Shown one piece after another: positions 1 to 64,000 of a DNA stretch of 64,000 nucleotides. The translations under genes were made by a program, and so were the position numbers. This DNA is from an uncultured bacterium (GTDB taxonomy: Bacteria > Patescibacteriota > Saccharimonadia > UBA4664). Every line of letters starts with the position of its first letter. Position 1 is the first letter of the stretch. Under the pieces are notes generated by a model. That model made no database searches and was not told where the DNA came from. It saw nothing but the letters and a program-made list of their open reading frames with translations. Where the stretch lies: NCBI GenBank assembly GCA_963720265.1, contig CAVRET010000002.1, positions 814,069 through 878,068 of the forward strand. The letters run 5' to 3'.

Positions 1-1139
1 TCACGGAAAAAGCCGCTGTCGCCAACACGCGTCTTGGCCTAACGTCCGAGGCATCCGGCCCTGAGCTGTACGACGCGCTCATAAAGCAAGTTGCGGCCCA
101 CGACGCGCACCTGGCCCGCGCCATCGGCGGCACCGAACCCGACAACATCGCCGAAATGATCCCGCTCATCGTGAAGGCCGCTGAATCGGCCCCGTTACCC
201 AAAGACGGTTGGTTCCTCAAAGAGGACAAGGCTAGAGAAATGCTGCGCCGCCAGCCACCGCTCGCCATTATGGACCGCCTTGGTTACCACCTCGTGTCGC
301 GCTTGCTCGAGGCCGAGGACGTAACCGAGCTCATGTTGGCGCTGCGTTTTGTTGAAGCTCCGGATTGGCTCAACAACTTCGACCGCACCTACCTTGATCT
401 CACACCCGCGGATTTCGAAACCCGCACTATCCGCGTGGTGCCGTTTGCGGTCGAAAAATGGGGCGACATTGCCGAACACTTCATCGCCAAGAAGCGCCAC
501 AACATCACGCACTCCAAGGAAATGGGCGCCATCGCGGTTACGCCCATGACCGAAACCCACATGCCCGGCGTTACGCTCAAGGTTATGCCGCTGTTGTTCC
601 ACTATTTCAACGAAATCCGCCTCTACTCCAGCTTTTTCAAGCTTATGCAGACGAAGAAGAATTTCGGCGCCATTGTGTCAGACACCCTCATCGCCGACCC
701 GGCCCACGTCAAACTCACCGATTCGGCCCACATCCACTGGCGTGTCATTCAGCGTTACTTTGGCAAGCTGCCAAACGAACGCCACCCGGAAATCTTCGAA
801 CCGCACGTCCAACCGGAAGACTTACACTGGCGCCGGGCCGAAGAAGTGCTCTACGACATCGATCCTGAGCTCGAATTTTGGCGCGGCCTCGATTATGTTG
901 CTACGCCAAAAGATCCGGCTCACGATACGGTTACGTTCAATCTTATGGACGTCAGTTTAAGCTACTCCAACGGCATTAGTTATGACGATCGCTACCTCTA
1001 TCACTTCCGTGAAGCGCTGTGGAATGAAGTCTTTGCCCGCTACCTGGGTGAGAAGATTCTCGAGCAACAATTGCTCGACAAACTCGACAACGCCGTCATC
1101 AAGCCGGAGACCCTAACGCGCGAGTCCGCCCGTGCCTAA
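1..1139 (+). CDS. hypothetical protein, 5'-truncated at window edge
   Basis: The reading frame is open from nt 3 through the ATG at 156 to the stop at 1139. It overlaps the next gene by 8 nt, suggesting translational coupling. No recognisable motif. Confidence 0.5.
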   Translation, partial: TEKAAVANTRLGLTSEASGPELYDALIKQVAAHDAHLARAIGGTEPDNIAEMIPLIVKAAESAPLPKDGWFLKEDKAREMLRRQPPLAIMDRLGYHLVSRLLEAEDVTELMLALRFVEAPDWLNNFDRTYLDLTPADFETRTIRVVPFAVEKWGDIAEHFIAKKRHNITHSKEMGAIAVTPMTETHMPGVTLKVMPLLFHYFNEIRLYSSFFKLMQTKKNFGAIVSDTLIADPAHVKLTDSAHIHWRVIQRYFGKLPNERHPEIFEPHVQPEDLHWRRAEEVLYDIDPELEFWRGLDYVATPKDPAHDTVTFNLMDVSLSYSNGISYDDRYLYHFREALWNEVFARYLGEKILEQQLLDKLDNAVIKPETLTRESARA

Positions 1140-1722
1140 GGAGCGGCCGCGCTACCAAATCTGCGTGTCCGGCGCGGCCAAAGGTCCCAGCGTGGAGCTC
1201 GCCCACGAGCTGGCCGGCCGGGTCGCCAGAGAGATTGTCCGCCGCGGCCACCTCGTAACTTCCGGTGCCACCCGAGGCCTGCCCTACTATGCCGCGAAAG
1301 CCGCCAAAGCGGAAAACGGATCGCATGTTACATCCATTGGCTTCTCGCCGGCGGCTTCCCGCATTGCACACGTCAAAAAATACCGCCTGCCAATCGACGC
1401 CTTCGACACCATTCTCTACACCGGCTTCGAATACACCGGCCGCAACCTCTTGCTCGTGCGCTCGGCCGACGGTGTCATTATGGTGGGCGGCCGCATCGGC
1501 ACACTCAACGAGCTCACGATCGCCATTGAAGAACGCAAACCAGTCGGTATTTTGCTCGGCTCCGGCGGCATGACCGTTGAGGTCGAGGCGGTGCTCAAAG
1601 CCGCCAAGCGCGCCCGCAACGGCATTATTTTCGGCCACGACCCGGCGCGGCTGGTCGACGATCTCATTGACCTTATCGAGCTCAAAAACCGCAAGCTCCC
1701 CGACCTAACCTCGGAGATCTAG
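1132..1722 (+). CDS. LOG family / TIGR00725-like Rossmann-fold nucleotide-binding protein
   Basis: 196 aa with a GxxxGxM-type N-terminus (VSGAAKGPSVELAHELAGRVAREIVRRGHLVTSGATRG) and VIMVGGRIGTLNELTIAIE, characteristic of the LOG/SLOG fold. Confidence 0.7.
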   Translation: MPKERPRYQICVSGAAKGPSVELAHELAGRVAREIVRRGHLVTSGATRGLPYYAAKAAKAENGSHVTSIGFSPAASRIAHVKKYRLPIDAFDTILYTGFEYTGRNLLLVRSADGVIMVGGRIGTLNELTIAIEERKPVGILLGSGGMTVEVEAVLKAAKRARNGIIFGHDPARLVDDLIDLIELKNRKLPDLTSEI

Positions 1723-1728
1723 CGGAAC

Positions 1729-2379
1729 ATGCGTGTGTCAGGCTGGCGCAAACGCTTCGTTCTAAATCCACACTGGCCGTTTGTTGCGACCGGCATCGTA
1801 CTTGTGCTCATTGGATTAAAATGGCTGTTGTCCGGCCCGGGTACGGCCCAAATCGACTCCTTCAATCAGTGCGCCAACGCCGGTTACCCAATTACCGACA
1901 CCAACCCGCCGGCTTGCGATACTGGCTCCGGGCTATTGCTCGGCCCCGCGGCAACACCCGGCACCACCCCGCCGCCGAGCGTTAACCAGCCGTTTAACCT
2001 ATTGGTTGACGGCGATTCCGGCGGCGCCTATCCCAAAGGTCAGCAAATCATCACGACCCAAACCGGCTGGCAAGCCTATTGGCACGCTGTGCACGCCAGC
2101 CTCCCTGCCATACCCCCAATCCTATCGGTCGACTTCACCTCAGGTAACGTTATCGCCTTAAGTTCCGGCCCCGAAGCCACAAACGGCTACACGCTCGAAG
2201 TGACGGGCGTTAGTGTAAGCTCCGCCGGCTCAGTTGTCGACGCGATTGAATCAATCCCCAGTATTACGTGCAAAGTCGCCGACACCCCAACGAACCGCTA
2301 CTACATCGCCGAAACAGCTAAACTGCCCCAACCGGTGACGTTTAAGGTGACTACGAGCCCGCGCGAATGCCCACAATGA
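1729..2379 (+). CDS. membrane-anchored protein with PrcB-like C-terminal domain
   Basis: N-terminal TM helix (FVATGIVLVLIGLKWLL), a Pro/Thr linker, and a C-terminal region resembling protease-complex subunit PrcB (NGYTLEVTGVS...SIPSITCKVADTP). Confidence 0.45.
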   Translation: MRVSGWRKRFVLNPHWPFVATGIVLVLIGLKWLLSGPGTAQIDSFNQCANAGYPITDTNPPACDTGSGLLLGPAATPGTTPPPSVNQPFNLLVDGDSGGAYPKGQQIITTQTGWQAYWHAVHASLPAIPPILSVDFTSGNVIALSSGPEATNGYTLEVTGVSVSSAGSVVDAIESIPSITCKVADTPTNRYYIAETAKLPQPVTFKVTTSPRECPQ

Positions 2380-2394
2380 CATTGATTGTAAAAC

Positions 2395-2423
2395 TTGCAA
2401 AAACATAAGAATTATGCTATAAT
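2395..2423 (+). promoter_or_regulatory. sigma70-type promoter upstream of whiB-like gene
   Basis: TTGCAA at 2395-2400, a 17-nt spacer, then TATAAT at 2418-2423, about 63 nt upstream of the ATG at 2487, in an AT-rich intergenic stretch. Confidence 0.5.
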
Positions 2424-2486
2424 CTATAACAACCGGTCGTGATAACGCCCGGATCGCAACCCGACAGAAACGCCTAGGAGTGTGAT

Positions 2487-2741
2487 ATGGACTGGCGTCA
2501 CGAAGCCGCCTGCCGCGAGGTCGACCCTGAGCTCTTTTTCCCCATCGGCAATACCGGCCCCGCTTTGCTTCAGATCGACGAAGCTAAGCAGGTCTGCCGG
2601 CGTTGTTCGGTCATGGACGAGTACCTGCGCTGGGCGATCGATTCTGGCCAGGATGCCGGCGTCTGGGGCGGTATGAGCGAGGACGAGCGCCGCGCGCTCA
2701 AGCGCCGCACCGTCAGGCTGCGCGCGCGAGCGCACGCCTGA
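2487..2741 (+). CDS. whiB: WhiB1-like WhiB family transcriptional regulator
   Basis: MDWRHEAACREVDPELFFP...VCRRCSVMDEYLRWAIDSGQDAGVWGGMSEDERRALKRR is nearly colinear with mycobacterial WhiB1. RBS AGGAG lies 7 nt upstream. Confidence 0.85.
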   Translation: MDWRHEAACREVDPELFFPIGNTGPALLQIDEAKQVCRRCSVMDEYLRWAIDSGQDAGVWGGMSEDERRALKRRTVRLRARAHA

Positions 2742-2757
2742 CCGGCCCAACTCCACA

Positions 2758-2796
2758 ACCCCTGCGGTCTTCCGGGTACACCCGGGAGCCGCAGGG
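2758..2796. terminator. bidirectional hairpin between convergent whiB and AKR genes
   Basis: Imperfect inverted repeat CCCTGCGGTCTTCCGGGT / ACCCGGGAGCCGCAGGG, located between the stop of the + gene (2741) and the stop of the - gene (2854). Confidence 0.45.
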
Positions 2797-2853
2797 CATT
2801 CCTGAGTTTCTAACCCACGCGGTTAGAGATTGAGGAATGAACAAACGAAAAAG

Positions 2854-3687
2854 CTATTGCCCGCCGGCCCGCCCCAGTCTGTCCATCGCTTGAAAGTCTT
2901 CATCACTCAACCGAATCGCCGCCGCCCTCAAGTTCTCCTCCAAATGAGTCTTTGATAGCGTGCCCGGAATCGGCAACATCATGGGCGAACGCTTGACTAG
3001 CCACGCCAACGCCACTTGTTGAGCGCTGGCCGAATATTTTGTCGCCAGCTCGCCAAGCAGCGCCACTACCTTTTGTGCGCCCCCGGCCAGTCCGCCCAGC
3101 GGAAACCAGGGGATAAACACAATGCCCTCACTGGTGCAATAATCGACTACCGGTTCGTACTGCCGGACCACAATGTTGTACTGGTTCTGCACACTCACGA
3201 TGCTGGTGATCTTACGCGCCCGCTCAATCTGCTCGACCGTCACTTCGCTTAAGCCTACATAGCGTACCTTGCCTTCGTCCTGGAACTGCTTAAGCGCCCG
3301 TACACTGTCCTCCAGCGGCACCTTCGGATCAACCCGGTGCAGCTGATACAAATCAATCCGCGCAACCCGCAGCCGTTGCAAGCTTTCTTCCAATTCCGCC
3401 CGCAATTCCTCCGGCGCGCTATGCGGCCCGTCGGCGCGCAAACCGCCCTTAGTCGCAACCACCAAGCCGGCCGGATACGGCTCAAACGTCTCGCCAATCG
3501 TGGTTTCGCTCGCCCCATTCGTATACCGGTGGGCGGTGTCAATAAAGTTAACGCCAAGCGCAACCGCATACTCCAGCAGTGCCCTCGCCTCAGGCGTATC
3601 AGTAATGCGGTTCGTGCCAAGCCCGATGCGCCTTACCGCGAGCTCACCAATCTGTAGCGTGCCGGCAGCTGTCAAACCTTCTTCCAT
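2854..3687 (-). CDS. aldo/keto reductase family oxidoreductase
   Basis: LGTNRITDTPEARALLEYAVALGVNFIDTAHRY...IPGTLSKTHLEENL is typical of the AKR family. The true start is the ATG at 3687, preceded by GGAGGA at a 6-nt spacing. The ORF track's upstream start is a TTG. Confidence 0.85.
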   Translation of the reverse strand: MEEGLTAAGTLQIGELAVRRIGLGTNRITDTPEARALLEYAVALGVNFIDTAHRYTNGASETTIGETFEPYPAGLVVATKGGLRADGPHSAPEELRAELEESLQRLRVARIDLYQLHRVDPKVPLEDSVRALKQFQDEGKVRYVGLSEVTVEQIERARKITSIVSVQNQYNIVVRQYEPVVDYCTSEGIVFIPWFPLGGLAGGAQKVVALLGELATKYSASAQQVALAWLVKRSPMMLPIPGTLSKTHLEENLRAAAIRLSDEDFQAMDRLGRAGGQ

Positions 3688-3733
3688 GAAACATCCTCCT
3701 CTCAATCCACAACCAATCGTCTCATAATCGCAA

Positions 3734-3798
3734 AATAAATGGAGCGGCTTGTTTCCAAACCGCTCCGGGGCCGGGGACCCATTGCTGTCCCCGCGCCC
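3734..3798. repeat. 65-bp direct repeat, copy 1 (two GC-rich hairpins)
   Basis: AATAAATGGAGCGGCTTGTTTCCAAACCGCTCCGGGGCCGGGGACCCATTGCTGTCCCCGCGCCC is identical to 4580-4644. It contains GGAGCGG..CCGCTCC and GGGGAC..GTCCCC stems. On the minus strand the first stem is followed by ATTTATT, which is terminator-like, 3' of gene 3813-4490. Confidence 0.8.
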
Positions 3799-3812
3799 AC
3801 TCCCTCTTCAAT

Positions 3813-4490
3813 TTATCCGACGCCCAGTGCCCATTGGACATCCATTCGCAGCGTATCTGACACGGCCCGCGCAGCCATGGCCGCAGCTCTGCGGAAATAC
3901 GCTTCGCACCGCGCCAGGTCAACATCCTGCGGTATCCGTGCGATCACTTCGGGCGCCAGCTCGACCAGGATTACAATGGCCCCGAATGGCACCAGTGCTC
4001 CGGCCCTCTGGTCGTCGCCCATGATGAGCTTAGCCGCTCCCCTGAACCGGTTGTTCGCCATCGGGCCTCGCGCGAACTCGTCATCCACGGACAGCAACGC
4101 TCTAAGCGGCTTGATCACCGGCTCCCATGCGAGGCATCCGATGTCGCCTGCAACCAGCTCCAGCGTCTGGTCCACCGGCCACGCCGAGATGACGGATGCG
4201 GGAGCGAATGCCAGCAGGTCCCGAACCCATTGTTCGCGAAGCTCGGTCACGGTCGTTGCGGTGGCATCGACGAACGGTGCATACCGACCGCCGTCCGGCT
4301 TGAGATACTTGACGAGCATCTGGCCGCAAATTGAAGCGGCCGACACGAGCGCGAACAGATGTGCGAGGTTGTCGGTATCAAACCCGTACCTTAGCAGCGT
4401 CTCTTCGATCCTGTCCGCGTTGGCGTTGTCAGGGTGCGCTGTTTCATCGAGCGGGCACCGCTCAGAAACGCTGTTCCAGTTTATTTGCAC
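3813..4490 (-). CDS. hypothetical protein
   Basis: 225-aa ORF with protein-like composition, running opposite to a low-complexity + strand ORF. No motif recognised with confidence. Confidence 0.45.
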   Translation of the reverse strand: MQINWNSVSERCPLDETAHPDNANADRIEETLLRYGFDTDNLAHLFALVSAASICGQMLVKYLKPDGGRYAPFVDATATTVTELREQWVRDLLAFAPASVISAWPVDQTLELVAGDIGCLAWEPVIKPLRALLSVDDEFARGPMANNRFRGAAKLIMGDDQRAGALVPFGAIVILVELAPEVIARIPQDVDLARCEAYFRRAAAMAARAVSDTLRMDVQWALGVG

Positions 4491-4543
4491 GCTGTCTCAC
4501 CTCCAGAAATTGTGCGTACAAACTATAATAATGCAACATTAAT

Positions 4544-5494
4544 TTAATTTAAGCAACTAATACCGCCTATATGCCGGCCAATAAATGGAGCGGCTTGTTT
4601 CCAAACCGCTCCGGGGCCGGGGACCCATTGCTGTCCCCGCGCCCGTACGTCTCGCAGGCGAGGCCCTGACGGCCTCAACCGTAACCTGCGCTGGGTCAGT
4701 TCCCTCTGGTAGCCGTACGGGAACTGCGCCCGAAGAGCTCGCGCCACCCGGCTACGCCATCTGGCCACCAGCCTCGGGTCTTCGCCGAGTCCGGCCAGAG
4801 GCGCGAGCGCCGCCGCTTCCGGCCCTTGCACTCCGAGATACCCATAGGCTGCTGTTAGTGCCGCGTCCGGATCCGCCACGAGATCCTCGTACTTCAGGTA
4901 CAACGGCATAATCCCGAACCGCTCGATCCAGGTGATCCAGGCCTGGTGTTGGGTTAGGGCCTTCCAGTACTGCTCCAGGATGAGGGGAAGGTTGAAGGTC
5001 GGGCCCTCACCTGTCGATTGGCCTGGGTTCCAGATTCGGCCCTTTTCCAGGACACCCGATACGGCTTGACCGGGCAGATCAGCTCGCCAGACGTAGATGA
5101 AGCTGACATCGATATCTAGCCCTGGGAAGGCCTGTCGCATGAGCCTGAAATCGGACGGCTCCGGCATTTCGTTCGCGGGTTGGTCCGATGCGATCCATTC
5201 CTGCTCAAACTTCAGCCGCAGCTGCCGCAGGAGGTTCGAAAGGTGTTCGGGATAAAGCGTAGCGGCGAACATGCCGTTCGCGGTCGTACCCTGGTCGAGA
5301 ACATATGCCAGATAGGACGGCCAGTCAGCGATACCGCCGACCTCCGCCGACAGCATTTGCTCCATGACCGGGTCGAAGCACTGCACCCATGCGGTGCCGG
5401 CCACTCCTGAACCGCCCAGCAGCTGAGCGAACTGAGTCGCACCAGACCCCGGCAAGCCGAGGACGAATGCGCTGCGCCTGGTAGGCATCTGCAT
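4544..5494 (-). CDS. Stf0-type sulfotransferase family protein
   Basis: N-terminal P-loop-like PAPS-binding motif (SAFVLGLPGSGATQFAQLL) and overall length resemble the Stf0 sulfotransferase family. Start chosen at the ATG at 5494. The C-terminus reads through the 65-bp repeat, so the true end is uncertain. Confidence 0.55.
   Translation of the reverse strand: MQMPTRRSAFVLGLPGSGATQFAQLLGGSGVAGTAWVQCFDPVMEQMLSAEVGGIADWPSYLAYVLDQGTTANGMFAATLYPEHLSNLLRQLRLKFEQEWIASDQPANEMPEPSDFRLMRQAFPGLDIDVSFIYVWRADLPGQAVSGVLEKGRIWNPGQSTGEGPTFNLPLILEQYWKALTQHQAWITWIERFGIMPLYLKYEDLVADPDAALTAAYGYLGVQGPEAAALAPLAGLGEDPRLVARWRSRVARALRAQFPYGYQRELTQRRLRLRPSGPRLRDVRARGQQWVPGPGAVWKQAAPFIGRHIGGISCLN
4580..4644. repeat. 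65-bp direct repeat, copy 2
   Basis: Exact copy of 3734-3798. It lies within the 3' end of the sulfotransferase-like ORF, and the repeat supplies that ORF's C-terminal ~30 codons. Confidence 0.8.
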
Positions 5495-5559
5495 CACCCT
5501 TTCTAGCAGGATTGTGATTTCGGATATGCGCGCTGCACCCAGCACTTTATCACTGCAAC

Positions 5560-7620
5560 TTGATTATGCCAACTCGCCGCAGTCAAAACTTGACCGAGAG
5601 CCCAGTCAACTGCATCATGAAACGACCACGTTTCAGATGTGGCAGTACCTATTCGCCCGAGTGGAAGGTTGTGGTCGAAATGACCGAAACCGAAGTTGAA
5701 GTGCCGCTTGACGCCCAAAACGTGAGGCTCTTGCACGAAGTCGCGCGCGGCCTCAGTAACCCACAAATTGCAGTGCTGTGGGGTCTGACGACCGGCCAGG
5801 TAAACATCATGCTCAAGCAACTCTACAAGTTGCTCGGTGTCCACGACCTTGGCCAGCAAAGCCGGGCGTATGCGCTCGCAATTGCCGCCAGACGTTATGG
5901 ACTTGAGCCGCCCGAGGAGCTTGAGGCAGCCGTTGCCCTGATGCAAAGCGACGACTTTGAGTTTGGGGAGGCGGATGACCCCGCCATCCTCAAGCTAGTC
6001 GCCGAAGGCAACAACATCACAGAGATCGCTGACCAGCTGAGGATGCGGCCCGCCACGGTTCGGACGAGGCTGGCCGAGATGCGGCTCCGGACCGAGCTCA
6101 GACTCTACCCAGCGTTTTGCGTCGCCGTCGCCGCCATCTGGGCCGGCAAGCTCAGAGGGCTAGAACTGGACCGCGAGTACGTACCGGACGCTGACGACCT
6201 TGCGCTCGTTCTCGACATCATCCTGGAGCGTACCCTGGATGAAACGGCTGCTCGGCTACGCGTCAGCCGCTCCACCGCCAAGTATCATTTCAGGGCGCTG
6301 CTATTCCGCATGGGGCTTGTCTCAGAGGAAGAACTGGTCGACCGGTGCGTGCGCAACGGCTGGTTCAAGATGCCAACCTGGGACGAACGGATTACGGGGG
6401 CCGTAGACGTCCTTTCACTAGACCGTCTCAGTGCTCTCGAGCTGGTTGTTGTAGGGCTCCTCGGCCTCGGCCACGATCGGACGACAATCAAGAAGATCCT
6501 GGCAAAAGAGCTGGGAGATTCCGGGCTAAACGAGCTGCTTGGTCTGGGTATCGTACAAAACATCATTCAGACCAAGCCGGTAGGCGACCTCGTGGCTGAA
6601 ATGCAAGCAGAATACGCCGCAACGAGTGTCGACCAACTGCTTCGCAGGCTCTACGGACGCACCGATATCCATGATGCCGCGGCGCTCATTGCCGTAGTGC
6701 ACTGGGCCGGTGAACCGCTGGCGGAACCAGCCGGGCCGGGACCCGCCTTTACGGCCATCGAGATTAAGCAGCTCGTGGGGCTGGCAAGAGGCCTGACCGG
6801 CGTGGAGATCGCCCATACCCTGGGCATTTCTCCTGATGCCTCCAGCAACCGCCTGGGCGACCTCTACCGCAAACTAGGCGCCTCAAGCGCCCAGCAAGCG
6901 GTAGCCCTTGCGGCAAGGGACGGGCTGCTGGATGCATGGTTCGAAACCATCGACCTGCGCCAGGTGACCGCAAGTATGTTCTCGCCGCTCTACATGCGTC
7001 TGCTGACGCTGATCGCGAATGGCTTCACGAGAAAGAGCGCCACACCTCGCCTCGGAGTATCGTCGCTCCACACACTAGGCCGTTGGGTCGCGAATGACGA
7101 CCAACGCATCGCATCGCTGGGCCTGCCGCCAAACACCGTGATCGCGGTCCTGGTGCGCCGAGACGAAATCGAAGTGACCGGGCCGCCGGTCATTCCGCAG
7201 GCAGCGGCGGCTCCGGGTGAGGCCGTGCGCGTTACCACCGTTGTGGCCCGCGCGGCCCAGTTCGTTGCCGGAAACCGGTTTAACGAGCAGGTAATGACAG
7301 GGGAAGCGGCGCTATCCAAGCCTCTGGCCGATCAGCTCAGAGGCAACTTCGCTGAGTGCGTGGAAGCCATCCGGGACCGAACCCTGCCAAGGCCCTGGTG
7401 GCATAGCCGCTACAACCTGAGCGAAACGGTAGTTGACGTCACGCTATTCCTGCAGGCGCTCGCAAACGGCCAGCCGTTGCCCGACTACAGATTGGAGCAC
7501 ACCGAATACATCGAGCAAGAGTTCATCTGGTGGTACGAAGCAGACGTGTGCGCCCCGCTGGGAGCATCTGGGCCACGTCAAGCTGTATGTATCGCTTTGT
7601 GGCTCGGGCTGATCGAGTGA
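5560..7620 (+). CDS. multi-domain LuxR/GerE-family HTH transcriptional regulator (about six tandem HTH_LuxR domains)
   Basis: LuxR-type HTH signatures recur at intervals of about 100 aa: LSNPQIAVLWGLTTGQVNIMLKQL, NNITEIADQLRMRPATVRTRL, LDETAARLRVSRSTAKYHFRAL, RTTIKKILAKELG, LTGVEIAHTLGISPDASSNRLGDLYRKLG, FTRKSATPRLGVSSLHTLGRW. The start is ambiguous (5560, or the ATG near 5680 with a GGAAGG RBS). Confidence 0.65.
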   Translation: MIMPTRRSQNLTESPVNCIMKRPRFRCGSTYSPEWKVVVEMTETEVEVPLDAQNVRLLHEVARGLSNPQIAVLWGLTTGQVNIMLKQLYKLLGVHDLGQQSRAYALAIAARRYGLEPPEELEAAVALMQSDDFEFGEADDPAILKLVAEGNNITEIADQLRMRPATVRTRLAEMRLRTELRLYPAFCVAVAAIWAGKLRGLELDREYVPDADDLALVLDIILERTLDETAARLRVSRSTAKYHFRALLFRMGLVSEEELVDRCVRNGWFKMPTWDERITGAVDVLSLDRLSALELVVVGLLGLGHDRTTIKKILAKELGDSGLNELLGLGIVQNIIQTKPVGDLVAEMQAEYAATSVDQLLRRLYGRTDIHDAAALIAVVHWAGEPLAEPAGPGPAFTAIEIKQLVGLARGLTGVEIAHTLGISPDASSNRLGDLYRKLGASSAQQAVALAARDGLLDAWFETIDLRQVTASMFSPLYMRLLTLIANGFTRKSATPRLGVSSLHTLGRWVANDDQRIASLGLPPNTVIAVLVRRDEIEVTGPPVIPQAAAAPGEAVRVTTVVARAAQFVAGNRFNEQVMTGEAALSKPLADQLRGNFAECVEAIRDRTLPRPWWHSRYNLSETVVDVTLFLQALANGQPLPDYRLEHTEYIEQEFIWWYEADVCAPLGASGPRQAVCIALWLGLIE

Positions 7621-7623
7621 GTG

Positions 7624-7660
7624 GTCGGGGCTGGGGTCATTACGCACCCAGCCCCGACAC
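7624..7660 (+). terminator. intrinsic-terminator-like hairpin after LuxR-multi gene
   Basis: GTCGGGGCTGGG(gtcattacgca)CCCAGCCCCGAC, a 12-bp perfect stem immediately after the stop at 7620. Confidence 0.55.
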
Positions 7661-7881
7661 CACGCAACCTTTGACTAAATCATCACGTGCAAGTTGGCGC
7701 CCGAAAATACGTCACGAGTTCCTGTAGCCGCAGCCGCACCAAGCAATAACTCCATTTATCGCATTGGCAGTCGCTGCACACCGGTGTTATTTCATATCCA
7801 TTAGTGACACCCGGTTGCTCCAGCCGGTACGATTTGCTTATATAACAAACAGGTATTTCGAGGTGAGTATGAAAGGACACG

Positions 7882-10500
7882 ATGCTCACCTCAGATCGCA
7901 CAATGTCCGTTCTGACCGATGTATTGCCCGCATCGCGGGCAGTCGCGTGCCTCGTACTTATAACGGGCGTCTGCACGGTACTGGCTTTAGGCATTCGACG
8001 CATAATCGACTGGATAGTCCAGCTGCGCACCAAAAGAGCATTCCTCGAGGTGCGTCCCTCTGCCGCAACCGACAAGCTGCCGGTCGCAACCAATCAGCTC
8101 TTTAAGGTCGTGCACGGGGCAAACGCTGCCCGGCCCTGGTACCGCAGACTATTCACAAGAGTAACGGTTTCGCTTGAGATCGTATCATCCAAAACCGAAG
8201 GCATTCGTTTCTACATTGGTGCGCCGGTTAGTCAGATGGACATGATACGGCACCATCTCATTGCCTACGTTCCGGAATCAAGGACCGAACTGGTCCGGGC
8301 GCCGGGGCTTAATCTAAAGGGATCCCACGTCAGGGCGGTTGAATTTCGCCAATCCGGTCATTTCGCTTTGCCGTTAGCCCGTAACGACGCGCTTGACGAT
8401 ACCGACCCGGCCGGCTACCTCACCGGGGCTATGACGGGGCTTGGAGACGGTGAGCTTCTGGCCGTCCAACTCATCGCTTCCCCCGTCAAAAGCAAAGCGG
8501 CGGCGGCCATTGCCAGGCGCCTGCTGAGAAACGAAGACGTAGTCGCTGGTCTCACGTCAGGCAAAGGCGCACCGGTAAGGGGAAGTAGTGCACTGGCCAA
8601 ACTGATCGCATCCATCCTGTCACTGCCTGCGGATATCATCTGGGGCCATACGATGCAAAATACCGGAAGCGAACGGCAGCTGACCGGTCATCTGCTCATG
8701 GCGCAAAACCATTTGAAGCCCGAAAGAACGCTGAGTGCTAAAGAAGAGCAGCTGACAAGGGCCATCCACTACAAGGTGACGCAAAGCGTCTTCAGGACGG
8801 ACCTGCGGGCAATCGCCGTATCTCAAAACCGCGCCGGCACCAGGCGCCGCCTGAACGGGATCAAAGCCGTACTCGCTTCATACGGGGATTCGTCGTACCA
8901 GTCGCTTGCCGCAAGGCCGAAGCTCACGGGATCACTTGGGGGCCGTTACCTCATGTCAAAGGTCACGCGCAGGCTGCCAAGTTTCAGGCCAGGGCGGGCA
9001 AATTTGTTTGCCGCATCAGAACTTGCCGGGCTCTTTCATTTCCCGAATTCTACCTCGGCAAAAACCGAAAACGTTATGAAATCCCTAAGCCGGACCCTGC
9101 CGGCGCCCGTCTCTCTCAAACAGTCTATTCCGAATGCCGGCATCACTGTCGGGCGTAATATCTACCACGGCGCCGAAACTGATATTGTCTTAACCCGCAG
9201 GGATCGCGAACGCCATTGTTACATCATCGGCGGGACCGGAAACGGCAAAACCACGCTGCTTGAGAGTTGCATGATCCAGGATGCAAACCTCGGTAACGGA
9301 TTTGCCTTCATCGACCCGCATGGTGACGCCGCCCAAAACCTGTTGCGCCATATCCCAAGCGCGCGTATTGAGGAGGTAGTTTACCTGAATCCGGACGACT
9401 TAAGTTACCCTATCGGGCTCAACCTCCTCGAGCTGCGTGAAGGTCTGGCGGGGGATGAACTGCTGCGCGAAAAGGATCTTATTACTGAAGCCACCGTCTC
9501 AGTCTTTCGTAAGATCTTCTCAGACCAAGACGAAGGCGGCCACCGGATTGAATACGTGCTTAGGAACACTATCCAGACAGCGCTTACCCAAGACGGCGCC
9601 ACCTTATTCACGGTTTTTGACCTTTTAAACGACCCCGTCTACCGCAAGCGCGTCGTATCAACGCTTGGCGACAAGGACTTAAAGAACTTCTGGCAGCAGG
9701 AGCTGGGCAAGGCCGGCAACTTCCAAAGGGTTAAGATGGCCGCCGGCATCACAGCTAAAATCGGCCGCTTCCTGTTCTCGGCATCAGCCAAACGCATGCT
9801 GGAGCAGCCAAGGTCTACCATTAATTTCGATGACATCATAAATTCCGGAAAAATCTTAATCTGCAACGTTTCAAAAGGATTGCTCGGAGAAGATACGGCC
9901 GAACTATTCGGCATCACGATTCTCGCTAAATTGCAGCTGGCCGCCTTAAGAAGGGCCCGGATGGCGCGCGGCAACCGTCGTCCCTTCTACCTCTATGTCG
10001 ACGAGTTCCAAAACTTCGCCACTACCTCGTTCGTGCAAATGCTCTCAGAAGCAAGAAAGTACGAGGTGCTCATGACGCTCGCCCAGCAGTCCACCGCCCA
10101 GCAACCCGACCAGCGCTTAATCAATGTAGTTCTGGCCAACGTCGGCACGCTCATCGCTTTCCGCACCGCCAGCCCCGCTGACGAACGCCTCCTGCTGCCG
10201 TTCTTTGCGCCCTTTATCGAGTCCGGGGAGATCGGCAACCTGCCGTCGTTTAACTTCTACATGCGCATGACAGGTGTTACTGCCCAGGAGCCCTTCTCCG
10301 GCAAGACGGTCCTGCCGGCAAGCGATGGCAGCGACATTACCGCCGCGGCCATTATCGAATACTCAAGAGCCCACTACGCCAAGAGGTTCGAACCGCCGGC
10401 CGCACCCACGGCAAAAAACGCTGCTACGGCCGCAAATTCGCTGGATAAGAAACCCGGCTTTACCCGGCCAAAATCGCACCTGGAAAGTGGCACCTCATGA
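7882..10500 (+). CDS. membrane-anchored FtsK/TraD/VirD4-like P-loop ATPase (putative conjugative DNA-transfer/coupling protein)
   Basis: N-terminal TM helix, then Walker A (IIGGTGNGKTTLLES) followed by IDPHGD, then Walker B (LYVDEFQNF) and LAQQS. This is the architecture of T4SS coupling or TraG/TraD-like ATPases. Confidence 0.55.
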   Translation: MLTSDRTMSVLTDVLPASRAVACLVLITGVCTVLALGIRRIIDWIVQLRTKRAFLEVRPSAATDKLPVATNQLFKVVHGANAARPWYRRLFTRVTVSLEIVSSKTEGIRFYIGAPVSQMDMIRHHLIAYVPESRTELVRAPGLNLKGSHVRAVEFRQSGHFALPLARNDALDDTDPAGYLTGAMTGLGDGELLAVQLIASPVKSKAAAAIARRLLRNEDVVAGLTSGKGAPVRGSSALAKLIASILSLPADIIWGHTMQNTGSERQLTGHLLMAQNHLKPERTLSAKEEQLTRAIHYKVTQSVFRTDLRAIAVSQNRAGTRRRLNGIKAVLASYGDSSYQSLAARPKLTGSLGGRYLMSKVTRRLPSFRPGRANLFAASELAGLFHFPNSTSAKTENVMKSLSRTLPAPVSLKQSIPNAGITVGRNIYHGAETDIVLTRRDRERHCYIIGGTGNGKTTLLESCMIQDANLGNGFAFIDPHGDAAQNLLRHIPSARIEEVVYLNPDDLSYPIGLNLLELREGLAGDELLREKDLITEATVSVFRKIFSDQDEGGHRIEYVLRNTIQTALTQDGATLFTVFDLLNDPVYRKRVVSTLGDKDLKNFWQQELGKAGNFQRVKMAAGITAKIGRFLFSASAKRMLEQPRSTINFDDIINSGKILICNVSKGLLGEDTAELFGITILAKLQLAALRRARMARGNRRPFYLYVDEFQNFATTSFVQMLSEARKYEVLMTLAQQSTAQQPDQRLINVVLANVGTLIAFRTASPADERLLLPFFAPFIESGEIGNLPSFNFYMRMTGVTAQEPFSGKTVLPASDGSDITAAAIIEYSRAHYAKRFEPPAAPTAKNAATAANSLDKKPGFTRPKSHLESGTS

Positions 10501-10566
10501 ATATATCGATTTATTCATATAAATCACTCAATTCCAGATATAAGACTAATATTTTTGTCTCCCCCC

Positions 10567-10583
10567 TATATACATATGTATAT
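10567..10583. promoter_or_regulatory. perfect palindrome upstream of replication-relaxation gene (operator / possible nic-site region)
   Basis: ATATACATATGTATAT is a 16-bp perfect palindrome in a 95-bp AT-rich intergenic stretch, 15 nt upstream of the ATG at 10598. Confidence 0.4.
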
Positions 10584-10597
10584 GGAGACGCGCGCCC

Positions 10598-11389
10598 ATG
10601 ACGAACGCACATCAATCACTAACGAAACAACAAAGCGCAATCCTTACGCTTATAGCAAGATTTAGGTTTATCACAACCAGGCATGTCCAAAAGAAATTGA
10701 AAATCAAATACGTGTCAAACGTTCAGCCGAGACTTAACTGGCTCATAGGACGCGGACTTATCGGTCGTAAGTATGAATCCGAGTTTAAGCTTGCCGGCCG
10801 GCCGGCTGCATATTTCCTCATGCCAAAAGGAATGCGAGCACTCCGTGAGCTTAGGCCCGAAATCGACCGTGCTGCCCTCCACGCCGCCTATAAAGATGTC
10901 GACGCCAGTGACGACTTCATCCGCCGCTGTCTCATGGTAGCGGATACGCACCTGGCACTCTCAACGCGCTTTGGCGGTCAGTTTGAATTTTTTACCAAAA
11001 GTGAATCAAGACCATACGACTACTTCCCGCAGCCCCTTCCGGATGCCTACATCCGCATCCCGGACGAAACAAGATCTGACGACAATCCCGTCCATTTCTT
11101 TCTCGAAGTTTGCCAAACGTCGCGGCCGCCTTTTGCGCTCAGATCACAGCTTAAACGCTATGTCTCGTTTGCCGAAGACGGCCTCTGGCCCGAAACTACC
11201 GGTACGAGGCTGCCGCCGGTCCTCCTGCTTTGTGACACCGATGAACTGGCCAAGAAATTAAAGCGTACGGTCAATGCACTGCTCGAAGACACCTTTGAAG
11301 ACGACCTCGAATTCAAGGTGCTCACCATGTTGGATTTCGCAGCTTGGAACGACAAAATCTTCTTCCCAAAACCAGCCAAAAGTGTCTAA
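10598..11389 (+). CDS. replication-relaxation family protein (plasmid/ICE-associated)
   Basis: N-terminal winged-helix motif LTKQQSAILTLIARFRFITTRHVQKKL matches the replication-relaxation family, and the protein is the expected length. It sits next to the TraD-like ATPase. Confidence 0.65.
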   Translation: MTNAHQSLTKQQSAILTLIARFRFITTRHVQKKLKIKYVSNVQPRLNWLIGRGLIGRKYESEFKLAGRPAAYFLMPKGMRALRELRPEIDRAALHAAYKDVDASDDFIRRCLMVADTHLALSTRFGGQFEFFTKSESRPYDYFPQPLPDAYIRIPDETRSDDNPVHFFLEVCQTSRPPFALRSQLKRYVSFAEDGLWPETTGTRLPPVLLLCDTDELAKKLKRTVNALLEDTFEDDLEFKVLTMLDFAAWNDKIFFPKPAKSV

Positions 11390-11430
11390 ATACAGCCAAG
11401 CACCATGACAACCTAGACGATGGGAGCCAC

Positions 11431-11970
11431 ATGACCACAGCAGTTCTACCTCAAGCGCCTCCGGCGCAAGCGAGTAGGCGTGCCCTCACGTTCTACTCCG
11501 CACAAACCATCTGGGACTATGAATGCCGTGTAGAGCAGCGCCTCCGCCGCCTGATGCGCGGCACAGCCTGTGTCCTGCTGGTTGCAGGCTTTGCCGCCGT
11601 TGGTCTTGGCGTCTACATCATCGTGGCTACGTCCGGTCCCTACACCGACTCGGCCGGCGCTGCCATGCTGGTCACCGGCCTGGCCCTGCTGTTCCTGGGC
11701 CTCCTGTGTGTCTACTCGAGCATCTTCGGCTGCGTCTGGAAACCGGACATCTACGAGCCGGATCGGATCACCCAGCTCCTGGTGAACAACCGCCGCATCC
11801 CAGCGGCGGCCCGTGATGAGATCGCGCTCGCGCACGAACTCCACCCGGACCTGCCCATGATTGTGCGGTCGATCATCCTGGATCCGTCGGCCGCACTCGT
11901 GTTCGGTCCCGGAGACATCCGCACCTTCGAGGTCTGGTGGAGGTTCGGGCGCGTCAACCCAGTCGCCTGA
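11431..11970 (+). CDS. two-TM membrane protein, hypothetical
   Basis: ATG at 11431 with a GGGAG RBS. Two long hydrophobic helices (CVLLVAGFAAVGLGVYIIVA; AAMLVTGLALLFLGLLCVY). Confidence 0.45.
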   Translation: MTTAVLPQAPPAQASRRALTFYSAQTIWDYECRVEQRLRRLMRGTACVLLVAGFAAVGLGVYIIVATSGPYTDSAGAAMLVTGLALLFLGLLCVYSSIFGCVWKPDIYEPDRITQLLVNNRRIPAAARDEIALAHELHPDLPMIVRSIILDPSAALVFGPGDIRTFEVWWRFGRVNPVA

Positions 11971-12188
11971 CTCGCCGCCCACACCCGCCGGCGCTAACTG
12001 CGCCGTCCGCCGCCTAGCGGCGGGGACAAACACCTCCGGTCCCCGCTGCCGGCGGCGTTTGTCGTTTGTGCCGTTGACCCGTTTCGGGCAAGCCAAACTT
12101 ACCGACCGAAGCACGTACCTAGTCTTATATCGAAGCATATGATATAACTACAAAATCCCGTTGTTCGACAAAGTGGAAGGTGGTAGTG

Positions 12189-12770
12189 ATGCCCCAGTTC
12201 GTTGGAATGGGCTGGCCCGATGGGCTCGGCGAAGACCTTCTGGATGATCTCGGTGATCTTCTCGCCCGGCGTTGTGCCGCAATCCCGGCCCTCGGAGTAC
12301 CGGACACCAGGCGCTACTCTCATTTCTGGAGCTGCCAGCGGGGCCGGGGATCGCGCACCCCGCGCATCATGTACACCACCCCCGGGCTCTTCGATCTCCC
12401 GGACCGGACCCCGCAGGTGCTCGAGCTCATGGCCTGTGTCATCGCCGACACGCTCACGCAGTTTTGCCTCACCGACCCGCGGCTGAGGTTTTACTACCTG
12501 CTCGCCATGGCCTATACCCGGTCCAACCCGACCGTCGAGCAATGCATCATCTGGAACCCGCACCGCCTTGCCCTGAACGCGTTCGCTGCGCAGATGGAAG
12601 AAGCCGGGCGCCGGCGTCTCCTCTACGAGGCCGAACGTGATCGCGCCAGGCAGGCGGTAGGCCGCGAGAACGATCTCGCCACCTGGTCAGACCTGCTCGG
12701 CTGGATGGGGAACCTCTTCGACATCTTCGACCAGACGCGGGCAGCGGCCCAGAACCGCGCCCACGGCTGA
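12189..12770 (+). CDS. hypothetical protein
   Basis: ATG at 12189 with GGAAGGTGG upstream. Protein-like composition. The competing minus-strand ORF is low-complexity. Confidence 0.35.
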   Translation: MPQFVGMGWPDGLGEDLLDDLGDLLARRCAAIPALGVPDTRRYSHFWSCQRGRGSRTPRIMYTTPGLFDLPDRTPQVLELMACVIADTLTQFCLTDPRLRFYYLLAMAYTRSNPTVEQCIIWNPHRLALNAFAAQMEEAGRRRLLYEAERDRARQAVGRENDLATWSDLLGWMGNLFDIFDQTRAAAQNRAHG

Positions 12771-12853
12771 CCGGCCGCAAATCAACAAGCGGAGCTCAGG
12801 CTCCCGGCGGGACTCCTGCCGGGAGCCTTCGTCGTGTAATACGTGAAGTAAAC

Positions 12854-14030
12854 CAGCTAAGCTGAACCACCCCACACTCCACTCCAGACGATTTGTCCCG
12901 AGGCCTGCTGCAGTTGCTCGTAGGCCTGGCGGAGCCAGGACGTTTGCTTCTTGGGGTTGGCGCTTGTCACGGTTTGTTTAGTGGGCTTCGTTTCCAGATA
13001 AAGTAGTGCAATGCCAAGGCTGACCAGCCACAAGATGAGCTTTAGGTTATGCGGCTTGGTTAACCTGGTGCGTTTGTACTCAAAGATGTGTTTAATGTCC
13101 CGAAAGGTCTCTTCAATCTCGAATCGGTGGTAGTAAATTCGGATAATCTTAGTTCGACTGCTTCTGAAATCGTTAGTGAGTATGTACCAGGACTCTTTGG
13201 CACGCCGGCTTTTGGGCGAGCGGATAACCCGGAGAGTCAGTCCATATATCTGGACCGTGGTATCCCGGTCTACTAAGGAACTAACCTCGGTCACCTCGCC
13301 GTCACATTCAACATATCGCCCTGCCTTGAGGCGGACATAGAAGGTAGCGTTTGCTGCTGCTAGATGCGTCACAATGGACCGGTTGCCAAAACCGCGGTCA
13401 AAGACCAGTCGGGGCCAGAAGCCGAGCCGGTCAGCCATGGCTTGGAGGCTAGTGACGGTATGCTCGGTAAAAGACTGCTGCCGGCGGGCCGCTTGCATGG
13501 CAGCTCTGAGTTTCTTCCAGTGCGGAGCGGCATTCTCGTGGGCAGGAATATGGTGAGCGTAAGTGGTCTCAACCATACAAGGGAGGGATCTGCCCTTCCG
13601 GGTTTGTACGGCACCTACCAAGGCTGTGAGCCCATGCATGTCCGAGTGATCTACATTTACATAGCTGCGTGGTTTGACGAGCGCCAGCTGGTCAAAAACC
13701 TCTCCGAGCTGGTCGGTAAAGGCGGTGTTTTGGAACATGCGCTCTGCCTTACGCAGACCGGTGTGGGGGTTGGCAACCACCATGCGGGCATTGCCGCTGG
13801 CGCTCTGGAAAGCTCTAAGTCCGTATGCCTGCAGGCCAAACGACAGCTGCGTCCGCCAACGGCTCGGCACACTGGGCATTAATTGCTTTTGTATACGAGT
13901 ACGGATACCCCGTACAATATTGGGTGACGACATATTTGTTTTCCTGTTTGTTTTGAAGTGGACAGAAAACAGTGTGTCGTCTTTTTAGTTGCAGCTCAAG
14001 GAAGTGTGGGGTGGTTCAGCCAGCTAAGCT
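12854..14030. mobile_element. IS4-family insertion sequence with terminal inverted repeats and direct-repeat target duplication
   Basis: An 18-bp inverted repeat, GCTGAACCACCCCACACT (12861-12878), and its reverse complement (14003-14020) flank a single transposase gene. The flanking direct repeat is CAGCTAA(GCT): 12854-12863 on the left, 14021-14030 on the right. Confidence 0.8.
12857..13933 (-). CDS. IS4-family DDE transposase
   Basis: 358 aa with VFDRGFGN and a C-terminal YYHRFEIEETFRDIKH, the IS4/IS5-superfamily Y-x2-R-x3-E-x6-K signature. Confidence 0.85.
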   Translation of the reverse strand: MSSPNIVRGIRTRIQKQLMPSVPSRWRTQLSFGLQAYGLRAFQSASGNARMVVANPHTGLRKAERMFQNTAFTDQLGEVFDQLALVKPRSYVNVDHSDMHGLTALVGAVQTRKGRSLPCMVETTYAHHIPAHENAAPHWKKLRAAMQAARRQQSFTEHTVTSLQAMADRLGFWPRLVFDRGFGNRSIVTHLAAANATFYVRLKAGRYVECDGEVTEVSSLVDRDTTVQIYGLTLRVIRSPKSRRAKESWYILTNDFRSSRTKIIRIYYHRFEIEETFRDIKHIFEYKRTRLTKPHNLKLILWLVSLGIALLYLETKPTKQTVTSANPKKQTSWLRQAYEQLQQASGQIVWSGVWGGSA

Positions 14031-14095
14031 TGCTAATAAATATAATTTATAGTATTCATATATAGTTGGCATCACACCTATCGAGAGAGGCCCAC

Positions 14096-14677
14096 ATGAC
14101 CAGGCGTCACGAGGCGAGCTATAGCGCTGGGAACGGGGATGACACGAGTCGGCTCACCTGTACGTGTAAGCGCTTGACCCTGCTAGGACCCAAGACTCAG
14201 CTAGATCAGGCTTGGTCCATGCACCTTGCCGCAGAACAAACACCGTCGGCCGCCGCCACACCGGCCTTCACGGATCATCACGCGCTGATACTCGCGGCCG
14301 TCTTTCCTCTAATAGCGGACATCCATCTCGACCGAAACCCGGTCGAAGTCGAGCCCCTGACCTCAGGGGACCGGAATGTGTTTCGCTTGGCCGTGGCCAC
14401 GTTGGCGGTAGGCGGACTAACGAGCGATGCCATAAAGGCAGGGGTGGCCGCCCAAGCAAGGGGGAGTGTGTCGGCCGTCTACAGAGCCGTCAAGGCCATG
14501 CCGACACTCCTAGGCGGAAACGAAGAGGCACGCATCCGCTTCCGGCTCGCGGTAGACCGGATCACGCAAGCGATCGAATGCCTCCGTCCGGTACTCCAAA
14601 GGTCCGGCCTCGACTTTACAATCCAGATACCGGCCGACTGGAAAGTAGCGCTTGACCAAGGTGTCGCAGGCGCCTAG
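14096..14677 (+). CDS. hypothetical protein
   Basis: ATG at 14096 with a GAGAGAGG RBS. Followed by the hairpin CCACCGGGCC(gcca)GGCCCGGTGG. Confidence 0.4.
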   Translation: MTRRHEASYSAGNGDDTSRLTCTCKRLTLLGPKTQLDQAWSMHLAAEQTPSAAATPAFTDHHALILAAVFPLIADIHLDRNPVEVEPLTSGDRNVFRLAVATLAVGGLTSDAIKAGVAAQARGSVSAVYRAVKAMPTLLGGNEEARIRFRLAVDRITQAIECLRPVLQRSGLDFTIQIPADWKVALDQGVAGA

Positions 14678-14679
14678 TG

Positions 14680-14705
14680 CCACCGGGCCGCCACGGCCCG
14701 GTGGT
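14680..14705 (+). terminator. GC-rich hairpin after 14096-14677
   Basis: 10-bp perfect stem CCACCGGGCC / GGCCCGGTGG with a 4-nt loop. A second hairpin, AACCCGGGA..TCCCGGGTT, lies at 14752-14785. Confidence 0.45.
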
Positions 14706-14791
14706 GACACCGCACTTATTGCAAAATAAATAAATCATGCTCGACCAAAAAACAACCCGGGACTCTACAAAAGAATCCCGGGTTGCCGTTC

Positions 14792-15106
14792 TTAATACTC
14801 GGACGCAAGCATTACCGTAAGTACCCTCCGGCAACGGCGGCTTAACGGATCCTCCCATCCGCGCAGCTGTACGTCGTAATAATCTATCTTCCACAGCACC
14901 GTCTCGTCATGCCAGACAATACTTCCGAAGTCATGCTCACCGTATGGATCGTTATCTGAAGTAAACGCATCAAACGTGCGCACCGCCCGCATCAGCCCCG
15001 CTACATCATCTATCGCTTGCACGCCGGGCGTAATCACAACACCAAACCCTTTGCGCCGAAACTCGTCGTTCAGCGCAGCCACCACTGATGCTTGTTTGGT
15101 CTTCAC
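14792..15106 (-). CDS. DUF3768 family protein
   Basis: DNDPYGEHDFGSIVW...WKIDYYD matches the conserved DUF3768 core found on plasmids and phages. GTG start at 15106 with AAGGAGG at a 5-nt spacing. Confidence 0.55.
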   Translation of the reverse strand: MKTKQASVVAALNDEFRRKGFGVVITPGVQAIDDVAGLMRAVRTFDAFTSDNDPYGEHDFGSIVWHDETVLWKIDYYDVQLRGWEDPLSRRCRRVLTVMLASEY

Positions 15107-15282
15107 TCGTACCTCCTTAACTCTTACGGACGAGCTGTTCTCTCGCCCTGGACATGCGGCAAAGGACAGCCGCGCAAGCGTCAAGGTGGAGCCTGGGGGA
15201 GGTGAGCTGGGACTACCTTGACGCTTGAAACGAGGCTGGCCTTACGATGGAAAGACAAGGGGAGAGCTACCTCTCGTCCCCA

Positions 15283-15874
15283 TGCAAAAGCGACCCCAAT
15301 TAGGGTCGCTTTGCTTACAGATAATAGCAATGGATCAAGCAAGAGAGCGCCGTATATGCGGCGGCCGGGGGGAGTGGAGCGCCGGCGGCTCCATCTCTCC
15401 CCGGCCGGGTGGCCGTTCGCTAGCGCGGCAGGGGCAGCACACGGGCTGCCCCTCCGGTAGTCGAACGACACTGCGGAATTCCCTTCCGCGGGAGGCGTCT
15501 GCCTTACAGGACCCAAGGGTCCTTACGGCAGGCGAAGGCCCCTTGCGGGGCTGTCACGACTCGTATAGAACCAGCCGCATGGACTGCTCCCTTCTTGTTG
15601 ACGTTCCCGCGCGTACCGCCTGCCCCGCGTGGGGCCGGGGGGCGGTAGCCTGGTGCGTGACGCTTTTACCCTGTAGTAGGGCTCAGCGCCGGCCCCTAAG
15701 GGCAACCGTTAACGGCATGACACCTCACAAGGGTCTAGCAGTGCTACCGGGATGAGGCGATGTACCGCGATGATCAGGCGCGGTTCCCGGTTGTAAAGCT
15801 CTAACGAATGAGGGCCTTGCAACCGGAAACCGACTACTCCCTTGCTTGTAAAGGTTTCTGCTAGAAGCAGAATA
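15283..15874 (-). ncRNA. candidate large (~590 nt) GC-rich structured non-coding RNA, or a very long structured leader of the DUF3768 gene
   Basis: Runs between the consensus promoter (15881-15908, minus strand) and hairpin AAAGCGACCC(caatta)GGGTCGCTTT (15287-15312). The interval has only low-complexity R/G/S-rich ORFs. It carries many nested perfect stems, for example GCCCC-ttgc-GGGGC, GGGGCAGC-acacgg-GCTGCCCC, CTGCC-TTAC-AGGACCC-aa-GGGTCCT-TAC-GGCAG and TACCGCC...GGCGGTA enclosing GCCCC-gcgt-GGGGC. Confidence 0.4.
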
Positions 15875-15880
15875 AAGACA

Positions 15881-15908
15881 ATTATACACAAAAAATAACA
15901 TTTGTCAA
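15881..15908 (-). promoter_or_regulatory. perfect consensus sigma70 promoter (TTGACA-N16-TATAAT) on minus strand
   Basis: Minus-strand TTGACA (rc of 15903-15908), a 16-nt spacer, then TATAAT (rc of 15881-15886). No ORF start lies within about 750 nt downstream. Confidence 0.6.
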
Positions 15909-16130
15909 TATTTGATTCGCGGCATCCCGGTGCCTAGAGCAGTGCTTTCTTAGGAGACATCAGTAAATCTTAGGTAACCGCCCGCCCAAAAGTTCACCTG
16001 GGACGGCACGAGGCCTGAGGCTCCACAACTGACAACGCCTCGCGTTGCAAGCTCTGGGGCCTCCTGCCGTACACATGTTTATGCACGGCAGGAATGTTGG
16101 CTGCGGCCCGCAACAACTTACGTGCAGGCC

Positions 16131-17168
16131 TTAGCCGGGGATCGCAGCCCGGTCGGGCTGCAGCTGCATGAGCTGGGCCAGCTGAACTCCCTCCGTGAAA
16201 GTAAATACCGCGCTGTTGAGCAGCCGTTCGTATGCGCCGGGGAAGCGCAGCTGGAGAGTGAGACTGTCCGCCAGATGCGCGGTAGCTAGCTTGATGAGCA
16301 GGTGCCCCGCCTCGATCTCGTTGCCCGCGTTGTCATCCAGGGCCTTGAGTGCAGTCGCAACGAAAACGGCTGCATCTTCCAGGTCCAGTGTTGAAAGCGT
16401 ACCCACGAAGTGCCCGAGCGGCGGGTTAATGAACGCGCGGGCCACGATCTCATTCCAATCGTCCGGATAGCTGAGCTCAGGACAGCTCCACGGACGGCGG
16501 TGACTGACGTGAGTCGCAGTGTACATTCCCACGATTTTCTTGCGGAGCGTCTCGCGCGCTCCGCGATCCAGCGCCGCTGGATATCTCAACTGCTCCACCA
16601 GGCCGTTGAACAGCTTAAGCCAGAGTGCGGCCACCCGTTCTTCTGCCCCGCCGAGATCGTAGTCCGAATCGCCGATGAGCGTCTCTTGCGCCGTTGTGGT
16701 CAGACAAGCCAGCATGTCCGAAAGCTGAGCTTCAGCTTCGATGATGGCTTCGAGATCCGGTGTGTCCGCGGCCATAAGCTGGCGCCGATGCTCGAGCGCC
16801 GCCGCCGCCCTTTCGGTGTACCGCTCGATCTCTTTCTCACTCCTGACCTCAAGCACGATCTGGTCGAAGTCAGCCGTAAGGCCGAGCGCAATAATACGCG
16901 CCACGAGCTCACTGGCCCAAGCTTCCTTCGAGCGGCTATTGCCGGCCTCTTCGGAGGCGGTGTAGATCCGGTCCCGGGCGTCGTCGTCGCCTTGCCCAGC
17001 CCGCGTCACTAGGTCGCACACCGCCCGGTTTGCCTGGACGCGCTCTTTCGCCCTCCTGTCCGCTGCTTGCTGACGTGCTCTTCGTGACCTGCGTACACAC
17101 ATGACATATATGAGTACGATCACGAGGGCCAGACCGCCGAAGAGGGCCAGCCAGTCCCATCCGTTCAT
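16131..17168 (-). CDS. membrane-anchored hypothetical protein
   Basis: N-terminal TM helix (WLALFGGLALVIVLIYVMCV) followed by an R/K-rich stop-transfer sequence and a 300-aa alpha-helical domain. Confidence 0.5.
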   Translation of the reverse strand: MNGWDWLALFGGLALVIVLIYVMCVRRSRRARQQAADRRAKERVQANRAVCDLVTRAGQGDDDARDRIYTASEEAGNSRSKEAWASELVARIIALGLTADFDQIVLEVRSEKEIERYTERAAAALEHRRQLMAADTPDLEAIIEAEAQLSDMLACLTTTAQETLIGDSDYDLGGAEERVAALWLKLFNGLVEQLRYPAALDRGARETLRKKIVGMYTATHVSHRRPWSCPELSYPDDWNEIVARAFINPPLGHFVGTLSTLDLEDAAVFVATALKALDDNAGNEIEAGHLLIKLATAHLADSLTLQLRFPGAYERLLNSAVFTFTEGVQLAQLMQLQPDRAAIPG

Positions 17169-17333
17169 ATGCTTACTCCTAGCCTGTACTCGGGGATGGA
17201 GATCACTACTTTACAATATGTACTGCAAGACGGCAACTGAGACCACGCCTACCCCGCCAAATATAGACAAAGAGTCAAAATAGTATATAGTAATAATACG
17301 TTTTCGCCGGACCCATTGTGAGAGGAGTATCAC

Positions 17334-17831
17334 GTGGATCTCATTGCACGTTCCGACGTAAATGAGCTATCCGCCCTTGTGGTGGATGCACTCGGACCTG
17401 TGTCCGAGGGCATGGCCGCTGTCTGGGCAGGAAACCTCAGGGCTGCCGCCAAGCGTGTCTGCCCGGATCAGCCCATGCCCGGATTCACACACTACACGGC
17501 CTGCGGCGCCCAGTGGTTCGGGTGCAGACTAGACGTCCCCGGAACCTACTGCGGCGATACCGGGGTCGGTTTCAAGAACGGCCACTGCCTGATTCGCGTC
17601 AGCACGGCCTACGCCGGGCCCTCCCGGCAGCGCTGGAACGGGTTCATGGGCCTGCTTAGCGGCAAGATCGGAGCGGGACGGCCCGACTGGTACTTCGGCT
17701 ACGACAAAACCGGCTACCTAGTCATCTCTCAGGGCGGTCATGTTCGTAATAGATATGGGGAAGTCGGCGGCTACCCGGCTATAACAGCCGCCATCGCAGA
17801 CCTGTTCGCAAACACCCTGCCCCACTTCTAA
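17334..17831 (+). CDS. hypothetical protein
   Basis: GTG start with GAGAGGAG at a 6-nt spacing. Cys/Gly/Trp-rich 165-aa product. Confidence 0.45.
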   Translation: MDLIARSDVNELSALVVDALGPVSEGMAAVWAGNLRAAAKRVCPDQPMPGFTHYTACGAQWFGCRLDVPGTYCGDTGVGFKNGHCLIRVSTAYAGPSRQRWNGFMGLLSGKIGAGRPDWYFGYDKTGYLVISQGGHVRNRYGEVGGYPAITAAIADLFANTLPHF

Positions 17832-18144
17832 GAGTCGGTCGACCGCCCCAACTCACTCCATCCATATCCCCAAAACCGTCCACCGTGGGCAGCCAGCTCA
17901 CGGTGGGGCGACCCGAGCGTTCAATACCCATTGAACCTTCAGGTAGCCGCGCATTATCAATTTCGGCCCAGGGTCGACCTCCTGTCCTGGCCTTACGATA
18001 GAAAAGACAACCGCTATGCCCCTGCCGCCGGCCGCGATGCGTCTGTCGCGAGCCTGCTTTGACATCGCCCCGGCGGTCGTATATACCGAGCGTATGCCGT
18101 CGGGCCATATCCCATGGCTCTTGAAAACCGATTCTGGAGGCACC

Positions 18145-19296
18145 GTGACAGATTCATCCGCCGTTTTGCCCGCAACCAACCCCGTCCTCGATCCGCCCGC
18201 CTGGGTTAGGGTCGGGCTTAGTGGCCCTCCGCTGCCCATCGGGGAGAAAGACATCGAGGCTTGGAGCCGTCTCGTCCATGACGGCAATCTGACACTCGAA
18301 GGTGTGGTCTCTCTCGCCATGGGGCGCGTCGCCCCCGGCCGCGGCGGTGCAGAGCCGTTCGCTCCGTCTCCGACGCTCCAGCTCATGGCATTCCTGGCGC
18401 TTCTCGCCTGCGAGACTATCGGCGTAGTACCTGTTCCTATCGGAGAGTTCGCCTGGAAGGACCGTTACCAGGCGCTCGAGGCACCGGGCATGCTCGCAAA
18501 CGTTGGCCCGGAGCTGCGTATCGAGCTCGTCCAGATCCTCACCGCCGCACTCCCAGAGGCCAGGTTGTATATGTCCGTTGGTGATGCGGACATGGACCTC
18601 GAAGTGGGTGCAGCCATCTTCTGCTATCAGCGGCTGCTGGTCAGGCTCTTCCTGACTCTATTGGGCTTCGGTCCGCAGCAGTTCGATCAGGAGAACGAGG
18701 CGTCGCTGACGAGCTTGTTTGGCTGGATGTTCGGCGTCCAGCGCACCTCCGCCTACTGGCTTGGACTCGCTCACGGCTCACTCGCTCAGCAGCTGACAAC
18801 TGCTGCTGGCATGAAGGCCGGTCTCGGCTCAGGCGGCAATTGGTATGCAGCGCAGGTAGCGGCCGCGCTGAACCGTCGCCCCGACGACTACGACCCTGCA
18901 CTGCTGGCAGTTCAGATCCGCTTCCTGCGCGACCATCTCACCGATTTCGGCATTAGGGCGCTTGGCGTAGCTGTCCGCCGCCTGCAGTCGGTTACCACCG
19001 GCCCGAACGAAGCCATCGAGCTGCTTGTCAGGGGTGTAGCAACGGGATCACCGATTACCACTCGCCAGCGTCTGAAAGTTACGTCCCAAGCTGAACTTTC
19101 TGTGCTGCGGCTCGTCCGGGATGTGATTGCAGCCGACGACTCGCCCGGAATGGGCGGAGTGCTCTCAACGCTCGATGACATCATCGAGGAGGGCGTAGAA
19201 TACATCGCGCATGAAGCCGAAGTCGCTGAGGCAGCGGACCAGGCCAGTCGCACCGCCTGGGTCCAGGCGTCCAGCATCGGCAGCAACATCGCTTAG
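18145..19296 (+). CDS. hypothetical protein
   Basis: GTG at 18145 with a GGAGG RBS at a 5-nt spacing. A 383-aa protein-like ORF. The longer 18016 start lacks an RBS. Confidence 0.45.
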   Translation: MTDSSAVLPATNPVLDPPAWVRVGLSGPPLPIGEKDIEAWSRLVHDGNLTLEGVVSLAMGRVAPGRGGAEPFAPSPTLQLMAFLALLACETIGVVPVPIGEFAWKDRYQALEAPGMLANVGPELRIELVQILTAALPEARLYMSVGDADMDLEVGAAIFCYQRLLVRLFLTLLGFGPQQFDQENEASLTSLFGWMFGVQRTSAYWLGLAHGSLAQQLTTAAGMKAGLGSGGNWYAAQVAAALNRRPDDYDPALLAVQIRFLRDHLTDFGIRALGVAVRRLQSVTTGPNEAIELLVRGVATGSPITTRQRLKVTSQAELSVLRLVRDVIAADDSPGMGGVLSTLDDIIEEGVEYIAHEAEVAEAADQASRTAWVQASSIGSNIA

Positions 19297-19504
19297 ACGC
19301 CGCTTGCTGCGGCATCCTATCCGGCTCCCAACAGCCATTCGTATTACCTACCGAAGCTGTTGGGAGCTTCGAAAGAACTTATCAAAAAAGCCAAAGCCAA
19401 GCCCGTAGAAGACGTTAGCGACTCCCAGGCCTCTTAAAAAAATTAACTCAGATTACGAATACCGGCCCGGGCGCATCGCGCACCCGGGCCGGTCATCTCG
19501 CACG

Positions 19505-20215
19505 TCAGTTCGGGGACCACCCAGAGCCGGGACCTCCTTCAGGCTCCTCATAGGTCAGTACCACCAGGCCCTTACTGTGCGCTGCCTCTTGGGCAGTGGG
19601 CGTAAAGACCTCCATCGCCTGGTCGAGCTGGATAGTCACGGATGGCGCCGCCAGATCCACCGCGACGATTCGAAACATGGGGACCAGCTCATTACTCGCA
19701 AGCCCCCGCCTAACGACGATTCCATCAGCCTTGTCGATTTCGCGGGCAACTTGGGCCAGGGTCTTTTGGCGCATCCAGTTCATCGGAATGATGAGTGACT
19801 CGACCAGCGGGTCAATCACCTCCACCAGGGAGTCTTGAAGACCAGGAATGCCGCTCAAAACATGGACCCGTTCGAGCGCGGTCATGTTTTGGCTGCCGCG
19901 AGTCTTGAGATGAACCGGCGCGCCGGCGTAAACCGTAACAAACGGCTCGCCCGACGCCATGAATGGCTGACGTATCCCGGACGGCTCGATAAACACTGCC
20001 GAGTTGTCCTCTCGCGCGGTTATACCGCGCTCCAGGATGTACCGCCACAGTCGTTCATCGTCGCCACGCTCATCCGGTAGCCGCACCCATACCCGGTGTT
20101 GGAGCTTCGCACGTTTGCGAATTATGACCAGGCAGGCCTCGAGGTACCGGGGATCCGCCGGATCAGTCCTAGGATCCATGACCAACCTCAAAGCTTCCAT
20201 CAGTGACAGCGCCAC
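19505..20215 (-). CDS. hypothetical protein
   Basis: Protein-like 237-aa ORF. Start assigned to the GTG at 20215 preceded by AAGGGGG. Upstream ATGs lack an RBS, so the start is uncertain. Confidence 0.4.
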   Translation of the reverse strand: MALSLMEALRLVMDPRTDPADPRYLEACLVIIRKRAKLQHRVWVRLPDERGDDERLWRYILERGITAREDNSAVFIEPSGIRQPFMASGEPFVTVYAGAPVHLKTRGSQNMTALERVHVLSGIPGLQDSLVEVIDPLVESLIIPMNWMRQKTLAQVAREIDKADGIVVRRGLASNELVPMFRIVAVDLAAPSVTIQLDQAMEVFTPTAQEAAHSKGLVVLTYEEPEGGPGSGWSPN

Positions 20216-20471
20216 AGCGCCCCCTTGTTGTGTTGTGAAGGCACAGATGCCAGAAACGGTGTCCCATATCATACACTGTTTTATGATCACGCCAGTAAGT
20301 AATCGTAATACCCAGATACGTTTTCTATACTAATCATGGTATTATTTTGACCTCGACGTTATCGAGGTCGCTCCTGAACAAGGTGCTAAGAGTTTACGTT
20401 GTGTTTTGGCTACCGTGATTTACCCAAATCTGCAAAAGCTCCAATCCGAAACAACCACGTAGGAGGTCGCA

Positions 20472-20867
20472 GTGGCGTCCCCAAACGATTCGAAACCCGA
20501 CCCCAGGCTGGTCCGAAGCATGGAGACATGGCCCAGAAAAATCAGGCGAAAAGTGGCGATGATCGTGCTCGGACGTCGTTTTCGCGCCCAGCAAAGGGCT
20601 AGCGCGTCACCACTACTGCTGCCGCACTTCTGGTGGGTACGAATATTCCTGCCGGTTGCGTATCTAGTGATCCCGGCCGCCATCGGCGGAGTCATTGGGG
20701 CGATCCACCTCGGTATCCCTATAAGGGAGCTATTCTCGTTCAACTCGAAAGCCAACAATGCCCTAGCCCCATGGACAATCGGGTCCGGCCTGATCGGCCT
20801 AACGTGCTGCATGATGGTGGAAGGTTTCGTCTTCCGGCGCCGGAGGCACAGCGACACCCCTGAGTGA
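20472..20867 (+). CDS. small membrane protein, hypothetical
   Basis: GTG start with AGGAGG at a 5-nt spacing. Two predicted TM helices. Confidence 0.45.
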   Translation: MASPNDSKPDPRLVRSMETWPRKIRRKVAMIVLGRRFRAQQRASASPLLLPHFWWVRIFLPVAYLVIPAAIGGVIGAIHLGIPIRELFSFNSKANNALAPWTIGSGLIGLTCCMMVEGFVFRRRRHSDTPE

Positions 20868-21249
20868 GTGCCGGATGCCACAACACCCGATGAACGAGAT
20901 TCGGCCCAGGTCCGAGTCATGCTCGCAGCCGCTGACCCCAAGGACGACAGACGCCGCCGCCTCAGGGTCGGCGGCGTCTGTCGTTTAGCCGCACCATAAG
21001 TGTCCAAATAAACGGCAATGCATCGGGCAAATCAGTTGGAGCCACTCCGCCACAAGTGGCTGGAGCCACCTTGACGGTACAAGCATGAATGGTGTCTCTA
21101 CCTAAGCCAGCAACGAATCGAATCAGTTATTATTGATGATAACAGCATTTATGTAATAATAATCGCGTCTCACTCCAGCCCTTAGCGTGGCCCTACCCAC
21201 GCTTGTGAGATAACGAGGCATGGCACTTCGACTAGGAAAGGTGGAATGC

Positions 21250-21993
21250 GTGCCCAATATCCTTGGCCGCAGGCGCACCCCAGCAGCGTGCGCACTAGCA
21301 GTCGCCAGTATGGTCGCACTCGCCGCCTGTAGCAGCGCGTCAAGTTCGGCCGCCCAGTCCGCAAGCCCGTCCGCGCGGCCGAGTGCGACAGCCGTTCCGC
21401 GCTTGACCAACGCCCAGGCCAATGACGCTGTCAAGGTGGTCACAAATATGTGCACCACCAAGGCCCCCTGGACAACGCAAATTGTTGCAGCCGGGCCTCA
21501 GCAGTCCGCCGGAGCGCAGATCGACGAGGCGACCGGCTACGCCCTGGGCTGCCGCTTCATCTTCTTCTCGGACTCGGACACCATCGGCTACACGGTCACG
21601 TACCTGTCTCAGCGCGTGGGTGTAAGCACTGCGCCGGGCCAGCCAGTGATGGAGATGGCACCGGCCGTTGCCATCCTGCTCCACACGGCAGCATCAGCCT
21701 CAATTTCGGTCAGCGACCAGTGGTTGGCGCCAGGCGTTGCGCTTCGGTACGAGGGCGAACAGTACGGTCGAGCCGTGTTCGAAGCCGTCCTGCTGGACAC
21801 CGCCCAGAACCTGGGCTACCAGGTACGCCAGTTCACCGTTCCCGGGTATCAGGGAACCATACTCGCAGTCGTGTTCCAGGCGGCGGCAACCACCCAGCCG
21901 ACCGCCGGCACTCAAGACACATGGAGGGCCGTGGCATCCGCCACGGCCCTCGGGCCCTTCCTTATGGAACTTTTCAGCTGCCCAAAGTCCTGA
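21250..21993 (+). CDS. secreted lipoprotein, hypothetical
   Basis: Signal peptide with an RRR n-region and lipobox LAAC (ALAVASMVALAACSS). GTG start at 21250 after AGGAAAGGTGG. An alternative ATG lies at 21220. Confidence 0.5.
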   Translation: MPNILGRRRTPAACALAVASMVALAACSSASSSAAQSASPSARPSATAVPRLTNAQANDAVKVVTNMCTTKAPWTTQIVAAGPQQSAGAQIDEATGYALGCRFIFFSDSDTIGYTVTYLSQRVGVSTAPGQPVMEMAPAVAILLHTAASASISVSDQWLAPGVALRYEGEQYGRAVFEAVLLDTAQNLGYQVRQFTVPGYQGTILAVVFQAAATTQPTAGTQDTWRAVASATALGPFLMELFSCPKS

Positions 21994-22062
21994 TTACATA
22001 ACAAAGACGGGCCAGAATACATGATCTCGCTACTATGAGAAAATCGGCTCCCAGGCGCCGGC

Positions 22063-22494
22063 ATGGAGTATTATCAGATCATGAAAGTATTATTTATCGC
22101 CGGCTTTGGACCAATCATCACTGACATAGACAAAAGCCGGGACCTATACGTTAAGACACTCGAGCTACCGCTCAAGGAAGAAGACAACCACTACTTCCAC
22201 ACGGGAGAGTTAGGTGGTGCGAAACACTTTGCATTGTGGCCTCTCTCACAAGCAGCCGAATCATGTTTTGGGACGGATAAATGGCCTGAAGATATCCCGG
22301 CCCCGACATCATGGGTAGAGTTTGATGTTGCAGATATTGACGCTGCAACAAAGGAGCTGGAAGCCGCAGGTTACAAACTCCTCGTTGCTTCGCGTAAAGA
22401 ACCTTGGGAGCAGATTGTCACACGGTTTTTAAGTCCGGAAGGTATATTGACCGGCTTAACCTACACGCCGTGGATGAGGGAGGAAAAGAAATGA
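22063..22494 (+). CDS. VOC (glyoxalase/bleomycin-resistance) family protein
   Basis: About 140 aa with a paired beta-alpha-beta-beta-beta VOC-fold pattern (KVLFIAGFGPIITDIDKSRDLYVKTLEL...). An alternative start lies at 22081. Confidence 0.6.
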   Translation: MEYYQIMKVLFIAGFGPIITDIDKSRDLYVKTLELPLKEEDNHYFHTGELGGAKHFALWPLSQAAESCFGTDKWPEDIPAPTSWVEFDVADIDAATKELEAAGYKLLVASRKEPWEQIVTRFLSPEGILTGLTYTPWMREEKK

Positions 22495-23210
22495 GCCAGC
22501 GACCATATACCACGCTCTTTCTTCTTCAATCACTTGACGGTAAGATATCCACCGGCGACGTTGACGAACGGGATATTGATGCCGACTTCCCCAAGTTACC
22601 AGGTATCAAAGAAGGCTTACACCATTATTACGAAATAGAAGGCGAAACCGATCCATTCTCACTTGTGACCGGCCGGTCAATGGCCAAGATCGGCGCAAAT
22701 ACCAAATCCTTCGATAATATAGACCCAATCCCCATAACCTCCATTGTCATAGACAATAAGCCTCACTTAACTGCGCATGGCGTCCAATTTCTGGCACATA
22801 AATTCGAAGATCTCATCGTCGTAACGACCGACAATGCTCATCCTGCTCACGATTTGAGCAACAAACGCTCCAATGTCGTCGTGCTGCAATACGACAACGC
22901 TATAGATTTTATTGACCTGTTCGCAAAGCTTAAGACTGAGTATGAAGCCAAGCGAGTGACCATCCAATCGGGTGGTGAGTTGAATGCTATCCTTCTTCGT
23001 GCGGGCCTCATTGATGAAATATTGCTCGTTATTGCGCCTTGTCTCATTGGCGGACGTAGCACGTCGACATTGGTAGACGGAGAATCGCTACGAACCGTAG
23101 AAGATCTCGCAAAGATCAGATCACTGAAGCTTAAAGCCTGTAAGCCACTGGATGATTCGTATCTGCGTGTGGAGTATGAAGTATTGAATGAAGAACGAAG
23201 TAACGTATGA
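22491..23210 (+). CDS. dihydrofolate reductase family protein (RibD C-terminal-like)
   Basis: MSQRPYTTLFLLQSLDGKIS...IQSGGELNAILLRAGLIDEILLVIAPCLIGG matches the RibD_C/DHFR-like family. ATG at 22491 with a GAGGGAGG RBS, overlapping the upstream stop by 4 nt (ATGA). Confidence 0.7.
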   Translation: MSQRPYTTLFLLQSLDGKISTGDVDERDIDADFPKLPGIKEGLHHYYEIEGETDPFSLVTGRSMAKIGANTKSFDNIDPIPITSIVIDNKPHLTAHGVQFLAHKFEDLIVVTTDNAHPAHDLSNKRSNVVVLQYDNAIDFIDLFAKLKTEYEAKRVTIQSGGELNAILLRAGLIDEILLVIAPCLIGGRSTSTLVDGESLRTVEDLAKIRSLKLKACKPLDDSYLRVEYEVLNEERSNV

Positions 23211-24580
23211 GGACCATCTCAACCAACCCTTCCCGAAATTACGAAACCATCGGCGAAGTTGAGACCTCCACCGAGCAAGAAATCAAAGACGCCGTCACGA
23301 GAGCACGGGCAGCTCAACCTGCCTGGGCGGCGCTCGCACAAGCCGAACGCAATGCCGCCATCGAATCCTTCGTCGAAGCCTGCAGCCAACACGCCGAAGA
23401 ACTTGCCCGCCTGATGAGCCAAGAAATGGGCAAGCCCATCACTCAGGCCCGCGCACAGATTGACGAGAGTGCCGCTCATTTCCACGCCCACATAGACATC
23501 GTCGAAAAAGCCCTCACCCCGGAAATAGTTTTTGAAAACAACACCGAGCGCCACCACCTCACTCGCGAACCACTCGGCGTGGTCGCTTGCATCGGTCCAT
23601 GGAACTTTCCTTTACTCAATATCCCGTGGCAAGCCGGTCAGGCACTGCTCGCCGGCAATACCGTAGTATTCAAGCAATCTGAAGAGATTATCCTGTTTTC
23701 GGCACTAGTAGCTAAGATTTCGGCTAAATCAAAACTGCCTGAAGGCGTATTTACCATGGTCTTCGGCGACGGCTCGGTTGGCGAAATACTCGTTGCTCAG
23801 CCGGTTGATGCCATTGCTTTCACCGGCAGCACCCACACCGGTCAACGCATCACTGAACTGGCCGCCAAACGCTCTACTAAAGTGCTGACCGAAATGGGCG
23901 GCTCAGCTCCGGGCATCGTGTTTGAAGATGCCGACGTACCAGCCATTATCGATACGCTCTACGCAGTGCGTTTTGACAACACTGGACAGTTTTGCGACGG
24001 CCTAAAACGCCTCATTGTTCACGAAAGCAAACTCGATGAAGTCCTCGCCGAGCTTAAAAAAGTTAACGACAAGCACAAGGTGGGCGACGCACTGGATGAA
24101 ACAACCAATCTCGGACCACTAGTGGCTGAGCGTCAGCTCAACTTGCTTCAAGCGCAAATGCAAGACGCTATCGACAAAGGCGCGCAGATAGTCTTTGGCG
24201 GGAAGCAGCCCGATGGCCTTACGGGCGCCTACTATGAGCCAACCGTCCTCACGAATATCACTTTTGATATGCGTGTTTGGCGGGAAGAAATCTTTGGGCC
24301 GGTACTGCCGGTGGTTACTTTTAAGACCGAAGAAGAATCCATACGGCTCGCCAACGACACGATATATGGCCTCGGGGCTTATGTTTACACCACTGACAAA
24401 GAGCGTTATTTCCGCGTAGCGCGGCAGCTACAAAGCGGCATAGTCGCACATAACAATGCACTATATTTCAGTCCCGTGACACCATTTGGAGGCTATAAAG
24501 CTTCAGGCAATAGTCGTTCACTCGGTATCGAGGGATTCCATGAAATGACTCAAATTAAGATTGTGAGTGAGGAGAAATAG
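23207..24580 (+). CDS. NAD(P)-dependent aldehyde dehydrogenase
   Basis: GPWNFPL, the catalytic Glu context EMGGSAP, and the catalytic Cys context GQFCDGLKR. 457 aa. ATGA overlap with the upstream gene. Confidence 0.9.
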   Translation: MRTISTNPSRNYETIGEVETSTEQEIKDAVTRARAAQPAWAALAQAERNAAIESFVEACSQHAEELARLMSQEMGKPITQARAQIDESAAHFHAHIDIVEKALTPEIVFENNTERHHLTREPLGVVACIGPWNFPLLNIPWQAGQALLAGNTVVFKQSEEIILFSALVAKISAKSKLPEGVFTMVFGDGSVGEILVAQPVDAIAFTGSTHTGQRITELAAKRSTKVLTEMGGSAPGIVFEDADVPAIIDTLYAVRFDNTGQFCDGLKRLIVHESKLDEVLAELKKVNDKHKVGDALDETTNLGPLVAERQLNLLQAQMQDAIDKGAQIVFGGKQPDGLTGAYYEPTVLTNITFDMRVWREEIFGPVLPVVTFKTEEESIRLANDTIYGLGAYVYTTDKERYFRVARQLQSGIVAHNNALYFSPVTPFGGYKASGNSRSLGIEGFHEMTQIKIVSEEK

Positions 24581-24582
24581 CC

Positions 24583-24957
24583 ATGAAACAATCAGCATCA
24601 ACCACTGAAGCGCCGGATGCGCCATTCCTGGCACAAGCAATCACAAATGGTGACACCATCTATCTATCCGGACAGATTCATGGCCTGCCCGACAATACAC
24701 TCGTCGGCGACACCACCGAAGAAAAGGTAGCCCAAATAATGAAAAATATTGAGGCTATCTTAAAAGCTGCCGGCGCCGGCTTGAACGATATCGTAAAGGT
24801 CGTCATCTACGTCACCGACATGTCGATCATGCCCGAACTGAACAAAGTCTATTCAACCTACTTCAGCGAACCGTTCCCGGTCCGTGAGGCCGTCTGCGTC
24901 GCAGCCCTGCCGCTCGGTGCCAGCATCGAAATGAGCGTGGTGGCGGTAAAAGGCTAA
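24583..24957 (+). CDS. RidA (YjgF/TdcF) family protein
   Basis: 124 aa with YLSGQI...VKVVIYVTDMS...PVREAVCVAALPLGASIEMSVVA, the typical Rid-family C-terminus. Confidence 0.8.
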   Translation: MKQSASTTEAPDAPFLAQAITNGDTIYLSGQIHGLPDNTLVGDTTEEKVAQIMKNIEAILKAAGAGLNDIVKVVIYVTDMSIMPELNKVYSTYFSEPFPVREAVCVAALPLGASIEMSVVAVKG

Positions 24958-24960
24958 AAT

Positions 24961-25284
24961 ATGCAGTTCGTAGTCATTGGCCTTGATGGGACGGATAGTG
25001 AGGCTCCTGCCCGCCGGCAGAAAGTGCGTCAAGACCATATCGCTATGGGCGAGAAGCTCTTGGCGTCCCGCAATCTCTGGTACGGCGCCGCGCTGCTTGG
25101 TGACGATGGCTCGATGAAAGGCACGATGTACGTTGTCAGCTTCCCATCCGAGAGAGAACTGCACGAATGGTTGGATAAAGAGCCGATCCCCGAATCCAGT
25201 AATGACTGTGAATACTGCAAGTTTATCAACGCCAGGATCAAAGCCGGCCAGGAAACCACCCATGAAACTGATCTGGTATCGTAA
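24961..25284 (+). CDS. YciI-like protein
   Basis: 107 aa. MQFVVIGLDGTDSEAPARRQKVRQDHIAMGEKLL has the size and N-terminal pattern of the YciI family. Confidence 0.5.
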   Translation: MQFVVIGLDGTDSEAPARRQKVRQDHIAMGEKLLASRNLWYGAALLGDDGSMKGTMYVVSFPSERELHEWLDKEPIPESSNDCEYCKFINARIKAGQETTHETDLVS

Positions 25285-25390
25285 GCCGTCCACCAGCACT
25301 CTGCTTGGTATGATAAAAGCCAAGTACTAAATATTTGCCTAACAACGGCTGTTTCCTTCATAATGACCTCAAGAATTAAGGTGGTCTCGC

Positions 25391-26131
25391 ATGGACCCAA
25401 TGACCCGACGCCCCCAGAGCTCTCACTCGAGAAAGGTATCGCGTCCGGCAGTTCATACCTCGTCCCAGGCAGATAGGGTATATTGTAGTAATTGCGGATC
25501 GCCTATGAGCAGGCAGGCACTCGTCTGTGCGCGATGCGGGTCGCCTTCCAATCGCCCAGTCCGTAATCGGCAACAGCTACGGCCTGTCGAAGAACCACAA
25601 CAAAGGCGTAGCCAAACCGAGCGGCCCGAATATGCTGACTTTGGCAGCCGGCTAGCGGCCTACCTGATTGACTTGCTGGCGGTCGGCATACCATATGTCA
25701 TTATCTACATCATCCTAATAGCTATTGCAGGCGCGATTTCCACGCACTTGTTAACTTCATCCCTCAGCTCACCCGGCTACTCCTCTGCTGTTGCAGGAGC
25801 GGCGCTCGGCCTTACGTTCTGGGTCATGCTCATACTTGATATCCTTTCCCCGATTGTCTTCGTTTTCTACTGGGCAATTATGGAAAGCTCGCCGTGGCAG
25901 GCAACACTTGGAAAGCGGGTGCTAGGTCTCGTGGTAACAGATATGTACGGCGACCGTCTGATTTTTGGTCAATCAATGAAGCGTGCATGGGGTAAGCTCT
26001 TGAGCATCATCATATTCTATGTCGGTTTCTTCCTTATGCTGGGCAGCCCGCACCGACAAACAATGCACGATTCGATGGCCAGTACAGTGGTTCTAAAAGG
26101 TCGACGGCCAGATGATTCTGTCAATAATTAG
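25391..26131 (+). CDS. RDD family membrane protein with N-terminal zinc-ribbon
   Basis: CSNCGSPMSRQALVCARCGSP zinc ribbon, then ADFGSRLAAYLIDLL, three TM helices and LGKRVLGLVVTD (the RDD motif pattern). Confidence 0.65.
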   Translation: MDPMTRRPQSSHSRKVSRPAVHTSSQADRVYCSNCGSPMSRQALVCARCGSPSNRPVRNRQQLRPVEEPQQRRSQTERPEYADFGSRLAAYLIDLLAVGIPYVIIYIILIAIAGAISTHLLTSSLSSPGYSSAVAGAALGLTFWVMLILDILSPIVFVFYWAIMESSPWQATLGKRVLGLVVTDMYGDRLIFGQSMKRAWGKLLSIIIFYVGFFLMLGSPHRQTMHDSMASTVVLKGRRPDDSVNN

Positions 26132-26182
26132 TGGTATGAACGGTTAAAGCACAATAGCTTTAGCGTATTTATCCGGACGACC

Positions 26183-27118
26183 ATGATGAATAACTCAGAA
26201 GATTCTACGCCAGACCATCGCAAGAGAATCCCACCAGTAGGCGTAGAGCAAGGTGGGACAGCCCCACAAAAGGAACCCGCCCCCAAGCATGACGGTTACG
26301 TGGCCACAAGCGGTTACGCCATCGCGTCCTTAACGCTTGGCATTCTCGGCTTCATCTTACTGCCCGTTATTGGCTCAATACTTGCGGTAGTATTCGGCAT
26401 ACTCGGTCTGCGCAGGATTAAACGATCGAACGGGCAAGTAACAGGAAGAGGTCTCGCCAAGGCCGGCCTATGGCTGGGATTTGTTCCCCTAGCAGGCGGT
26501 TTATTGGCCGTATGTGTCATATATGGCATGCGTCTTACTGGCTATGTCGAATTAAAGTCGGCATCGGCCAAGGCGTATAGCGCTGCCGCCGTCAAAGCTC
26601 CGTCAGGGAGTTTGGCCATATCATCCTCGCAGGCGCCCGCACCGACACCGACACCGGCCGTCACGCAGGGTGCGAGCGAAGCCTCCGTGGCGAACCAACT
26701 AAACACGCTTCTTGCCCAATCAGCTCAAGGACGAAAAATTTCCGTCAACACAGTTGCCCAACTAGCCAACTGTTCAATTACGCCTCAACAAGCAGAGCAA
26801 GAATTTAACCAAACCATTTCGATACGACAACAGGTTGAATCCCAACTTCAGACCCTAGCCCAATCGGGCTACCTAGGAACTGTCATTCAGACCGCAGAAT
26901 CGGCCATGAACATCTCGATTACTGCAAATACCGATTATCTTAGCTGGGCCGAGGACATGGATGCTTCCGGATGTACGACTAATTCCGGTGACACAAATTA
27001 CACGGCCGGCAATACGGCCTCGGATCAAGCTACCACGATAAAAGCGACGCTGGCCGGGCAATGGCTGCCGTTCGCCAAAGAGTACAACCTGACCCAGTGG
27101 TCGGGCGACCAAATATAG
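26183..27118 (+). CDS. DUF4190 domain membrane protein with Ser/Thr/Gln-rich extracellular domain
   Basis: AIASLTLGILGFILLPVIGSILAVVFGILGLRRIKRSNGQVTGRGLAKAGLWLG is the DUF4190 signature. Confidence 0.6.
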   Translation: MMNNSEDSTPDHRKRIPPVGVEQGGTAPQKEPAPKHDGYVATSGYAIASLTLGILGFILLPVIGSILAVVFGILGLRRIKRSNGQVTGRGLAKAGLWLGFVPLAGGLLAVCVIYGMRLTGYVELKSASAKAYSAAAVKAPSGSLAISSSQAPAPTPTPAVTQGASEASVANQLNTLLAQSAQGRKISVNTVAQLANCSITPQQAEQEFNQTISIRQQVESQLQTLAQSGYLGTVIQTAESAMNISITANTDYLSWAEDMDASGCTTNSGDTNYTAGNTASDQATTIKATLAGQWLPFAKEYNLTQWSGDQI

Positions 27119-27136
27119 CCAAGAGCGGCCGTGTAG

Positions 27137-29590
27137 TTATCGTAGGTCTGCCACGATCTGCTGGCCACTCGGGCTAAGGTAGGGTCGAAGAGAATCCCAG
27201 CTAATAGTAGTCGCGTGCTCGCCGCATGCCACATCTGCGACTTGTCCGGTCACAAATCCTATGACAATGCCCTCGGTCGTCAGCGCAAAGTAGTTATAAT
27301 TTTGCTCAGTAGGTGCGAACTGTGCAGCTTCTACGGGCCCAGACATCGGATCGCTTAATCCCTGCGCTACACATCCAACGCTATTGGTAAGCTGATTTCG
27401 GGCAATTGCAGAGATTACCGATAAGGCTTGAGACTGGTTTGTAAACAGATTCGACAACTTTATTGGCTGCGCAGACGGCACCTTGAGCGTGACCGGTATC
27501 CACCATACGTCATGCTCGCCGCCATTTTCGTTGCTTACGGGTATCAATACACTCACTACAGCCGTGCTAGCTGACACGACAAGTTCGGCATCGGGGTCAT
27601 TGACCTGCGCGCTGGGTCCCGAGTAGTAGAAGCATCCTCCGTCGCTGCAGCCAGGGTTGCTTGGCTGCAGTTTTGCTACTCCGGTACTAAGTTGATCCTC
27701 ATCTTTCTTTGAAGCTTCGTAAAGCGCTTTATTCACAGCTTCTAGGTTAGAAGCTCCGGTTATCTGAACATAGTTAGCATTAATTGAGTATTGCCCATTT
27801 GGGAACTTAACCGAATTATCGTGAACAAACTTGTATCCTAACTTCCGAACGCTGGTACTGGCATTATTGTTATTTGTTGACCCCAGCGAGTAATCATCCA
27901 CCACGCCATAATCCCATGAGTCTTGATATAACTGGACAACATTGAGGCTCAGATTTATAGCCGGGACCCCCTCGTCAATGGCAAGCTTTACCGCAGCGAC
28001 CGGTGCCGCAAGCGAATCCAACAGAATATTCGTCGTAGCGCTTGAAATAATATCCGTTGCGTTGTCGGCCAAATTATTAAAGGCATATTTAATCATGGCG
28101 GAGCGCATCCCTTTATCTGTCAGCGTTTCACCACTCAGTTGTGCAAGATATTGAGCTACCAGCGCTGCGCGCTGGGATGCCGAGAGCTGACTAGCGTTTG
28201 TCATGGCAGTGGTGAGCTGCCCAATGGCTTGTTGGTTGTTCTGGACAAAATCGAGTACAGCCTGCACCAATCCCTCCTGCTGGCTGGGATCAGCCGAATC
28301 ACTCTTGGTATCAAGTGCCATACTTATGAGAGGAATAGCGACTTGAGTTGCAATGGTCATAACTGTCGAGCCACCAAATCTCACAGCCGTCAGCCCTTGG
28401 ACGGACTCATCCGATCTGGGGAATCCGGTGGATACTTCGCTCAACGTGCGCTGACTGGAGCTATCAGGCAAAACAGCGGTGACCTGAGTATTTTGGTCCC
28501 AAGCTTTCATCGCATCCATAAGCTGTTGTTGTATCGGTTCCGGGTTGGATTGTACCTTTAGGCCGATAAGGCTCCCCAGTTGCCCTACGCTTTGGAGAGC
28601 ACTTTGCGCTGACAGTTTCGTAATAGTTTCCACTAATTGTTCGACCGTTGGTAAAGCCCATGTTTTGGGCGCGGCAATAGCTGCGGGAACCAGATCCGAA
28701 CTGCCCAAGTAATAAAGCCCCCAGCGTTCAGTGTGATTCGTCAGCTGCAAAATATTACTGCCGGTAAGTTTGAGGCACACCCCGTCAATCTCTTTGTCAT
28801 ACACCTCTTTAAGGTGCGAATCGTTTTCGTCACAGGACGAACCAAACGCCGGCCGCGACGAATCCGATGATGTCGAAGTCGATGAGTCACTGTCGGCATA
28901 GGCATCAGGAACCAAAGTATCAAGCCAGCTGGACTTTGGCGCTAAGCTAACCTGGTGACTTGTGATGTAGTTATTAGCCTGGACGATAAAAGCTCCTTCA
29001 ACCGCGTCCAGGTCGGAAACTACTGTGGCATCCGGATGGGCAAGATATGACGGATCCGCGGCGGCCTGCGCTGCCAAGTCATTGGTAAGCGTAACAAGTT
29101 CTGGAGTTTTGGCCACCAAACCTAGCTCAACCGTAGCGACAATGGGATTAGGTTGACTCATGCCCGGGCTTGAAGCTACCAGCGCCAGCGCAGTACTACG
29201 GAAGTCAATAGATACCGGCGTCGTCTTAAATGCCTGAGCGTCTTTCGGCACTACCGTCATGCCGACTAACTGCCCTTGCGGCGTCACGGCTGTAGCAATA
29301 CCTGTTGTGATGGTGCTAGCAGGTACGGAAAATCCTTGAGATCCGTGAACCGTTTGGCGCGAACGATCGCCAAAACCAATGCTCAGATCCGCTTGGCTGT
29401 AGCGGCCCAGGCTGACACTACCGTGATAAAGGGCCGTGGGATCAGGATTGCGATGAAACCACAGCACAATCCCCCAAACCATTGTCAGCCCCATAATGCT
29501 CACGACTGCAAGAAAGCCTTTTGACTTTAGGAAAGGCTTCAGTCGCGAACCGTGCCATTTCGATGGGCTGTCTTGTGGTTGCATATTCAT
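27137..29590 (-). CDS. large (817 aa) membrane-anchored extracellular protein, hypothetical
   Basis: Single N-terminal TM helix (FLAVVSIMGLTMVWGIVLWF), then a roughly 770-aa polar extracellular region. Confidence 0.55.
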   Translation of the reverse strand: MNMQPQDSPSKWHGSRLKPFLKSKGFLAVVSIMGLTMVWGIVLWFHRNPDPTALYHGSVSLGRYSQADLSIGFGDRSRQTVHGSQGFSVPASTITTGIATAVTPQGQLVGMTVVPKDAQAFKTTPVSIDFRSTALALVASSPGMSQPNPIVATVELGLVAKTPELVTLTNDLAAQAAADPSYLAHPDATVVSDLDAVEGAFIVQANNYITSHQVSLAPKSSWLDTLVPDAYADSDSSTSTSSDSSRPAFGSSCDENDSHLKEVYDKEIDGVCLKLTGSNILQLTNHTERWGLYYLGSSDLVPAAIAAPKTWALPTVEQLVETITKLSAQSALQSVGQLGSLIGLKVQSNPEPIQQQLMDAMKAWDQNTQVTAVLPDSSSQRTLSEVSTGFPRSDESVQGLTAVRFGGSTVMTIATQVAIPLISMALDTKSDSADPSQQEGLVQAVLDFVQNNQQAIGQLTTAMTNASQLSASQRAALVAQYLAQLSGETLTDKGMRSAMIKYAFNNLADNATDIISSATTNILLDSLAAPVAAVKLAIDEGVPAINLSLNVVQLYQDSWDYGVVDDYSLGSTNNNNASTSVRKLGYKFVHDNSVKFPNGQYSINANYVQITGASNLEAVNKALYEASKKDEDQLSTGVAKLQPSNPGCSDGGCFYYSGPSAQVNDPDAELVVSASTAVVSVLIPVSNENGGEHDVWWIPVTLKVPSAQPIKLSNLFTNQSQALSVISAIARNQLTNSVGCVAQGLSDPMSGPVEAAQFAPTEQNYNYFALTTEGIVIGFVTGQVADVACGEHATTISWDSLRPYLSPSGQQIVADLR

Positions 29591-29746
29591 GGTTATGAAG
29601 ATAAAAGCCAGCTCCTTTTAAGAATCATACCGCCTTAGCTTCGGCGCATAAACGGCTCTTGGCTTCATAAGAGGATAGCGTGTAGCATAAGGACAAGAAA
29701 AACAAAAGTGTTTTCGCACAGCAGGTATCACGAGAAAGAGTAGTTT

Positions 29747-30538
29747 ATGGACAACCGTCAGGACAGGCCACACCGCCAGCCTCTTCCACCAGCGACAACC
29801 GCCGACTATGCTTCGACGCGACACCATGGACCTTCGGATGACCACCAGCGGCCTGCAAATACTACTACCAATGCGCTTGCCATCACGTCACTGACTGTCG
29901 GCATTATCGGCTCGTTAGTGCTACCGGTGGTTGGACCCATTCTCGCAATAGTCTTTGGGGCAATTGCTTTAACCCAAATCCGCCAATCAGGCCAGCCAGG
30001 GCGTAACCTAGCAAAATGGGGACTTGGTTTAGGCATTTTCTCGCTATCAATGACAATAATTGCCATTTCAGCTGCCATCTTCTTCTTTGTTAAAGGTCAC
30101 TCCAGTAAGCCGCACCCTACGGCAAATGCGGCCACCTCAACCTCGGTAAACTCGGGCTCCCAGGCGTCGACCTCAACCGATGACTCGTCTACTACCATTA
30201 ATCAGGCAGAGGAGAGCGTACGAGACTCACAACGCTCAACGGATCTGAACACGATTCAAAAGGGCCTTGAAGAATACTTCGTCGATAACAATCAGTACCC
30301 GGACACCCTGTCCGAACTGACCATCGGCGATACCCCGATCATGGATTCCATCCCAACCGACCCCCTCAACAGCGGCCCATATGTCTACATCTACACGCCA
30401 GCTAACTCAAATACCACGTATACGCTTGATGCATGTCTGGAGAACTCACAGGATGCCGCTTCGATAGACAGTAGCGATCTCACGTCCGCTGTGCCGCCGT
30501 GCACTACGGAAACTATTCAGCTAGTAAATCAAAACTAA
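29747..30538 (+). CDS. DUF4190 domain protein fused to pseudopilin (GspG/type IV pilin)-like C-terminal domain
   Basis: N-terminal DUF4190 (ALAITSLTVGIIGSLVLPVVGPILAIVFGAIALTQIRQSG). The C-terminus has RSTDLNTIQKGLEEYFVDNNQYPDTL...DPLNSGPYVYIYTP, resembling the conserved pilin and pseudopilin globular head. Confidence 0.55.
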   Translation: MDNRQDRPHRQPLPPATTADYASTRHHGPSDDHQRPANTTTNALAITSLTVGIIGSLVLPVVGPILAIVFGAIALTQIRQSGQPGRNLAKWGLGLGIFSLSMTIIAISAAIFFFVKGHSSKPHPTANAATSTSVNSGSQASTSTDDSSTTINQAEESVRDSQRSTDLNTIQKGLEEYFVDNNQYPDTLSELTIGDTPIMDSIPTDPLNSGPYVYIYTPANSNTTYTLDACLENSQDAASIDSSDLTSAVPPCTTETIQLVNQN

Positions 30539-30636
30539 ACCGCTTACCGATTGAAGCCGTCTACACCCATGCCAGGAATACGGGCCTGTCCTTTTGAGCT
30601 TGTGCTAAATCTCGTATAATCGCCGTAGAGGACAGC

Positions 30637-31734
30637 GTGAGCAAGAAAAATGATGATTCGCCTTGGCTTGCAGTGGCCATTCTATGCTTTATAGTTTTGC
30701 CCATTTTTGTGATGTTGATGACATCATCGAACAACCCGAAGGTTCAAAATGCCAGACTCGACCTGGCGGGGATAATCTTATTAGTAATTCTGATTATAGC
30801 GGTCATAATATGGTTGTCGTATCTTGTGTACGTGAAGCGAGAATTTCTCAAAAAGCTAGCCGTATATTCCTACAGACAGCTCATGAGTGTCAGAACTGAA
30901 GGGTTGGCAGAAGTATTAACTACCAAGGACAATCTTCGTGCATTTTGTGTAGTCCTGGCGATAGTAGTATTTCTTCCCGTTAGTCTTTTATTGTCATTAT
31001 TCATTCCGGCCCACCTCTGGATTCTCAGCTGCCTACTCGTCCTCGTTGTTGTTGTACCCGCCGCGAGTATCGCCGCGGCCAAATATGAGCCGTTAGTAGA
31101 GTATTTTGCTGCTAACGGCTTCAAGCAGCGAATACGCTTCGAAAAAACCTATAAAGTCAGATGGCTTAGCAAAGAGTTCGATGAATTTGTAGGCCAGGAC
31201 CTCATAGATCTCAGAAACGATGCTTATGCGCTAGCAAGCCTCTGGCAATCTAGTCCCAGCGTTCCAACGGTACATGATTATTCATTCATCGTCGTGCCAA
31301 TGTCAAAAGCATATGAAGGATTCTTAAAAAAAATACTCATGCGTTATGGCGTGGTAGAGGAACTTAAGTTCGCAGAAAAGCCAGACGAAAGCATTAACAA
31401 GTACTTTAACCCAAAAGACGGAACCAGCGAGAAAATCTATATACACCTCCGCGATGCACGTCGCGACAAGGCCGTTCCGCATGAGATCTTCGCCACGTAT
31501 CAGGAGTATCGCAATCAGTTAGTGCACTATGACACGCATCGTGACACGCGCGTATCCACGGCCGATGATGCTAAATTTATGATACGAAGGATAGAAACGG
31601 TGATACTTAGAACATATGCGGCATTAAACCCACCAGGCGATCCTCAAGCTCTACAAAGCGCACCTGCGGGATCAAGTACTGTGGCGATACCGGAATCGCT
31701 GCCTAATGAGGCAAAAAACACACAACGTGCCTAA
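30637..31734 (+). CDS. polytopic membrane protein, hypothetical
   Basis: GTG start. A TATAAT at 30615-30620 lies 17 nt upstream. Four N-terminal TM helices and a 200-aa cytoplasmic domain. Confidence 0.5.
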   Translation: MSKKNDDSPWLAVAILCFIVLPIFVMLMTSSNNPKVQNARLDLAGIILLVILIIAVIIWLSYLVYVKREFLKKLAVYSYRQLMSVRTEGLAEVLTTKDNLRAFCVVLAIVVFLPVSLLLSLFIPAHLWILSCLLVLVVVVPAASIAAAKYEPLVEYFAANGFKQRIRFEKTYKVRWLSKEFDEFVGQDLIDLRNDAYALASLWQSSPSVPTVHDYSFIVVPMSKAYEGFLKKILMRYGVVEELKFAEKPDESINKYFNPKDGTSEKIYIHLRDARRDKAVPHEIFATYQEYRNQLVHYDTHRDTRVSTADDAKFMIRRIETVILRTYAALNPPGDPQALQSAPAGSSTVAIPESLPNEAKNTQRA

Positions 31735-31784
31735 GGGGCGCATGTGTGTGTTTTTTGCTGGTCACTACAGCTATCCATGCACTT

Positions 31785-31973
31785 TCAGCCCAACCACCGA
31801 GTCATAGTGTAGGTAATGTACAGAGCCACAAAGAACCCTGACATTATCAGCCAAAACGGCCAATCTATAACTAGTTCCCAGGTGATAGAGCCTCTAATAA
31901 CTTTGGATCGCTGCGCGTCCGGTTTTGGCCTGCGCACCCTCGCATTACCATTAGTTGAGTTCAATCGAGTCAT
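31785..31973 (-). CDS. small (62 aa) membrane protein, hypothetical
   Basis: ATG at 31973 with GGAAGGAG at an 8-nt spacing. C-terminal hydrophobic helix WPFWLIMSGFFVALYITY. Confidence 0.35.
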   Translation of the reverse strand: MTRLNSTNGNARVRRPKPDAQRSKVIRGSITWELVIDWPFWLIMSGFFVALYITYTMTRWLG

Positions 31974-32400
31974 TTTTGACTCTCCTTCCTCTAACCATTT
32001 AGTGTGAAGTCGGTTAGAAAACCTGATCACATAGAAATGGCTCACTTCAGGCGCGCATTATGAAAGAACGTTTGCTCTTCCTGCCCGACAGGCGTCGCCG
32101 CATGTCACATGCATATTAACATAATCATTTCAGCACACCCGCAACGCAGAAGCTATATCAGTCGGCCCCCAAATCATCCTCATTAATGGCCAAGCTCTCG
32201 CTGACCACATGATAAATCTCTGCTTAGGTGTTTCCATCCCAGACACCTACAATGTTTACAAAGTTGACGCCGATTTCTTCAGCGAATCGTAGCCTATTTT
32301 TTAGTTTGCTTGCTCGGAGTCACCGGCTTCAAAGTGGCAGACGGTAACACCTGGTGGTACCGGATTGCGTCCGGTCCTTGGAATAACGCCTACTACGAAC

Positions 32401-33210
32401 TCATTGCATATCTCCAACCCGCCGCAAACAGATAAGCAGACAGGCCAGATCAACAAAGGCCTGAAACATGCTTTTCTTTCGTTCCCACCGGTAACGTAAC
32501 TTACGGAAGTATTTTAGCCAGGCATTAGTGCGCTCGACAAAGGCCCGGAATTTGGCCGTTGCTTTGTCGTAACTGGGCTTGCGGCCGCGTTTGCGCCGCT
32601 TCTTGAATATGCGCTCAGGGATATTGGCCTTAATGCCGCGCTTACGTAAGGCAGTCCGGAAGGTACGAGAGTCGTACCCTTTGTCGGCGTTGAGTTGTTT
32701 AACCCGCCGCTTAGCACCCACGCGAATCTTCCGGATAGTGGCCTCGGCATTGGTCGGGTCATGACGGTTGCCTTTAGCCAGGACGTTGGCCAGTGGCAAG
32801 CCTTGTTTGTCAGTCACAAGCGAAATATTGGTGCCAGTCCGGTGGTGTTTGCCGGAGTAACCAGTGCCATCCTTAAAAGCCGGTGACTGGACGAGCGAAC
32901 CATCTAACGCGCCGAGTGACAGGTCGACTTTGCCTTGCCGGTCGAGCAGTCCGAGAACCTCACGCCAAGTCCCGACCAGCGCTCCTCGGCCACGCCAAAA
33001 GCTGAGTCGGCGCCAGCAGGTGCTGGGGTCATGCGGACAGATGGTAGTTGGGATATCCTGCCACCGGCTGCCAGTTTTGAGCACAAACAAAATACCACCG
33101 AGTAGCTCTTCGTTTGCCACCGGCGGCTTGGTCTTGGCTACGGGCGCAGGTAGTGCCTGGGATAGCCATTGGTATTGTTGCGGTACCAAGTAGAAGGTAC
33201 GCTTTGACAT
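32401..33210 (-). CDS. IS5-family (IS427/IS1031-group-like) DDE transposase, apparently intact single ORF
   Basis: N-terminal DUF4096-like helix region, LNADKGYDS, and C-terminal ERTNAWLKYFRKLRYRWERKKSMFQAFVDLACLLICLRR, which is diagnostic of the IS5 family. Element ends not resolved by eye. Confidence 0.8.
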   Translation of the reverse strand: MSKRTFYLVPQQYQWLSQALPAPVAKTKPPVANEELLGGILFVLKTGSRWQDIPTTICPHDPSTCWRRLSFWRGRGALVGTWREVLGLLDRQGKVDLSLGALDGSLVQSPAFKDGTGYSGKHHRTGTNISLVTDKQGLPLANVLAKGNRHDPTNAEATIRKIRVGAKRRVKQLNADKGYDSRTFRTALRKRGIKANIPERIFKKRRKRGRKPSYDKATAKFRAFVERTNAWLKYFRKLRYRWERKKSMFQAFVDLACLLICLRRVGDMQ

Positions 33211-33392
33211 GGGTAGTTTTTCCTTTTGTTTTCCTTAAGAGGAATACTACCCGCTGAAATTATTGGAACTCAAGAACTCGGTTCAAACCTAATCATCGCC
33301 GCCCTTGCGGACCCTCATTATGGCTAAACTATGCGCTAGCCCAGGACGTGCCGCAAGGGTGAAAGATATGCAATGGGTTCTACAAAAGTCGC

Positions 33393-33659
33393 TCAATATA
33401 CCTGATTATGCGAGCCAATATCTAGCAGCAAGTAATGATCTTCGGTCTCCTGATATACAACGCGCACATCTCCTCCTACTGAAAAAGCTCGAAGCCCTTG
33501 GAGCTTTCCCGTGAGTGGATGATCATTCAATGGCTCGCGTCTCACTCCATGGCGGAATAGCTCCAGGTGTTGTTTAAAACGATCTATCATTTTTGGCTGG
33601 CGAGCGTAACGCAGCTTGAGATGCTTTTGGAATTGCCGGGAATATTCAATTGGCTTCAT
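33393..33659 (-). CDS. type II toxin RelE/ParE family
   Basis: 88 aa basic protein (KLQGLRAFSVGGDVRVVYQETEDHYLLLDIGSHNQVY), overlapping the upstream antitoxin ORF by 14 nt. Confidence 0.75.
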   Translation of the reverse strand: MKPIEYSRQFQKHLKLRYARQPKMIDRFKQHLELFRHGVRREPLNDHPLTGKLQGLRAFSVGGDVRVVYQETEDHYLLLDIGSHNQVY

Positions 33660-33948
33660 CCGACAGCAGATCTTTCATGAAGTCGTCGACATCGTCGTAG
33701 ATCTTTACCTTGCCTTGACGGCGGAGGTCTTCATGTTCACTAATCTGCTGAGCATATCGGGCTTCGGCTTCAGGGCTGAGTCGCACCGATTCCTCGAGAT
33801 TGACCCTCCTGCCATCGACGTCGGCCTTGGCCAAGAAGCGAATATAGGCCTGGAGTGAGTCAAAGCCATTGCGGTGGGCGAAGTTTTCCCACTCATCGCG
33901 AATATCTTTATCTAGTGGTACTTGTAATTTAACTGTACTCATGCTCAT
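33646..33948 (-). CDS. cognate antitoxin (RelB/DinJ-like)
   Basis: 100-aa acidic protein immediately upstream of and overlapping the RelE-like gene. A promoter-like TTGACA lies at 33975-33980 (minus strand). Confidence 0.55.
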   Translation of the reverse strand: MSMSTVKLQVPLDKDIRDEWENFAHRNGFDSLQAYIRFLAKADVDGRRVNLEESVRLSPEAEARYAQQISEHEDLRRQGKVKIYDDVDDFMKDLLSDEAN

Positions 33949-33968
33949 AGAGTATCAAAGAAGTATAA

Positions 33969-34133
33969 TTATGTCAATGCCGTGCCTAAACTTTGTATAA
34001 AGCAAGCATAAGTGCCTTGGTGGGGCGTGAGGATAAGATGGCTGCCTCTTTGCCTAAGCTCGACGAAGCCACATTTCTTTAAGACTTTAACGACTTGGTC
34101 GGGCGATAGACTTGGTAGTGAGCCGTCGGGCAT
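33969..34133 (-). pseudogene. hicA toxin, 3'-truncated (diverges after SHLIL at the conserved-motif junction)
   Basis: The first 35 aa, MPDGSLPSLSPDQVVKVLKKCGFVELRQRGSHLIL, are about 85% identical to intact hicA at 43324-43560. The C-terminus is replaced by the antisense translation of the recurring motif AGCATAAGTGCCTTGGTGG (34005-34025). Confidence 0.6.
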
Positions 34134-34357
34134 TAAATAGCAACCTGGACACGGCCCTGCCAAATGTGGTCTTGGGGTAGTTCCTTGTGTTCGCTCTTCA
34201 ACGACTCAAGATATAGTTCGATAGCTTCGGTAATATTGATCTCGGCTTCTTCAAGGGTATTACCCTGGCTATAGCAGCCAGGCAGCGCAGGTACAGATGC
34301 CACAAAGCCACCTTCTGGATCGGCCTCATATATAACTGTGTAAACTTGAGTTTTCAT
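34133..34357 (-). CDS. HicB family antitoxin
   Basis: 74 aa, MKTQVYTVIYEADPEGGFVASVPALPGCYSQGNTLEEA. It is 90% identical to 43560-43784. The stop overlaps the hicA start by 1 nt. Confidence 0.8.
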   Translation of the reverse strand: MKTQVYTVIYEADPEGGFVASVPALPGCYSQGNTLEEAEINITEAIELYLESLKSEHKELPQDHIWQGRVQVAI

Positions 34358-34488
34358 AGATATATTTTACCATAGCAATGGTGGCTCGCCCGACTATTTC
34401 TGATTCAATTTTTTGGCTCCTTAAGGGGATAATTCCTGGTGGGGCGTAGTAGGTTCTGTTAGAACTGCGATTATGAATTCTGCGAGAC

Positions 34489-35538
34489 CTATTTGATCGA
34501 TACCCAATCATGAGTTTGGCTGCGGTGTTTTTCGGCCAAACCATGAATAAAAATGTTGAGTTTCAGCCTGGGCGTGAGCTGACCTTCCCTATCGCGATCG
34601 AACTCAATACCCCAGATTCTTGCACTGACATAATCATCGGCAACCTGGAGTTCTTCTCGTAACACCCTTTTAAGTGCATCGTCCAAAGCTTCTCCCTTGC
34701 GGACTTTGTCCATCAAATGGAGGCCGTTTTTTACGTTACGATAGAATTTGCGTTCGTGTTCGTCATCGAAGTCCCAGACATAGGGGTCAATGAAAACTTT
34801 ACGCTTGATATGGAGAGCATCGAATTGTGTATCGTTTACGAGCTTAGTTGATAGGCCATAAGATTGGTAGAAGCTTCTGGGTATAAGTCCAAGGTCGTAT
34901 TTGCGAGCAAAGTCCGCCATGGAGTCAGCGACAAGGTAGGAGAATTCTGGATTTGTCTGCTGGTTGTCTTTATCAACCACAAAGTCGAGCATAGCGTTGT
35001 TGAGGATATGGATCGACCCGTCACGCTTATGTTCTGCATAATAAGGGCTATAAATAACCAGCGCTTCGCGGCCATCACCGATTACTTCAAGACCTTCCGG
35101 GGCGAATCGAGGCGTGAAGTCAGATTGATTAAAGAACTCTGCGAGCGGTCGACTACGTCGAAAGTAACTGTGATCGAATGACAATCCAGGGTCTTGTGGT
35201 AGCCGGGCGCCGCTATGAAGATTTGAGTAGACGGCGAGCGACAACCGATTGGCGGCATAGCGGATTGAGTACATGATGTCGTCATGGCGCGGAATATCGT
35301 CTTCGTTTGATTTAAGATGAAGCATTTTGTCTTCAATCTTGAGTGCAACAAGAGCCCGTTCGTCGTAGATAAGCTGAGCCGTATCACCCTCAGATATTTT
35401 TGAGACAGACCAACGAGCTTCAATGTGACGATCCACCGGAAAGCTATTTAAAACATCGGCGAGCACGGACTTGAACTCCTCTAGCGCAGTTTCGGTGCTA
35501 GTTTCGAGCCAGTTTTGCTTAACCATAAGGTCAATCAT
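34489..35538 (-). CDS. hypothetical protein (349 aa)
   Basis: Long protein-like ORF with 42% GC. No family recognised by eye. Confidence 0.5.
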   Translation of the reverse strand: MIDLMVKQNWLETSTETALEEFKSVLADVLNSFPVDRHIEARWSVSKISEGDTAQLIYDERALVALKIEDKMLHLKSNEDDIPRHDDIMYSIRYAANRLSLAVYSNLHSGARLPQDPGLSFDHSYFRRSRPLAEFFNQSDFTPRFAPEGLEVIGDGREALVIYSPYYAEHKRDGSIHILNNAMLDFVVDKDNQQTNPEFSYLVADSMADFARKYDLGLIPRSFYQSYGLSTKLVNDTQFDALHIKRKVFIDPYVWDFDDEHERKFYRNVKNGLHLMDKVRKGEALDDALKRVLREELQVADDYVSARIWGIEFDRDREGQLTPRLKLNIFIHGLAEKHRSQTHDWVSIK

Positions 35539-35603
35539 AGAGATATTGTAGCAGGCCTTAGTATAATCTTGAGGCTACGAGCAGTAAAATAATCATAAGT
35601 GCC

Positions 35604-35909
35604 TTGGTGGGCAATGAGGCACGGCATCAGAACTTTTTGGGCGCCTCGAATGTTACCGAATTATACAATGCTTTGCAGGATTTTAAACCCAGGACCAAAA
35701 CTGAGACACGGAGGGTGCCGGCATTACAGCTATCCCCTGCTCGGCGTGGCCTCAATGTAGATAACTTGGTTGCCGACTATAATGCTGGCTGGTCTCTGCG
35801 GCAGCTGACAGACAAGCATGGTATTTGCCGGGAGACAGTGACGTTGCAGCTGCGGAAAGCCGGGGTGACAATACGACTGCGAGGTAGCAATATGCACCAT
35901 GAATGGTAA
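35604..35909 (+). CDS. repeated small HTH protein, intact copy B (101 aa)
   Basis: TTG/GTG start embedded in the conserved motif. Product ends GWSLRQLTDKHGICRETVTLQLRKAGVTIRLRG (HTH). Paralogous to 41873-42190 and to decayed copies at 38289-, 39410- and 53011-. Confidence 0.5.
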   Translation: MVGNEARHQNFLGASNVTELYNALQDFKPRTKTETRRVPALQLSPARRGLNVDNLVADYNAGWSLRQLTDKHGICRETVTLQLRKAGVTIRLRGSNMHHEW

Positions 35910-35925
35910 TTATATGTTGGTCGGA

Positions 35926-36408
35926 TTACTTGACGACTTTGGACATTCGAATGAGGTCGATTGATCCCCAAGGTGTCACCTGTCCAGTTTCGTTGAACCC
36001 GTGGTGCTCATAATACTTTTTTAGCCAGGGCGCTAGCGACATGTAGTCTAACTCTAAGAGGTTGACTTTAAGGCGTTTGGCATAGGCTTCAAGCGCGTTT
36101 ATTAGGGCGGTTCCGAGTCCGATTCCGCGGAATTGCTGTACGACCGTAAGCAATCCGAAGTGCAGACTCGACCCGTCCCGCTGCACATAGACGCAACCGA
36201 CAACTTGCATGCCGCGTTTTGCGATGTAGAATTCGCTTTCACTAATTCTTTGGCTTAGATGCTCACGGTCGGTGCGCGGCCCACCCTTGGCGGCGTCTTG
36301 GTATGCATAGGCCGCATTGATCATCGTCACGGTATCATCGATGTCTGCAGTTGTGATACGTCTTAAAGCGATGTCTTTGAACTCAAACAAGTTGGATAAT
36401 GTTGTCAC
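35926..36408 (-). CDS. GNAT family N-acetyltransferase
   Basis: VQQFRGIGLGTALINALEAYAKRLKVNLLELDY is the acetyl-CoA-binding motif A, Q/RxxGxG/A. Confidence 0.8.
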   Translation of the reverse strand: MTTLSNLFEFKDIALRRITTADIDDTVTMINAAYAYQDAAKGGPRTDREHLSQRISESEFYIAKRGMQVVGCVYVQRDGSSLHFGLLTVVQQFRGIGLGTALINALEAYAKRLKVNLLELDYMSLAPWLKKYYEHHGFNETGQVTPWGSIDLIRMSKVVK

Positions 36409-36419
36409 GAGTTCTAGGC

Positions 36420-36680
36420 TTATTTTGTGGACGCTTTATGGATTATTGACGCGGCAAGAGTCTGATAAGGTATTCCCTCTTCTATCGCCTTGGACTTGAG
36501 TCTGTAGAGATCACGCTCGGAGAGACGGATGTTTATATTTTTTGTCTTGTTGAGGGTGTTCCTGGCATAAGATTGCAGGAGCTTCTTACGTTTCTCAAGA
36601 TCTGGCGCGCTCGCGAGTTCACCGTTTTCGAACTCATCAAGAAGTTTTTGCTCTTCGTCTGATAGTTCATAGTAGTTCAT
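36420..36680 (-). CDS. BrnA-type antitoxin
   Basis: 86 aa with C-terminal NINIRLSERDLYRLKSKAIEEGIPYQTLAASIIHKAS, the BrnA/CopG-like pattern. Lies downstream of and overlaps the BrnT-like gene by 4 nt. Confidence 0.6.
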   Translation of the reverse strand: MNYYELSDEEQKLLDEFENGELASAPDLEKRKKLLQSYARNTLNKTKNINIRLSERDLYRLKSKAIEEGIPYQTLAASIIHKASTK

Positions 36681-36958
36681 GATTTATCTCCTTTTAAGTA
36701 TTGCTTGGTGGCTTTTCGTGATGGAATTATAGTTTTTAAGAATATCTTTTCGTTATCTTCGACGTATGGCACTAAGTAAACGTAATTATCTAAATTGACT
36801 ACTAGCTCTCGTTGCCCGGGGTATCTACCTTTATTGGGGTGTTCTAGGTCATCAAGTAACCTGTTGTCATCGATAGCAGCCAACACATCTTCGAACGAGA
36901 CTCCTCGTTCAGTCTTAAGCCGACTATTTTTAAACTCATCCCAGTCGTAGTATTTCAC
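36677..36958 (-). CDS. BrnT (DUF497) family toxin
   Basis: YDWDEFKNSRLKTERGVSFEDVLAAIDD matches the DUF497/BrnT N-terminal signature FEWDxxKxxxNxxKHGVSFEEA. Confidence 0.7.
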   Translation of the reverse strand: MKYYDWDEFKNSRLKTERGVSFEDVLAAIDDNRLLDDLEHPNKGRYPGQRELVVNLDNYVYLVPYVEDNEKIFLKTIIPSRKATKQYLKGDKS

Positions 36959-37046
36959 GATCCTATATTATGACAAAGCATATGGTTTGTAAATGTTCGA
37001 CAGACAAAAAAGAGACCCATGAGGATCTCCTTTTAGCATAAGTTCT

Positions 37047-37343
37047 TTGGTGGAGCTTGTCCGCCGTTACTCGAACCGCTACGACCTGCAGGAACGACTA
37101 TCAGATGCCAGGTCGGAGGCCAATCAACCGGCTGGACGAGAGCACGACGGCGACCAACCCGTCGTCAGCGGTCGAGTTCCAGGCACCTGGCGGGTGAGTG
37201 ACCGGCTGACGGACGCTGACATCCAGGTGCTCATCCGTGAGTTCCTGGCCGGTACGTCCAAGCGGGAACTAGCGGAACGATACGCAATCAGTGTGACCTC
37301 CGCGAAGAACATCCTGAGACAGCATGGCGTGAGACGCGCCTAA
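37047..37343 (+). CDS. small protein with resolvase/Hin-type C-terminal HTH (second motif-associated family)
   Basis: Starts at the TTG GTG inside a motif copy (37035-37053). The C-terminus, LTDADIQVLIREFLAGTSKRELAERYAISVTSAKNILRQHGV, is HTH_7-like. A truncated paralogue lies at 43834-43960. Confidence 0.45.
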   Translation: MVELVRRYSNRYDLQERLSDARSEANQPAGREHDGDQPVVSGRVPGTWRVSDRLTDADIQVLIREFLAGTSKRELAERYAISVTSAKNILRQHGVRRA

Positions 37344-37522
37344 CTCACGCTGGGGCCTTGACCTCGGCGTTTCGTGTCTCGGCCTGGATTCCGGGCCGGG
37401 GCACACCTCACTGGATCTGTGCGGGGCAACGCAACCTGGCCGAGCAAATGCTCCGGCGAGAACTGTCATTGCGGACTCTGAGTGCCTATACTGATGCTAA
37501 TAGATGGATAAAAAGGAACGCG

Positions 37523-38146
37523 ATGGGCATCGACAGTCTACCGAAATGGAAGATTACTACTGCAAGATATGTGGTTGACGACAAGTGGCTAAAAGTGCGC
37601 GCAGATACATGCCTTACTCCAGACGGCAAGACGCTGGACCCTTGGTATGTCATCGAATATCCGGAATGGATAAACTGTGTCGCGGTGGACAACGAATTTA
37701 ACGTGGCTTTGCTACGTCATTACCGGCATGGCGCCGATGAGTATGTGGAAGAGATTGTCGCTGGGACCGTTGAAAAAGATGATACCCCGATGGCCTCTAT
37801 AAGGAGGGAATTAGTTGAAGAAATAGGCTACCAGGGCGGTAATGTCTACCAAACCGGTGTTTCTTTTGCTAATCCGTCAAGCCAGAACAATAGGGTGTAC
37901 TCTTTTCTTGCCGCAGGCGGCACTTTTTCGAAATCGACATACAAAGAGACTGGTGCTGATTTCGTGATTGAAAAGCCTAAGTTTACAGATTTTGTCCAAG
38001 CCGTCACGCGCCTGGATTCAAGCGTCACATATCAGAGTCTGCATCTTACGGCCATATTCTTTGCGCTCAACTACATTAGGTATTCGAATGACCCAGGCCT
38101 TTTGGCGTTACGTAATGAGCTTTTGGCGATAAGCACTGAGCCTTAA
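37523..38146 (+). CDS. NUDIX hydrolase
   Basis: Nudix box GTVEKDDTPMASIRRELVEEIGY. ATG at 37523 with an AAAAGGAA RBS. The longer 37358 start adds an Arg/Trp-rich, non-homologous extension. Confidence 0.7.
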   Translation: MGIDSLPKWKITTARYVVDDKWLKVRADTCLTPDGKTLDPWYVIEYPEWINCVAVDNEFNVALLRHYRHGADEYVEEIVAGTVEKDDTPMASIRRELVEEIGYQGGNVYQTGVSFANPSSQNNRVYSFLAAGGTFSKSTYKETGADFVIEKPKFTDFVQAVTRLDSSVTYQSLHLTAIFFALNYIRYSNDPGLLALRNELLAISTEP

Positions 38147-38288
38147 CCTACTGTAAAAGTCTAGGTACCAAACGGGATTCGAACCGAGCGAATCCCGTGG
38201 CAGAGCCAAAAACTGATGATAAGCTGTCGGATAAAGCGTGGGTTCTTTCGGCCTAATTTTTGGCTTAGAGACGGTTGAACATTCAAAT

Positions 38289-38629
38289 TTGGTGGGCAAT
38301 GAGGGTTGGTATCAGAAGTTTTTGTGTGCCTCGAATGTTAGAGAATTGTACGATGCTCTGCAGGGCTTTAAGCCCCGGGCCACAAGCGAGGCACGGCGGG
38401 TGCCAGCATTGCAGCTCTCTCCCGCCCGGCGTGCACTTGATACCGACAAACTCGTCCGTGATTACAATGACGGTTGGTCACTGCGGCAGCTGGCCCGACA
38501 GAATGGGATCTGCCGAGATACGTGACGCTACAGCTCCGAAAGGCCGGGGTTAAGATTCGACCGCGAGGTAGCAATGTGAGCATAAAACAAGCAAAGAGCC
38601 GCCAGGTGGCAACTCAATGCTCCACCTAA
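38289..38629 (+). pseudogene. repeated small HTH gene, copy D, with a +1 frameshift
   Basis: Colinear with copy B, but GATACGTGACG replaces GACAGTGACG (a 1-nt insertion). This causes a premature TGA at 38525, while the HTH region continues in another frame to 38629. The 5' motif is partly deleted. Confidence 0.55.
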
Positions 38630-38633
38630 CGGC

Positions 38634-39260
38634 TCATGACGTAGGAGTGGGGTTCGAATACCGGATTGTGCGCATATGCCGTAGCACTTTGCGCATGTTG
38701 AGAGCGGGCTTAGCATCTGGATCAACCAGCAGTTCGAATGGGCGGACGGACAAGACGATAATCCGGCCATCTCGAAGCGCGTAGCGATTGCGCCGAAGGC
38801 GATCGATTGCGGCTTGCAGGTTCCAAGCTGAATGCAGAGCGATGCAGCCGTAGAGATTGTAGAAAACTACAGCTGGAATCAGGAACAGCAGACCGCTGGC
38901 AAATCTCAATTCCCATCGATGCTTCTGGACGAAGCTCGCATCTGACTTGCTGGTTGCCATAATGTCACGGTCCCGGTGGGCGGCCATAAAAGCGACGTTC
39001 ATGCTCACCAGAATGCACGCCAGCCATAGCCGGTTGGAGGTGATTAGCATGGGGACGCCCCGCACGCCTGCCTCCTCCATCGCAGGAAAGAGCATGGAGT
39101 AGCCAAGCAGGTGAATCGTTCGCCGGCGATTGTGGCGAATGAGCCATTCAGCTCCATGGCGCTCAAATCCGCGAGCCGTGACAAGCGTCTCGTAGGTCAG
39201 GCAGTACGTGAACCCCACGAAGCCAATCACAATCGCGACATAGATCTGGTGAAGGATCAC
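38634..39260 (-). CDS. CPBP (CAAX protease / Abi) family intramembrane metalloprotease
   Basis: Motifs EEAGVR (EExxxR), FMAAH (FxxxH) and HSAWN (HxxxN), in order, within a polytopic membrane protein. Confidence 0.65.
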   Translation of the reverse strand: MILHQIYVAIVIGFVGFTYCLTYETLVTARGFERHGAEWLIRHNRRRTIHLLGYSMLFPAMEEAGVRGVPMLITSNRLWLACILVSMNVAFMAAHRDRDIMATSKSDASFVQKHRWELRFASGLLFLIPAVVFYNLYGCIALHSAWNLQAAIDRLRRNRYALRDGRIIVLSVRPFELLVDPDAKPALNMRKVLRHMRTIRYSNPTPTS

Positions 39261-39409
39261 GGTGACCTCTTCCGGTATAGGAACTTCCTTACGGTTTGAG
39301 TATATTATAACATCGATTTTATAGAAACGTCAATTTCTATTCTTCATATCTGTACTCGAAAGGACCTTTTCGTCAAAAAGGAGAAAATACTAATTTAAAC
39401 ATAAGGGCC

Positions 39410-39731
39410 TTGGTGGGCAATGAGGCGCGGCATCAGAACTTTTGGATACCGAGACGGTCGCTGAATTATACCATGCACTGCAGAAATTTAAGCACCGGCC
39501 AATAGTGAGACGCGACGGATACCGGCTTTGCGGCTCTCCCCTGCCCGACGTGCATTAGATATTGGCAAACTCGCCGACGACTATAAAGCCGGCTGGTCTT
39601 TGCGACAGTTGGCCGATAAGAACGGTATCCACATGGAGACAGTGACACTACAACTGCGCAAAGTCGGTGTTGAGATTCGACCGCACGGATGTAGCGTACG
39701 GATTAACTCAATTAACTTAGCTCGCCGTTAA
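39410..39731 (+). pseudogene. repeated small HTH gene, copy E, with two 1-nt deletions
   Basis: The motif is intact (ACATAAGGGCCTTGGTGGG). The N-terminal third is disrupted by two single-base deletions relative to copy B. The C-terminal HTH, GWSLRQLADKNGIHMETVTLQLRKVGVEIRPHG, is still readable in ORF 39528-39731. Confidence 0.5.
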
Positions 39732-40343
39732 GAGCCCTATATTGCTCCCGACAAATTGCATCAACGGTTGTCCGATCGCATGTTGCCAAAATTGGGCCTG
39801 CTCTGCGGCGGTCATATCGGCGATACACTTACCGCTCGCCGGATCGATCTGAATTGACTCTATGGGATAGCCTTCAACAATATGCTGACTTCGGATGGCA
39901 GTGAATTGGCGCGGCGAGCGAATAGTTGCTTCCGCTATCCCTCCCTCAGGAGCTGCAATCGTAACGGCAAATTCCCAATGGCCCTTCATAGAACCGCCAT
40001 GACTTTCGACTAATTTGGCATAATAATTAAGCATTTCCCGGTCGCTCGGACGACCGGTACTACCGGGAATTCGACGCACATGCAGACCAGGCTGTTCGTC
40101 GTCTGGCAGACCATCCAGGTAGAGAGCATTGTCCATAGAGAAAACCGGCCTACCAGCTGCCCGGGCGTAGGCTCGGGCCTTGGCGCGAGCGTTCTCTGCG
40201 GCGGTCACTCCGTCTTCCGGTACTTCTAGGTTAATACCTAATTCGTTAATCCCACGCACAAGTACACCTAATGGTTCGAGTGTACCCTGCACTTGGTCGA
40301 TCTTGGCTTTGTTCTCAGTTCCAAATAGTAGCTCAACCGCCAT
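39717..40343 (-). CDS. Ham1/ITPase (non-canonical purine NTP pyrophosphatase)-like protein
   Basis: N-terminal LLFGTENKAKIDQVQ and a central SMDNALYLDGLPDDEQPGLHVRRIPG resemble RdgB/Ham1-family motifs. Assigned by pattern only. Confidence 0.45.
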   Translation of the reverse strand: MAVELLFGTENKAKIDQVQGTLEPLGVLVRGINELGINLEVPEDGVTAAENARAKARAYARAAGRPVFSMDNALYLDGLPDDEQPGLHVRRIPGSTGRPSDREMLNYYAKLVESHGGSMKGHWEFAVTIAAPEGGIAEATIRSPRQFTAIRSQHIVEGYPIESIQIDPASGKCIADMTAAEQAQFWQHAIGQPLMQFVGSNIGLLTAS

Positions 40344-40383
40344 GGGGCCTCCTTATTCCGCCGGACTAGCATATCCTATCAGC

Positions 40384-41118
40384 CTACACCTCAGGCTGAA
40401 ACTTGTTGCGACTCCAGTTCCACAAAACCGGATGGACTTGAGAAGGATTGATACCACTTCCCGTTAAAAGCTTCTCCCAGGCAGCTTCAACTACCAATGG
40501 GCTTGCTCCGGTAGGCACCAGCCCGAGTTGGACGCTGGACTGTATGACGTGAGTATCGGGAATAATTGAGATTTCTTGCGGATTGGTGAACTCGACATCC
40601 GTGTAACGTGATAGGATGAACGGCCAATAGTTTGATAATTTAGGGCCCGACAAATAGGGAAATCGCTTGCGATGAGTAACCTGTAGCAATTGGATCAGCT
40701 GGCCAGCATCATGGTGCGCTTCAGCAATAATGCGTCGGGGATCGTCTTCATAGAAATCATGCAGTGTCTGGGCAATAGTGGTCCAGATCAACGTGTGCTT
40801 GTTGGGCTGGAGGGCTAAGCGATATTTACCGAGGTCATCTCGGACTTGCTTAAGAGGTGCGTCCCCGAGTTTTTCAGGAAAGAAAACGTAGCGGGTGGTC
40901 TCGTCCTCGTAGGTTTTGAGCGCTGACGCCCACATGGCCGGAGAATTTCGTTGAAAGTTGATGCAGACAGGAAGCGTGAAGTAAAGATAGTTTTCGCGAC
41001 TGTTCAAATGTACGTTTGGATGGACTTCGTGCTGAGCAAGTGTTGGGATTAAGTGCTGGTCGTAGGAGGCCATTAGGCGCTTCACTCGACCTAATAGAAT
41101 GACTTGATCTTCTTCCAC
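40384..41118 (-). CDS. HhH-GPD superfamily DNA-glycosylase-like protein
   Basis: Helix-hairpin-helix FPYLSGPKLSNYWPFIL, followed by IPDTHVIQSSVQLGLV (cf. endonuclease III VDTHVFRVSNRLGL). Confidence 0.45.
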   Translation of the reverse strand: MEEDQVILLGRVKRLMASYDQHLIPTLAQHEVHPNVHLNSRENYLYFTLPVCINFQRNSPAMWASALKTYEDETTRYVFFPEKLGDAPLKQVRDDLGKYRLALQPNKHTLIWTTIAQTLHDFYEDDPRRIIAEAHHDAGQLIQLLQVTHRKRFPYLSGPKLSNYWPFILSRYTDVEFTNPQEISIIPDTHVIQSSVQLGLVPTGASPLVVEAAWEKLLTGSGINPSQVHPVLWNWSRNKFQPEV

Positions 41119-41160
41119 CGATTCATCATACCAAAAGGTGTAATCTTGGACCTGGTCGCG

Positions 41161-41523
41161 CTATTTAGTCAAAGGATTATGAAGCCGGAGCCCTTCAATT
41201 TTCTCGAAGTCTTCTGTATTGGCAGTCCAAAGCTCACAGTCCTGCTCTAGAGCTGTTGCCGCGATAATGGCATCCCCCAGACTCATTTTGCCTTGTTGCC
41301 GTAATTTAATAGCGCGTTGAATAGTGGCTTCATCAAGCTCAAGCTGCTCGCATTCGACAAAGAGTGCTTCAAGGTAGCTTTGCTCGGCCACGGTGATCTG
41401 CGCATAGCCCAAAGCTTCGATCTTGGTAATACTTCCGTAGGCAATGTCGGTGTCACCTAAGACGTCTGGGGCGATCCTGCCGTTGGCAAGGTAAATAAAA
41501 GTATTGGTGTCGAGTAGAATCAT
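41161..41523 (-). CDS. VapC (PIN domain) toxin
   Basis: MILLDTNTFIY...D at position 5, and the conserved acidic residues of the PIN fold. 120 aa. Confidence 0.8.
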   Translation of the reverse strand: MILLDTNTFIYLANGRIAPDVLGDTDIAYGSITKIEALGYAQITVAEQSYLEALFVECEQLELDEATIQRAIKLRQQGKMSLGDAIIAATALEQDCELWTANTEDFEKIEGLRLHNPLTK

Positions 41524-41526
41524 GGC

Positions 41527-41790
41527 TTACGGCCGGCCCGGCAGCGAGCGGTCTTGGCGTATATCCTTTTGCCAGCTCACCGGATTGGCAATAGTGTCAT
41601 AAGCGTTCAGTGTTTGCAGCTTTGCAATGAGACGTTTAATCTTCGCGTGATCTTGTTCTTTTTGCTTAACCGGTAAGCTTAGACTAACTTTATCGCCGGG
41701 AGTTAATTTGGCGGCGTCAGCATATTGCTTGGGCACACGGAGCGCGACGGAGTTCCCGGTTTTGATGACGGTAGCAGTGTATATATTCAT
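41527..41790 (-). CDS. AbrB/MazE/SpoVT-family antitoxin (VapB)
   Basis: MNIYTATVIKTGNSVALRVPKQYADAAKLTPGDKVSLSL is a swapped-hairpin beta-barrel motif. Stop lies 4 nt before the vapC start. ATG at 41790. Confidence 0.7.
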   Translation of the reverse strand: MNIYTATVIKTGNSVALRVPKQYADAAKLTPGDKVSLSLPVKQKEQDHAKIKRLIAKLQTLNAYDTIANPVSWQKDIRQDRSLPGRP

Positions 41791-41872
41791 GTATCTATTA
41801 TTGTATATATAATTTTGCGAGTCAACAATTACAACAAAAACGGCAACGAGGCCGTTTTTAAGCATAAGTTCT

Positions 41873-42190
41873 TTGGTGGGCAATGAGGCACGGTATCAGA
41901 ACATCTTGGGTGCCTCGAATGTTACCGAATTATACAATGCCTTGCAGGATTTCAAACTTCGGCCCAAGGGAGAGACGCGTAGGATTCCGGCGTTACAGCT
42001 GTCCCCTGCTCGACGTGCTCTGGATGTCAGCAAGCTGGCTAACGACTACCGGGATGGCTGGTCGCTACGGCAGCTGTCCCAAAAGAACGGTATTTGTAGA
42101 GATACTGTAAGATTGCAATTGCGCAAGGTCGGGGTACGTATTCGAGCTCGAGGCAGCAATGTCCGGATTAAGCAAGTGCCAATAAGGTAG
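41873..42190 (+). CDS. repeated small HTH protein, intact copy F (105 aa)
   Basis: About 75% identical to copy B. Preceded by the motif TAAGCATAAGTTCTTTGGTGGG and the hairpin AAAAACGGC(aacgag)GCCGTTTTT at 41836-41859. Confidence 0.5.
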   Translation: MVGNEARYQNILGASNVTELYNALQDFKLRPKGETRRIPALQLSPARRALDVSKLANDYRDGWSLRQLSQKNGICRDTVRLQLRKVGVRIRARGSNVRIKQVPIR

Positions 42191-42433
42191 CTCGGACAAA
42201 GACGAGGAGCGGGGGCTTTACTACAGCTGCGACTCGGCAAGTGCGACTATGCGATTAGCAATGTTTTCAACTGATTGATTGCCATCTATTGCCTTATCGA
42301 CTAGTCCGCTACGCCTTAATCGTTCGAACGTGTCAAGCTGCCGTTGGAGCCATGGCGTAGCGTCTTGGTAATTCTCGATTCGCATGCGCTGCTCATTGCG
42401 TTGGGCGAGCTGTTCGATAGTAAGTTGTGAACC

Positions 42434-42960
42434 ACCTCGGGCTAAAGCCCGAGGCTTCCTTGGGGCGGCATGCTGGGTTTAGCTTTCCATTGATTTTCGA
42501 TATACCGTTTAATCGCCTGCTCCGTGTTACGACCAACACTCTCGGCGAAGTAGCCATCCGCCCAGAAGCTATCTCCCCATAACCATTCTTCCAGTTCAGG
42601 ATGCGTCTGGCGGATAGCCCGACTTGATCCGCCCTTGAAGATTTGTACTACCTGTGACACCGAGATGCTGGGAGGTAGTTCAATAAGCATATGAATGTGG
42701 TCGGGCATCACTGCCAGCCGCTCAATCCACCAGTCGTTCATCTCTGCGCACTGAAAGAATAATCGCTTCAGGTCAGTGGCGACTTCGCCCCGCAGGATGC
42801 TTTTGCGGTACTTGGGTATCCAGACGATATGAAATTGCAGGCGATATAGCGTATGCGCACCGGAATAATATTTTTTACCTGACTTCACATACCCAGCATG
42901 CCAGACTGTCGGCGCCAGCGCCAAGGTTGGACGTCACCCGGTTTTGCCTTGGCGCTACCG
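42434..42960. mobile_element. IS200/IS605-family element (tnpA only) bounded by subterminal hairpins
   Basis: Hairpin CCTCGGGCT(aaa)GCCCGAGG at 42434-42453 and the GCGCCAAGG...CCTTGGCGC palindrome at about 42915-42960 flank a single Y1 transposase gene. Confidence 0.65.
42442..42924 (-). CDS. IS200/IS605 family Y1 (HUH) transposase TnpA
   Basis: HUH motif PDHIHMLIE and catalytic Tyr context KRYIENQ. YRLQFHIVWIPKYRKSIL is the typical N-terminus. Confidence 0.8.
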   Translation of the reverse strand: MALAPTVWHAGYVKSGKKYYSGAHTLYRLQFHIVWIPKYRKSILRGEVATDLKRLFFQCAEMNDWWIERLAVMPDHIHMLIELPPSISVSQVVQIFKGGSSRAIRQTHPELEEWLWGDSFWADGYFAESVGRNTEQAIKRYIENQWKAKPSMPPQGSLGL

Positions 42961-42976
42961 CCTTAAGCGGACCCAT

Positions 42977-43300
42977 TCATCCCTGGCCTAAAGGCCCAGG
43001 GGTCTCTGGGAGGGTTACGAGAAGGATTATCCTGAAACCGTTACTCCGAGCAGATTTAATTAGCTCTTCAGGAATGTAACTTGCAAAATAGACTACGGCA
43101 GGCCGGGAAATGATTTCTTTGGTGGTTTGCGGCACCAGTATTTCGTTCTTTAGCTTGTCGTCGGGCCATTCTCCCATATTGGCCTTCATGACCTCTTCAT
43201 CGGTTTCAGCGATATTGAGGTCTGTATGTTCGCGGAGGTAACGCAGAAGCGTCGATTTACCACCGGCGGAGGGCGCGAGAATGAGTAACTTGTATGCCAT
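42977..43300 (-). pseudogene. P-loop nucleoside/nucleotide kinase, N-terminal fragment split by the IS200 insertion
   Basis: Walker A LILAPSAGGKSTLL. The ORF ends abruptly (PETPGPLGQG) at the IS edge. A matching ~70-codon C-terminal remnant is readable on the minus strand at about 42228-42430, on the other side of the IS. Confidence 0.45.
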
Positions 43301-43323
43301 GCGTTAAGTGTAGCAAAGGGGAG

Positions 43324-43560
43324 TTATAGAAATTTTAAGAATTCGTCGATCGTTAGTTGCGCTTCCAATTCAATAATCTTTCTAAGCAATGGCTTTTTGA
43401 TGTCTTTGCCCCGGTGCATCGGCACGACCACCCGCTTGCCGGACTGTTCACTGAATAATATCAGGTGGCTGCCTTTTTGCCTGAGCTCAACAAATCCACA
43501 TTTTTTCAGAGCCTTCACGACCTTCTCAGGCGACAGGCTTGGTAATGGGCTTTCCGGCAT
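43324..43560 (-). CDS. HicA family toxin (intact)
   Basis: LPSLSPEKVVKALKKCGFVELRQKGSHLILFSEQSGKRVVVPMHRGKDIKKPLLRKII is full length with a conserved His. Confidence 0.85.
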   Translation of the reverse strand: MPESPLPSLSPEKVVKALKKCGFVELRQKGSHLILFSEQSGKRVVVPMHRGKDIKKPLLRKIIELEAQLTIDEFLKFL

Positions 43561-43784
43561 TAAATTGCAACCTGAACACGACCTTGCCAGATATGATCTT
43601 GTGGCAAATCCTTGTGCTCACTCTTCAGTGACTCAAGGTAGAGTTCGATGGCTTCGGTAATATTGACTTCTGCCTCCTCAAGTGTCTCGCCTTGACTGTA
43701 ACAGCCCGGCAAGGATGGAACAGAAGCGACAAATCCGCCTTCCGGGTCGGCTTCGTATATGACTGTATAAACCTGGGTATTCAT
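43560..43784 (-). CDS. HicB family antitoxin
   Basis: 74 aa, paralogue of 34133-34357. 1-nt overlap with the hicA start. Confidence 0.85.
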   Translation of the reverse strand: MNTQVYTVIYEADPEGGFVASVPSLPGCYSQGETLEEAEVNITEAIELYLESLKSEHKDLPQDHIWQGRVQVAI

Positions 43785-44055
43785 AGATCGATTTTACCAT
43801 AATGTGCAGCTTAGGGCCTTCATATAGCTATTAAGCATAAGTGCTTTGGTGGAGCTCGTCTGCCGTTACTGCAACCGTTACGACCTGCAGGAGCGGCTAA
43901 CGAAAGCCCGATTCAGAACGGCCAACGGCGAGAAGCGGGGCAGGTTAGTTAGGCCTTCAGTGTGAGCTCTAGGGTATCTTCCCCAGTCCGAAAATATGGC
44001 CGGGAAAATAAGCTGTCAGTACTTTAGTTCGAGCACTTACTGTAATCTTTGATTA

Positions 44056-44718
44056 ATGGCATCTTTTTTTGAGCTAATACGAGATGTGAGGCGCGGACGG
44101 CTTGTTGGCTGGACGCTCATAGCAATCGGGATATCGGGACTCTTCGGTACGAGGCTATACGCTCCCGCAACCCATGTACGAGCGCATATCGTTGAAAGCC
44201 AGGTTGTGACAAAGTCAGCGCCGAAACCAACTGTAAAGGAGGTGGCGGCTTATGCAGTGCCTCCATCTGATCCTAAGTTTATAGCGATCCCAGCGATCGA
44301 TTTAGGCAATACGCCGATACTGGCCTTTGGATTATCAGCAACCGGTACGATCGCGACCCCGAATTCGATTTATGAAACTGGTTGGTTTGACGGGAGTAGT
44401 AAACCCGGACAGGCCGGAGTGATGTTTATTTATGGACACATAGCGAGCTTTACGCCGTATAGCGTGTTTGCAAAGTTGCATATGCTCAGGCCGGGCGACG
44501 AGGTGATTATAACCAGGGGGGATAATACGATATTTCGCTACCAGGTTACAGGGTCTGAAACATACCCGTACAATGCGGTCGATATGAGCAGGGTGTTAAC
44601 TCCCGCAAGTGCGGGCATTCCAGCCTTAAACCTTATGACGTGTGCAGGGCAAATTATTACGGTTGGCGGGGTTAAAGAATACAGCCAGCGGCTAGTTATA
44701 TTTACGCAGCAGATTTAG
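44056..44718 (+). CDS. sortase (class E/F-like)
   Basis: N-terminal TM anchor. Catalytic His (MFIYGHIASF) and the Cys motif LNLMTCAG (TLxTC). Confidence 0.75.
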   Translation: MASFFELIRDVRRGRLVGWTLIAIGISGLFGTRLYAPATHVRAHIVESQVVTKSAPKPTVKEVAAYAVPPSDPKFIAIPAIDLGNTPILAFGLSATGTIATPNSIYETGWFDGSSKPGQAGVMFIYGHIASFTPYSVFAKLHMLRPGDEVIITRGDNTIFRYQVTGSETYPYNAVDMSRVLTPASAGIPALNLMTCAGQIITVGGVKEYSQRLVIFTQQI

Positions 44719-45892
44719 GCCGACGTCCGCGCACAATGGCGCATCCCGCAATAAAGCTGATTAGAGACAGGGTGGCAAGTGGAATGTTGGGATGTTGCTT
44801 TGAGACAGCGATTAGGCCAGTATCTGGAGCTTTGGGTGAGTTCGTGCCGGATGAACCAGAATTGCCAGAGCTACTACTAGCTAATACACCGGTAGTCGTC
44901 CATATGTCGCCGCCACTGACAGTCGCCGCCAGGTGGCTGCCGTCACTGGATGAAGCTATGGCGTCCCAGTTAGGTGCGCTTACTGCGGCAGTTTCGGTTT
45001 GGTCCGCCCAGGTCACCCCACCGTCGGTAGATACGTATATGTCGGTATCGATGCCTACAGCCGCTAGATGGCTGCCGTCGCTGGATGAAGCTATGGCCGA
45101 CCAGTTGGGTGAGCCAGCTGCTGTTTGATCTGTCCAGGTCGCGCCTCCATCGATGGAGGTGTAGATGTCGCCGCCACTGACAGTCGCTGCAAGGTGGCTT
45201 CCGTCGCTGGATGAGGCAATGTCCGTCCAGCTGCGCGTCCCGGCTGCAGCTTGGTCCGTCCAGGTAGCCCCGCCGTCGGTGGAGGTATAAATATCGCCAC
45301 CATTGACAGTCGCTGCTAAGTGGCTGCCGTCGCTGGACGAAGCTATGGCCGACCAGTTGCGTGTGCCAGCTGCACTTTGATCTGTCCAAGTCACACCTCC
45401 ATCGGTTGAGGTATAGATGTCGCCTCCACCAACCCCAACGGCAGTCGCTGCCAAGTGGCTGCCGTCGCTGGATGAGGCTATTGCTTGCCAGAAGCGTGAG
45501 CCAGCTGCGGCTTGATCGGTCCAGGTCACGCCTCCGTCGATGGAAGTGTAGATGTCGCCTCCGTGGACCTCAGCCGCTAAGTGGCTGCCGTCGCTGGATG
45601 AGGCTATTTCTTGCCAGCTGCGAGAGCCAGCTGCAGCTTGATCGGTCCAGATCACACCTCCATTGGTGGAGGTGTATATGTCGCCGGCACCGGAAGCATT
45701 GACGGTCGCTGCCAAGTGGCTGCCGTCACTGGATGAGGCTATGTCCGTCCAGTTGCGTGAGCCAGCTGCGGTTTGATCGGTCCAGGTATAGCCGCCGGTT
45801 GCAAGTATATTCGACGTCGATGCAAAGCTAGCAGTTAAGACACAGGCCGACAGAAAGACTCTTCGTATAATCCGATGTGGTACATGTTTCAT
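44702..45892 (-). CDS. secreted BNR/Asp-box repeat protein with C-terminal sortase sorting signal
   Basis: Signal peptide. About eight tandem ~40-aa repeats, each with IYTSTDGGVTWTDQ (SxDxGxTW BNR motif) and IASSSDGSHLAATV. C-terminal KAPDTG, a hydrophobic stretch, then RGRRPK. Confidence 0.65.
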   Translation of the reverse strand: MKHVPHRIIRRVFLSACVLTASFASTSNILATGGYTWTDQTAAGSRNWTDIASSSDGSHLAATVNASGAGDIYTSTNGGVIWTDQAAAGSRSWQEIASSSDGSHLAAEVHGGDIYTSIDGGVTWTDQAAAGSRFWQAIASSSDGSHLAATAVGVGGGDIYTSTDGGVTWTDQSAAGTRNWSAIASSSDGSHLAATVNGGDIYTSTDGGATWTDQAAAGTRSWTDIASSSDGSHLAATVSGGDIYTSIDGGATWTDQTAAGSPNWSAIASSSDGSHLAAVGIDTDIYVSTDGGVTWADQTETAAVSAPNWDAIASSSDGSHLAATVSGGDIWTTTGVLASSSSGNSGSSGTNSPKAPDTGLIAVSKQHPNIPLATLSLISFIAGCAIVRGRRPKSAA

Positions 45893-46331
45893 TTTTGTAC
45901 AAATGGTCTCCCGATAAACACTTATGGTAATTACTATAACTAAGTCCCATGGCCAGGCAAATAGGGACCGGTCCTCGCTGGCGTCTAGATGAAGCGGCTC
46001 GTTTGTCAGGACCGGCTACAGGGCCCGAGCGGCAGCGTTGCGGTCGCGTCGAGTAGAGTTTGGCGTTTTGCCTGATCTGAGGGCTCAAACGTACAGTTTT
46101 GCCAGGGAAACTCTGTGCTTTGATGCCACTGATTACGCAAAGATCCCGCCTGCTTGGGGCGGGATCTTTGGAGATACATCAAATTGGAGCGAACTTTATT
46201 TGCGTAGGGAGACGATTACGAGACCCGCAACCAGCGCGTGGCCAAGAGCTTTGAATCGCGGTTGCACGCGTTTGCGTGCCAGATAGGCATAAGTGCTTTA
46301 TTTGAGACGCCGTTTGTTTTAAGCTTGAGGC

Positions 46332-46649
46332 ATGAAATCGCAGAAGAATACAAATAGAATATTGCTATCACTCGCAGCCTTTGTGGTTACTTACGTGTTA
46401 CTAGTCCAAGATGTCAGGCTGTTGGGCTGGGGATATGTCCCGTTCGGCCTTAGCTCGACCCCATTGCATTCGAGCCTTCAAGTGGTTGTCCTCCTGGTTG
46501 TGATGGGACTCTTGACCATTAGCGTTTTTGGATTTTGCGTCTTTACCATTATTCGAAATAAGAGCGTTGCTGCTGTAGTCACGATACTGGGCATATTGGT
46601 ACTGAGCTTTGCGGTATTTGCGGGGTCATTTGCTGCCCTGACGTTCTAG
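46332..46649 (+). CDS. small polytopic membrane protein, hypothetical
   Basis: 105 aa with three hydrophobic helices. Confidence 0.35.
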   Translation: MKSQKNTNRILLSLAAFVVTYVLLVQDVRLLGWGYVPFGLSSTPLHSSLQVVVLLVVMGLLTISVFGFCVFTIIRNKSVAAVVTILGILVLSFAVFAGSFAALTF

Positions 46650-46682
46650 CGGCTCAGGAAATGACTTATCAAGGGCGGGAAC

Positions 46683-47344
46683 TAAGGAGCGGGCCTGGTC
46701 AACGTTGCCGTCGACCAGGCCCTCGCATCCTTTGCTAAGTTGTCATACCCCCCTACGGTGCCGTTGGATTACTGGCGAGGTACTCATTGATCAGAGCAGC
46801 GTACGCTGCCTGACCTTCTGCGTTGGGATGGAAGGAGTACTTCGGGTGGTCCACGTCGACATCGTTGAAGTACCCATCATCGCTACACAGGGTGTGGCCG
46901 ATGAATGGTGATCCATCCGCGTTCGCGTCTACGAACTCGAACGGAGCGCCGTACGTGCTCACTGCGCCTGAGACTGCCGCGTTGATGTCACTCTCGACGG
47001 TCTTGGCAGCATCCTGACTGGCGGTCGTTAGGTCGCCAGCGCAGGAGTTTGGCCATCCGACATCTGTAGCGGGCAGAATGTTCGGATAACCCACGACCAG
47101 GACGCGGGTGCCTGCTGACACATCCCCAGCTATGTCACCGAATAGTGTCGCCAGATCGCCAGGCAGGTAGTCATCGATGGCCGTCGTGATGTCCGCGTAG
47201 GCTGTGGTATCGGTACCACAGCCAACCTCAGGATCTACACACGAGGCGGCGAAGTCGCTGAAACCAACGTCGTCGCCGCCGACCGTCAGGATTACGTAGT
47301 CGTCACTGCTCGTGATGCCGTCGAGCTGGGTGGGCTCATCGTCC
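46683..47344. repeat. ~660-bp direct duplication, copy 1 (3' end and terminator hairpin of the SGNH-hydrolase gene)
   Basis: Identical, as far as inspected, to 50040-50701, including the hairpin GGCCTGGTCAAC(gttgcc)GTCGACCAGGCC and 197 codons. Confidence 0.75.
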
Positions 47345-47346
47345 AT
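46753..47346 (-). pseudogene. 5'-truncated duplicate of the C-terminal SGNH/GDSL domain of gene 50110-51855
   Basis: The 197-aa ORF is identical to the last 197 aa of the 581-aa protein. The N-terminal 384 codons are absent, replaced at 47345 by the IS5-fragment junction. Confidence 0.7.
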
Positions 47347-47955
47347 CCTGGGTCTTGGGCCTCACCCGGTTACGGCGGTGGGGTGAAATAAGGTCAATGC
47401 CAAGTTCTGCCAGTTTGGCGTCCAAGGGATCCGAATCATACGCCCGGTCGGCTACCAGACGTTTTGGAGTAGCTCGGGTAAGTTTGTGGGCAAGCGTTTG
47501 TTCCACCAGGGTGACTTCATGCGGAGAAGCAGAGCCCACAGTGACGGCGAGCGGAAGAGACTCTCGGTCGCAGATAACCATGAGCTTGGTACCCTTGCCG
47601 CGTTTCGTGGGGCCAACCCCAAGGCCCCCTTTTTAGCCGAAGCGAACGTACCGTCAATGAAGCACTCTTCCAGGGAGATGCCACCACGCTCTTCCATGTC
47701 CTGAGCGAGGATCTGGAGAATGGTGGCAAAGGTGCCGGAGTTAGTCCACTCCTGGAACCGCCGGTGACAGGTCTGGTAAGGTGGGTACTTGTCCGGTAGT
47801 TCATTCCACTGGGCGCCGGTCTTGAGCACCCACAGAATACCGTCAAGCACTGGTCGGTCCGGTACCCGAGGACGACCTCGTCCTGGTTTAGCTGGTTTGG
47901 GCTGTTCCAGCAGTGAAGTCAGTAACTCCCATTGCTGGTCAGTCAGTTTTTGCAT
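47336..47955 (-). pseudogene. IS5-family transposase, 3'-truncated copy with a -1 frameshift site
   Basis: OrfA-like 47452-47955 (LDGILWVLKTGAQWNELP). Continuation in the -1 frame from GCTAAAAAGGGG (about 47628-47639) gives KGGLGVGPTKRGKGTKLMVICDRESLPLAVTVGSASPHEV...ADRAYDSD. The ORF stops after PHRRNRVRPKTQDGR, without the C-terminal ~70 aa seen in copy 32401-33210. Confidence 0.7.
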
Positions 47956-47974
47956 TATTTATTTTCCTGCTTCT

Positions 47975-48172
47975 TTAGCTAGATGGTAGCAGGGTTTTTG
48001 AGATGGGTTCTAATGACATTATGATCGTCAAGATCCAACTTGGTAGCCACAGTGCCGCGACCCATCTTGATAGGGTCGATACTCCAGCATGTCTAAGGGC
48101 CAAAACTAGGCCGCAGACAAATATCAAGCCGAATACTGTTGGGAGTGCGTCAACGATCTTCTTATGCTTCAT
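47975..48172 (-). CDS. small two-TM membrane protein, hypothetical
   Basis: 65-aa hydrophobic ORF with a 4-nt overlap with the upstream membrane-protein gene. Confidence 0.3.
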   Translation of the reverse strand: MKHKKIVDALPTVFGLIFVCGLVLALRHAGVSTLSRWVAALWLPSWILTIIMSLEPISKTLLPSS

Positions 48173-48753
48173 GACCGAGCCTGTTTTGGCTTGTAAGCCA
48201 GCAGGCTAAAGCCGACGCCTACTTGCCACACGGTGAACGCAGCGGCAAATTTGACGATAGATGTGGAACTGTCTCCGTTAAGTTGTGTCCCAGCGCCGGA
48301 GGCGAGGATCCAATTCATTACGGCGGCTAAAGCTAAACCGCTTATAGCCGTGACACCAATCGCCATCAAGTTAATCTTTCGCGTGAGGAGGGAGAAGACT
48401 AGTGCCAGCACGAGCGCACCAACGACACCTGCCCGCAGCATATTACTTAGATCAGAACCGTTAGTACTATCTGATCCGTTTATGTGCATCGTGTAGGAAT
48501 GAAACGCTAAGTACCAGGCCCCAGTTGAAGCAATCAACCAAATAAATCCTTGAACTGCATCAAGCCATTTGCTTGTCACAAAGACCCAGCCTGTAGCCAC
48601 GCCAAAGAGAATCCCGGGCCCAATCCACCAAGCCCCTGGAATCATCAGGAAGGTAACCCCTGATAGTATCCCAGACGCTAAAGTGGCAACAAAGACTCTA
48701 TTGGACAGTGGATCCTTGGTAAAATGCGGCACTTTGGCTCTGGCCCGGCTCAT
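48169..48753 (-). CDS. polytopic membrane protein, hypothetical
   Basis: 194 aa with five or six hydrophobic helices. Confidence 0.45.
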   Translation of the reverse strand: MSRARAKVPHFTKDPLSNRVFVATLASGILSGVTFLMIPGAWWIGPGILFGVATGWVFVTSKWLDAVQGFIWLIASTGAWYLAFHSYTMHINGSDSTNGSDLSNMLRAGVVGALVLALVFSLLTRKINLMAIGVTAISGLALAAVMNWILASGAGTQLNGDSSTSIVKFAAAFTVWQVGVGFSLLAYKPKQARS

Positions 48754-48930
48754 AGACGAATTCTAGCATAAGGATTATAAATTCCTGGCTATTCAACTTA
48801 AGCTTATCACTCTGCTGCATGCAGCGTTATGCCCAAAACTCGTGGGGAAGAATAGCGGCTTTCTGCTCTGGAAAGAACCTGCCGCCGTTTCCGTACCAGA
48901 ATATGCAGGTTTGCCCGCGTGTCTCGGTGG

Positions 48931-49416
48931 TCATGGCCTCCGCGCGAGCGGCGAGTACATCTGGGAATGCTTCACACAGGCGGCTTCTTCGCCGTGCTTG
49001 TCAAAGCCGCACTCCGTGGCCCCGTGCCCAAAGCCGTCATGGACGGCGCGGAAGGCATCGTTGTCATCGTTGCTCAGGACGGGATGCGCGTTATCGCCCG
49101 CGGCCGTTGCCCACACCCGCAGCCGGCCTTCGCGCAGCTCGGCCAGGAGTTCGGTCACATGCCGGTACGGACCCTCGGGGGTAACCTCGACCTCGATGTA
49201 CTTGGAGAGCTGCTCGAACTGACGCCAGGTTTCCTCACGCAGTGCCTTGTATGCCGGGAGCGCCGCGCGGTCGATAATCGGAGCCGCTTGGTAGGCCCTG
49301 GCTATCGCCGCGCCGGTTGCATCACCACAACGCACCGCCGCATAGTTGATGCAGCGTACAGCCAGATTGTTCCGAATGCAGTAGTTCTCGGCTGCTATCT
49401 CAACTCGCTTGACCAT
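48931..49416 (-). CDS. hypothetical protein
   Basis: More protein-like than the overlapping + strand ORF. No RBS. Low confidence. Confidence 0.3.
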   Translation of the reverse strand: MVKRVEIAAENYCIRNNLAVRCINYAAVRCGDATGAAIARAYQAAPIIDRAALPAYKALREETWRQFEQLSKYIEVEVTPEGPYRHVTELLAELREGRLRVWATAAGDNAHPVLSNDDNDAFRAVHDGFGHGATECGFDKHGEEAACVKHSQMYSPLARRP

Positions 49417-49626
49417 GATCCGAGCTTGCGACGAGGAAAGCTCCGGCTATGGCTGACATTTGGTGCAGTGGTTGACTGGCTTAATGGTGACCGTAGAGCG
49501 GCGGCCTAAAGCAATGGGCCTAGGGGGCGTTTGAGTTCTTTGCCTCGTAGACCTCGATATCAATTGGATCATCATTCTCTTGGAGGACCCAGGCCCTCCT
49601 CGTTGGCTGGAGCCGAACTCAAATAT

Positions 49627-50034
49627 CTAGAAAGTGAATTCTCGGGAAAAATCCGCGAAGAAAGTTACCGCGAAGAACAATACGAAAATAAGAGCTGCGC
49701 ATACTAATATCCAGGCCCAGCGCTGCCAGCCTTTGAGTTTCGAAGGTGTTGATCTCGCAGCTACTATAAGTGCGCCAATAAGCGTTGATGCTGATTTCAA
49801 AATGAAGGGTATCGGTACGCCATGGCCATTGCAAAGGTTAGGGCATAGCCAAGACCCCAAAGAGTCCGCATCAACAAATATGGGCCAGGCGAGCAACACA
49901 ATGGCCAAGCACATAAATGACACTGTTTCTAGTTTATTGGGGTTCTTGCCAGGCATTCTGAGTACGAGTGTAGCATACATAAGCATTTCTTGAGGACACC
50001 GTTTGTTTAGCTCCCATGATATGAGGCTAGCCAT
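49627..50034 (-). CDS. membrane protein, hypothetical
   Basis: 135 aa with three hydrophobic helices. Confidence 0.35.
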   Translation of the reverse strand: MASLISWELNKRCPQEMLMYATLVLRMPGKNPNKLETVSFMCLAIVLLAWPIFVDADSLGSWLCPNLCNGHGVPIPFILKSASTLIGALIVAARSTPSKLKGWQRWAWILVCAALIFVLFFAVTFFADFSREFTF

Positions 50035-50039
50035 GAATT

Positions 50040-50701
50040 TAAGGAGCGGGCCTGGTCAACGTTGCCGTCGACCAGGCCCTCGCATCCTTTGCTAAGTTGT
50101 CATACCCCCCTACGGTGCCGTTGGATTACTGGCGAGGTACTCATTGATCAGAGCAGCGTACGCTGCCTGACCTTCTGCGTTGGGATGGAAGGAGTACTTC
50201 GGGTGGTCCACGTCGACATCGTTGAAGTACCCATCATCGCTACACAGGGTGTGGCCGATGAATGGTGATCCATCCGCGTTCGCGTCTACGAACTCGAACG
50301 GAGCGCCGTACGTGCTCACTGCGCCTGAGACTGCCGCGTTGATGTCACTCTCGACGGTCTTGGCAGCATCCTGACTGGCGGTCGTTAGGTCGCCAGCGCA
50401 GGAGTTTGGCCATCCGACATCTGTAGCGGGCAGAATGTTCGGATAACCCACGACCAGGACGCGGGTGCCTGCTGACACATCCCCAGCTATGTCACCGAAT
50501 AGTGTCGCCAGATCGCCAGGCAGGTAGTCATCGATGGCCGTCGTGATGTCCGCGTAGGCTGTGGTATCGGTACCACAGCCAACCTCAGGATCTACACACG
50601 AGGCGGCGAAGTCGCTGAAACCAACGTCGTCGCCGCCGACCGTCAGGATTACGTAGTCGTCACTGCTCGTGATGCCGTCGAGCTGGGTGGGCTCATCGTC
50701 C
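50040..50701. repeat. ~660-bp direct duplication, copy 2
   Basis: See 46683-47344. Confidence 0.75.
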
Positions 50702-51855
50702 ATCCCGACGATCATGTCTGCGGTCGTTGCGCCCGAGCAGGCTCTGAAGGTCGTCAGCGACAAGCCGTCGGGGCTGCCGGCGATGTCTTCGGCGTACGAC
50801 TCAGTACTGCGATCGCAGCCATCGGTGTCGGACGGTGGAATGAACCCACTTGCGGGGACACCCTCGCCTGACGAGAACGAATCGCCAAGCACCACGAATT
50901 GCTTGATTGACCAATCTGCACTCGCCACTGACGGTTCGGTGTTCGGACCAGTTGCAGTGGTGAGCTGCGTCGAACCGCCACTACTTGTCGGTATCGAGTA
51001 CACCTGCTCACCGTCGTCGTAATACAAGGTTGAACCATCCGACGACAGCCTGAGGTCGCTACCAGGGACGTCGCTGTCGTCGAGGTAATTCAGCGTTGCG
51101 TCGGTGCCGCTGAAACCGTCCGATGTGGTGTAGTACTGAATCTCGTTTGCGTACCCGGTGAAGTAGATACGAGATCCATCCGGTGACCAGACCGGATTTA
51201 TCTGGTTCTCACTATTACTGTCATCAACGACGTGGGCATTACTGCCGTCCGCGTCCATGATGTACAGCTGGTTGTTGCCGCCGGTGTTCGTTGAGTAAAC
51301 AATCTTCGAGCCGTCTGGAGACCAGCTCGGGAAATTGTTGCTCACGGAGCCCGTGCTGTCGGTGAGATCTGTCAGGTCGGAGCCGTCTGGGTGGACCTTG
51401 AAGATCTGGATGTTACCGTCAGGCCACTCGTAAGTCTCGTCCTTGGCGAAGACGATCCATTGTCCGTCTGGAGACCAGCGCGGCACGTAGTCAACCACGG
51501 AATCGTCGCCATTGTCGGTCGATGGGAAGTCGACCTGTGTCACTGCCGAACCGTCGCTGTTCATAACCTCGACAGGCTCGCTACTGCCGACGGTGCCGAC
51601 GAACGCGATCTTACTACCGTCCGGTGAGACGTCCGGATACTGGCCGGGGCCTATGTCGGTGACGGTATCGCCGGACAGCTGCTCGATCTCAGGGTTGGCG
51701 CCGGAGTAGTTCTGGAAGAACACGTCTCCGGAACTGACCGAGGCTTGGGCCGAGCCTGAAATGGCTAGGCCCGGAAGCAAGGTCAAGACTACTGACAGGG
51801 CCGCGAGCACGGCCAGGCGCAAGCGCAAGCGCCATGCTCTGGGTGTCGATGGCAC
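50110..51855 (-). CDS. secreted TolB-like beta-propeller / SGNH (GDSL) hydrolase fusion protein
   Basis: Signal peptide. Repeated SPDGSKIAF / SPDGQWIVF / SPDGSKIVYS / SPDGSRIYF (PD40-type propeller blades). C-terminal VVLGDSFSSGEG (GDSL block I) and SFHPNAEGQ (block V, DxxH). Confidence 0.7.
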   Translation of the reverse strand: MPSTPRAWRLRLRLAVLAALSVVLTLLPGLAISGSAQASVSSGDVFFQNYSGANPEIEQLSGDTVTDIGPGQYPDVSPDGSKIAFVGTVGSSEPVEVMNSDGSAVTQVDFPSTDNGDDSVVDYVPRWSPDGQWIVFAKDETYEWPDGNIQIFKVHPDGSDLTDLTDSTGSVSNNFPSWSPDGSKIVYSTNTGGNNQLYIMDADGSNAHVVDDSNSENQINPVWSPDGSRIYFTGYANEIQYYTTSDGFSGTDATLNYLDDSDVPGSDLRLSSDGSTLYYDDGEQVYSIPTSSGGSTQLTTATGPNTEPSVASADWSIKQFVVLGDSFSSGEGVPASGFIPPSDTDGCDRSTESYAEDIAGSPDGLSLTTFRACSGATTADMIVGMDDEPTQLDGITSSDDYVILTVGGDDVGFSDFAASCVDPEVGCGTDTTAYADITTAIDDYLPGDLATLFGDIAGDVSAGTRVLVVGYPNILPATDVGWPNSCAGDLTTASQDAAKTVESDINAAVSGAVSTYGAPFEFVDANADGSPFIGHTLCSDDGYFNDVDVDHPKYSFHPNAEGQAAYAALINEYLASNPTAP

Positions 51856-51960
51856 GACAATCCCTTCTCGGATTTGGTACTGCGTTTCCCAAACCCGGCT
51901 CGTGGCTCATAAATAAAGTACCGAGCCGGATATGGGAGCGCCATATGTAAGATACCAATA

Positions 51961-53373
51961 GTGCTTATCTTTATTCAAGATAAGAGCGGATCGTGGATTA
52001 CTGCAGCCTCAGGGCGTTCGTGCTCAGCAACTTGCGTTGTTCGCTTGACAATCTCCGGCCACAAGCTCGGAGACCTGCTCAGGGACCGCTACTACCTGGG
52101 TTACGTCGAGTATGACGGAATCGAGTACGCGGGCAGGCATGAGGCGCTCATCAGCCCAGAGCTGTTTGAGCGCGTCCAGAAGGTGCTGGACTCCCACTCG
52201 GGCACGGGTACGCGGACGCGGACGCATAACCACTACCTCAAGGGCGTGCTCTGGTGCGCTCGGTGTGAGCACCGCTTCATCGTGCAGCGGGCCCGCGGCA
52301 ACGGTGGCGAGTACTTCTACTTCTTCTGCCGGGGACGACAAGAGGGGCTGTGCGATGCACCGTACGTCAACGTCCATGCGGTAGAGCAAGCCGTAATCGA
52401 CCACTACGCCGCGGTCACACTCTCAGACGAGTTCAAGGAGGCTGTACGGGCAAGGCTCGATGGCGCGCTTGCCCATGATCTAGGGAGCACTCAAGCAGTC
52501 CGTGACCGGCTGGAGGCCCGGCTTGCCGCACTCGACACCAAGGAAGACAACCTGCTTGACCTGGCCGCGGACGGCGAGCTACCGAAGGAGAAGATCAGGG
52601 AGAAGCTGCGTACGATCCGAGACGAGCGTGCCAGCATTCGGCGCGATATCGAACGGCTCGACGCTGAGCTTGAGACTGGCCGTGCCGTGTTCGGGCTCGC
52701 GCTCTACCTGCTCGACGAACCGCAGGAGCTGTACCGGCAGGCCGGGCCAGCCCTGCGGAAGGCGATGAACCAAGCGATCTTTACCAGGCTCAAGCTAGAC
52801 GGCCGTGCAGTTACAGCTGATGAACTGGCTGAGCCGTTCGACGTGATCGTGCCTGCTGGTCGGGCCTACGACCGACGCACCTACCAACGTAAAAGACCAC
52901 CCGCACCGTTGAGCGGAGTGGTCTTCCACGAAGGCATCTTGGCCTATGATCTAACCTCGGCTGATCTGCTAGAACTTGGCCTAGGGGGCATTGGTTCTAG
53001 TAAGTCCGCCATGGTGGTCTTAACGATTGCTCTTCAGAACATTTCGGCCACTCAGAGGATCACTGAATTATACGATGCAGTCAAGAATTGTAAATCCCGG
53101 TCCCAGAATAAGACTCGACGAGTGCCGGCGCTTCAGCTCTCCCCTGCCCGCCGAGGACTTGATATTGATCGGCTGGCTACCGACTACCGGGCCGGCTGGA
53201 CGTTGCAACAGCTGGCCGACAAGAACGGCATCCATAAGGATACGGTAACACTGCAACTCAAGAAGGCGGGAGTCAATATTCGGCCAAGAGGAAGCAATAT
53301 GCGCGGAAAGTTAAGTTATTTTATTCCGCCGCGTAACTCCTCGGGCCGTTTTACCAGTACTACCAGTTGTTAG
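51961..53373 (+). pseudogene. large serine recombinase lacking the N-terminal catalytic domain, fused in frame to a copy of the small HTH gene
   Basis: Starts inside the recombinase domain (RDRYYLGYVEYDGIEYAGRHEALISPELF). Zinc ribbon CARCEHRF...YFFCRGRQEGLC and a coiled-coil region follow. From about 53011 (CCATGGTGG, a motif variant) the frame continues into ...RRVPALQLSPARRGLDIDRLATDYRAGWTLQQLADKNGIHKDTVTLQLKKAGVNIRPRG. Confidence 0.5.
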
Positions 53374-53383
53374 GTCCAGGACC

Positions 53384-53893
53384 TTACAGGCCTGCGTCAC
53401 GAGCTATAAACTTTACTGTTTGCTCAAGCGAGTATTCTTCTAGGATGATCTTTTCACCCTCGAAACTGGTGAGGTCGCGGTGCCGATACCACTCCGTCAT
53501 TTCCTTCTCGCCAAAACCGGAGCGAATGTGAGGCGGCTTGGTAGCGTGTCTCCTAAGAGTCTCTTCGAGTGAGACATCAAAATAGTAAACGTAGTGCTCC
53601 GGACATTGGCCCAGCAGTTTCGTGAGCATCCCACCGTAGCGCCTAAAGCTCAGAATACCTTCAAGGATAACATCGTACTCACGAGCCAGGGCAAACTCAA
53701 CAATCTGCGCTATTAACGCAATGTTCGCGCCATCGTCAGTTTCTTTCTCCTTGAGAATAGTGCGGCGGATGTTGTCTTGCTCAACATAGGCGATCTTGCG
53801 AGAGCTAACTTCTCTCAGTTGTTTGGCAACTGAACTTTTTCCTGACCCGGAGTTACCACGGAGGATAATGAGTTTTGAGTGGTGAATGGCCAT
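53384..53893 (-). CDS. P-loop kinase (AAA_33-like)
   Basis: Walker A LRGNSGSGKSSVAKQL. 169 aa, typical of small nucleotide or antibiotic kinases. Confidence 0.6.
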   Translation of the reverse strand: MAIHHSKLIILRGNSGSGKSSVAKQLREVSSRKIAYVEQDNIRRTILKEKETDDGANIALIAQIVEFALAREYDVILEGILSFRRYGGMLTKLLGQCPEHYVYYFDVSLEETLRRHATKPPHIRSGFGEKEMTEWYRHRDLTSFEGEKIILEEYSLEQTVKFIARDAGL

Positions 53894-53904
53894 TGGTAGA
53901 AATC

Positions 53905-54585
53905 TTAGTTCTTTGTTGGTGCGAAGAAATGGGGCTTTGAATTGTAAATGTCGTACAGATCATCAAATAGTGCGAGTAGCCGCGGATAGCGAGCAATCTT
54001 GTCTCTTGCTACCTGCATCTTCTCTTCGTAGACGGCTTTGCTTGGTGGGAATGGCTGGTGATCGATTGCGGCCATAACAAGATATGGCATGATCTTATCA
54101 AGTGCATAGACAAAACAACTTTCGGCATCTTCCAGCTGCTCGTAACCCTCAATGGTTTGTGTAATCCAGGGAAAGGCCTTCCCAAATCGTCGCTCAATGA
54201 CCTTGAGTGCTTCGGCCTCGCGGTTGGCCTTACTCGCAAGTTTCTCCGCCGATGACCAGATTGTGGTATCGCCAGCATGCACTTCGACGAGATCGTGAAC
54301 GAGTGCGTACTGGCTCACTTTGCCCAAATCGAGCGATTGATCCAGTTCATGGGCTATGGCGCATCCTAGGGTGGCAAGCAAAAAGCTGTGCTCGGCATCA
54401 TTCTCGAAGCGGTCAAGTTCCGGCTGAACTTTAATGGTTCGGAACGTAGTGGCCGCCGGAATTAGCAGTTCAGAGACTAGGGCAACGGTGTTTTGAGTAG
54501 TCTGTCTTGGCTCGATTGGAGTTTTATTTTTGGAGTCCATATTTTCAGGTCCAGGATCGCTTACGGTTCTTGGACTCTTTAGCAA
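53905..54585 (-). CDS. HD-domain phosphohydrolase (YfbR-like 5'-deoxynucleotidase family)
   Basis: H...HD...E...D pattern: AEHSFLLATLG...ALVHDLVEVHAGD. Confidence 0.6.
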   Translation of the reverse strand: MLKSPRTVSDPGPENMDSKNKTPIEPRQTTQNTVALVSELLIPAATTFRTIKVQPELDRFENDAEHSFLLATLGCAIAHELDQSLDLGKVSQYALVHDLVEVHAGDTTIWSSAEKLASKANREAEALKVIERRFGKAFPWITQTIEGYEQLEDAESCFVYALDKIMPYLVMAAIDHQPFPPSKAVYEEKMQVARDKIARYPRLLALFDDLYDIYNSKPHFFAPTKN

Positions 54586-54859
54586 TCACGGCATCATACA
54601 TATCAATATCCATCAAGCTTGCGAGGCCTAGAAGTACGATCTGAACGTCGGCAAGCTCCTCAATGAGGTCAGTTTGGCGGGTAGTATCAGTGAATTTTAG
54701 GCCAATGGTTTTGCGAACCGCCTTGGCCAGTTCACCAACTTCCTCCATGAGCATGACTAGTTTTTTGCTCGGGTCTTCGGTGTTGAACTTGCGCTCAATA
54801 TTCATTTGCCAGACATAGGCTTGCAGCTTCTTTAATGAGTCATCGGCTGGTAGCTCCAC
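54545..54859 (-). CDS. MazG-like nucleotide pyrophosphohydrolase
   Basis: EEVGELAKAVRK and EELADVQIVLLGLA are the two MazG EExxE/D metal-binding helices. Confidence 0.65.
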   Translation of the reverse strand: MELPADDSLKKLQAYVWQMNIERKFNTEDPSKKLVMLMEEVGELAKAVRKTIGLKFTDTTRQTDLIEELADVQIVLLGLASLMDIDMYDAVIAKESKNRKRSWT

Positions 54860-54861
54860 AA

Positions 54862-55812
54862 CTATGCTCCTCCTATCATTGAATATACAATTCCCTCGGC
54901 CACGTTGGAATTACTCGGGATGATGTAAGGGCTGCCCAAGCGCTCGGCCAGTATCGCAATATTTACAAACGCTTTATCAATACCCCACATGTAACCCTTC
55001 TGAAACTCGTATTTGGCCTCACGCTCCGCAAAGGTTAGTGGCAGTACTTGAGCGACAAACTCATTAAGATACCTCGTATAGGTTTTATACGGGTGAGAGG
55101 CGGAATCGGTGTGCTCGTCCAGTGGTAAGCCAATGGCTTTCATCATATCGATCACATTGGTGGATCCATAGATTATCGGTAAGCCCTCGGCTGGCGCTAC
55201 TCCAACTAGCTGTTCCAGAATGAAGTTCTTCATCCGGTCGATATCTTCAGGTGTGTTGAAGCTGTTCTCGTCCAATGAATTATGCGTAAACTTCTCATGC
55301 AGGGTGGCAGAGCCAATTGGTAGGAGATGCATTTGCTCGGGGGTACCCTGGCGGCCGACGATTACCTGGACACTGCCCCCACCCACATCGACTAGGGCGT
55401 ATGGGCGATCTGCCGGGAAGTCCCTTAAAACTGCCTTAAAGAACAAGGTCGCCTCTTCCTCTGAGCTGATATTCTCAACCGAGAATCCAGTCTCTTTGAG
55501 AATGCGATCCATTACATAGGCACGGTTCTTGGCTCGGCGCATGGCGTGTGTCGAGACTACCCGGTACGATTCAACGTCAAATTCAGTCAGCTTATCCCGA
55601 CATCGCTTAAGCTCGGTAATTGTGCGCACCAAGTAGTCGTCCCGCACGTTATCGTCCAACATGTCGCAACCGAAACAAGTTAGAGTATTCGATGCATACT
55701 GCTTCACCAAACTTCCGTTGGGTGACATCGACGCGATGAGGCACTTAACTTTGAGCGTACCAATATCGACTACGGCATAGTTTTCGGATTTACTCACAAC
55801 ATGCTTATCCAT
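54862..55812 (-). CDS. Ppx/GppA family phosphatase (exopolyphosphatase / pppGpp phosphohydrolase fold)
   Basis: ASKHA-fold motifs AVVDIGTLKVKCLIA (phosphate-1) and ALVDVGGGSVQV (phosphate-2). Confidence 0.7.
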   Translation of the reverse strand: MDKHVVSKSENYAVVDIGTLKVKCLIASMSPNGSLVKQYASNTLTCFGCDMLDDNVRDDYLVRTITELKRCRDKLTEFDVESYRVVSTHAMRRAKNRAYVMDRILKETGFSVENISSEEEATLFFKAVLRDFPADRPYALVDVGGGSVQVIVGRQGTPEQMHLLPIGSATLHEKFTHNSLDENSFNTPEDIDRMKNFILEQLVGVAPAEGLPIIYGSTNVIDMMKAIGLPLDEHTDSASHPYKTYTRYLNEFVAQVLPLTFAEREAKYEFQKGYMWGIDKAFVNIAILAERLGSPYIIPSNSNVAEGIVYSMIGGA

Positions 55813-55819
55813 AGTTTGA

Positions 55820-56437
55820 TTATACCGTCATTCCCGACGTACGAAGTACGGTCCGTAATTTGCGTACAAACCGATGCATTTGTGGGTCTAACTTTGTCTG
55901 ATCAATCGCCAAGACTTCGTCAAAGGTGAGCCACCGCATGCCAGCAAACTCTCGCTCGTCGTAGTCGAGTTTATCTGTTTTTGAGCCCTCCAGTACATAC
56001 CAAAGACTCACATCAGTGTGACCGGCGGTCCGGCCAACAGTAGCTGTAGAGGTGATAAAGATTGGCTTATTTCCAACAGGCGTCGTGAACTTGGCTGGTA
56101 TACCAAGCTCTTCGATTGCTTCACGTTCTACCGTTGCCCGAGGGTCTTCGTTTGGTTCAATGTGGCCGCCGGTTGGTAGTAATAATTCGGCATTGCGGTG
56201 GTCAACCAGAAGCATCGAAGACTCGGCAAGATCTACGAGGACGAAATATGACACAAGGTGGCGCGGTGGCTTGTCAGGTTTAGCGACTCGGAATATGGGT
56301 GCCCCCGATTTTATCCATGCAATCACGTCTGATTGATGCTGACGTTCAAGGTCATCAAAGGGCTCTATCCCGGAGACCGCATCAAGAACTATCTTCCGAC
56401 TCGGCTCCATCCCCATTCGTTCCACTACTTGCAACAC
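55820..56437 (-). CDS. NUDIX hydrolase
   Basis: Nudix box GGHIEPNEDPRATVEREAIEELGI. Confidence 0.7.
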   Translation of the reverse strand: MLQVVERMGMEPSRKIVLDAVSGIEPFDDLERQHQSDVIAWIKSGAPIFRVAKPDKPPRHLVSYFVLVDLAESSMLLVDHRNAELLLPTGGHIEPNEDPRATVEREAIEELGIPAKFTTPVGNKPIFITSTATVGRTAGHTDVSLWYVLEGSKTDKLDYDEREFAGMRWLTFDEVLAIDQTKLDPQMHRFVRKLRTVLRTSGMTV

Positions 56438-56506
56438 TCAAACCCTCCCTGAAGTATGACTACTTCGTATATGGTAATTGTTCGGTTGGATGATGTACAG
56501 GGTGGC

Positions 56507-56932
56507 TTAAACTTCCTCAGCGATATTCCTACGATGGGCGTTCACAGCTAATGGCTCCGTTTTGAATCTGAGTAATTCCGGCGACACTTCCAAATTGTAC
56601 AGACTGAGTTGGCCTTTGACAGGAAACGGGTCTTCAAGAACCCGCAAGTTGCTCAGTCCCCACACTTGGGCCCGAGGGTACAACTCAACGCACGCATCTT
56701 CGATGTCGGCCTGCGTCATGGGTCGGATATAGTCAATGGTAACCAGGCAGAGCGCAACGCCTTTGGGCTCGCCCACTCCACTCATTGAGGCACAGATAAG
56801 AATATCGCCCCGATATTTGGTGGTCCAGGTGCGGGTTTCTAGGGTCTTTTTGCCTGAGGCTACAAGATTTGCGTATGGTTGCTGGAGTGATAAGGCTTTA
56901 ACTAACATTGCATCATTATAGGCTGCCATCAC
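56507..56932 (-). CDS. ASCH domain protein
   Basis: ALSLQQPYANLVASGKKTLETR matches the ASCH/PUA-like N-terminal strand-helix pattern. Confidence 0.6.
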   Translation of the reverse strand: MMAAYNDAMLVKALSLQQPYANLVASGKKTLETRTWTTKYRGDILICASMSGVGEPKGVALCLVTIDYIRPMTQADIEDACVELYPRAQVWGLSNLRVLEDPFPVKGQLSLYNLEVSPELLRFKTEPLAVNAHRRNIAEEV

Positions 56933-57020
56933 TCAACAGGCCTACCAGCCATGAACCGCCCACGAGCTGAAGACATAATGAAGGTTCCACCATCTACGCA
57001 GCCAGTTGTAAAATACGGGT

Positions 57021-57836
57021 ATGAAAACCTTTAACGACATGGTCGGCTGGTACGCCCAACACCAGAATGACATTAATTTTGTTAAGGATGTCATTTTTGC
57101 TATTGGCGTACTAGCGACTTTTTATGGCTATATCAAGTTTCTGAAATTCCTCACGCAGCGGAAGATGCTAAACAAAAGACAGGAAATGGAAAATGACGCC
57201 AAGTTATACTATGAGGTCCATGACAAGTTAAAGGAGTACGTTGAAGATTTTGGTGCGACGCCGACAAACCTAAGAGACATTGGCATCAGGCTGCTTTATA
57301 TCAAGAATTACCCTTATAACCTTGATAACGACGGCTTTAGGTTCATGCTTTATTACTATTTTATGACCGAGCGTCATAAACCAAGCGGCTACATTTCCGG
57401 CAAAGGCTTGTACGTGCTTGATTACATAAGATATTTCAGCTCCAGCTTTTATGTTAATCCCAAAAACGGTAAGTGGTTTATCGATAAGCAAGGACGTTCG
57501 TTTAAGAAATATCGCGAGCTTACCCACGAACAGCTACTGAAGCGTATCCCCTTTGAAAATATATTTGGCTACGACTTTAATTCTGACTGGTCAGATAAAG
57601 GTGAGCCGGTTTTCTATACCAAGTACAAATATACCGACTGGAAATTATTTGCGGACGATTTAGAGGCCGTTACCATGAAAAATGGAGACTACCCGCTCGA
57701 TAGAGTGACCCTTCAAAAAAATAAGCGGGTACGGTCCAGAATTCTATTTCGCAGGCTCGAAAATGTCATTCGTAAGTACTTTAGAAGCAGAAAGGCAAAG
57801 AAGCGCATCAAACAGGCGAGAGTTCCTGATCGTTAG
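57021..57836 (+). CDS. hypothetical membrane-anchored protein (low-GC orphan)
   Basis: About 38% GC versus 45-60% in its neighbours. One N-terminal TM helix. Lys/Tyr/Phe-rich. C-terminal basic tail. Confidence 0.45.
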   Translation: MKTFNDMVGWYAQHQNDINFVKDVIFAIGVLATFYGYIKFLKFLTQRKMLNKRQEMENDAKLYYEVHDKLKEYVEDFGATPTNLRDIGIRLLYIKNYPYNLDNDGFRFMLYYYFMTERHKPSGYISGKGLYVLDYIRYFSSSFYVNPKNGKWFIDKQGRSFKKYRELTHEQLLKRIPFENIFGYDFNSDWSDKGEPVFYTKYKYTDWKLFADDLEAVTMKNGDYPLDRVTLQKNKRVRSRILFRRLENVIRKYFRSRKAKKRIKQARVPDR

Positions 57837-57896
57837 AGCTAGCTTCGATCCCGGTTTGGCGAGCCCACGGTGGCGCTTTCCACTGCCTAGCAAAAG

Positions 57897-60062
57897 TTAT
57901 GCTTGATCCGGCAAACCCGATCTCATGGATAGTATGCGTTGTCCATGCTCGGCCAAAAAAGTGTTAGTATCGTCCACCGCGAAGTGGTTGCTCACCAGAT
58001 AATCAATTTGTAGCACCTTTGGAAGCAAGCTTAGATATTTGGTACCGATTAGCAAGTCGCTGAGCTCTTTTTCGTTATCGCCGAACCAATCGCCTAAGGC
58101 CTGTGATGTAATGGGTTCGTTCCGTAACGATGATAAATAGGTAACAAGATTTGGGCACGATATTGACGACTCAAAATCATCAAGTGTGATCTCCTCGCTA
58201 GTATCAGCCTTATTCCTCATCTTGAGAAAGAGACGCAGGGTTCTGTTAATTTTAGAGCCTGCAAACGTCATTAGGGTCTGCTTTTGGCCAGACGGGTTTT
58301 GTATCAAGAAGTCATCGCCGTTCGCTGTTAGGTTCTCCTTGCTCAACTTTGACAAAGCATCCTGTATAACGGGGTCGAAATAGGAGTTTATCTCCTCGAC
58401 TTCTTGGAGGCAGTGCAACATTTCGCGCCGCACTACGTGTGATATATCCCCAGCGCCCCCTCCAAATATTGGCGCTTTGCCGTCAGTCGCCGGCGTGACG
58501 TGCATCTTCTTGCTATAGGTATCAATATCTGTGATTGTCCAAACGCGAGCCGCTAAGTATACGTTCGCCCCTATGGTTGTCGCCATCGTAAGGGGCATTT
58601 CACCAATATGTTCATGGTTATTAATAACTTGGAATTCCATCTTTGCCTCAAAGTGCGCATAAAAGTCTCTTGATTCAATCGATTTTTCAGCCGCTAGTCC
58701 GGTGACATACGAGCCATCAACATCTTCAATGAAATCAATTTCCATCAAATGATCGATGACTTGCTTGATTTGGTCTCCACTTATGTCTCCCCAACAATCC
58801 AACGCATTTAGCTGCACTAATAAGTCTTGGCGAGATAGGCCGCTGTACTGTAATAGAAGAGATAGCGCTTGCTGGACGAGCACGTTATATGGCTTCTTTA
58901 TGGGCACAACCTGCTCTATAGTGCCGCGCTTGTGAAGTTCCAGGGTCGCAATGCTCTGCAATAACGACCATTCTTTGGAAGCGTACAGATGAAGGATGCT
59001 GTGATGCTTCTGTCGGCCACTTCGTCCCAGTCTCTGGGTTAACGACGCTACGGAAGGTGCGCCTTCAACTTGGGCAATGCTGTCAACTGCCCCAATATCA
59101 ATTCCTAGCTCTAAGGTCGAAGTGCAGCAGATTGTGAACAGCTGTTGTTTGGATGTTTTTGCGAACTCCTCCGCTTCCAAACGTAAATCCTTGTCTACAG
59201 ATGCGTGGTGAGCAAAGTATCTAACGTTGTTTTTCGTCCGTTTTGCCCGACGTTTCAGGCCCACCGCTATTTCTTCCACTCGACCCCGAGCGTTTGGGAA
59301 CACTAGCATGCTTTCCCTGCACGAGTAGTCGAAGATGTCATCGATAATGCCAGACGAGGTGGTGGGCCCGTCAGATTGCTCATACAGGATAGTTGTTGTT
59401 AGTTCGTTTCTGCTACTGTCGAGGAGAACACTGGCATCACGCTCGGCACCAAAAAAGTGCTTTGCGATAACATAAGAATCACGATTGAGCGTGGCGGTCA
59501 TACCAATGTAGCGCGGAGACCGTTTAGCAAGTTTACGAATTCGCCCAAGTAAAGACTTAACATGAACGCCTCTAGACGTATCCAAGAAGCTATGCAGTTC
59601 GTCAACAATGACCCACTCGGTATCGCCAAACAGAGACTGTGCCTCGCCGGGGCGACGAGTAAGCATTGCCTCAAGCGACTCAGGGGTTATTAGCAGTATC
59701 CCCTTGGGGTCTTTGAGTAAGCTCTGTTTCCGTGATCTAGACGACTCACCGTGCCAGCTTGTTACCGGGATATCTAAGTAAGCACATAATTCCGTTATCC
59801 TATCAAATTGGTCATTTATGAGCGCGATCAACGGTGATACGTAGACTATTTTTACGCCACGCGACCAGTCCTCGACCGCATTGATGGCAGGAATAAATGC
59901 AGCTTCTGTTTTTCCTGATGCAGTTGGTGCAGCTAATATTAAGTTGTTACTGCCGTCATGCGCGTGTTGGATGGCCGATTCTTGAATCTTCCGGAGCTCC
60001 GGCCACCCCTGGTCGTAGATGTACTTAACAATGTCTCGTTTGAGGAGATCTAAAACACCCAA
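57897..60062 (-). CDS. Lhr-like DEAD/DEAH-box SF2 helicase (SngC-like)
   Basis: Motif I AAPTASGKTEAA, motif II VIVDELHSF, SAT-like MTATL, motif VI QRLGRSGRQ. A long C-terminal extension of about 330 aa follows the helicase core. Confidence 0.75.
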   Translation of the reverse strand: MGVLDLLKRDIVKYIYDQGWPELRKIQESAIQHAHDGSNNLILAAPTASGKTEAAFIPAINAVEDWSRGVKIVYVSPLIALINDQFDRITELCAYLDIPVTSWHGESSRSRKQSLLKDPKGILLITPESLEAMLTRRPGEAQSLFGDTEWVIVDELHSFLDTSRGVHVKSLLGRIRKLAKRSPRYIGMTATLNRDSYVIAKHFFGAERDASVLLDSSRNELTTTILYEQSDGPTTSSGIIDDIFDYSCRESMLVFPNARGRVEEIAVGLKRRAKRTKNNVRYFAHHASVDKDLRLEAEEFAKTSKQQLFTICCTSTLELGIDIGAVDSIAQVEGAPSVASLTQRLGRSGRQKHHSILHLYASKEWSLLQSIATLELHKRGTIEQVVPIKKPYNVLVQQALSLLLQYSGLSRQDLLVQLNALDCWGDISGDQIKQVIDHLMEIDFIEDVDGSYVTGLAAEKSIESRDFYAHFEAKMEFQVINNHEHIGEMPLTMATTIGANVYLAARVWTITDIDTYSKKMHVTPATDGKAPIFGGGAGDISHVVRREMLHCLQEVEEINSYFDPVIQDALSKLSKENLTANGDDFLIQNPSGQKQTLMTFAGSKINRTLRLFLKMRNKADTSEEITLDDFESSISCPNLVTYLSSLRNEPITSQALGDWFGDNEKELSDLLIGTKYLSLLPKVLQIDYLVSNHFAVDDTNTFLAEHGQRILSMRSGLPDQA

Positions 60063-61391
60063 TCACAAGACCTCAATGTCGTCGTCGTGGTTGTCGGCGT
60101 CTTTCTGTAATGACACATTGCTGGTTGTACCAAAGGTCTTGTCGAGCAGTTCGTTTATGGACGTTTCTGGATTCTGACGCGCGACGCTGAGAATTTGAAG
60201 ATATTCCCTAATGACTGTTCGTGGCGTCAGGAATTCGGCCGCGCCAGGACGGTTTAGCTGGCCTTCCATGTATTTGGTGATATTTTCGCTGTTACACGGA
60301 ATGCTTACGCTATAGTGCTGTTCAAAAATTGTCTTAAGTTTACTCAACAGGGTAAAAATATCTTCTTGGGATAGCGGCCTGAGATAGACTACAGGTTGGG
60401 ATAGGTCTACATATTGGTTATCATCAAACTTTCCGAATGAGAGTCTTCCTTTAAGTGCTTCGTAACTGAAGAGCCCGCGACGTTCATCCTCCAGGAACCT
60501 CCGCGTACCACCGAAGTTAACAAACATATTCTTGGCTCGGCCCTGAAGGCAGTCATTATATATGCTCATGATCCGTTCATAATTCTTATCGCGAGTCTGA
60601 CTCTGAGCGATTTTGTACAAGTTGATCGCTTCATCTAAGTTGATCACGAAGCCCTGATAACCGACGGCTATGAACAGTTCGGCGAGGTTTTTTAGCATGT
60701 CATAGTAATTGCTATCGGTAATGATTTCGCGAACACCAATCTCGCGGAGGGAATCAGTCTTGGCCGTATACTGCCCTTTAAGCCAACGAAGTGCACTTTC
60801 TTGCAGTTCGACGCTTCCAATTGCATAGCCCTCAAAGTACTTCGCAATGGCCTGGCCAAATTCGAAACCGCCTGGAGCGCTGAACTTTCGCGTGGTTTCG
60901 ATTATTTTGTCGACAACAAGTTTACGGTTGTCCTTAACCAGAGAATCAAAATCAACCTGAGCGGCTTCAATCACTTCGTTCATCAAGGATTCGATCCATT
61001 GATCAAGAATGCTACTTAAGGCGTTGCCGTCCTGATTTGTCTGCGTAACTAAGTTGCTAACTATTTCGGAGTATAGTGCTCGGGCCTTACCGTCACTTGC
61101 ATACAATCTGTTGACTGGCGTGAAGTCAACCTTGGACACAACAAAATTGGTCTTTAGGGCCAGCGACTCGATGAGCTGCAACATAAAACTTTTACCGCTT
61201 CCAAAGTCACCTATCCAGAATCGAACTTCGCTGTTGCCCTTTGCAACGTTCTCTAGTGAGCTAATGATGGCATCTGTTTCTTTGCCGCGACCCACCAGCA
61301 TATGCTGGATGCCGGTACTTGGCACGACGCCACCTTGCAGGGCGTTAATAATACTTGAAGATTCTTTTGCCTTTAACCCTACAAGTTCCAT
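60063..61391 (-). CDS. P-loop ATPase (SngB-like / DUF2791-type)
   Basis: Walker A WIGDFGSGKSFML, Walker B-like VINLDEA. 442 aa. Stop is adjacent to the helicase start, and it overlaps the upstream gene by 1 nt. Confidence 0.65.
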   Translation of the reverse strand: MELVGLKAKESSSIINALQGGVVPSTGIQHMLVGRGKETDAIISSLENVAKGNSEVRFWIGDFGSGKSFMLQLIESLALKTNFVVSKVDFTPVNRLYASDGKARALYSEIVSNLVTQTNQDGNALSSILDQWIESLMNEVIEAAQVDFDSLVKDNRKLVVDKIIETTRKFSAPGGFEFGQAIAKYFEGYAIGSVELQESALRWLKGQYTAKTDSLREIGVREIITDSNYYDMLKNLAELFIAVGYQGFVINLDEAINLYKIAQSQTRDKNYERIMSIYNDCLQGRAKNMFVNFGGTRRFLEDERRGLFSYEALKGRLSFGKFDDNQYVDLSQPVVYLRPLSQEDIFTLLSKLKTIFEQHYSVSIPCNSENITKYMEGQLNRPGAAEFLTPRTVIREYLQILSVARQNPETSINELLDKTFGTTSNVSLQKDADNHDDDIEVL

Positions 61392-63592
61392 TAGATCATT
61401 TCCTTTACAGCGTCACTGTATTCTTGTTCTAGTATAATTTTACCATCAACTTGCCGTATTACCTGATCTTCGAATAAACCGTAGAGTACCTTATTTACAG
61501 CTTGAATGTAGGCATTTATAAGTTTGCCGCGAGATTTAGCAAAGGTGGCACCATCGCCGATCGCGTATCCGTCTTGTGTTTCACAGATCTGCCGCAAGAA
61601 TTCTTTTTGATCATCGGAAAGCGTTTCAATGACGGTGGGCGTGACGGCATCGGACTTGGTATCCGGTGCCGAGGCGGACCGGGCTATTTCGATGGTAGTA
61701 ATGGGCGCGAGAGGCTTTTCGTCTGAGACCTCGTCATCATCGTCTCCAAGGTAGCCAGCGACGCTTCGTACGGCGTGATTGTGATCCTCGTATGCCATTC
61801 GTACTTTGCCCTCATCTAACACAACATGCCGAAGAGGCGGCTTCGTAAACGAGGCTAACTCTTCTGCTACCTCAGCGGTCACCGGCTGTTTGCTCGCGAC
61901 GAGAGCTTGATACGATCCAAGTTGATCCGGGTGAATCAGCTTCACTAATTGCCTGGTCGTCCAGTCGTCGAGCGTACCGACCTTGATGTTCATCGCATAG
62001 ATGGAAACCAGCTGCACTTTCTTGTCCGGGTGAGATCTAAGTATCTCTCGTGTCAGCCTGCTTGTAACTGAGCCATCATCGTACTTGTGTAAGATAGCTA
62101 AAACATCAGCGAGCGATTTGTTCTCCACCCCTGCAATATCCGATTTCCACGCCGAGGGATTCTGCGAGATTAACTTCTCCATGGTTTCGCTGGACAGACT
62201 AATTGGCTCTTGCACATCTTGAGCAGCAGCGATAACCGCATTCGCCGCGTCTCTTGGGATAGCTCGCCGTATCAAGTCGAGCTCCTTGTCTACGGCCAGC
62301 TGTCGAACGTAAGGTAATTTCTCGCGAATAGCTTCTTCGCACAATTTGAGGATATGATTGAGCAGCATGAATTGATACGGATCATTGACATAGCGACTGG
62401 TTCCTCCAAAAACTGCATCCAGGTACTTACTGATGCGGACCTTCCAGCCATCAGACGTTGACCGTTGCTTATTTAGAACGTCAAGAACTCGTAGATAATG
62501 GCGATATATGAGTACGCGGACTGCGGGTATCTCGAAGATCCGAGTCGAGCGAGGAGGCGTGATGTTGAGCAGCCTCTGCTGCGATTCGCTCAATTTATAG
62601 TATTTTCGTAATAACCCGTCGGTATCCCACCAAACTATCGGGAAGCCGCTTGGTGTTAGGCCGAACGCGCGCTTAATATCATTGTTAGCGGGTGGCAGTT
62701 CCTCACAGAGTTTTAGCGCGTAGGCTCTTGTACTCGTGACTAACTGTATGCCGGTACTTCTTTCCAATAACTGGTATGAGAATGAATTATCGTAAGCACG
62801 ACTACCCGTATAATGCTCTGTCACATGTCCTTCCGCGATGCAGAAGATTGTGTACAGAAGATTATTGTAGTGTGAATACTGATCTTGTGGCATGTGAGTC
62901 CTTAGGTATTCCAGTGACGATCCGCTCTTGCTAAGCTCAGTATCTATATATTTTGCTAACTGCTCGTAAAGCTCGTAAACAGCTTCCCGTAACTGCGGGA
63001 TTCTGAGATTGTTGCGCTCGTAAGGGATATCGAGCCGAGACACCCAATCTGTATGTGTCGGCGTCAGCTGCTGTGGTTGCGATACTGGCGCCAAAATTGC
63101 GGTTGGTTTGAGGTTCGAAACATCGTAAATTTTGATGTCATGCTCAGGTCTTACAACTGTGTGAGGCCGCGCTGGAGTAGTGGAGAGCCGTACAATATCG
63201 GAGAATTTCGGTTGAGGGCGTTGAGGTGCGGCAACCACCGTCTGGCTTTGCGCCACGCTAGTATCGGGTGGACGTGGCACGTCATGAGGGCTTGCACTAC
63301 TACGATCTGGCAACCTCGATTCGATCACACCTGGATTTGGCGGTGCCACACGAGGTCTGGGCTTGTATTTACTCAGAAGTATTAGGCCCTCGATAAGCGT
63401 AAACGGGATCCAAAACAAGATGGCCATACCAAAGGTCAAGATCGTTGAGAGTAAGATTAAAGTGCCGCTCAGTTTTCGGCCTAGGTAGTATCGGTGCAGG
63501 CCGAGCGAGCCAAAGAATATGCTGAGTAAACTAGCTACTAAAGCATTTTTTCGGTTCTTGGTGAGTTCAGACGCACTTACAAAATATTTCAT
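61391..63592 (-). CDS. TM2-domain membrane protein with large cytoplasmic domain (position and size of SngA/TerB-like component)
   Basis: N-terminal TM2 domain (KNRKNALVASLLSIFFGSLGLHRYYLGRKLSGTLILLSTILTFGMAILFWIPFTLIEGLILL), then about 640 aa. First gene of a tightly packed three-gene operon with overlapping stops and starts. Confidence 0.55.
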   Translation of the reverse strand: MKYFVSASELTKNRKNALVASLLSIFFGSLGLHRYYLGRKLSGTLILLSTILTFGMAILFWIPFTLIEGLILLSKYKPRPRVAPPNPGVIESRLPDRSSASPHDVPRPPDTSVAQSQTVVAAPQRPQPKFSDIVRLSTTPARPHTVVRPEHDIKIYDVSNLKPTAILAPVSQPQQLTPTHTDWVSRLDIPYERNNLRIPQLREAVYELYEQLAKYIDTELSKSGSSLEYLRTHMPQDQYSHYNNLLYTIFCIAEGHVTEHYTGSRAYDNSFSYQLLERSTGIQLVTSTRAYALKLCEELPPANNDIKRAFGLTPSGFPIVWWDTDGLLRKYYKLSESQQRLLNITPPRSTRIFEIPAVRVLIYRHYLRVLDVLNKQRSTSDGWKVRISKYLDAVFGGTSRYVNDPYQFMLLNHILKLCEEAIREKLPYVRQLAVDKELDLIRRAIPRDAANAVIAAAQDVQEPISLSSETMEKLISQNPSAWKSDIAGVENKSLADVLAILHKYDDGSVTSRLTREILRSHPDKKVQLVSIYAMNIKVGTLDDWTTRQLVKLIHPDQLGSYQALVASKQPVTAEVAEELASFTKPPLRHVVLDEGKVRMAYEDHNHAVRSVAGYLGDDDDEVSDEKPLAPITTIEIARSASAPDTKSDAVTPTVIETLSDDQKEFLRQICETQDGYAIGDGATFAKSRGKLINAYIQAVNKVLYGLFEDQVIRQVDGKIILEQEYSDAVKEMI

Positions 63593-63805
63593 GACTTGAG
63601 ATTACAGAACATTGTTACTACCAGGTGAAAGGCGAGTTAAACAAAGACGGGCACTCCCATGCCACCAATGTGTATCGCCAATCGTAAACGGGTTGATATC
63701 CCGTCGGTATAATTGTGACATCAAGCTCTATTTTACGCCAATAGTTGCTTCTTGAACCGGAATGTCATGATCGATTGTGCGGATGGTGCCACCGTCGATC
63801 GGAAC

Positions 63806-64000
63806 TCAGGATGCCAAGAGTGTTGAGCCCGACGAGACTTCGATCTGTTTTGATTTATTGATTAGGTCATCTTCAAACTGCTTGATTCCGGCAACTGATG
63901 GCTCGTAATCACTCGTGTCGGGAAAGTCCAGTGACATTATTGATTGCCAGACGGCTTGAATGATGAGCGATAACCGTTCAACATCAGCATCAGAGATTTC
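63806..64000 (-). CDS. hypothetical protein, 3' end only (start beyond window)
   Basis: The minus-strand frame is open from the window edge to the TGA at 63806-63808 (65 codons). Absent from the ORF track because there is no Met in the window. Confidence 0.25.
   Translation of the reverse strand, partial: EISDADVERLSLIIQAVWQSIMSLDFPDTSDYEPSVAGIKQFEDDLINKSKQIEVSSGSTLLAS

Follow-up and report, generated by a model that had tools for sequence, protein, structure and literature searches.

Background

Genomic islands inserted at tDNA and tmRNA genes are bounded by direct repeats of the 3' end of the gene, can lie in tandem, and in some cases carry no integration genes (PMC3146451; bioRxiv 10.1101/2020.11.02.365908); in the Klebsiella survey no island with an integrase was smaller than 3.5 kb (bioRxiv 10.1101/2020.11.02.365908). 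Integron arrays and Xer-dependent pdif modules are alike in outline to the locus described below, being short, site-bounded, TA-rich modules of 1-3 kb that are reshuffled between genomes. Integrons are recognized by an IntI gene, an attI site and attC imperfect palindromes (RYYYAAC...GTTRRRY), and pdif modules by a 28-bp dif-like site, the orientation of which alternates around the modules. For integration into tDNA and tmRNA genes, sublocation classes were reportedly distinguished by Williams in 2002.

In the window (the whole 64-kb stretch of DNA analysed here), eight direct copies of a 30-nt core and one copy of its flank only split the region 34.0-46.3 kb into cassettes. Like the ssrA islands of Dehalococcoides (PMC3146451) and the tDNA islands of Klebsiella (bioRxiv 10.1101/2020.11.02.365908), this array has direct repeats of a small-RNA 3' end at its boundaries, belongs to a tandem arrangement downstream of the gene with a content that varies between related genomes, has a lower GC content than its surroundings, and includes units without integration genes. 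Unlike in those islands, the units are only 0.4-2.5 kb long and none has an integrase, the block of identity reaches 15 nt past the tRNA, the window lacks an intact tRNA, and each unit has a helix-turn-helix (HTH) gene that starts inside the repeat. With cis-mobilizable elements (CIMEs) and accreted integrative elements (reviewed in PMC5704250) it shares att-flanked segments devoid of recombination and transfer genes, in tandem with related elements, but no parent ICE or IME with an integrase is seen next to the array, and mobilisation in trans is here only putative. Unlike integrons, it has neither IntI nor attC-type imperfect palindromes and its cassettes have their own promoters, and by IntI, attI and attC it does not classify as an integron. 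Unlike in pdif modules, all sites are direct and the site comes from a tRNA end, not from dif; the core bears a weak resemblance to a dif consensus, which may not be that of the host. The array is best described as a compact, integrase-less variant of tandem tRNA-linked islands.

Results and discussion

The truncated hicA and its junction

Two hicBA loci are present in the window. They share with the HicAB type II toxin-antitoxin systems (PF07927/PF15919) the order hicB-hicA, with overlapping stop and start codons, the GSH motif region kept in HicA, and a HicB of the short UPF0150 type. The genes that matter for the junction are:

33393..33977, minus strand: operon of a relB-like gene (33646-33948) and a YafQ/RelE-like gene (33393-33659) with its promoter, the cassette distal to core C7
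34033..34133, minus strand: retained 5' part of hicA copy 1 (codons 1 to about 34/35), delimited by alignment, Pfam and the repeat boundary
34133..34357, minus strand: hicB copy 1, an intact antitoxin gene (74 aa), now orphan, with a leaderless-type promoter TGGTAAAAT-6 nt-ATG
43324..43784, minus strand: intact hicBA copy 2, used as reference (hicB 43560-43784, hicA 43324-43560)

The DNA homology of the two loci (77%) begins upstream of hicB and ends exactly at 34033. An earlier note, made from the letters of the sequence, had claimed that the first 35 residues of copy 1 match the intact HicA (78 aa), and indeed 28/35 are identical and the Pfam coverage is reduced: copy 1 aligns to positions 2-32 only of the HicA_toxin profile (58 positions; 31.6 bits), and copy 2 to positions 2-54 (65 bits). 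The ORF of copy 1 (33969-34133, minus strand) encodes 54 aa with a non-homologous tail of 19 codons, which had been read, correctly, as antisense to a 21-nt motif (34005-34025) and as running into the relBE promoter (TTGACA-17-TACTCT with a leaderless ATG; the -35 TTGACA corresponds to 33972-33977 of the plus strand). All HicA homologues that we found (n=9) are 77-78 aa long. Because copy 1 lacks profile positions 33-58, and hence a full-length match to the HicA domain PF07927 (~58 positions), it is a truncated HicA member, i.e. a toxin pseudogene, beside an orphan antitoxin. hicB is under strong purifying selection (pN 0.03 vs pS 0.67-0.90), while branch counts gave no informative answer about relaxed selection on the hicA fragment, with its 35 codons only.

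Alignment of the two hicA copies combined with a repeat search maps the breakpoint to 34032|34033, where hicA homology ends (34033) and the tRNA-derived block of core copy C7 begins (34032). The retained hicA sequence directly adjoins the inner edge of the 30-nt core, the one derived from the tRNA, and the core itself is complete; on the hicA side of the junction no core-like sequence was found that replaces part of the core. The proposal that the divergence coincides with the motif boundary holds for the edge of the 30-nt core but not for the 21-mer, whose end lies 7 nt away, and the join is not placed at the positions that begin the HTH genes, as had also been proposed, but downstream of the HTH start codon (TTG at 34017), at a distance of 16 nt. 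An independent Logan assembly of the same sample (run ERR11523669) has the junction, 100% identical, in contig L001, which spans 33353-42456 and is unbroken at every core; the observation is therefore real and no assembler artefact.

Anatomy of the array

The 21-mer occurs in the window in six copies with up to 3 mismatches, all on the plus strand, against 0 expected. The 30-nt core that contains it was defined by right-anchored comparison and fuzzy searches. Its copies and the HTH genes attached to them are:

34003-34032, minus strand: core C7, which abuts the truncated hicA; within it lie the 21-mer and the opening 16 nt of an HTH gene (start codon TTG at 34017)
34018-34032 and 34003-34017, minus strand: the parts of C7, i.e. 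the tRNA-derived 15 nt CCTCACGCCCCACCA (12/15) and the 3' flank AGGCACTTATGCTTG
about 34422-34453, plus strand: degenerate core C6, with TGGTGGGGCGTAGTAGG at 34437-34453 and the variant flank GGGGATAATTCC
34422..34488, plus strand: C6 with a 5' remnant of an HTH gene (about 53 nt) ending at the orf349 stop codon, orthologous to positions 900-945 of related contig L015
35590..35909, plus strand: core C5 (35590-35619) and intact HTH gene 35604-35909 (101 aa)
37033..37343, plus strand: type B core C4 (37033-37062, GCTCCACCA variant) and HTH-B gene 37047-37343 (98 aa)
38289..38586, plus strand: core C3 (tRNA part 38290-38304, 15/15; the flank differs) and an HTH pseudogene disrupted by frameshift
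39396..39731, plus strand: core C2 (39396-39425), with an HTH pseudogene that carries 2 or more frameshifts
41859..42190, plus strand: core C1 (41859-41888, 29/30 to the tRNA-Val end plus flank of related contig L016) and intact HTH gene 41873-42190 (105 aa)
43832..43965, plus strand: type B core C0 (43832-43861) and a truncated HTH-B remnant (39 codons)
46284-46298, minus strand: flank-only copy AAGCACTTATGCCTA (14/15; about 0.006 expected by chance), without the tRNA part

In the normal layout of a cassette, the cargo is followed at the distal end by a convergent HTH gene of about 100 aa that starts inside the repeat. The cargo genes, which have their own leaderless promoters, include hicBA, relBE, brnTA, vapBC and genes for GNAT, NUDIX, Ham1 and Rce1-like proteins. 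The variant GCCCCACCA is common to C6 and C7, a terminator-like hairpin lies at 41835-41860 by C1, and C0 sits directly upstream of the second hicB, in the place where contig L016 has its tRNA-Val gene. The flank-only copy at 46284-46298 may be a ninth, half-deleted core or a former position of tRNA-Val; if it is either of these, a BNR-repeat protein (44702-45892) and a sortase (44056-44718) fall inside the array.

A -10 hexamer separated by exactly 6 nt from an ATG or GTG was observed at the first genes of cassettes (relB-like, both hicB genes, orf349, vapB and orf244), with promoter sites at 33942-33977, 34357-34380, 35538-35560, 41790-41825 and 43784-43805, and internal genes (brnA, Ham1) have Shine-Dalgarno sequences instead. 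This pattern suggests that leaderless mRNAs are the rule for first cassette genes.

The core is the 3' end of a tRNA-Val gene

In tRNA sense the core reads CCTCATTGCCCACCA|AAGCACTTATGCTTA: it consists of the last 15 nt of tRNA-Val(UAC) and 15 nt of its native 3' flank, and the motif in the window is the reverse complement. This link came only via related contigs, which were reached through the contexts of HicA homologues. L016 has a genuine tRNA-Val(TAC) gene at 5059-5135 (ARAGORN; Rfam 71.7 bits), which ends with ...CCCTCATTGCCCACCA (also written ...GGTTCGAGTCCCTCATTGCCCACCA) and is followed by AAGAACTTATGCTTA, a terminator-like hairpin and hicBA. Real tRNA-Val genes were also predicted by ARAGORN in contigs L013 and L014. 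Compared with the tRNA-Val(TAC) end of L016 and L013, the tRNA part is identical at 15/15 positions in four copies of the window and at 12/15 in the 34005 copy, so the repeats at the boundaries match a tRNA gene 3' end, as they do in tRNA-targeted islands. An intact target tRNA at the proximal end of the array is present in L016, L013 and L014 and absent in the window: ARAGORN found no tRNA gene in the 64 kb, and a Rfam E-value scan none in 33-45 kb.

Terminator-like hairpins come after the cores in tRNA sense, as if each element restored the 3' context of the tRNA. Read by eye, the core has only a weak dyad, CAT..TGCC-TTGGTG-GGCA-ATG.

Cassettes are exchanged at the core

Only a few short metagenome contigs served for comparison. 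L016 and the array of the window are syntenic over the segment HTH-core-vapBC-orf244, with 88-90% identity. L016 and L006 share homology across the end of vapC, a 57-nt arm and the core; beyond this point they diverge, with orf292 in one and def in the other; the window is without this 72-nt arm plus core. In L013 and L014 the tRNA-Val gene is followed by foreign sequence with an HD_3 gene and then by a core copy with the canonical flank, which in L013 amounts to an attL/attR-like pair. Among L016, L006, L013, L015 and the window, segments are thus present, absent or replaced exactly at the repeats. Since different cassettes adjoin one side of the same repeat and an islet is bracketed by tRNA-Val and the repeat, the comparisons support the view that the repeat behaves as an att-type recombination core. 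The earlier note had taken the motif for a recombination site on the strength of the hicA scar; this part of its claim is supported for a better reason than was proposed, as the motif would belong to a tRNA-Val att core with direct repeats and cassette swaps, and the scar as a proof of site activity does not stand.

Two contigs bear on the ancestral state of the truncated copy. In L015 the orthologous cassette comprises a core, hicB, an intact 78-aa hicA, the decayed remains of an HTH gene (about 90 nt), and a further core, and the cores on both sides carry the GCCCCACCA variant, as do C6 and C7 in the window. In L005 a core-HTH unit is followed by convergent HIT, hicA and hicB. This L005 segment is bracketed by insertion sequence (IS) ends (DDE_Tnp_1; 92-120 and 1465-1495) and looks like a composite transposon.

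Core copies without an HTH gene but with another conserved arm were found in L006, L013 and L016. This arm of about 57 nt, CATCAGTRCTAAACTAGCCTCCRCGGTGTTYCACYTARCGTCGCTATA, lies before the HTH-less cores (L006 2522-2575, L013 9150-9206, L016 7460-7521); it is present in L016 and absent at the orthologous spot of the window (41138-41140). It is possibly a second type of element end, or else a small RNA.

Searches in wider collections added nothing to this set. HTH alignments retrieved no further loci from genome, metagenome or viral contig collections; the core-pattern matches in viral contigs are due to chance and lie in terminase-like coding sequence; and the single match of the pattern in metagenomes, L021, is an unrelated repeat-rich contig. 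The hicBA homologue P0015 has a housekeeping gene context, and when its loci (L022-L024) were included in a search for the 30-nt core, none was found there.

HTH genes that start inside the core

The HTH genes are intact at 35604-35909, 37047-37343 and 41873-42190 (only 3/8) and frameshifted at about 38289 and 39410. Their products of about 100 aa end in a three-helix HTH, for which the match to Pfam HTH_58 is weak and below cutoff. The AlphaFold model has a pLDDT of 66 overall and of about 85 over residues 52-85, and Foldseek returned only generic HTH folds for it; PHROGs and NCBIfam provided nothing useful about function. The full-length family is rare, with 8 matches in a word-indexed search of 5.8 billion proteins, and a profile search again found the full-length architecture scarce. 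On its own the C-terminal HTH domain is common: hundreds of larger proteins contain it, repeated 4-15 times in tandem (8198 matches at E<=1e-3; proteins P0018-P0165).

The start codon and the first five codons of these genes (TTG GTG GGC AAT GAG G) are the antisense of the acceptor and T-stem end of the tRNA. As homologues from other metagenomes have ATG at the position of the TTG of the window, translation should start inside the motif. The two HTH types are very divergent (29% aa identity), yet the core is common to both. Upstream of the start, at a distance of 4-8 nt, there is a -10-like CATAAG/GATAAT box, and the CATAAG box of the motif could act as the -10 element for the HTH genes. The conserved N-terminus M V G N E A R Y Q N F (35604-35640, 41873-41910 and homologues) is encoded antisense to the tRNA 3' end and the T-loop-like GTTCTGAT. 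It appears that a tRNA-like att arm has been overprinted with the start of the HTH gene.

Recombinase genes and surroundings

No integrase was found among the ORFs of the array by Pfam and NCBIfam scans, and the only recombinase gene in or beside it is a remnant 8 kb away at 51961-53373 (plus strand). This gene of a large serine recombinase is truncated at the 5' end and lacks the catalytic resolvase domain; it retains a Zn_ribbon_recom domain and a partial Recombinase domain, with weak similarity to CcrC/XisF. Given that Dehalococcoides tmRNA islands use a CcrB-like integrase, it may be what decay has left of the recombinase of this region.

An IS200-type Y1 transposase gene (42442-42924) has a strong hairpin at its 3' side (42424-42458), which yields a sub-threshold Rfam match to CRISPR-DR29 (29.2 bits vs a gathering score of 39) and is probably an IS end hairpin rather than a CRISPR repeat. 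The BNR/Asp-box protein gene contains, at 44891-45797, 7 tandem repeats of 126/135 nt with 65-81% identity to the reference repeat. The GC content drops at about 22 kb, from 0.58-0.60 (1-22000) to 0.47-0.52 (22000-50000), and nearby (7882-10500; 57897-63592) there are genes for a TraD/VirB4-like ATPase, for BrxD, for an Lhr-like helicase and for a TerB-C protein, which together suggest that the array is situated within a larger mobile or defence-rich region. The Lhr-like helicase had matches of only 39-44%, in unrelated MAGs; the contig from which the window was taken measures 1,108,292 bp.

Origin of the array and of the hicA scar

Beyond the anatomy of the array, the tRNA identity of its core and the exchange of cassettes at cores from genome to genome, which the comparisons establish, we propose the following history. 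Small integrative cassettes would have accreted in tandem at the tRNA-Val att site, by means of a recombinase that acts, or acted, in trans. The array would now be decaying, with 3/8 HTH genes intact, no integrase and no tRNA. One deletion would have removed hicA codons 36-78 together with the whole HTH arm and ended at an intact core, leaving hicB orphan; its size would range from about 0.2 kb (about 225 nt, from an L015-like ancestor) to about 0.95 kb (about 950 nt, from an L005-like one). We infer an ordinary illegitimate deletion, whose end point would fall at the core edge because the core is conserved, as a functional site or by protection, while the adjacent dead DNA is whittled away. 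To this reading, in which a 30-bp repeat includes the 21-nt motif and a deletion that ended flush against one copy of the repeat turned hicA copy 1 into a pseudogene, we assign a probability of roughly 0.65. The scar in hicA is most likely the outcome of ordinary deletional decay beside the site and no proof of site activity: it adjoins a recombination site, and by itself is no evidence that the site made the cut.

The strongest competitor, which we nevertheless consider unlikely, is that the recombinase of the site made the junction, either by an aberrant exchange with a secondary site in hicA or by a one-sided deletion from the core. The deletion ends within about 2 nt of the inner edge of the tRNA-identity block, flush with the core, and for an end point anywhere in 100-950 nt the random chance of this is roughly 0.5-5%; such a coincidence hints at a site-linked process and speaks against a plain deletion. 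C7 is moreover a hybrid, with the hicBA-cassette variant GCCCCACCA in its tRNA half and a canonical flank half, as expected of an att junction, the native hicA of L015 has AACCAA (codons 38-39) in register with the CACCAA of the core, and cassettes are exchanged at cores in related genomes. Against this, the 15-nt block to the left of CCACCA is core-like, as ACGCCCCACCA agrees with C6 at 11/11 positions and with native hicA at only 9/18. In canonical site-specific exchange the crossover occurs inside the core and a partner site is needed. Since everything left of CCACCA is still core-like, the crossover here would lie outside the core, where tyrosine and serine recombinases do not exchange strands, and a canonical exchange at the junction is unlikely. 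Besides, no recombinase gene is present, and the other HTH remnants end elsewhere, at about 53 nt (C6) and about 120 nt (C0) as compared with 16 nt at the junction; with end points so varied, there is no fixed breakpoint. We also considered a microhomology or pseudo-att crossover through the in-register ACCAA, possibly with AT/GAGG, and rejected it on the ground that the whole 15-nt block is core-derived.

A bolder version, to which we give equally low credence, is that of a still-active, integron-like system of mini-cassettes (0.4-2.5 kb) with the tRNA-Val att core and a recombinase encoded elsewhere. The start of the HTH gene in the core would then allow recombination to rewire HTH expression, and the flush hicA-core junction would stem from a recombinase-linked deletion or from protection of the core. 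An active site could give rise to a circle junction hicA'(34033)|core|GGAATTATCC(34436).

Very improbable, and largely refuted already, is a reading without any role in recombination, in which the motif represents no more than the conserved promoter and gene start of a family of HTH paralogues and was spared by chance when a random deletion truncated hicA. It draws on the start codon within the motif, which is ATG in homologues, on the -10-like box upstream of it, on the use of a -10 box, 6 nt and ATG by the neighbouring cassette genes, and on the upstream half of the motif, which is not conserved in some homologues (L003, L004, L010). It conflicts with the identity of the motif to the tRNA-Val 3' end and flank in L016, where there is no HTH gene, with the HTH-less cores that have another arm in L006, L013 and L016, with the swapping of cassettes at the core, and with its use by two HTH types of 29% aa identity. 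A leaderless promoter plus HTH start as the whole explanation of the motif was dropped on the tRNA-Val identity and is kept as a secondary property.

Least credible of all is a hicA split by insertion of a relBE-bearing cassette at a pseudo-site, or an assembly chimera: cassettes do insert at cores, and the region is repeat-rich, with contigs that break at IS copies, but tblastn located no second hicA C-terminal fragment elsewhere in the 64-kb window, which favours a deletion over a split, and the junction is identical in the unbroken Logan contig.

Conclusions

What the truncation has left of hicA is a toxin pseudogene of the ordinary kind, beside an antitoxin gene that was kept and is now orphan; its main value is to show that the array decays and how strictly the core is preserved. 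The 21-nt motif itself becomes a testable object, namely an attachment core derived from tRNA-Val, by which 12 kb of variable sequence in a genome of ~1.1 Mb are divided into toxin-antitoxin and housekeeping-like mini-cassettes. If a recombinase acting in trans still moves these cassettes, the array would serve a bacterium with a small genome as a very compact platform for shuffling genes, one that would work in outline like integrons and pdif modules, but be built on the end of a tRNA.

What the first reader, a model, noticed from the sequence alone, without database searches (positions are those of the whole stretch)
35604..42190. A repeated ~100-aa HTH protein family with intact and decaying copies
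Copies B (35604-35909) and F (41873-42190) are intact, about 75% identical, and end in GWSLRQL..NGI..TV.LQLRK.GV.IR.RG. Copy D has a 1-nt insertion and a premature stop. Copy E has two 1-nt deletions. Copy I (53011-53373) is fused to a recombinase fragment. Most copies start with TTG or GTG and have weak or no Shine-Dalgarno. Copy F is immediately preceded by a bidirectional terminator-like hairpin that leaves no room for a promoter. Candidate roles are element-encoded regulator, recombination directionality factor, or the selfish core of the accreting units. The protein family is not one I can place by motif; it is loosely sigma-70 region-4 or resolvase-HTH-like.
Basis: seen in the sequence. 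Interest (0 to 1): 0.6.

Follow-up and report, generated by a model that had tools for sequence, protein, structure and literature searches.

The report
Detached recombinase tails bounding gene cassettes
The repeated small "HTH genes" are not free-standing genes: each is the detachable last ~100 codons of a mobile-element integrase (large serine recombinase) gene, begins exactly at that enzyme's recombination site, and eight such sites in a row delimit a decaying, integron-like string of toxin-antitoxin and small enzyme cassettes.

Summary
There are five copies of one ~100-aa HTH module (B and F intact, D and E frameshifted, I fused to a recombinase fragment). There is also a second subfamily (C intact, G truncated) and two site-only remnants (34005, 46288). 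The ORFs are real coding sequence (dN/dS 0.1-0.3).

Every copy, and every database relative, starts at the same point, a GGTGG core. That core is the crossover site of a clade of ICE-borne large serine recombinases (LSRs) whose attP lies inside their own gene. Unsplit genes read ...SK..MV|HTH. After integration into a tRNA 3' end the same gene reads ...SK..MV|tRNA-antisense tail (L007 vs L008; 69 of 85 homologues). The HTH modules are therefore the P' ends of such genes.

In the window, seven junctions share a 17-19-nt left arm plus the core and lie 1.1-2.5 kb apart. They bound cargo rich in toxin-antitoxin pairs, GNAT, NUDIX and Ham1 genes. Relatives attach the same module to different left flanks at the core.

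Most likely this is a site-specific accretion array of recombinase-less units, now decaying; the window holds no active LSR and no tRNA. It is a new variant of known kinds (CIME/SCC accretion, integration-dependent gene truncation). How the array was assembled is inferred, not shown.

The parts
33393..33948 (-). Cargo left of site A: YafQ/ParE-type toxin (33393-33659) and upstream antitoxin-like ORF (33646-33948)
   Evidence: Pfam YafQ_toxin E=2e-12. An IS5-family transposase gene lies further left at 32401-33210.
34005..34037 (+). Site A: conserved left arm, GGTGG core and ~15 nt of an F-type P' arm. The HTH module is deleted and the site abuts a 3'-truncated hicA.
   Evidence: Exact 19-mer match; sequence; HicA profile covered only for positions 2-32 of 58.
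34024..35538 (-). Cargo of unit A: hicA' (truncated), hicB, and a 349-aa protein of unknown family
   Evidence: Pfam HicA_toxin, HicB_lk_antitox; 78% DNA identity to the second hicAB pair at 43460-43801.
35592..35909 (+). Copy B: left arm and core (35592-35610) plus intact F-type HTH module (ORF 35604-35909, 101 aa)
   Evidence: dN/dS versus F is 0.185. The same HTH+GNAT module occurs in L002, with DNA identity starting exactly at TGGTGG.
35926..36958 (-). Cargo of unit B: GNAT acetyltransferase, CopG-like antitoxin, BrnT toxin
   Evidence: Pfam.
37035..37343 (+). Copy C: left arm and core plus intact C-type HTH module (ORF 37047-37343, 98 aa, GC 62%)
   Evidence: 52% identical (E=1.6e-23) to the C-terminal domain of the unsplit LSR P0087 and 36% to that of P0073.
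37358..38146 (+). Cargo of unit C: NUDIX hydrolase
   Evidence: Pfam NUDIX.
38283..38602 (+). Copy D: degenerate left arm, core, and an F-type HTH pseudogene (1-nt deletion, premature stop)
38634..39260 (-). Cargo of unit D: Rce1/CPBP-like membrane protease, with its own strong promoter-like site at 39304-39333
39398..39713 (+). Copy E: left arm, core, and an F-type HTH pseudogene (two 1-nt deletions)
39717..41883 (-). Cargo of unit E: Ham1-like NTP pyrophosphatase, 244-aa unknown protein, VapC (PIN) toxin, MazE/AbrB-type antitoxin, then a hairpin at 41835-41860
   Evidence: Pfam; hairpin. The VapC region is 90% identical to L012, and the VapB-hairpin-left arm stretch is 94.6% identical to L011.
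41861..42190 (+). Copy F: left arm and core plus intact F-type HTH module (ORF 41873-42190, 105 aa)
   Evidence: The AlphaFold model has an N-terminal helix plus a three-helix HTH (residues 52-85, pLDDT ~85).
42221..43784 (-). Cargo of unit F: 54-aa ORF, IS200-type Y1 transposase (an insertion), 107-aa ORF with a P-loop-like motif (read by eye; no Pfam hit), hicA, hicB
   Evidence: Pfam.
43834..43950 (+). Copy G: left arm, core, and the first ~70-100 nt of a C-type module, then unrelated sequence (truncated)
   Evidence: 87% identity to copy C over 43831-43899; sequence.
44056..45892 (.). Cargo of unit G: sortase (+) and a BNR-repeat surface protein (-)
   Evidence: Pfam.
46285..46300 (+). Last left arm (GGCATAAGTGCTTT), followed by ATTTGAG instead of the GGTGG core: the broken right end of the array
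   Evidence: By my arithmetic the exact 12-mer is expected about 0.008 times by chance in 64 kb (both strands).
52051..53010 (+). Body of a large serine recombinase gene without its catalytic domain. It corresponds to aa 247-570 of full-length homologues and has GC 62% (GC3 72.5%).
   Evidence: 81% identity to P0005; Pfam Recombinase and Zn_ribbon_recom; no hit in the window to aa 1-246; composition.
53011..53373 (+). Copy I: core (ATG GTG G) and an F-like HTH module fused in frame to the recombinase body. GC is 53% (GC3 59%), so this is a hybrid junction made at the core.

Best explanation
The ~100-aa HTH ORFs are the 3'-terminal modules of large serine recombinase (LSR) genes carried by integrative conjugative elements. 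In this LSR clade the element's attachment site (attP) lies inside the recombinase gene, about 100 codons before the stop, and its crossover core is GGTGG, read as ...Met/Val-Val.

In the unrecombined state the gene encodes recombinase plus a C-terminal HTH domain. When the element recombines with a tRNA gene's 3' end (CCACCA, antisense TGGTGG), the HTH module is cut off and ends up at the far end of the element. There it starts at the core with no promoter or ribosome-binding site. The recombinase body reads on antisense through the tRNA.

The window holds eight such junctions in direct orientation between 34.0 and 46.3 kb, plus a ninth at 53.0 kb fused to a dead recombinase fragment. Seven of them share a conserved 17-19-nt left arm, which is most likely the vestigial last ~20 nt of a recombinase body, that is, the P half-site. 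I read the array as a product of serial site-specific accretion of small recombinase-less units, each laid out as core - HTH module - cargo - left arm. These units resemble cis-mobilisable elements, SCC-type pseudo-elements or integron cassettes. The array is now decaying through frameshifts, deletions and IS insertions.

Shown: the family is homologous to, and contiguous with, LSR C-termini; the core is the recombination junction; the first ~30 nt are under DNA-level constraint and the rest under protein-level constraint; relatives differ in what is joined at the core.

Inferred: that the array was built by an LSR acting in trans; which site pairs recombined; and what the HTH domain does. My guess for the HTH is an accessory DNA-binding domain present only in the protein made from the unintegrated element, so that integration changes the enzyme.

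The confidence given (0.7) is a blend: about 0.9 that the modules are detached recombinase tails starting at the att core, and about 0.55 that the array was built by accretion of recombinase-less units.
For: (1) Same enzyme, two states. P0073 and P0131 (669/701 aa) end ...GWSKAVVV|DLTWTYSN...HTH. P0132 belongs to the same >=90% identity cluster and ends ...GWSKAVVV|GDTGIEPVTSSV. At DNA level L007 and L008 are near-identical (about 90% over the 60 nt shown) up to GTCGTGGTGG and unrelated after it. In L008 an antisense tRNA-Val(cac) follows.
(2) In L005 the LSR ORF runs antisense through tRNA-Ala(ggc). 69 of 85 full-length homologues carry a tRNA-antisense tail after the SK..MV motif. P0073, P0131 and P0087 were classed as HTH tails, and P0080 (scored 'other') also carries a C-terminal HTH.
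(3) L013 is an ICE integrated through a separate tyrosine integrase at tRNA-Gly. It keeps an unsplit LSR-HTH gene of uniform composition, whose tail is 52% identical to window copy C. P0111 aligns across both the body and the HTH of copy I.
(4) All relatives of the HTH family start their homology at 'MV.L', which is the core; their N-terminal extensions are unrelated to each other.
(5) The site looks like an LSR att site: a dyad centred on GGTGG, with a T(C/A)(N)GAAC-type distal motif starting at 17-19 from the centre (ending about 23-24) in the 6 of 7 recombinase-side arms and 13 of 16 HTH-side arms where the pattern matched (17 of 23 sequences when repeats are counted once, since L007 and L008 share one left arm and L003 and window F share one right arm), against 13-18 in all three tRNA arms. 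That is the 5-bp inward shift described for attB versus attP (PMC3783163).
(6) Coding and site constraints are separable. dN/dS is 0.1-0.3. Third-position identity is 0.85 in nt 1-30 and 0.40-0.54 beyond nt 90.
(7) The core is a junction in comparisons. L002 shares HTH+GNAT with window B from TGGTGG rightwards only. In L011, the 148 nt left of the core are 94.6% identical to the window, against 74% for the HTH module, and a different gene follows.
(8) Copy I joins a 62% GC body to a 53% GC tail exactly at the core.
(9) Array anatomy: 6 sites match the 19-mer where 0.04 are expected, spacing is 1.1-2.5 kb, cargo comprises 5 toxin-antitoxin pairs, GNAT, NUDIX, Ham1 and CPBP, and cargo genes have their own promoter-like sites.
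Against: There is no active LSR and no tRNA in the 64-kb window. The only LSR fragment lies downstream of the array rather than at its head. Canonical LSRs recombine only attP with attB, so a tandem P|P' array needs relaxed site pairing (as in CcrAB or TnpX) or another route. The left arm has no distal recombinase-binding motif at either the attP or the attB position, and its homology to the recombinase 3' end rests on a gapped 23-nt alignment. No circular or empty-site form was observed. Some mosaicism between relatives has breakpoints away from the core (L012). I could not retrieve a complete integrated element showing the recombinase-tRNA junction and the detached HTH at its two ends in one contig. 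The L005 left end is beyond the 10 kb I could fetch.
Confidence: 0.7

Rival explanations
1. The HTH ORFs are free-standing small DNA-binding proteins (element regulators or recombination directionality factors), kept in several copies because each unit needs one.
For: B, C and F are intact. dN/dS is 0.1-0.3. The model has a confident three-helix HTH. Most database members are annotated as ~100-170-aa proteins. In principle a detached C-terminal domain could still bind the recombinase or its sites in trans.
Against: Homology always begins at the recombination core. The starts are TTG/GTG inside the site with no Shine-Dalgarno sequence, and F is directly preceded by a hairpin. Two of five F-type copies are frameshifted, and one C-type copy plus site A are truncated. 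The purifying-selection signal is between anciently diverged copies (dS about 1 or more) and can stem from their life as recombinase tails. Unsplit genes show the module as a domain.
Confidence: 0.12
2. The array is the debris of several full-size integrative conjugative elements that piled up in tandem at one tRNA gene. Each was later cut down by random deletion to its first 1-2.5 kb. The units were never mobile as small cassettes.
For: The region is clearly decaying: frameshifts, truncated A/G/H sites, IS200 and IS5 insertions, a 5'-truncated recombinase and a 666-bp duplication. L002 keeps a ~60-nt in-frame remnant of the recombinase 3' end to the left of its core, which looks like an intermediate in such a reduction.
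Against: Random deletions would not leave the same 17-19-nt left arm at seven junctions while the adjoining modules differ by dS about 1 and fall into two subfamilies. Unit sizes are uniformly small. No conjugation or replication gene fragment survives in any unit.
Confidence: 0.2
3. These are ordinary insertion-sequence or transposon copies in which the HTH ORF is a transposase OrfA.
For: Weak Pfam hits to HTH_23, HTH_28, HTH_29 and HTH_Tnp_ISL3 (E = 0.007-0.09, all below cut-off).
Against: There is no adjacent OrfB or DDE gene and there are no terminal inverted repeats. The sequence to the right of each copy is unrelated cargo. The family is contiguous with serine recombinases, not transposases.
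Confidence: 0.02
4. This is a classical integron cassette array (IntI tyrosine recombinase with attC sites).
For: Short units, mostly co-oriented on the minus strand, rich in toxin-antitoxin pairs and GNAT genes, as in chromosomal integrons.
Against: The repeated element is a 300-bp coding module, not a 60-140-nt attC hairpin. Its site is an LSR-type dyad shared with tRNA-integrating serine recombinases. No Phage_integrase domain appeared among the 40 window ORFs between 29.7 and 63.6 kb that were scanned. Cassettes carry their own promoter-like sites.
Confidence: 0.02

Closest known systems
Site-specific accretion arrays: cis-mobilisable elements (CIMEs) next to ICEs in streptococci, and SCC composite islands in staphylococci
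   Same: Tandem units in direct orientation are separated by copies of the att site. Many units lack any recombinase and would depend on one supplied in trans. The SCC case uses large serine recombinases (CcrAB/CcrC) with relaxed site pairing. Copy I gives weak NCBIfam hits to CcrC and CcrB (E = 5e-8 and 0.01, far below cut-off). The CIME concept is reviewed in PMC5704250 (listed); the details here are from my own knowledge.
   Different: Here each junction carries a ~300-bp protein-coding module that is the tail of the recombinase gene itself, not the end of a host gene (fda, rlmH). Units are only 1.1-2.5 kb. The host is a ~50% GC organism outside the Firmicutes.
Integration-dependent gene truncation: mycobacteriophage integration-dependent immunity (attP inside the repressor gene) and SSV1-type integrases (attP inside the int gene)
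   Same: attP lies inside an ORF of the element, so integration into a tRNA gene changes or removes the C-terminus of the product (PMC9262239; PMC8371274, listed).
   Different: Those systems use tyrosine integrases. In the phages the gene affected is the repressor, which loses a degradation tag. In SSV1 the integrase is split into two large parts. Here a serine recombinase loses a discrete ~100-aa HTH domain and gains a tRNA-antisense tail. I found no description of this in the searched literature.
Large serine integrases with defined attP/attB architecture (A118/LI, Bxb1, phiC31)
   Same: Recombinase domain, zinc ribbon and coiled coil are present. The sites are ~50-bp dyads, and the distal motif is shifted 5 bp inward in the tRNA (attB-type) arms (rule from PMC3783163).
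   Different: Those enzymes have attP outside the gene, no C-terminal HTH domain, mostly protein-gene targets, and strict attP x attB pairing.
Chromosomal integrons
   Same: In function, the region looks like an array of small, mostly co-oriented cassettes rich in toxin-antitoxin pairs and acetyltransferases, each ending in a recombination site.
   Different: The recombinase family differs (serine versus tyrosine), as do the site type (duplex dyad with a coding module versus a folded single-stranded attC) and expression (own promoters versus Pc).
Pfam HTH_58 (PF19575)
   Same: It is the best profile match for the C-terminal 45 residues (E about 1e-4). P0127 and P0128 carry the precomputed annotation.
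   Different: Window copies score 22.2-22.7 bits against a cut-off of 23.8. The N-terminal 50 residues, including the core-encoded start, are not covered.

Membership tests
C-terminal module of a large serine recombinase gene with intragenic attP | The module is contiguous and in frame with an LSR body (Resolvase + Recombinase + Zn_ribbon_recom) in unrecombined genes | tested here: met
   P0073, P0131, P0080, P0087, P0111 and window copy I. L013 and L007 are compositionally uniform across the junction.
C-terminal module of a large serine recombinase gene with intragenic attP | The same recombinase is found with the module replaced by target (tRNA) sequence, with the breakpoint at the module's first codons | tested here: met
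   P0073 versus P0132, and L007 versus L008 with tRNA-Val; L005 with tRNA-Ala; 69 of 85 homologues have tRNA-antisense tails.
C-terminal module of a large serine recombinase gene with intragenic attP | The detached module sits at the opposite end of the same integrated element (attL side) | tested here: inconclusive
   L003 (a host gene directly left of core+HTH) and L001 fit this. No contig held both ends of one element, and the L005 left end lies beyond the 10 kb fetched.
LSR attachment site | A ~40-50-bp imperfect dyad around a central crossover, with the distal (zinc-ribbon) motif 5 bp closer to the centre in attB-type arms | tested here: met
   Where the pattern matched, the motif starts at 17-19 from the centre (ending about 23-24) in recombinase-side and HTH-side arms, against 13-18 in all three tRNA arms. 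The rule is from PMC3783163. The left arms of the window array do NOT show the distal motif at either position.
LSR attachment site | A cognate, catalytically complete recombinase is encoded nearby | tested here: not met
   Only aa 247-570 of an LSR are present (52051-53010). The window has no match to the catalytic domain.
Accretion array of cis-mobilisable (recombinase-less) units | Units are bounded by att sites in direct orientation and lack recombination and transfer genes | tested here: met
   Sites lie at 34005, 35592, 37035, ~38283, 39398, 41861, 43834 and 46285, all on the + strand. Cargo was checked by Pfam.
Accretion array of cis-mobilisable (recombinase-less) units | Units excise or integrate at the att sites when a recombinase is supplied | not testable with these tools
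   Only indirect evidence: relatives differ in what is joined at the core. A second assembly of the same strain is identical.
Pfam HTH_58 (PF19575) | Score at or above the gathering threshold (23.8 bits) | tested here: not met
   22.2 (B), 22.7 (F), 22.6 (E part) and 17.9 (I) bits.
IS transposase OrfA | A match to a transposase HTH family above threshold, an adjacent catalytic ORF and terminal inverted repeats | tested here: not met
   All transposase-HTH hits are below cut-off. Neighbouring genes are unrelated cargo. The only repeats found are the att sites.
Integron | An IntI tyrosine recombinase with attI at the head of the array, and attC sites between cassettes | tested here: not met
   No Phage_integrase hit among the 40 window ORFs between 29.7 and 63.6 kb that were scanned. 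The junctions are coding modules with an LSR-type dyad. The rest of the 1.1-Mb contig was not available.
Recombination directionality factor of a serine integrase | A separately expressed small protein that acts on the integrase to permit attL x attR recombination | not testable with these tools
   No expression signals are visible upstream. No sequence or fold match to known RDFs appeared: Foldseek against PDB gave nothing at E <= 0.001.

The most novel reading that the evidence does not exclude
This is a serine-recombinase counterpart of the integron. The recombinase gene itself contains the docking site. Small cassettes carrying cargo insert there, and each brings a replacement C-terminal HTH domain that restores the recombinase reading frame, just as tRNA-targeting islands bring a replacement tRNA end. 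Displaced tails pile up as a tandem record of past insertions. A corollary is that swapping the tail (HTH versus tRNA-antisense peptide) is a built-in switch that makes the enzyme differ between the free and the integrated state of the element.
Probability: 0.3. Interest if true: 0.85.

Novelty: new variant of a known kind. Interest (0 to 1): 0.66.

Why it matters
If the reading is right, three things follow.

(1) Annotation. Hundreds of "recombinase family proteins" in actinobacterial and related genomes have C-termini that are translated tRNA antisense (…GFEPLT, …GIEPVTSSV). Many ~100-aa "hypothetical HTH proteins" are orphaned recombinase tails. Both features mark element ends to the base pair.

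(2) Mechanism. A serine integrase that loses a DNA-binding domain on integration is a natural experiment in directionality control. That question is central for these enzymes, which are widely used as genome-engineering tools. The paired unsplit and split forms (for example L007 and L008) give ready-made attP, attB and attR sequences to test.

(3) Evolution. An array of recombinase-less cargo units bounded by serine-recombinase sites would show that cassette capture of the integron kind has arisen on a second, unrelated recombinase scaffold.

Tried and rejected
- Rfam at gathering thresholds found nothing in the window, and ARAGORN found no tRNA. I had expected a tRNA at one end of the array.
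The family is so far seen only in this genome and in metagenomes.
- The metagenome scan gave only two loci.
- The window's own recombinase protein is not in the contig index. The second contig carrying P0126 is the same strain (100% identity over 9104 bp), so it gave no polymorphism data.
- I searched for the far end of the L005 element (the detached HTH). It is not within the 10 kb I could fetch.
- Foldseek of the AlphaFold model against PDB gave nothing at E <= 0.001. The top weak hits are gamma-delta/Tn3 resolvase (helix E plus HTH), which I do not use as evidence.
- I considered whether the conserved left arm is a promoter for the minus-strand cargo. I rejected this because the hexamer spacing does not fit, and promoter-like sites lie between each cargo start and the arm.
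- I considered whether the left arm is a tRNA trailer (attB-type arm). It is unresolved, since the arm carries no distal motif at the attB position.
- A possible extra core at ~32365 (CCTGGTGGT) was rejected as a chance 9-mer that probably lies inside the IS5 copy.
- Five literature searches found no prior description of a serine recombinase with an intragenic attP. That is absence within one library, not proof of novelty.

Full report
**1. What is in the window**

A self-comparison and a tblastn with copy F confirm five related ~300-bp segments on the + strand:
- B, 35590-35909
- D, 38288-38600
- E, 39394-39713
- F, 41859-42190
- I, 53034-53310

B and F are intact ORFs of 101 and 105 aa, 76% identical in nt and 74.5% in aa. 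E has two 1-nt deletions. D has one 1-nt deletion (not an insertion) followed by a stop. I is the in-frame tail of a 470-aa ORF (51961-53373).

First, there is a second, unrelated-looking HTH ORF subfamily: C (37047-37343, intact) and G (from 43834, truncated after ~70-100 nt). Second, all copies have the same sharp left boundary...TTAAGCATAAGTGCCTT-GGTGG. The 19-mer occurs six times with at most 3 mismatches against 0.04 expected. A degenerate copy precedes D, and a left arm without the core sits at 46285-46300. Site A (34005) has the arm, the core and ~15 nt of the module, then runs straight into a truncated hicA.

**2. The ORFs are real coding sequence, but their 5' end is a DNA site**

Among intact copies from the window and four metagenomic contigs, dN/dS is 0.10-0.33 with a clear third-position excess; B versus F gives 22/15/43 differences at positions 1/2/3.

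B and F differ by dS of about 1, so they are not recent duplicates. Third-position identity among eight F-type copies is 0.85 in nt 1-30, 0.64 in nt 31-90 and 0.40-0.54 beyond. So the first ~30 nt are constrained as DNA and the rest as protein.

Pfam gives only a sub-threshold HTH_58 match for the last 45 residues (22.2-22.7 bits against a 23.8 cut-off) and weak generic HTH hits. NCBIfam gives nothing useful. An AlphaFold model shows a long N-terminal helix of low confidence and a three-helix HTH (residues 52-85, pLDDT about 85). Foldseek against PDB finds nothing at E <= 0.001.

**3. The family is the C-terminal domain of a clade of large serine recombinases, and the shared left boundary is their crossover site**

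The body of the copy-I ORF is ~80% identical to many full-length LSRs (Resolvase + Recombinase + Zn_ribbon_recom), but those cover only 69% of it. Their C-termini explain why. After a conserved ...G(S/W)SK..MV they continue as ELRGFEPLT..., GATGFEPVT... or GDTGIEPVTSSV..., which is the translation of a tRNA gene read antisense.

In L005 the ORF indeed runs through tRNA-Ala(ggc) on the opposite strand. A minority continue instead into an HTH domain: P0073, P0080, P0087, P0111 and P0131.

P0073/P0131 and P0132 belong to one >=90% identity cluster. They are identical in sequence through ...GWSKAVVV, and then read DLTWTYSN...HTH versus GDTGIEPVTSSV. At DNA level the two contigs match up to GTCGTGGTGG and are unrelated after it. 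In L008 what follows is tRNA-Val(cac) and chromosomal genes; in L007 it is the HTH domain and element cargo.

Of 85 full-length homologues, 69 have tRNA-type tails. Three were classed as HTH tails, and P0080, scored 'other', also ends in an HTH.

L013 shows the unrecombined state inside a chromosome. It is an ICE (FtsK/TraB-like, Replic_Relax, XRE plus ImmA) integrated through a separate tyrosine integrase at tRNA-Gly. It keeps a complete LSR-HTH gene whose tail is 52% identical (E = 1.6e-23) to window copy C. P0111 aligns over both the body and the HTH of copy I, and its second HTH unit matches B, E and F.

An exhaustive profile search found ~10 further clusters of full-length relatives. All start their homology at 'MV.L', with unrelated N-terminal extensions. 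The C-terminal 50-aa HTH unit alone recurs in many multi-repeat proteins.

**4. The site behaves like an LSR att site**

I took the centre just after GGTGG. A T(C/A)(N)GAAC-type motif then starts at 17-19 from the centre (ending about 23-24) in 6 of 7 recombinase-side (P) arms and 13 of 16 HTH-side (P') arms. In the three tRNA (B') arms it starts at 13.

This is the 5-bp inward displacement of the zinc-ribbon-domain motif described for attB relative to attP (PMC3783163). The unsplit genes carry clear dyads, for example GGTTGGAGTAAGG-N24-CCTACTCCAACC in L007.

**5. The core is a junction in comparisons with relatives**

L002 shares ~80% DNA identity with window B across the HTH module and the following GNAT gene. 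The identity starts exactly at TGGTGG. To the left, L002 has a ~60-nt in-frame remnant of a recombinase 3' end (...GSDNHAMV), whereas the window has the short left arm and unrelated cargo.

L011, from a close relative, is 94.6% identical to the window over the 148 nt left of F's core (VapB start, hairpin, left arm). It is only 74% identical over the HTH module (dS 1.6) and has a different gene downstream. The drop in identity sets in ~80 nt inside the module, because that stretch is conserved in all F-type copies.

Copy I joins a 62% GC (GC3 72.5%) recombinase body to a 53% GC (GC3 59%) tail at the core. Copy C has the high GC of the body. Copy I is therefore a hybrid made by recombination at the core, kept in frame because the core has the same codon phase everywhere.

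**6. The array**

Between 34.0 and 46.3 kb, eight junctions in direct orientation lie 1.1-2.5 kb apart. Units read: core - HTH module - cargo - left arm. The cargo is:
- YafQ/ParE-type toxin plus antitoxin
- hicAB, twice
- CopG-like antitoxin plus BrnT
- VapC plus a MazE-like antitoxin
- GNAT acetyltransferase, NUDIX, Ham1 and a CPBP-like protease
- two proteins of unknown family
- a sortase with a BNR-repeat protein
- an inserted IS200

Most cargo is on the minus strand, with promoter-like sites of its own between the gene start and the left arm. No unit contains recombination, replication or transfer genes.

The window has no tRNA and no catalytic serine-recombinase domain. The only LSR fragment starts at the equivalent of residue 247, next to a region with a 666-bp perfect duplication and a broken IS5 copy.

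**7. Interpretation**

Sections 3-5 establish that the HTH ORFs are P'-side ends of LSR genes with an intragenic attP. I hold this at about 0.9.

How the array arose is inferred. The uniform 17-19-nt left arm sits next to modules of two subfamilies that differ by dS of about 1. That argues that the arm is itself a selected recombination half-site carried by each unit. It aligns, with two 2-nt gaps, to the last ~20 nt of the recombinase body (about 17 of 23), and L002 shows a longer remnant of the same kind. I therefore read the units as recombinase-less derivatives that keep a complete P|P' site, assembled by site-specific accretion. This is analogous to CIMEs or SCC pseudo-elements, and in function to integron cassettes. 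I hold this at about 0.55.

The main alternative is random reduction of stacked full-size ICEs (about 0.2).

Difficulties with my reading:
- Canonical LSRs pair only attP with attB.
- The left arm lacks the distal motif.
- The recombinase fragment lies on the wrong side of the array.
- No excised form was seen.

The function of the HTH domain is unknown. The attractive hypothesis is that its loss on integration changes the enzyme's activity or direction. That rests only on analogy with integration-dependent immunity in mycobacteriophages (PMC9262239) and SSV-type integrase partition (PMC8371274).

**8. Novelty and verdict**

Five full-text searches found no description of serine recombinases with an intragenic attP or of such arrays.

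The components are known kinds: an LSR, tRNA targeting, accretion, and attP inside a gene. The combination is a new variant. The finding is real and more interesting than "a repeated HTH family". It identifies the family, explains its odd starts and its decay, and yields testable att sites. The mechanism of array formation remains open.

Noticed in passing
window 46683-47348 and 50040-50705: A 666-bp perfect (100%) direct duplication. It copies the 3' part of the PD40 + GDSL-lipase gene (50110-51855) to a position next to a frameshifted IS5-like transposase (47336-47955). It points to recent rearrangement between the array and the recombinase fragment.
   Followed up: partly
window 53384-56932: Directly right of copy I lies a tight co-directional run of nucleotide 'house-cleaning' genes: AAA_33 kinase, HD_3 phosphohydrolase, MazG, Ppx/GppA, NUDIX, ASCH. 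The array cargo also contains NUDIX and Ham1 genes, so there is a recurrent theme of nucleotide-pool sanitation or signalling.
   Followed up: partly
window 57897-63592: Three co-directional genes: a DEAD/Lhr-like helicase, a BrxC/BrxD-family ATPase (E = 8e-132) and a TM2 + TerB_C protein. This is a candidate phage-defence trio and was not examined further.
   Followed up: no
window 44702-45892: A BNR/Asp-box repeat protein gene with ~135-bp internal tandem repeats at 71-77% identity. It overlaps a sortase gene (44056-44718) tail to tail.
   Followed up: no
window ~22000: GC content falls from ~59% (1-22 kb) to ~50% (22-64 kb). The boundary was not analysed.
   Followed up: no
window 3734-3798 and 4580-4644: A 65-bp perfect direct repeat in the high-GC part of the window.
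   Followed up: no
L013 10001-13632: An ICE with two recombinases. It has an unsplit serine recombinase-HTH gene, followed by an Xis-like HTH_17 gene and a tyrosine integrase whose 3' end overlaps tRNA-Gly(gcc). The element has 58-64% GC in a host flank of 47-51% GC.
   Followed up: partly
proteins P0133-P0280: The ~50-aa HTH unit of the family (…Y..G.S…LA.KYGVS..T…L…GV..R) occurs as 4-11 tandem repeats in hundreds of otherwise unrelated proteins of up to 836 aa. Their role is unknown.
   Followed up: no
window HTH ORFs, nt 31-90 of each F-type copy (e.g. 41903-41962): Synonymous-site conservation stays elevated (0.64 against ~0.45) well beyond the ~25-bp half-site expected for a serine recombinase. 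There may be an additional DNA-level signal inside the module.
   Followed up: partly
L004 71-435: The recombinase 3' end and the HTH module are adjacent but 1 nt out of frame, because the left arm is one base shorter. This is either a hybrid junction or a dead gene. Downstream cargo includes a large ORF that looks like a DNA methyltransferase by eye and a 635-aa ORF, neither profile-checked.
   Followed up: partly

What the first reader, a model, noticed from the sequence alone, without database searches (positions are those of the whole stretch)
51961..53373. Catalytic-domain-less large serine recombinase fused in frame to a copy of the small HTH gene
The ORF starts inside the recombinase domain (no resolvase catalytic domain). 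It keeps the zinc ribbon and coiled-coil region, runs through an about 50-codon linker, and continues into a variant motif (CCATGGTGG at 53009-53017) and a full small-HTH-family coding sequence. This physically links a serine recombinase to the motif-bearing HTH gene family. It is the best clue to which enzyme acts on the motif. It may be a decayed end of the most recently integrated unit, or evidence that the HTH gene is normally the 3' partner of the recombinase gene.
Basis: partly seen in the sequence, partly recalled or inferred. Interest (0 to 1): 0.55.

Follow-up and report, generated by a model that had tools for sequence, protein, structure and literature searches.

The report
Dead serine integrase at att junction
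The ORF is the broken right end of an integrated mobile element: a serine integrase gene that lost its catalytic half and that, as in its whole clade, has no stop codon before the element boundary, so it reads across the TGGTGG recombination core into the neighbouring small HTH gene. This identifies the enzyme family that works on the repeated motif.

Summary
ORF 51961-53373 is a large serine recombinase (LSR) lacking about 245 N-terminal residues, including the catalytic domain. It runs in frame through CCATGGTGG into a full copy of the small HTH gene.

The "linker" is the normal C-terminal tail of this LSR clade. Of 120 homologues, at least 80 read through ...G-S-S-K-x-x-M-V into the reverse complement of a tRNA 3' end, and 5 read into an HTH. 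None stops earlier.

Nucleotide homology with a tRNA-Ala-integrated relative ends exactly at 53017. Homology of the HTH modules in other genomes begins exactly at TGGTGG. So TGGTGG, which mimics the tRNA CCA end, is the att core.

A TC(N)AAC motif lies 5 bp further from the core in every HTH arm than in the tRNA arm, and it mirrors the LSR-side arm. This is the published attP/attB geometry of serine integrases.

GC3 jumps at the core (LSR 0.73, HTH 0.56). A possible reciprocal junction (left arm, core, GC-rich HTH-B fragment) lies 9.2 kb upstream. I conclude that a decayed LSR element (43847-53017) inserted at a resident HTH site.

The protein itself is probably inactive. How the array of HTH-led units with the tRNA-Ile-trailer left arm formed is unresolved.

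The parts
51961..53373 (+). The reported ORF (470 aa): 30 non-homologous codons, then a 5'-truncated LSR, then the att core, then HTH-A'.
52051..53010 (+). LSR-homologous segment, matching residues ~246-566 of intact P0017: C-terminal half of the recombinase domain, zinc ribbon, coiled coil and conserved tail ...GIGSSKSA. It is 80% nt-identical to L002 over 52064-53017. GC3 is 0.725.
52993..53041 (+). att site of about 49 bp. GGTTCTAG (52993-53000) on the LSR side mirrors TCAGAAC (53034-53040) on the HTH side, about the last G of TGGTGG.
   Evidence: geometry as in PMC3783163
53012..53017 (+). Core TGGTGG, identical to the reverse complement of CCA + A73 + C72C71 of a tRNA. All homology breakpoints fall here. 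The crossover is inferred to lie at or next to GG 53016-53017.
53011..53373 (+). HTH-A' gene (120 aa from the ATG inside the motif): a divergent member of the small HTH family. GC3 is 0.558. It is orthologue-like to the free-standing P0126 (L004) and to the L070 copy.
43835..43852 (+). L-arm + core. Proposed reciprocal (left) junction of the decayed LSR element.
43846..43965 (+). Truncated HTH-B gene (39 codons, GC3 0.74) directly after the core. HTH-B is the type fused to full-length LSRs elsewhere.
43847..53017 (+). Proposed decayed LSR element (9.2 kb, GC 0.56 against 0.50 and 0.48 in the flanks). It holds sortase, a BNR-repeat protein, a duplicated PD40-GDSL lipase with an IS fragment, and the dead LSR at its right end.
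   Evidence: inference
34006..34023 (+). Array site: L-arm + core joined to a truncated hicA. There is no HTH here.
35593..35909 (+). Array site + HTH-A gene (101 aa).
37036..37343 (+). Array site + intact HTH-B gene (98 aa, GC3 0.69).
38290..38575 (+). Core with a degenerate or absent L-arm, followed by a frameshifted HTH-A copy.
39399..39701 (+). Array site + HTH-A copy with a 1-nt frameshift.
41862..42190 (+). Array site + HTH-A gene (105 aa). The 57 nt ending at the core match the tRNA-Ile(UAU) trailer of L055 (81% identity).

Best explanation
**What the ORF is.** It is a fossil junction, not a designed fusion protein.

[quoted passage not shown] These elements hold a coupling ATPase, Replic_Relax, an HTH_31/peptidase M78 pair, and the LSR at the right end. 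[quoted passage not shown] The LSR gene of this clade has no stop codon of its own. Its last conserved codons (G-S-S-K-x-x-M-V) are the P arm of the att site, and the reading frame runs across the core TGGTGG into whatever lies beyond.

**What lies across the core.**
- In the free element, that is a small HTH ORF (type B). Its first ~10 codons are the P' arm, and its start codon (A/TTG GTG) sits in the core in the same frame. attP therefore lies inside an LSR-HTH ORF.
- After integration into a tRNA, the LSR acquires a tRNA-derived tail and the HTH ORF moves to the other end of the element.

**What happened in this window.** Such an element, with a GC-rich LSR and HTH-B, recombined at the core of a resident site made of L-arm, core and HTH-A'. 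This produced L-arm-core-HTH-B at 43839 and LSR-core-HTH-A' at 53002. The element then decayed: the first ~245 LSR codons and the transfer genes were lost, and there was IS activity and a duplication.

**Consequences.**
- The fusion is in frame because every member of the HTH family starts in the core in the LSR frame.
- The product lacks the catalytic serine domain and cannot recombine DNA.
- An intact LSR of this clade, acting in trans, is the most likely enzyme for the motif.

**Shown:** domain content, homology breakpoints, arm geometry, the composition jump, and the tails of the homologues.

**Inferred:** the integration event, the crossover position, the enzyme's activity on the array sites, and any role of the HTH.
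For: 1. **No catalytic domain.** The recombinase domain is partial; the zinc ribbon and coiled coil are kept.
2. **Homologue tails.** Of 120 homologues, at least 80 run through GSSKxxMV into tRNA-derived peptides (ELRGFEPLTP, GDTGIEPVTSSV, GATGFEPVTPRL and others) and 5 run into an HTH. None of those that reach this region stops before the core.
3. **tRNA junction in L002.** The LSR ends in tRNA-Ala(GGC). T1 of TGGTGG is the tRNA 3' end.
4. **Breakpoint on the LSR side.** Window and L002 are 80% nt-identical over 52064-53017. The alignment stops at the last G of the core.
5. **Breakpoint on the HTH side.** HTH-B modules in L071, L072 and L073 are homologous from TGGTGG rightwards, with unrelated left flanks. 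The same holds for HTH-A/A' in L004, L069 and L070.
6. **Arm geometry.**
   - TC(N)AAC starts 23-24 nt after T1 in nearly all of the aligned HTH arms (two degenerate copies, W38282 and W43839, do not match the pattern), and 18-19 nt after T1 in the tRNA arm.
   - The LSR-side GGTT(C/G)NAG mirrors the HTH arm at equal distance. In L003 the pair is a perfect inverted repeat, GGTTGGAG ... CTCCAACC.
   - This is the 5-bp attP/attB shift of the zinc-ribbon motif described for LI integrase (PMC3783163).
7. **Composition.** GC3 is 0.725 in the LSR, 0.69-0.74 in HTH-B and 0.56 in HTH-A/A'. L-arm-core-HTH-B(truncated) lies 9.2 kb upstream in the same orientation.
8. **Fused homologues.** LSR-HTH-B fusions occur with full-length LSRs in P0073/L003, P0087/L005 and P0080/L075.
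9. **L070.** A 95-nt LSR-tail remnant precedes HTH-A' but is out of frame through a 1-nt deletion. The juxtaposition is what recurs, not the fusion protein.
10. **Motif frequency.** 6 copies against 0.06 expected, all on one strand.
Against: - No intact LSR, no tRNA and no transfer genes lie inside 43847-53017. The 'element' is therefore defined only by its two junctions and by a heterogeneous GC profile (0.48-0.64).
- The resident target has a P'-type right arm, not a B'-type arm. The proposed event is thus formally attP x attL-like, which canonical serine integrases do not perform (PMC3783163).
- The array L-arm shows no zinc-ribbon-type motif at either spacing and no significant similarity to LSR tails.
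- L070 carries the same pairing of LSR tail and HTH-A'. That fits a native attP as well as a preferred target.
- dN/dS of the truncated copy (0.13-0.16) is no higher than between two intact genes (0.17).
- The attL of the tRNA-integrated relative L002 is only a candidate.
Confidence: 0.65

Rival explanations
1. Native, unrecombined attP. LSR-core-HTH-A' is the element's own full-length integrase gene with a C-terminal HTH domain and attP inside it. The gene was merely truncated at its 5' end, and the element reached this place by another route.
For: - The arms are symmetric about the core, as expected for attP.
- The same pairing of LSR tail and HTH-A' occurs in L070.
- In L005 an intact LSR-HTH-B sits unrecombined inside an island whose end is a tyrosine integrase at tRNA-Gly.
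Against: - GC3 drops from 0.725 to 0.558 exactly at the core. In L005, by contrast, overall GC (400-nt windows) stays at 0.65 across the LSR-HTH-B junction.
- HTH-A' groups with the low-GC resident paralogues.
- A matching L-arm-core-HTH-B junction lies upstream.
Confidence: 0.2
2. A maintained catalytic-domain-less protein (half recombinase domain, zinc ribbon, coiled coil, HTH) that binds att sites or the coiled coil of active integrases and regulates recombination.
For: - The ORF is open for 470 codons, and dN/dS is 0.13-0.16.
- P0111 is also 470 aa, begins at the same residue (ref 246), and ends in HTH domains.
- P0053 and P0097 begin at ref 253-254 behind non-homologous leaders.
Against: - Truncation points of the other short homologues are scattered from residue 62 to 290.
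- The first 30 codons are non-homologous, and the GTG start is only the first start after a stop.
- P0001 is a singleton cluster.
- The break falls inside the recombinase domain, not at a domain boundary.
- The dN/dS test has little power at dS of about 0.7-0.9.
Confidence: 0.08
3. The LSR is a bystander for the resident array. The L-arm plus core (about 30 nt, identical to the trailer and CCA end of a tRNA-Ile gene) is the identity block of a tyrosine-recombinase-type element family that accreted in tandem at tRNA-Ile. Alternatively it is simply the promoter or 5' region of a duplicated HTH gene family.
For: - L-arm + TGGTGGGC equals the native trailer of tRNA-Ile(UAU) between an M16 peptidase gene and the tRNA in L055, and it recurs in L058.
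- Long identity blocks and tandem arrays are typical of tyrosine integrases (own knowledge).
- The L-arm has no LSR-type motif.
- HTH-A and HTH-B are distant homologues, so the shared left arm could be inherited.
Against: - There is no tyrosine integrase in the array.
- The HTH right arms carry the LSR P'-type motif at the exact mirrored distance.
- The LSR junction at 53002 and the hicA junction at 34010 both break at the core.
- A sigma-70-type promoter scan found no promoter-like site at any L-arm or motif copy, and the total number of hits was not above the shuffle expectation.
Confidence: 0.15

Closest known systems
Actinomycete integrative and conjugative elements with serine recombinases that integrate in a tRNA gene (eight Mycobacterium AICEs in tRNA-Leu; Ghinet et al. 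2011, PMC3218068)
   Same: The relatives L002, L005 and L074 are small elements with a coupling ATPase, Replic_Relax and an LSR at the end next to a tRNA 3' end. That paper calls such targeting rare.
   Different: Here many different tRNAs and tRNA fragments are used, and the junction is at the CCA end. The LSR ORF is open-ended. The window copy has lost the catalytic domain and all transfer genes, and it abuts an HTH gene, not a tRNA.
Serine integrase attP/attB architecture (Listeria LI/A118 integrase; Rutherford et al. 2013, PMC3783163)
   Same: The sites are about 50 bp and roughly symmetric. An outer motif lies 5 bp closer to the centre in the attB-type arm (tRNA) than in the attP-type arms (LSR tail, HTH start).
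   Different: The geometry is inferred from sequence only. attP lies inside coding sequence on both sides. The left arm of the array sites fits neither type.
Myxophage Mx8 intP/intX: attP inside the integrase gene, so integration changes the 3' end of int (own knowledge, not checked here)
   Same: Integration replaces the C-terminus of the integrase by host-derived sequence. The free and integrated forms encode different proteins.
   Different: Mx8 Int is a tyrosine recombinase. Here the enzyme is an LSR, the exchanged part is a whole HTH domain or ORF, and the detached part can be expressed alone from a start codon in the core.
Tandem accretion of integrase-less elements: SCC composite islands at rlmH serviced by the LSRs CcrAB, and CIMEs next to streptococcal ICEs (own knowledge)
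   Same: A head-to-tail series of short cargo units (TA systems, GNAT, NUDIX, Ham1, CAAX protease) is separated by direct repeats of the att core. Only one unit has a (dead) recombinase.
   Different: Each unit begins with its own small HTH gene, whose start codon lies in the core. The repeated left arm equals a tRNA-Ile trailer. No activity data exist.
Integron cassette arrays
   Same: Many small, functionally unrelated cargo units are separated by one recurring site in one orientation.
   Different: There is no IntI tyrosine integrase and no attC hairpins. Rfam found nothing in 32-56 kb. Cargo genes mostly run opposite to the site-associated gene.

Membership tests
Large serine recombinase (serine integrase) | N-terminal resolvase-type catalytic domain with the serine nucleophile | tested here: not met
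   No PF00239 hit. The alignment to intact P0017 starts at about residue 246. No N-terminal fragment occurs elsewhere in the window.
Large serine recombinase (serine integrase) | Recombinase domain, zinc ribbon domain and coiled-coil insertion | tested here: met
   PF07508 (partial, profile 43-100/102), PF13408 at E 6e-11, and coiled-coil-type hits at aa 172-238. Identity to intact LSRs is 77-84% over this part. It matches phrog_95 integrase at E 1e-34.
Large serine recombinase (serine integrase) | Short att sites with an outer (zinc-ribbon) motif 5 bp closer to the centre in attB than in attP | tested here: met
   The motif starts at +23/24 in HTH arms and +18/19 in the tRNA arm, counted from T1 of TGGTGG. 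The LSR-side arm mirrors the HTH arm. The rule is taken from PMC3783163. This is sequence-level evidence only.
Large serine recombinase (serine integrase) | Catalyses attP x attB recombination | not testable with these tools
   An assay is needed. The window protein lacks the catalytic domain, so none is expected.
AICE / ICE with serine recombinase | Transfer (coupling ATPase) and replication/relaxase genes in the same element as the integrase | tested here: not met
   The relatives have them. The stretch 43847-53017 has none. A TraD-like ATPase and Replic_Relax lie 40 kb away at 7882-11389 and are only distantly related.
Integron | IntI tyrosine integrase, attI and attC hairpin sites | tested here: not met
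   No tyrosine integrase among the array ORFs. No Rfam family in 32-56 kb at E<=0.1. The repeated site is a linear 24-nt arm plus TGGTGG.
Recombination directionality factor (for the small HTH) | Binds the integrase coiled coil and switches it to attL x attR | not testable with these tools
   The protein is only a generic tri-helical HTH. It gives weak HTH_58 matches in 10/10 members, and the AF2 model has mean pLDDT 67. There is no significant PDB match by sequence or fold.

The most novel reading that the evidence does not exclude
The HTH-led units form a cassette system serviced by serine integrases. The att core sits in the start codon of a small HTH gene. In the free element the integrase is a full LSR-HTH protein, because attP lies inside its ORF. 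Integration cuts the HTH off: the integrase gets a junk (tRNA-derived) tail and the HTH is released as a separate gene at the other end. This would be a built-in switch that tells the element whether it is free or integrated and could set directionality. Integrase-less units carrying only the site and the HTH would then be mobilised in trans and accumulate as an integron-like array at a tRNA-Ile trailer.
Probability: 0.2. Interest if true: 0.8.

Novelty: new variant of a known kind. Interest (0 to 1): 0.55.

Why it matters
- **It names an enzyme family and a precise site.** The core is TGGTGG, in a site of about 49 bp, for an otherwise anonymous repeated motif. That makes the array experimentally approachable.
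- **It exposes a large clade of serine integrases that target tRNA 3' ends.** At least 80 of the 120 listed homologues belong to it. This target class was described as rare for serine recombinases (PMC3218068), and the genes are systematically mis-terminated in annotation, giving 'GFEPLTP' tails.
- **Natural LSR-HTH fusions would be new if the HTH matters.** If the HTH that is joined to and split from the integrase by recombination has a function, this would be a new kind of directionality or state control for serine integrases, which are important genome-engineering tools. A family that recognises the universal acceptor/T-arm end of tRNAs could also be useful as a broad-host integration tool.

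Tried and rejected
- **tRNA scan.** ARAGORN found no tRNA in the window. The core is not part of a local tRNA gene.
- **Genome-wide scan for the 18-mer motif.** It gave 62 hits. By my rough estimate this is about the number expected by chance, and the window's genome was not found. Only L055 and L058 (tRNA-Ile trailer) were informative. A Desulfobulbales repeat sharing the 18-mer is unrelated.
- **L-arm as an LSR-tail remnant.** Local alignment of the 80 nt left of each array core against LSR tails was no better than shuffles. This idea was dropped, and with it the claim that site 38282 is a second clear LSR insertion.
- **L-arm as a sigma-70 promoter.** No enrichment.
- **Circularity of L003 (LSR-HTH-B).** No terminal overlap.
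- **Function of the HTH.** Pfam, PHROGs, PDB sequence search, AF2 and Foldseek gave only a generic HTH.
- **More HTH-A loci.** The metagenome scan gave 2 loci and the viral scan none. The family is rare: 7 homologues.
- **Taxonomy of the window.** Exact-sequence look-ups carry no names.
- **attL of tRNA-integrated relatives.** L002 gave only a candidate. In L074 the left end lies outside the locus.
- **dN/dS as a pseudogene test.** Uninformative at this divergence.
Full report
**1.

ORF 51961-53373(+) exists and encodes 470 aa from a GTG. Pfam finds the following:
- the distal half of the Recombinase domain (aa 34-77);
- the recombinase zinc ribbon (aa 93-149, E 6e-11);
- coiled-coil-type matches (aa 172-238);
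- a weak HTH (aa 403-448);
- no resolvase catalytic domain.

Against the intact homologue P0017 (588 aa), the alignment begins at about residue 246. No N-terminal piece is found anywhere else in the window. The last 120 residues, from the ATG at 53011, belong to the small HTH family that also occurs at 35604, 38289, 39411 and 41873 (tblastn E 1e-18 to 2e-31). The motif GCATAAGTGCCTTGGTGG with up to 3 mismatches occurs six times, always on the + strand, against 0.06 expected. The variant GTAAGTCCGCCATGGTGG sits at 53000-53017.

**2. The 'linker' is the native tail of an open-ended integrase gene.**

A search of 5.8 billion proteins returned 368 relatives. The close ones (77-84% identity, 576-650 aa, with Resolvase + Recombinase + zinc ribbon) align through the supposed linker to a conserved ...LALGGxGSSKxxMV. 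After that they diverge into peptides such as ELRGFEPLTPSM, GDTGIEPVTSSV and GATGFEPVTPRL. These peptides are translations of the reverse complement of tRNA 3' halves.

In L002 the LSR P0017 ends inside tRNA-Ala(GGC). The T of ...CA TGGTGG AGCTGAGGGGATTCGAACC is the last base of the tRNA, whose CCA is encoded. By pattern count, at least 80 of the 120 listed homologues have such tails and five have an HTH tail. The five are the window's ORF plus P0073, P0080, P0087 and P0111. None of those that reach this region stops before the motif. The clade therefore integrates at tRNA 3' ends, and its gene is terminated by whatever lies across the junction. Serine-recombinase AICEs in a tRNA gene have been reported for Mycobacterium and called rare (PMC3218068).

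**3. TGGTGG is the breakpoint on both sides.**

- *LSR side.* blastn aligns window 52064-53017 with L002 10749-11693 at 80% identity. The alignment stops at the last G of TGGTGG.
- *HTH side.* The HTH-B module (core, HTH-B, MT-A70 methylase, HicB-like; 1.45 kb) is shared by three metagenomic loci. Homology starts at the T of TGGTGG in L072 versus L073, and two bases later in L071 versus L072. The left flanks are unrelated.
- *HTH-A and HTH-A'.* The same is true in L004 (free-standing), L069 and L070.

In the window, two kinds of left arm meet at the core: the 24-nt 'L-arm' and the LSR tail. They join several kinds of right arm: HTH-A, HTH-A', HTH-B and a truncated hicA.

**4. The arms have serine-integrase geometry.**

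Counting from T1 of TGGTGG, a TC(N)AAC(C) motif starts at +23/24 in nearly all of the HTH arms examined. These include window A', A and B, and the arms in L003, L004, L005, L069, L070, L072, L073, L075 and L076. Two degenerate copies, W38282 and W43839, do not match the pattern. In the tRNA arm the motif starts at +18/19, where it is the T-loop.

On the other side, the LSR tail carries GGTT(C/G)NAG at the mirror distance. In L003 the two arms form GGTTGGAG-33 nt-CTCCAACC, centred on the last G of the core. Rutherford et al. showed for LI integrase that the zinc-ribbon motif lies 5 bp closer to the centre in attB than in attP, at half-site bp 11-19 versus 16-24 (PMC3783163).

By that rule:
- LSR-core-HTH is attP-like (two P-type arms);
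- LSR-core-tRNA is attR (P + B');
- the first ten or so codons of the HTH genes are a P' arm.

In three full-length relatives attP thus lies inside one long LSR-HTH-B ORF: P0073/L003, P0087/L005 and P0080/L075. P0111/L076 shows the same arrangement but is itself 5'-truncated. The fusion frame is not obligatory. L070 has a 95-nt LSR-tail remnant followed by HTH-A' that is out of frame through a 1-nt deletion.

**5. What happened in this window.**

GC3 is 0.725 in the LSR part and 0.558 in HTH-A'. The other HTH-A copies have 0.56, while both HTH-B copies have 0.69-0.74. The junction at 53017 therefore joins DNA of two origins.

Upstream by 9.2 kb, and in the same orientation, lies L-arm-core-HTH-B, truncated to 39 codons. 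HTH-B is the type fused to full-length LSRs elsewhere.

The simplest reading is this. A circular element with attP = LSR-core-HTH-B recombined at the core of a resident site L-arm-core-HTH-A'. That gave the two junctions now at 43839 and 53002. The element then decayed. Its present content is as follows:
- sortase;
- a BNR-repeat protein;
- a 666-bp perfect duplication of the PD40-GDSL lipase 3' end around an IS fragment;
- loss of the LSR 5' part.

Weak points:
- the target has a P'-type arm, so the event is not a canonical attP x attB reaction;
- the interior GC is heterogeneous;
- the second HTH-B unit (37040-38289) cannot be shown to end in an LSR remnant.

**6. The resident array.**

Units of 1.1-3.6 kb each begin with core + HTH gene on the + strand. 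They carry mostly minus-strand cargo:
- hicAB;
- a GNAT acetyltransferase;
- BrnT;
- NUDIX;
- a CAAX protease;
- Ham1;
- PIN/AbrB;
- an IS200-type TnpA.

The units end with the L-arm. The L-arm plus TGGTGGGC is identical to the native trailer and CCA end of tRNA-Ile(UAU) in L055 (M16 peptidase, then terminator, then L-arm, next to the tRNA). It recurs in a Saccharimonadia MAG, L058. The HTH-A start also looks like the tRNA-Ile 3' half with five extra bases.

So the array sites look like attL sites (tRNA-Ile trailer + core + P'). I cannot explain why the same trailer is repeated at every unit. Three possibilities remain:
- units whose own site is L-arm-core-HTH, mobilised in trans;
- a tyrosine-type identity block;
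- duplication.

No intact recombinase of either kind is in the window.

**7. What the protein does.**

Without the catalytic domain the ORF cannot recombine DNA. Its start is arbitrary, since the first 30 codons are non-homologous. dN/dS against intact relatives (0.13-0.16) is no higher than between two intact genes (0.17). At dS of about 0.7-0.9, however, this cannot detect a recent inactivation.

One oddity keeps a functional reading alive. P0111 has the same length, the same first homologous residue and HTH tails. P0053 and P0097 begin within eight residues of that point.

The HTH is a generic tri-helical domain. It gives weak HTH_58 matches in 10/10 members. The AF2 model has mean pLDDT 67, with about 85 over the HTH. 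There are no significant PDB matches. Its role (accessory att binding, directionality or regulation) is not established.

**8. Verdict.**

The thing itself is a fossil, which is ordinary. It does reveal two things worth following up:
- a tRNA-end-targeting serine integrase clade with open-ended genes, whose attP lies inside an LSR-HTH ORF;
- an HTH-led cassette array of unexplained origin.

I rate it a new variant of a known kind, with interest 0.55.

Noticed in passing
window 34006-43852; L055:1828-1951; L058:4244-4261: The 24-nt left arm of the motif plus TGGTGGGC is identical to the trailer and CCA end of tRNA-Ile(UAU) in an unclassified bacterium (L055, between an M16 peptidase gene's terminator and the tRNA). 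It recurs in a Saccharimonadia MAG (L058), where the tRNA body is replaced after TGGTGGGCCT.
   Followed up: partly
window 46683-47348 and 50040-50705: A 666-bp perfect direct duplication of the 3' end of the PD40 + GDSL-lipase gene. It brackets an IS5-like transposase fragment (47452-47955) and several small ORFs. A PD40/GDSL lipase also neighbours HTH modules in L004, L072 and L073.
   Followed up: partly
window 7882-11389: A TraD/TrwB-like coupling ATPase (872 aa) followed by a Replic_Relax protein. This is the same module that precedes the LSR in L002, L005 and L074, but it is only distantly related (33-43% in tblastx) and lies 40 kb from the dead LSR. The whole 1-22 kb stretch has GC of about 0.6.
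   Followed up: partly
window 34033-34374 and 43324-43801: Two hicA/hicB toxin-antitoxin copies (78% nt identity). The first hicA is cut off by the motif junction at 34018, a core-adjacent rearrangement without an HTH gene.
   Followed up: partly
proteins P0001, P0111, P0053, P0097: Four independent N-terminally truncated homologues begin their homology at P0017 residue 246-254, just before LRDRYYLGY, behind unrelated leader sequences. P0001 and P0111 are both 470 aa and both end in HTH.
   Followed up: partly
L071:200-1607, L072:10056-11524, L073:7093-8540: A 1.45-kb unit (core, HTH-B, MT-A70 methyltransferase, HicB-like protein, terminal hairpin) is shared by three metagenomic loci with different flanks on both sides. 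Downstream lie variable defence-type genes (AAA_21, ThsB-TIR, type I R-M, HATPase_c_2).
   Followed up: partly
L074:11697-11745: The LSR P0009 reads into a ~45-nt tRNA 3' fragment, not a complete tRNA (ARAGORN finds none). The clade apparently also sits next to tRNA-end remnants.
   Followed up: no
L005:10001-13632: An intact LSR-HTH-B ORF is followed directly by an HTH_17 excisionase-like gene and a tyrosine integrase overlapping tRNA-Gly(GCC). Two integration modules sit back to back at one island end.
   Followed up: partly
L007, L010, L011, L014, L019, L022, L026, L030, L032, L035, L049-L051, L054, L056: A repeat in Desulfocapsa, Desulforhopalus and Thermodesulfobacteriota MAGs contains the same 18-mer (…CCGGCATAAGTGCCTTGGTGGTA…) within a conserved element of about 100 nt. 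It looks unrelated to the window's system.
   Followed up: no
window 44900-45800: Tandem 126/135-nt repeats (7 or more copies, 65-81% identity) lie inside the 396-aa BNR/Asp-box repeat protein gene (44702-45892, minus strand), next to a sortase gene.
   Followed up: no
window 3734-3798 and 4580-4644: A perfect 65-nt direct repeat flanks the ORF at 3739-4542.
   Followed up: no
window 57897-63592: A BrxD-like ATPase (E 8e-49), a DEXH helicase and a 733-aa protein lie on the minus strand. This is a BREX-like or other defence cluster to the right of the array.
   Followed up: no
window ~51855 (L001): An independent Logan assembly of run ERR11523669 begins its 36-kb contig 106 nt upstream of the ORF start. 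This suggests an assembly break or population variation at the left edge of the LSR fragment.
   Followed up: no
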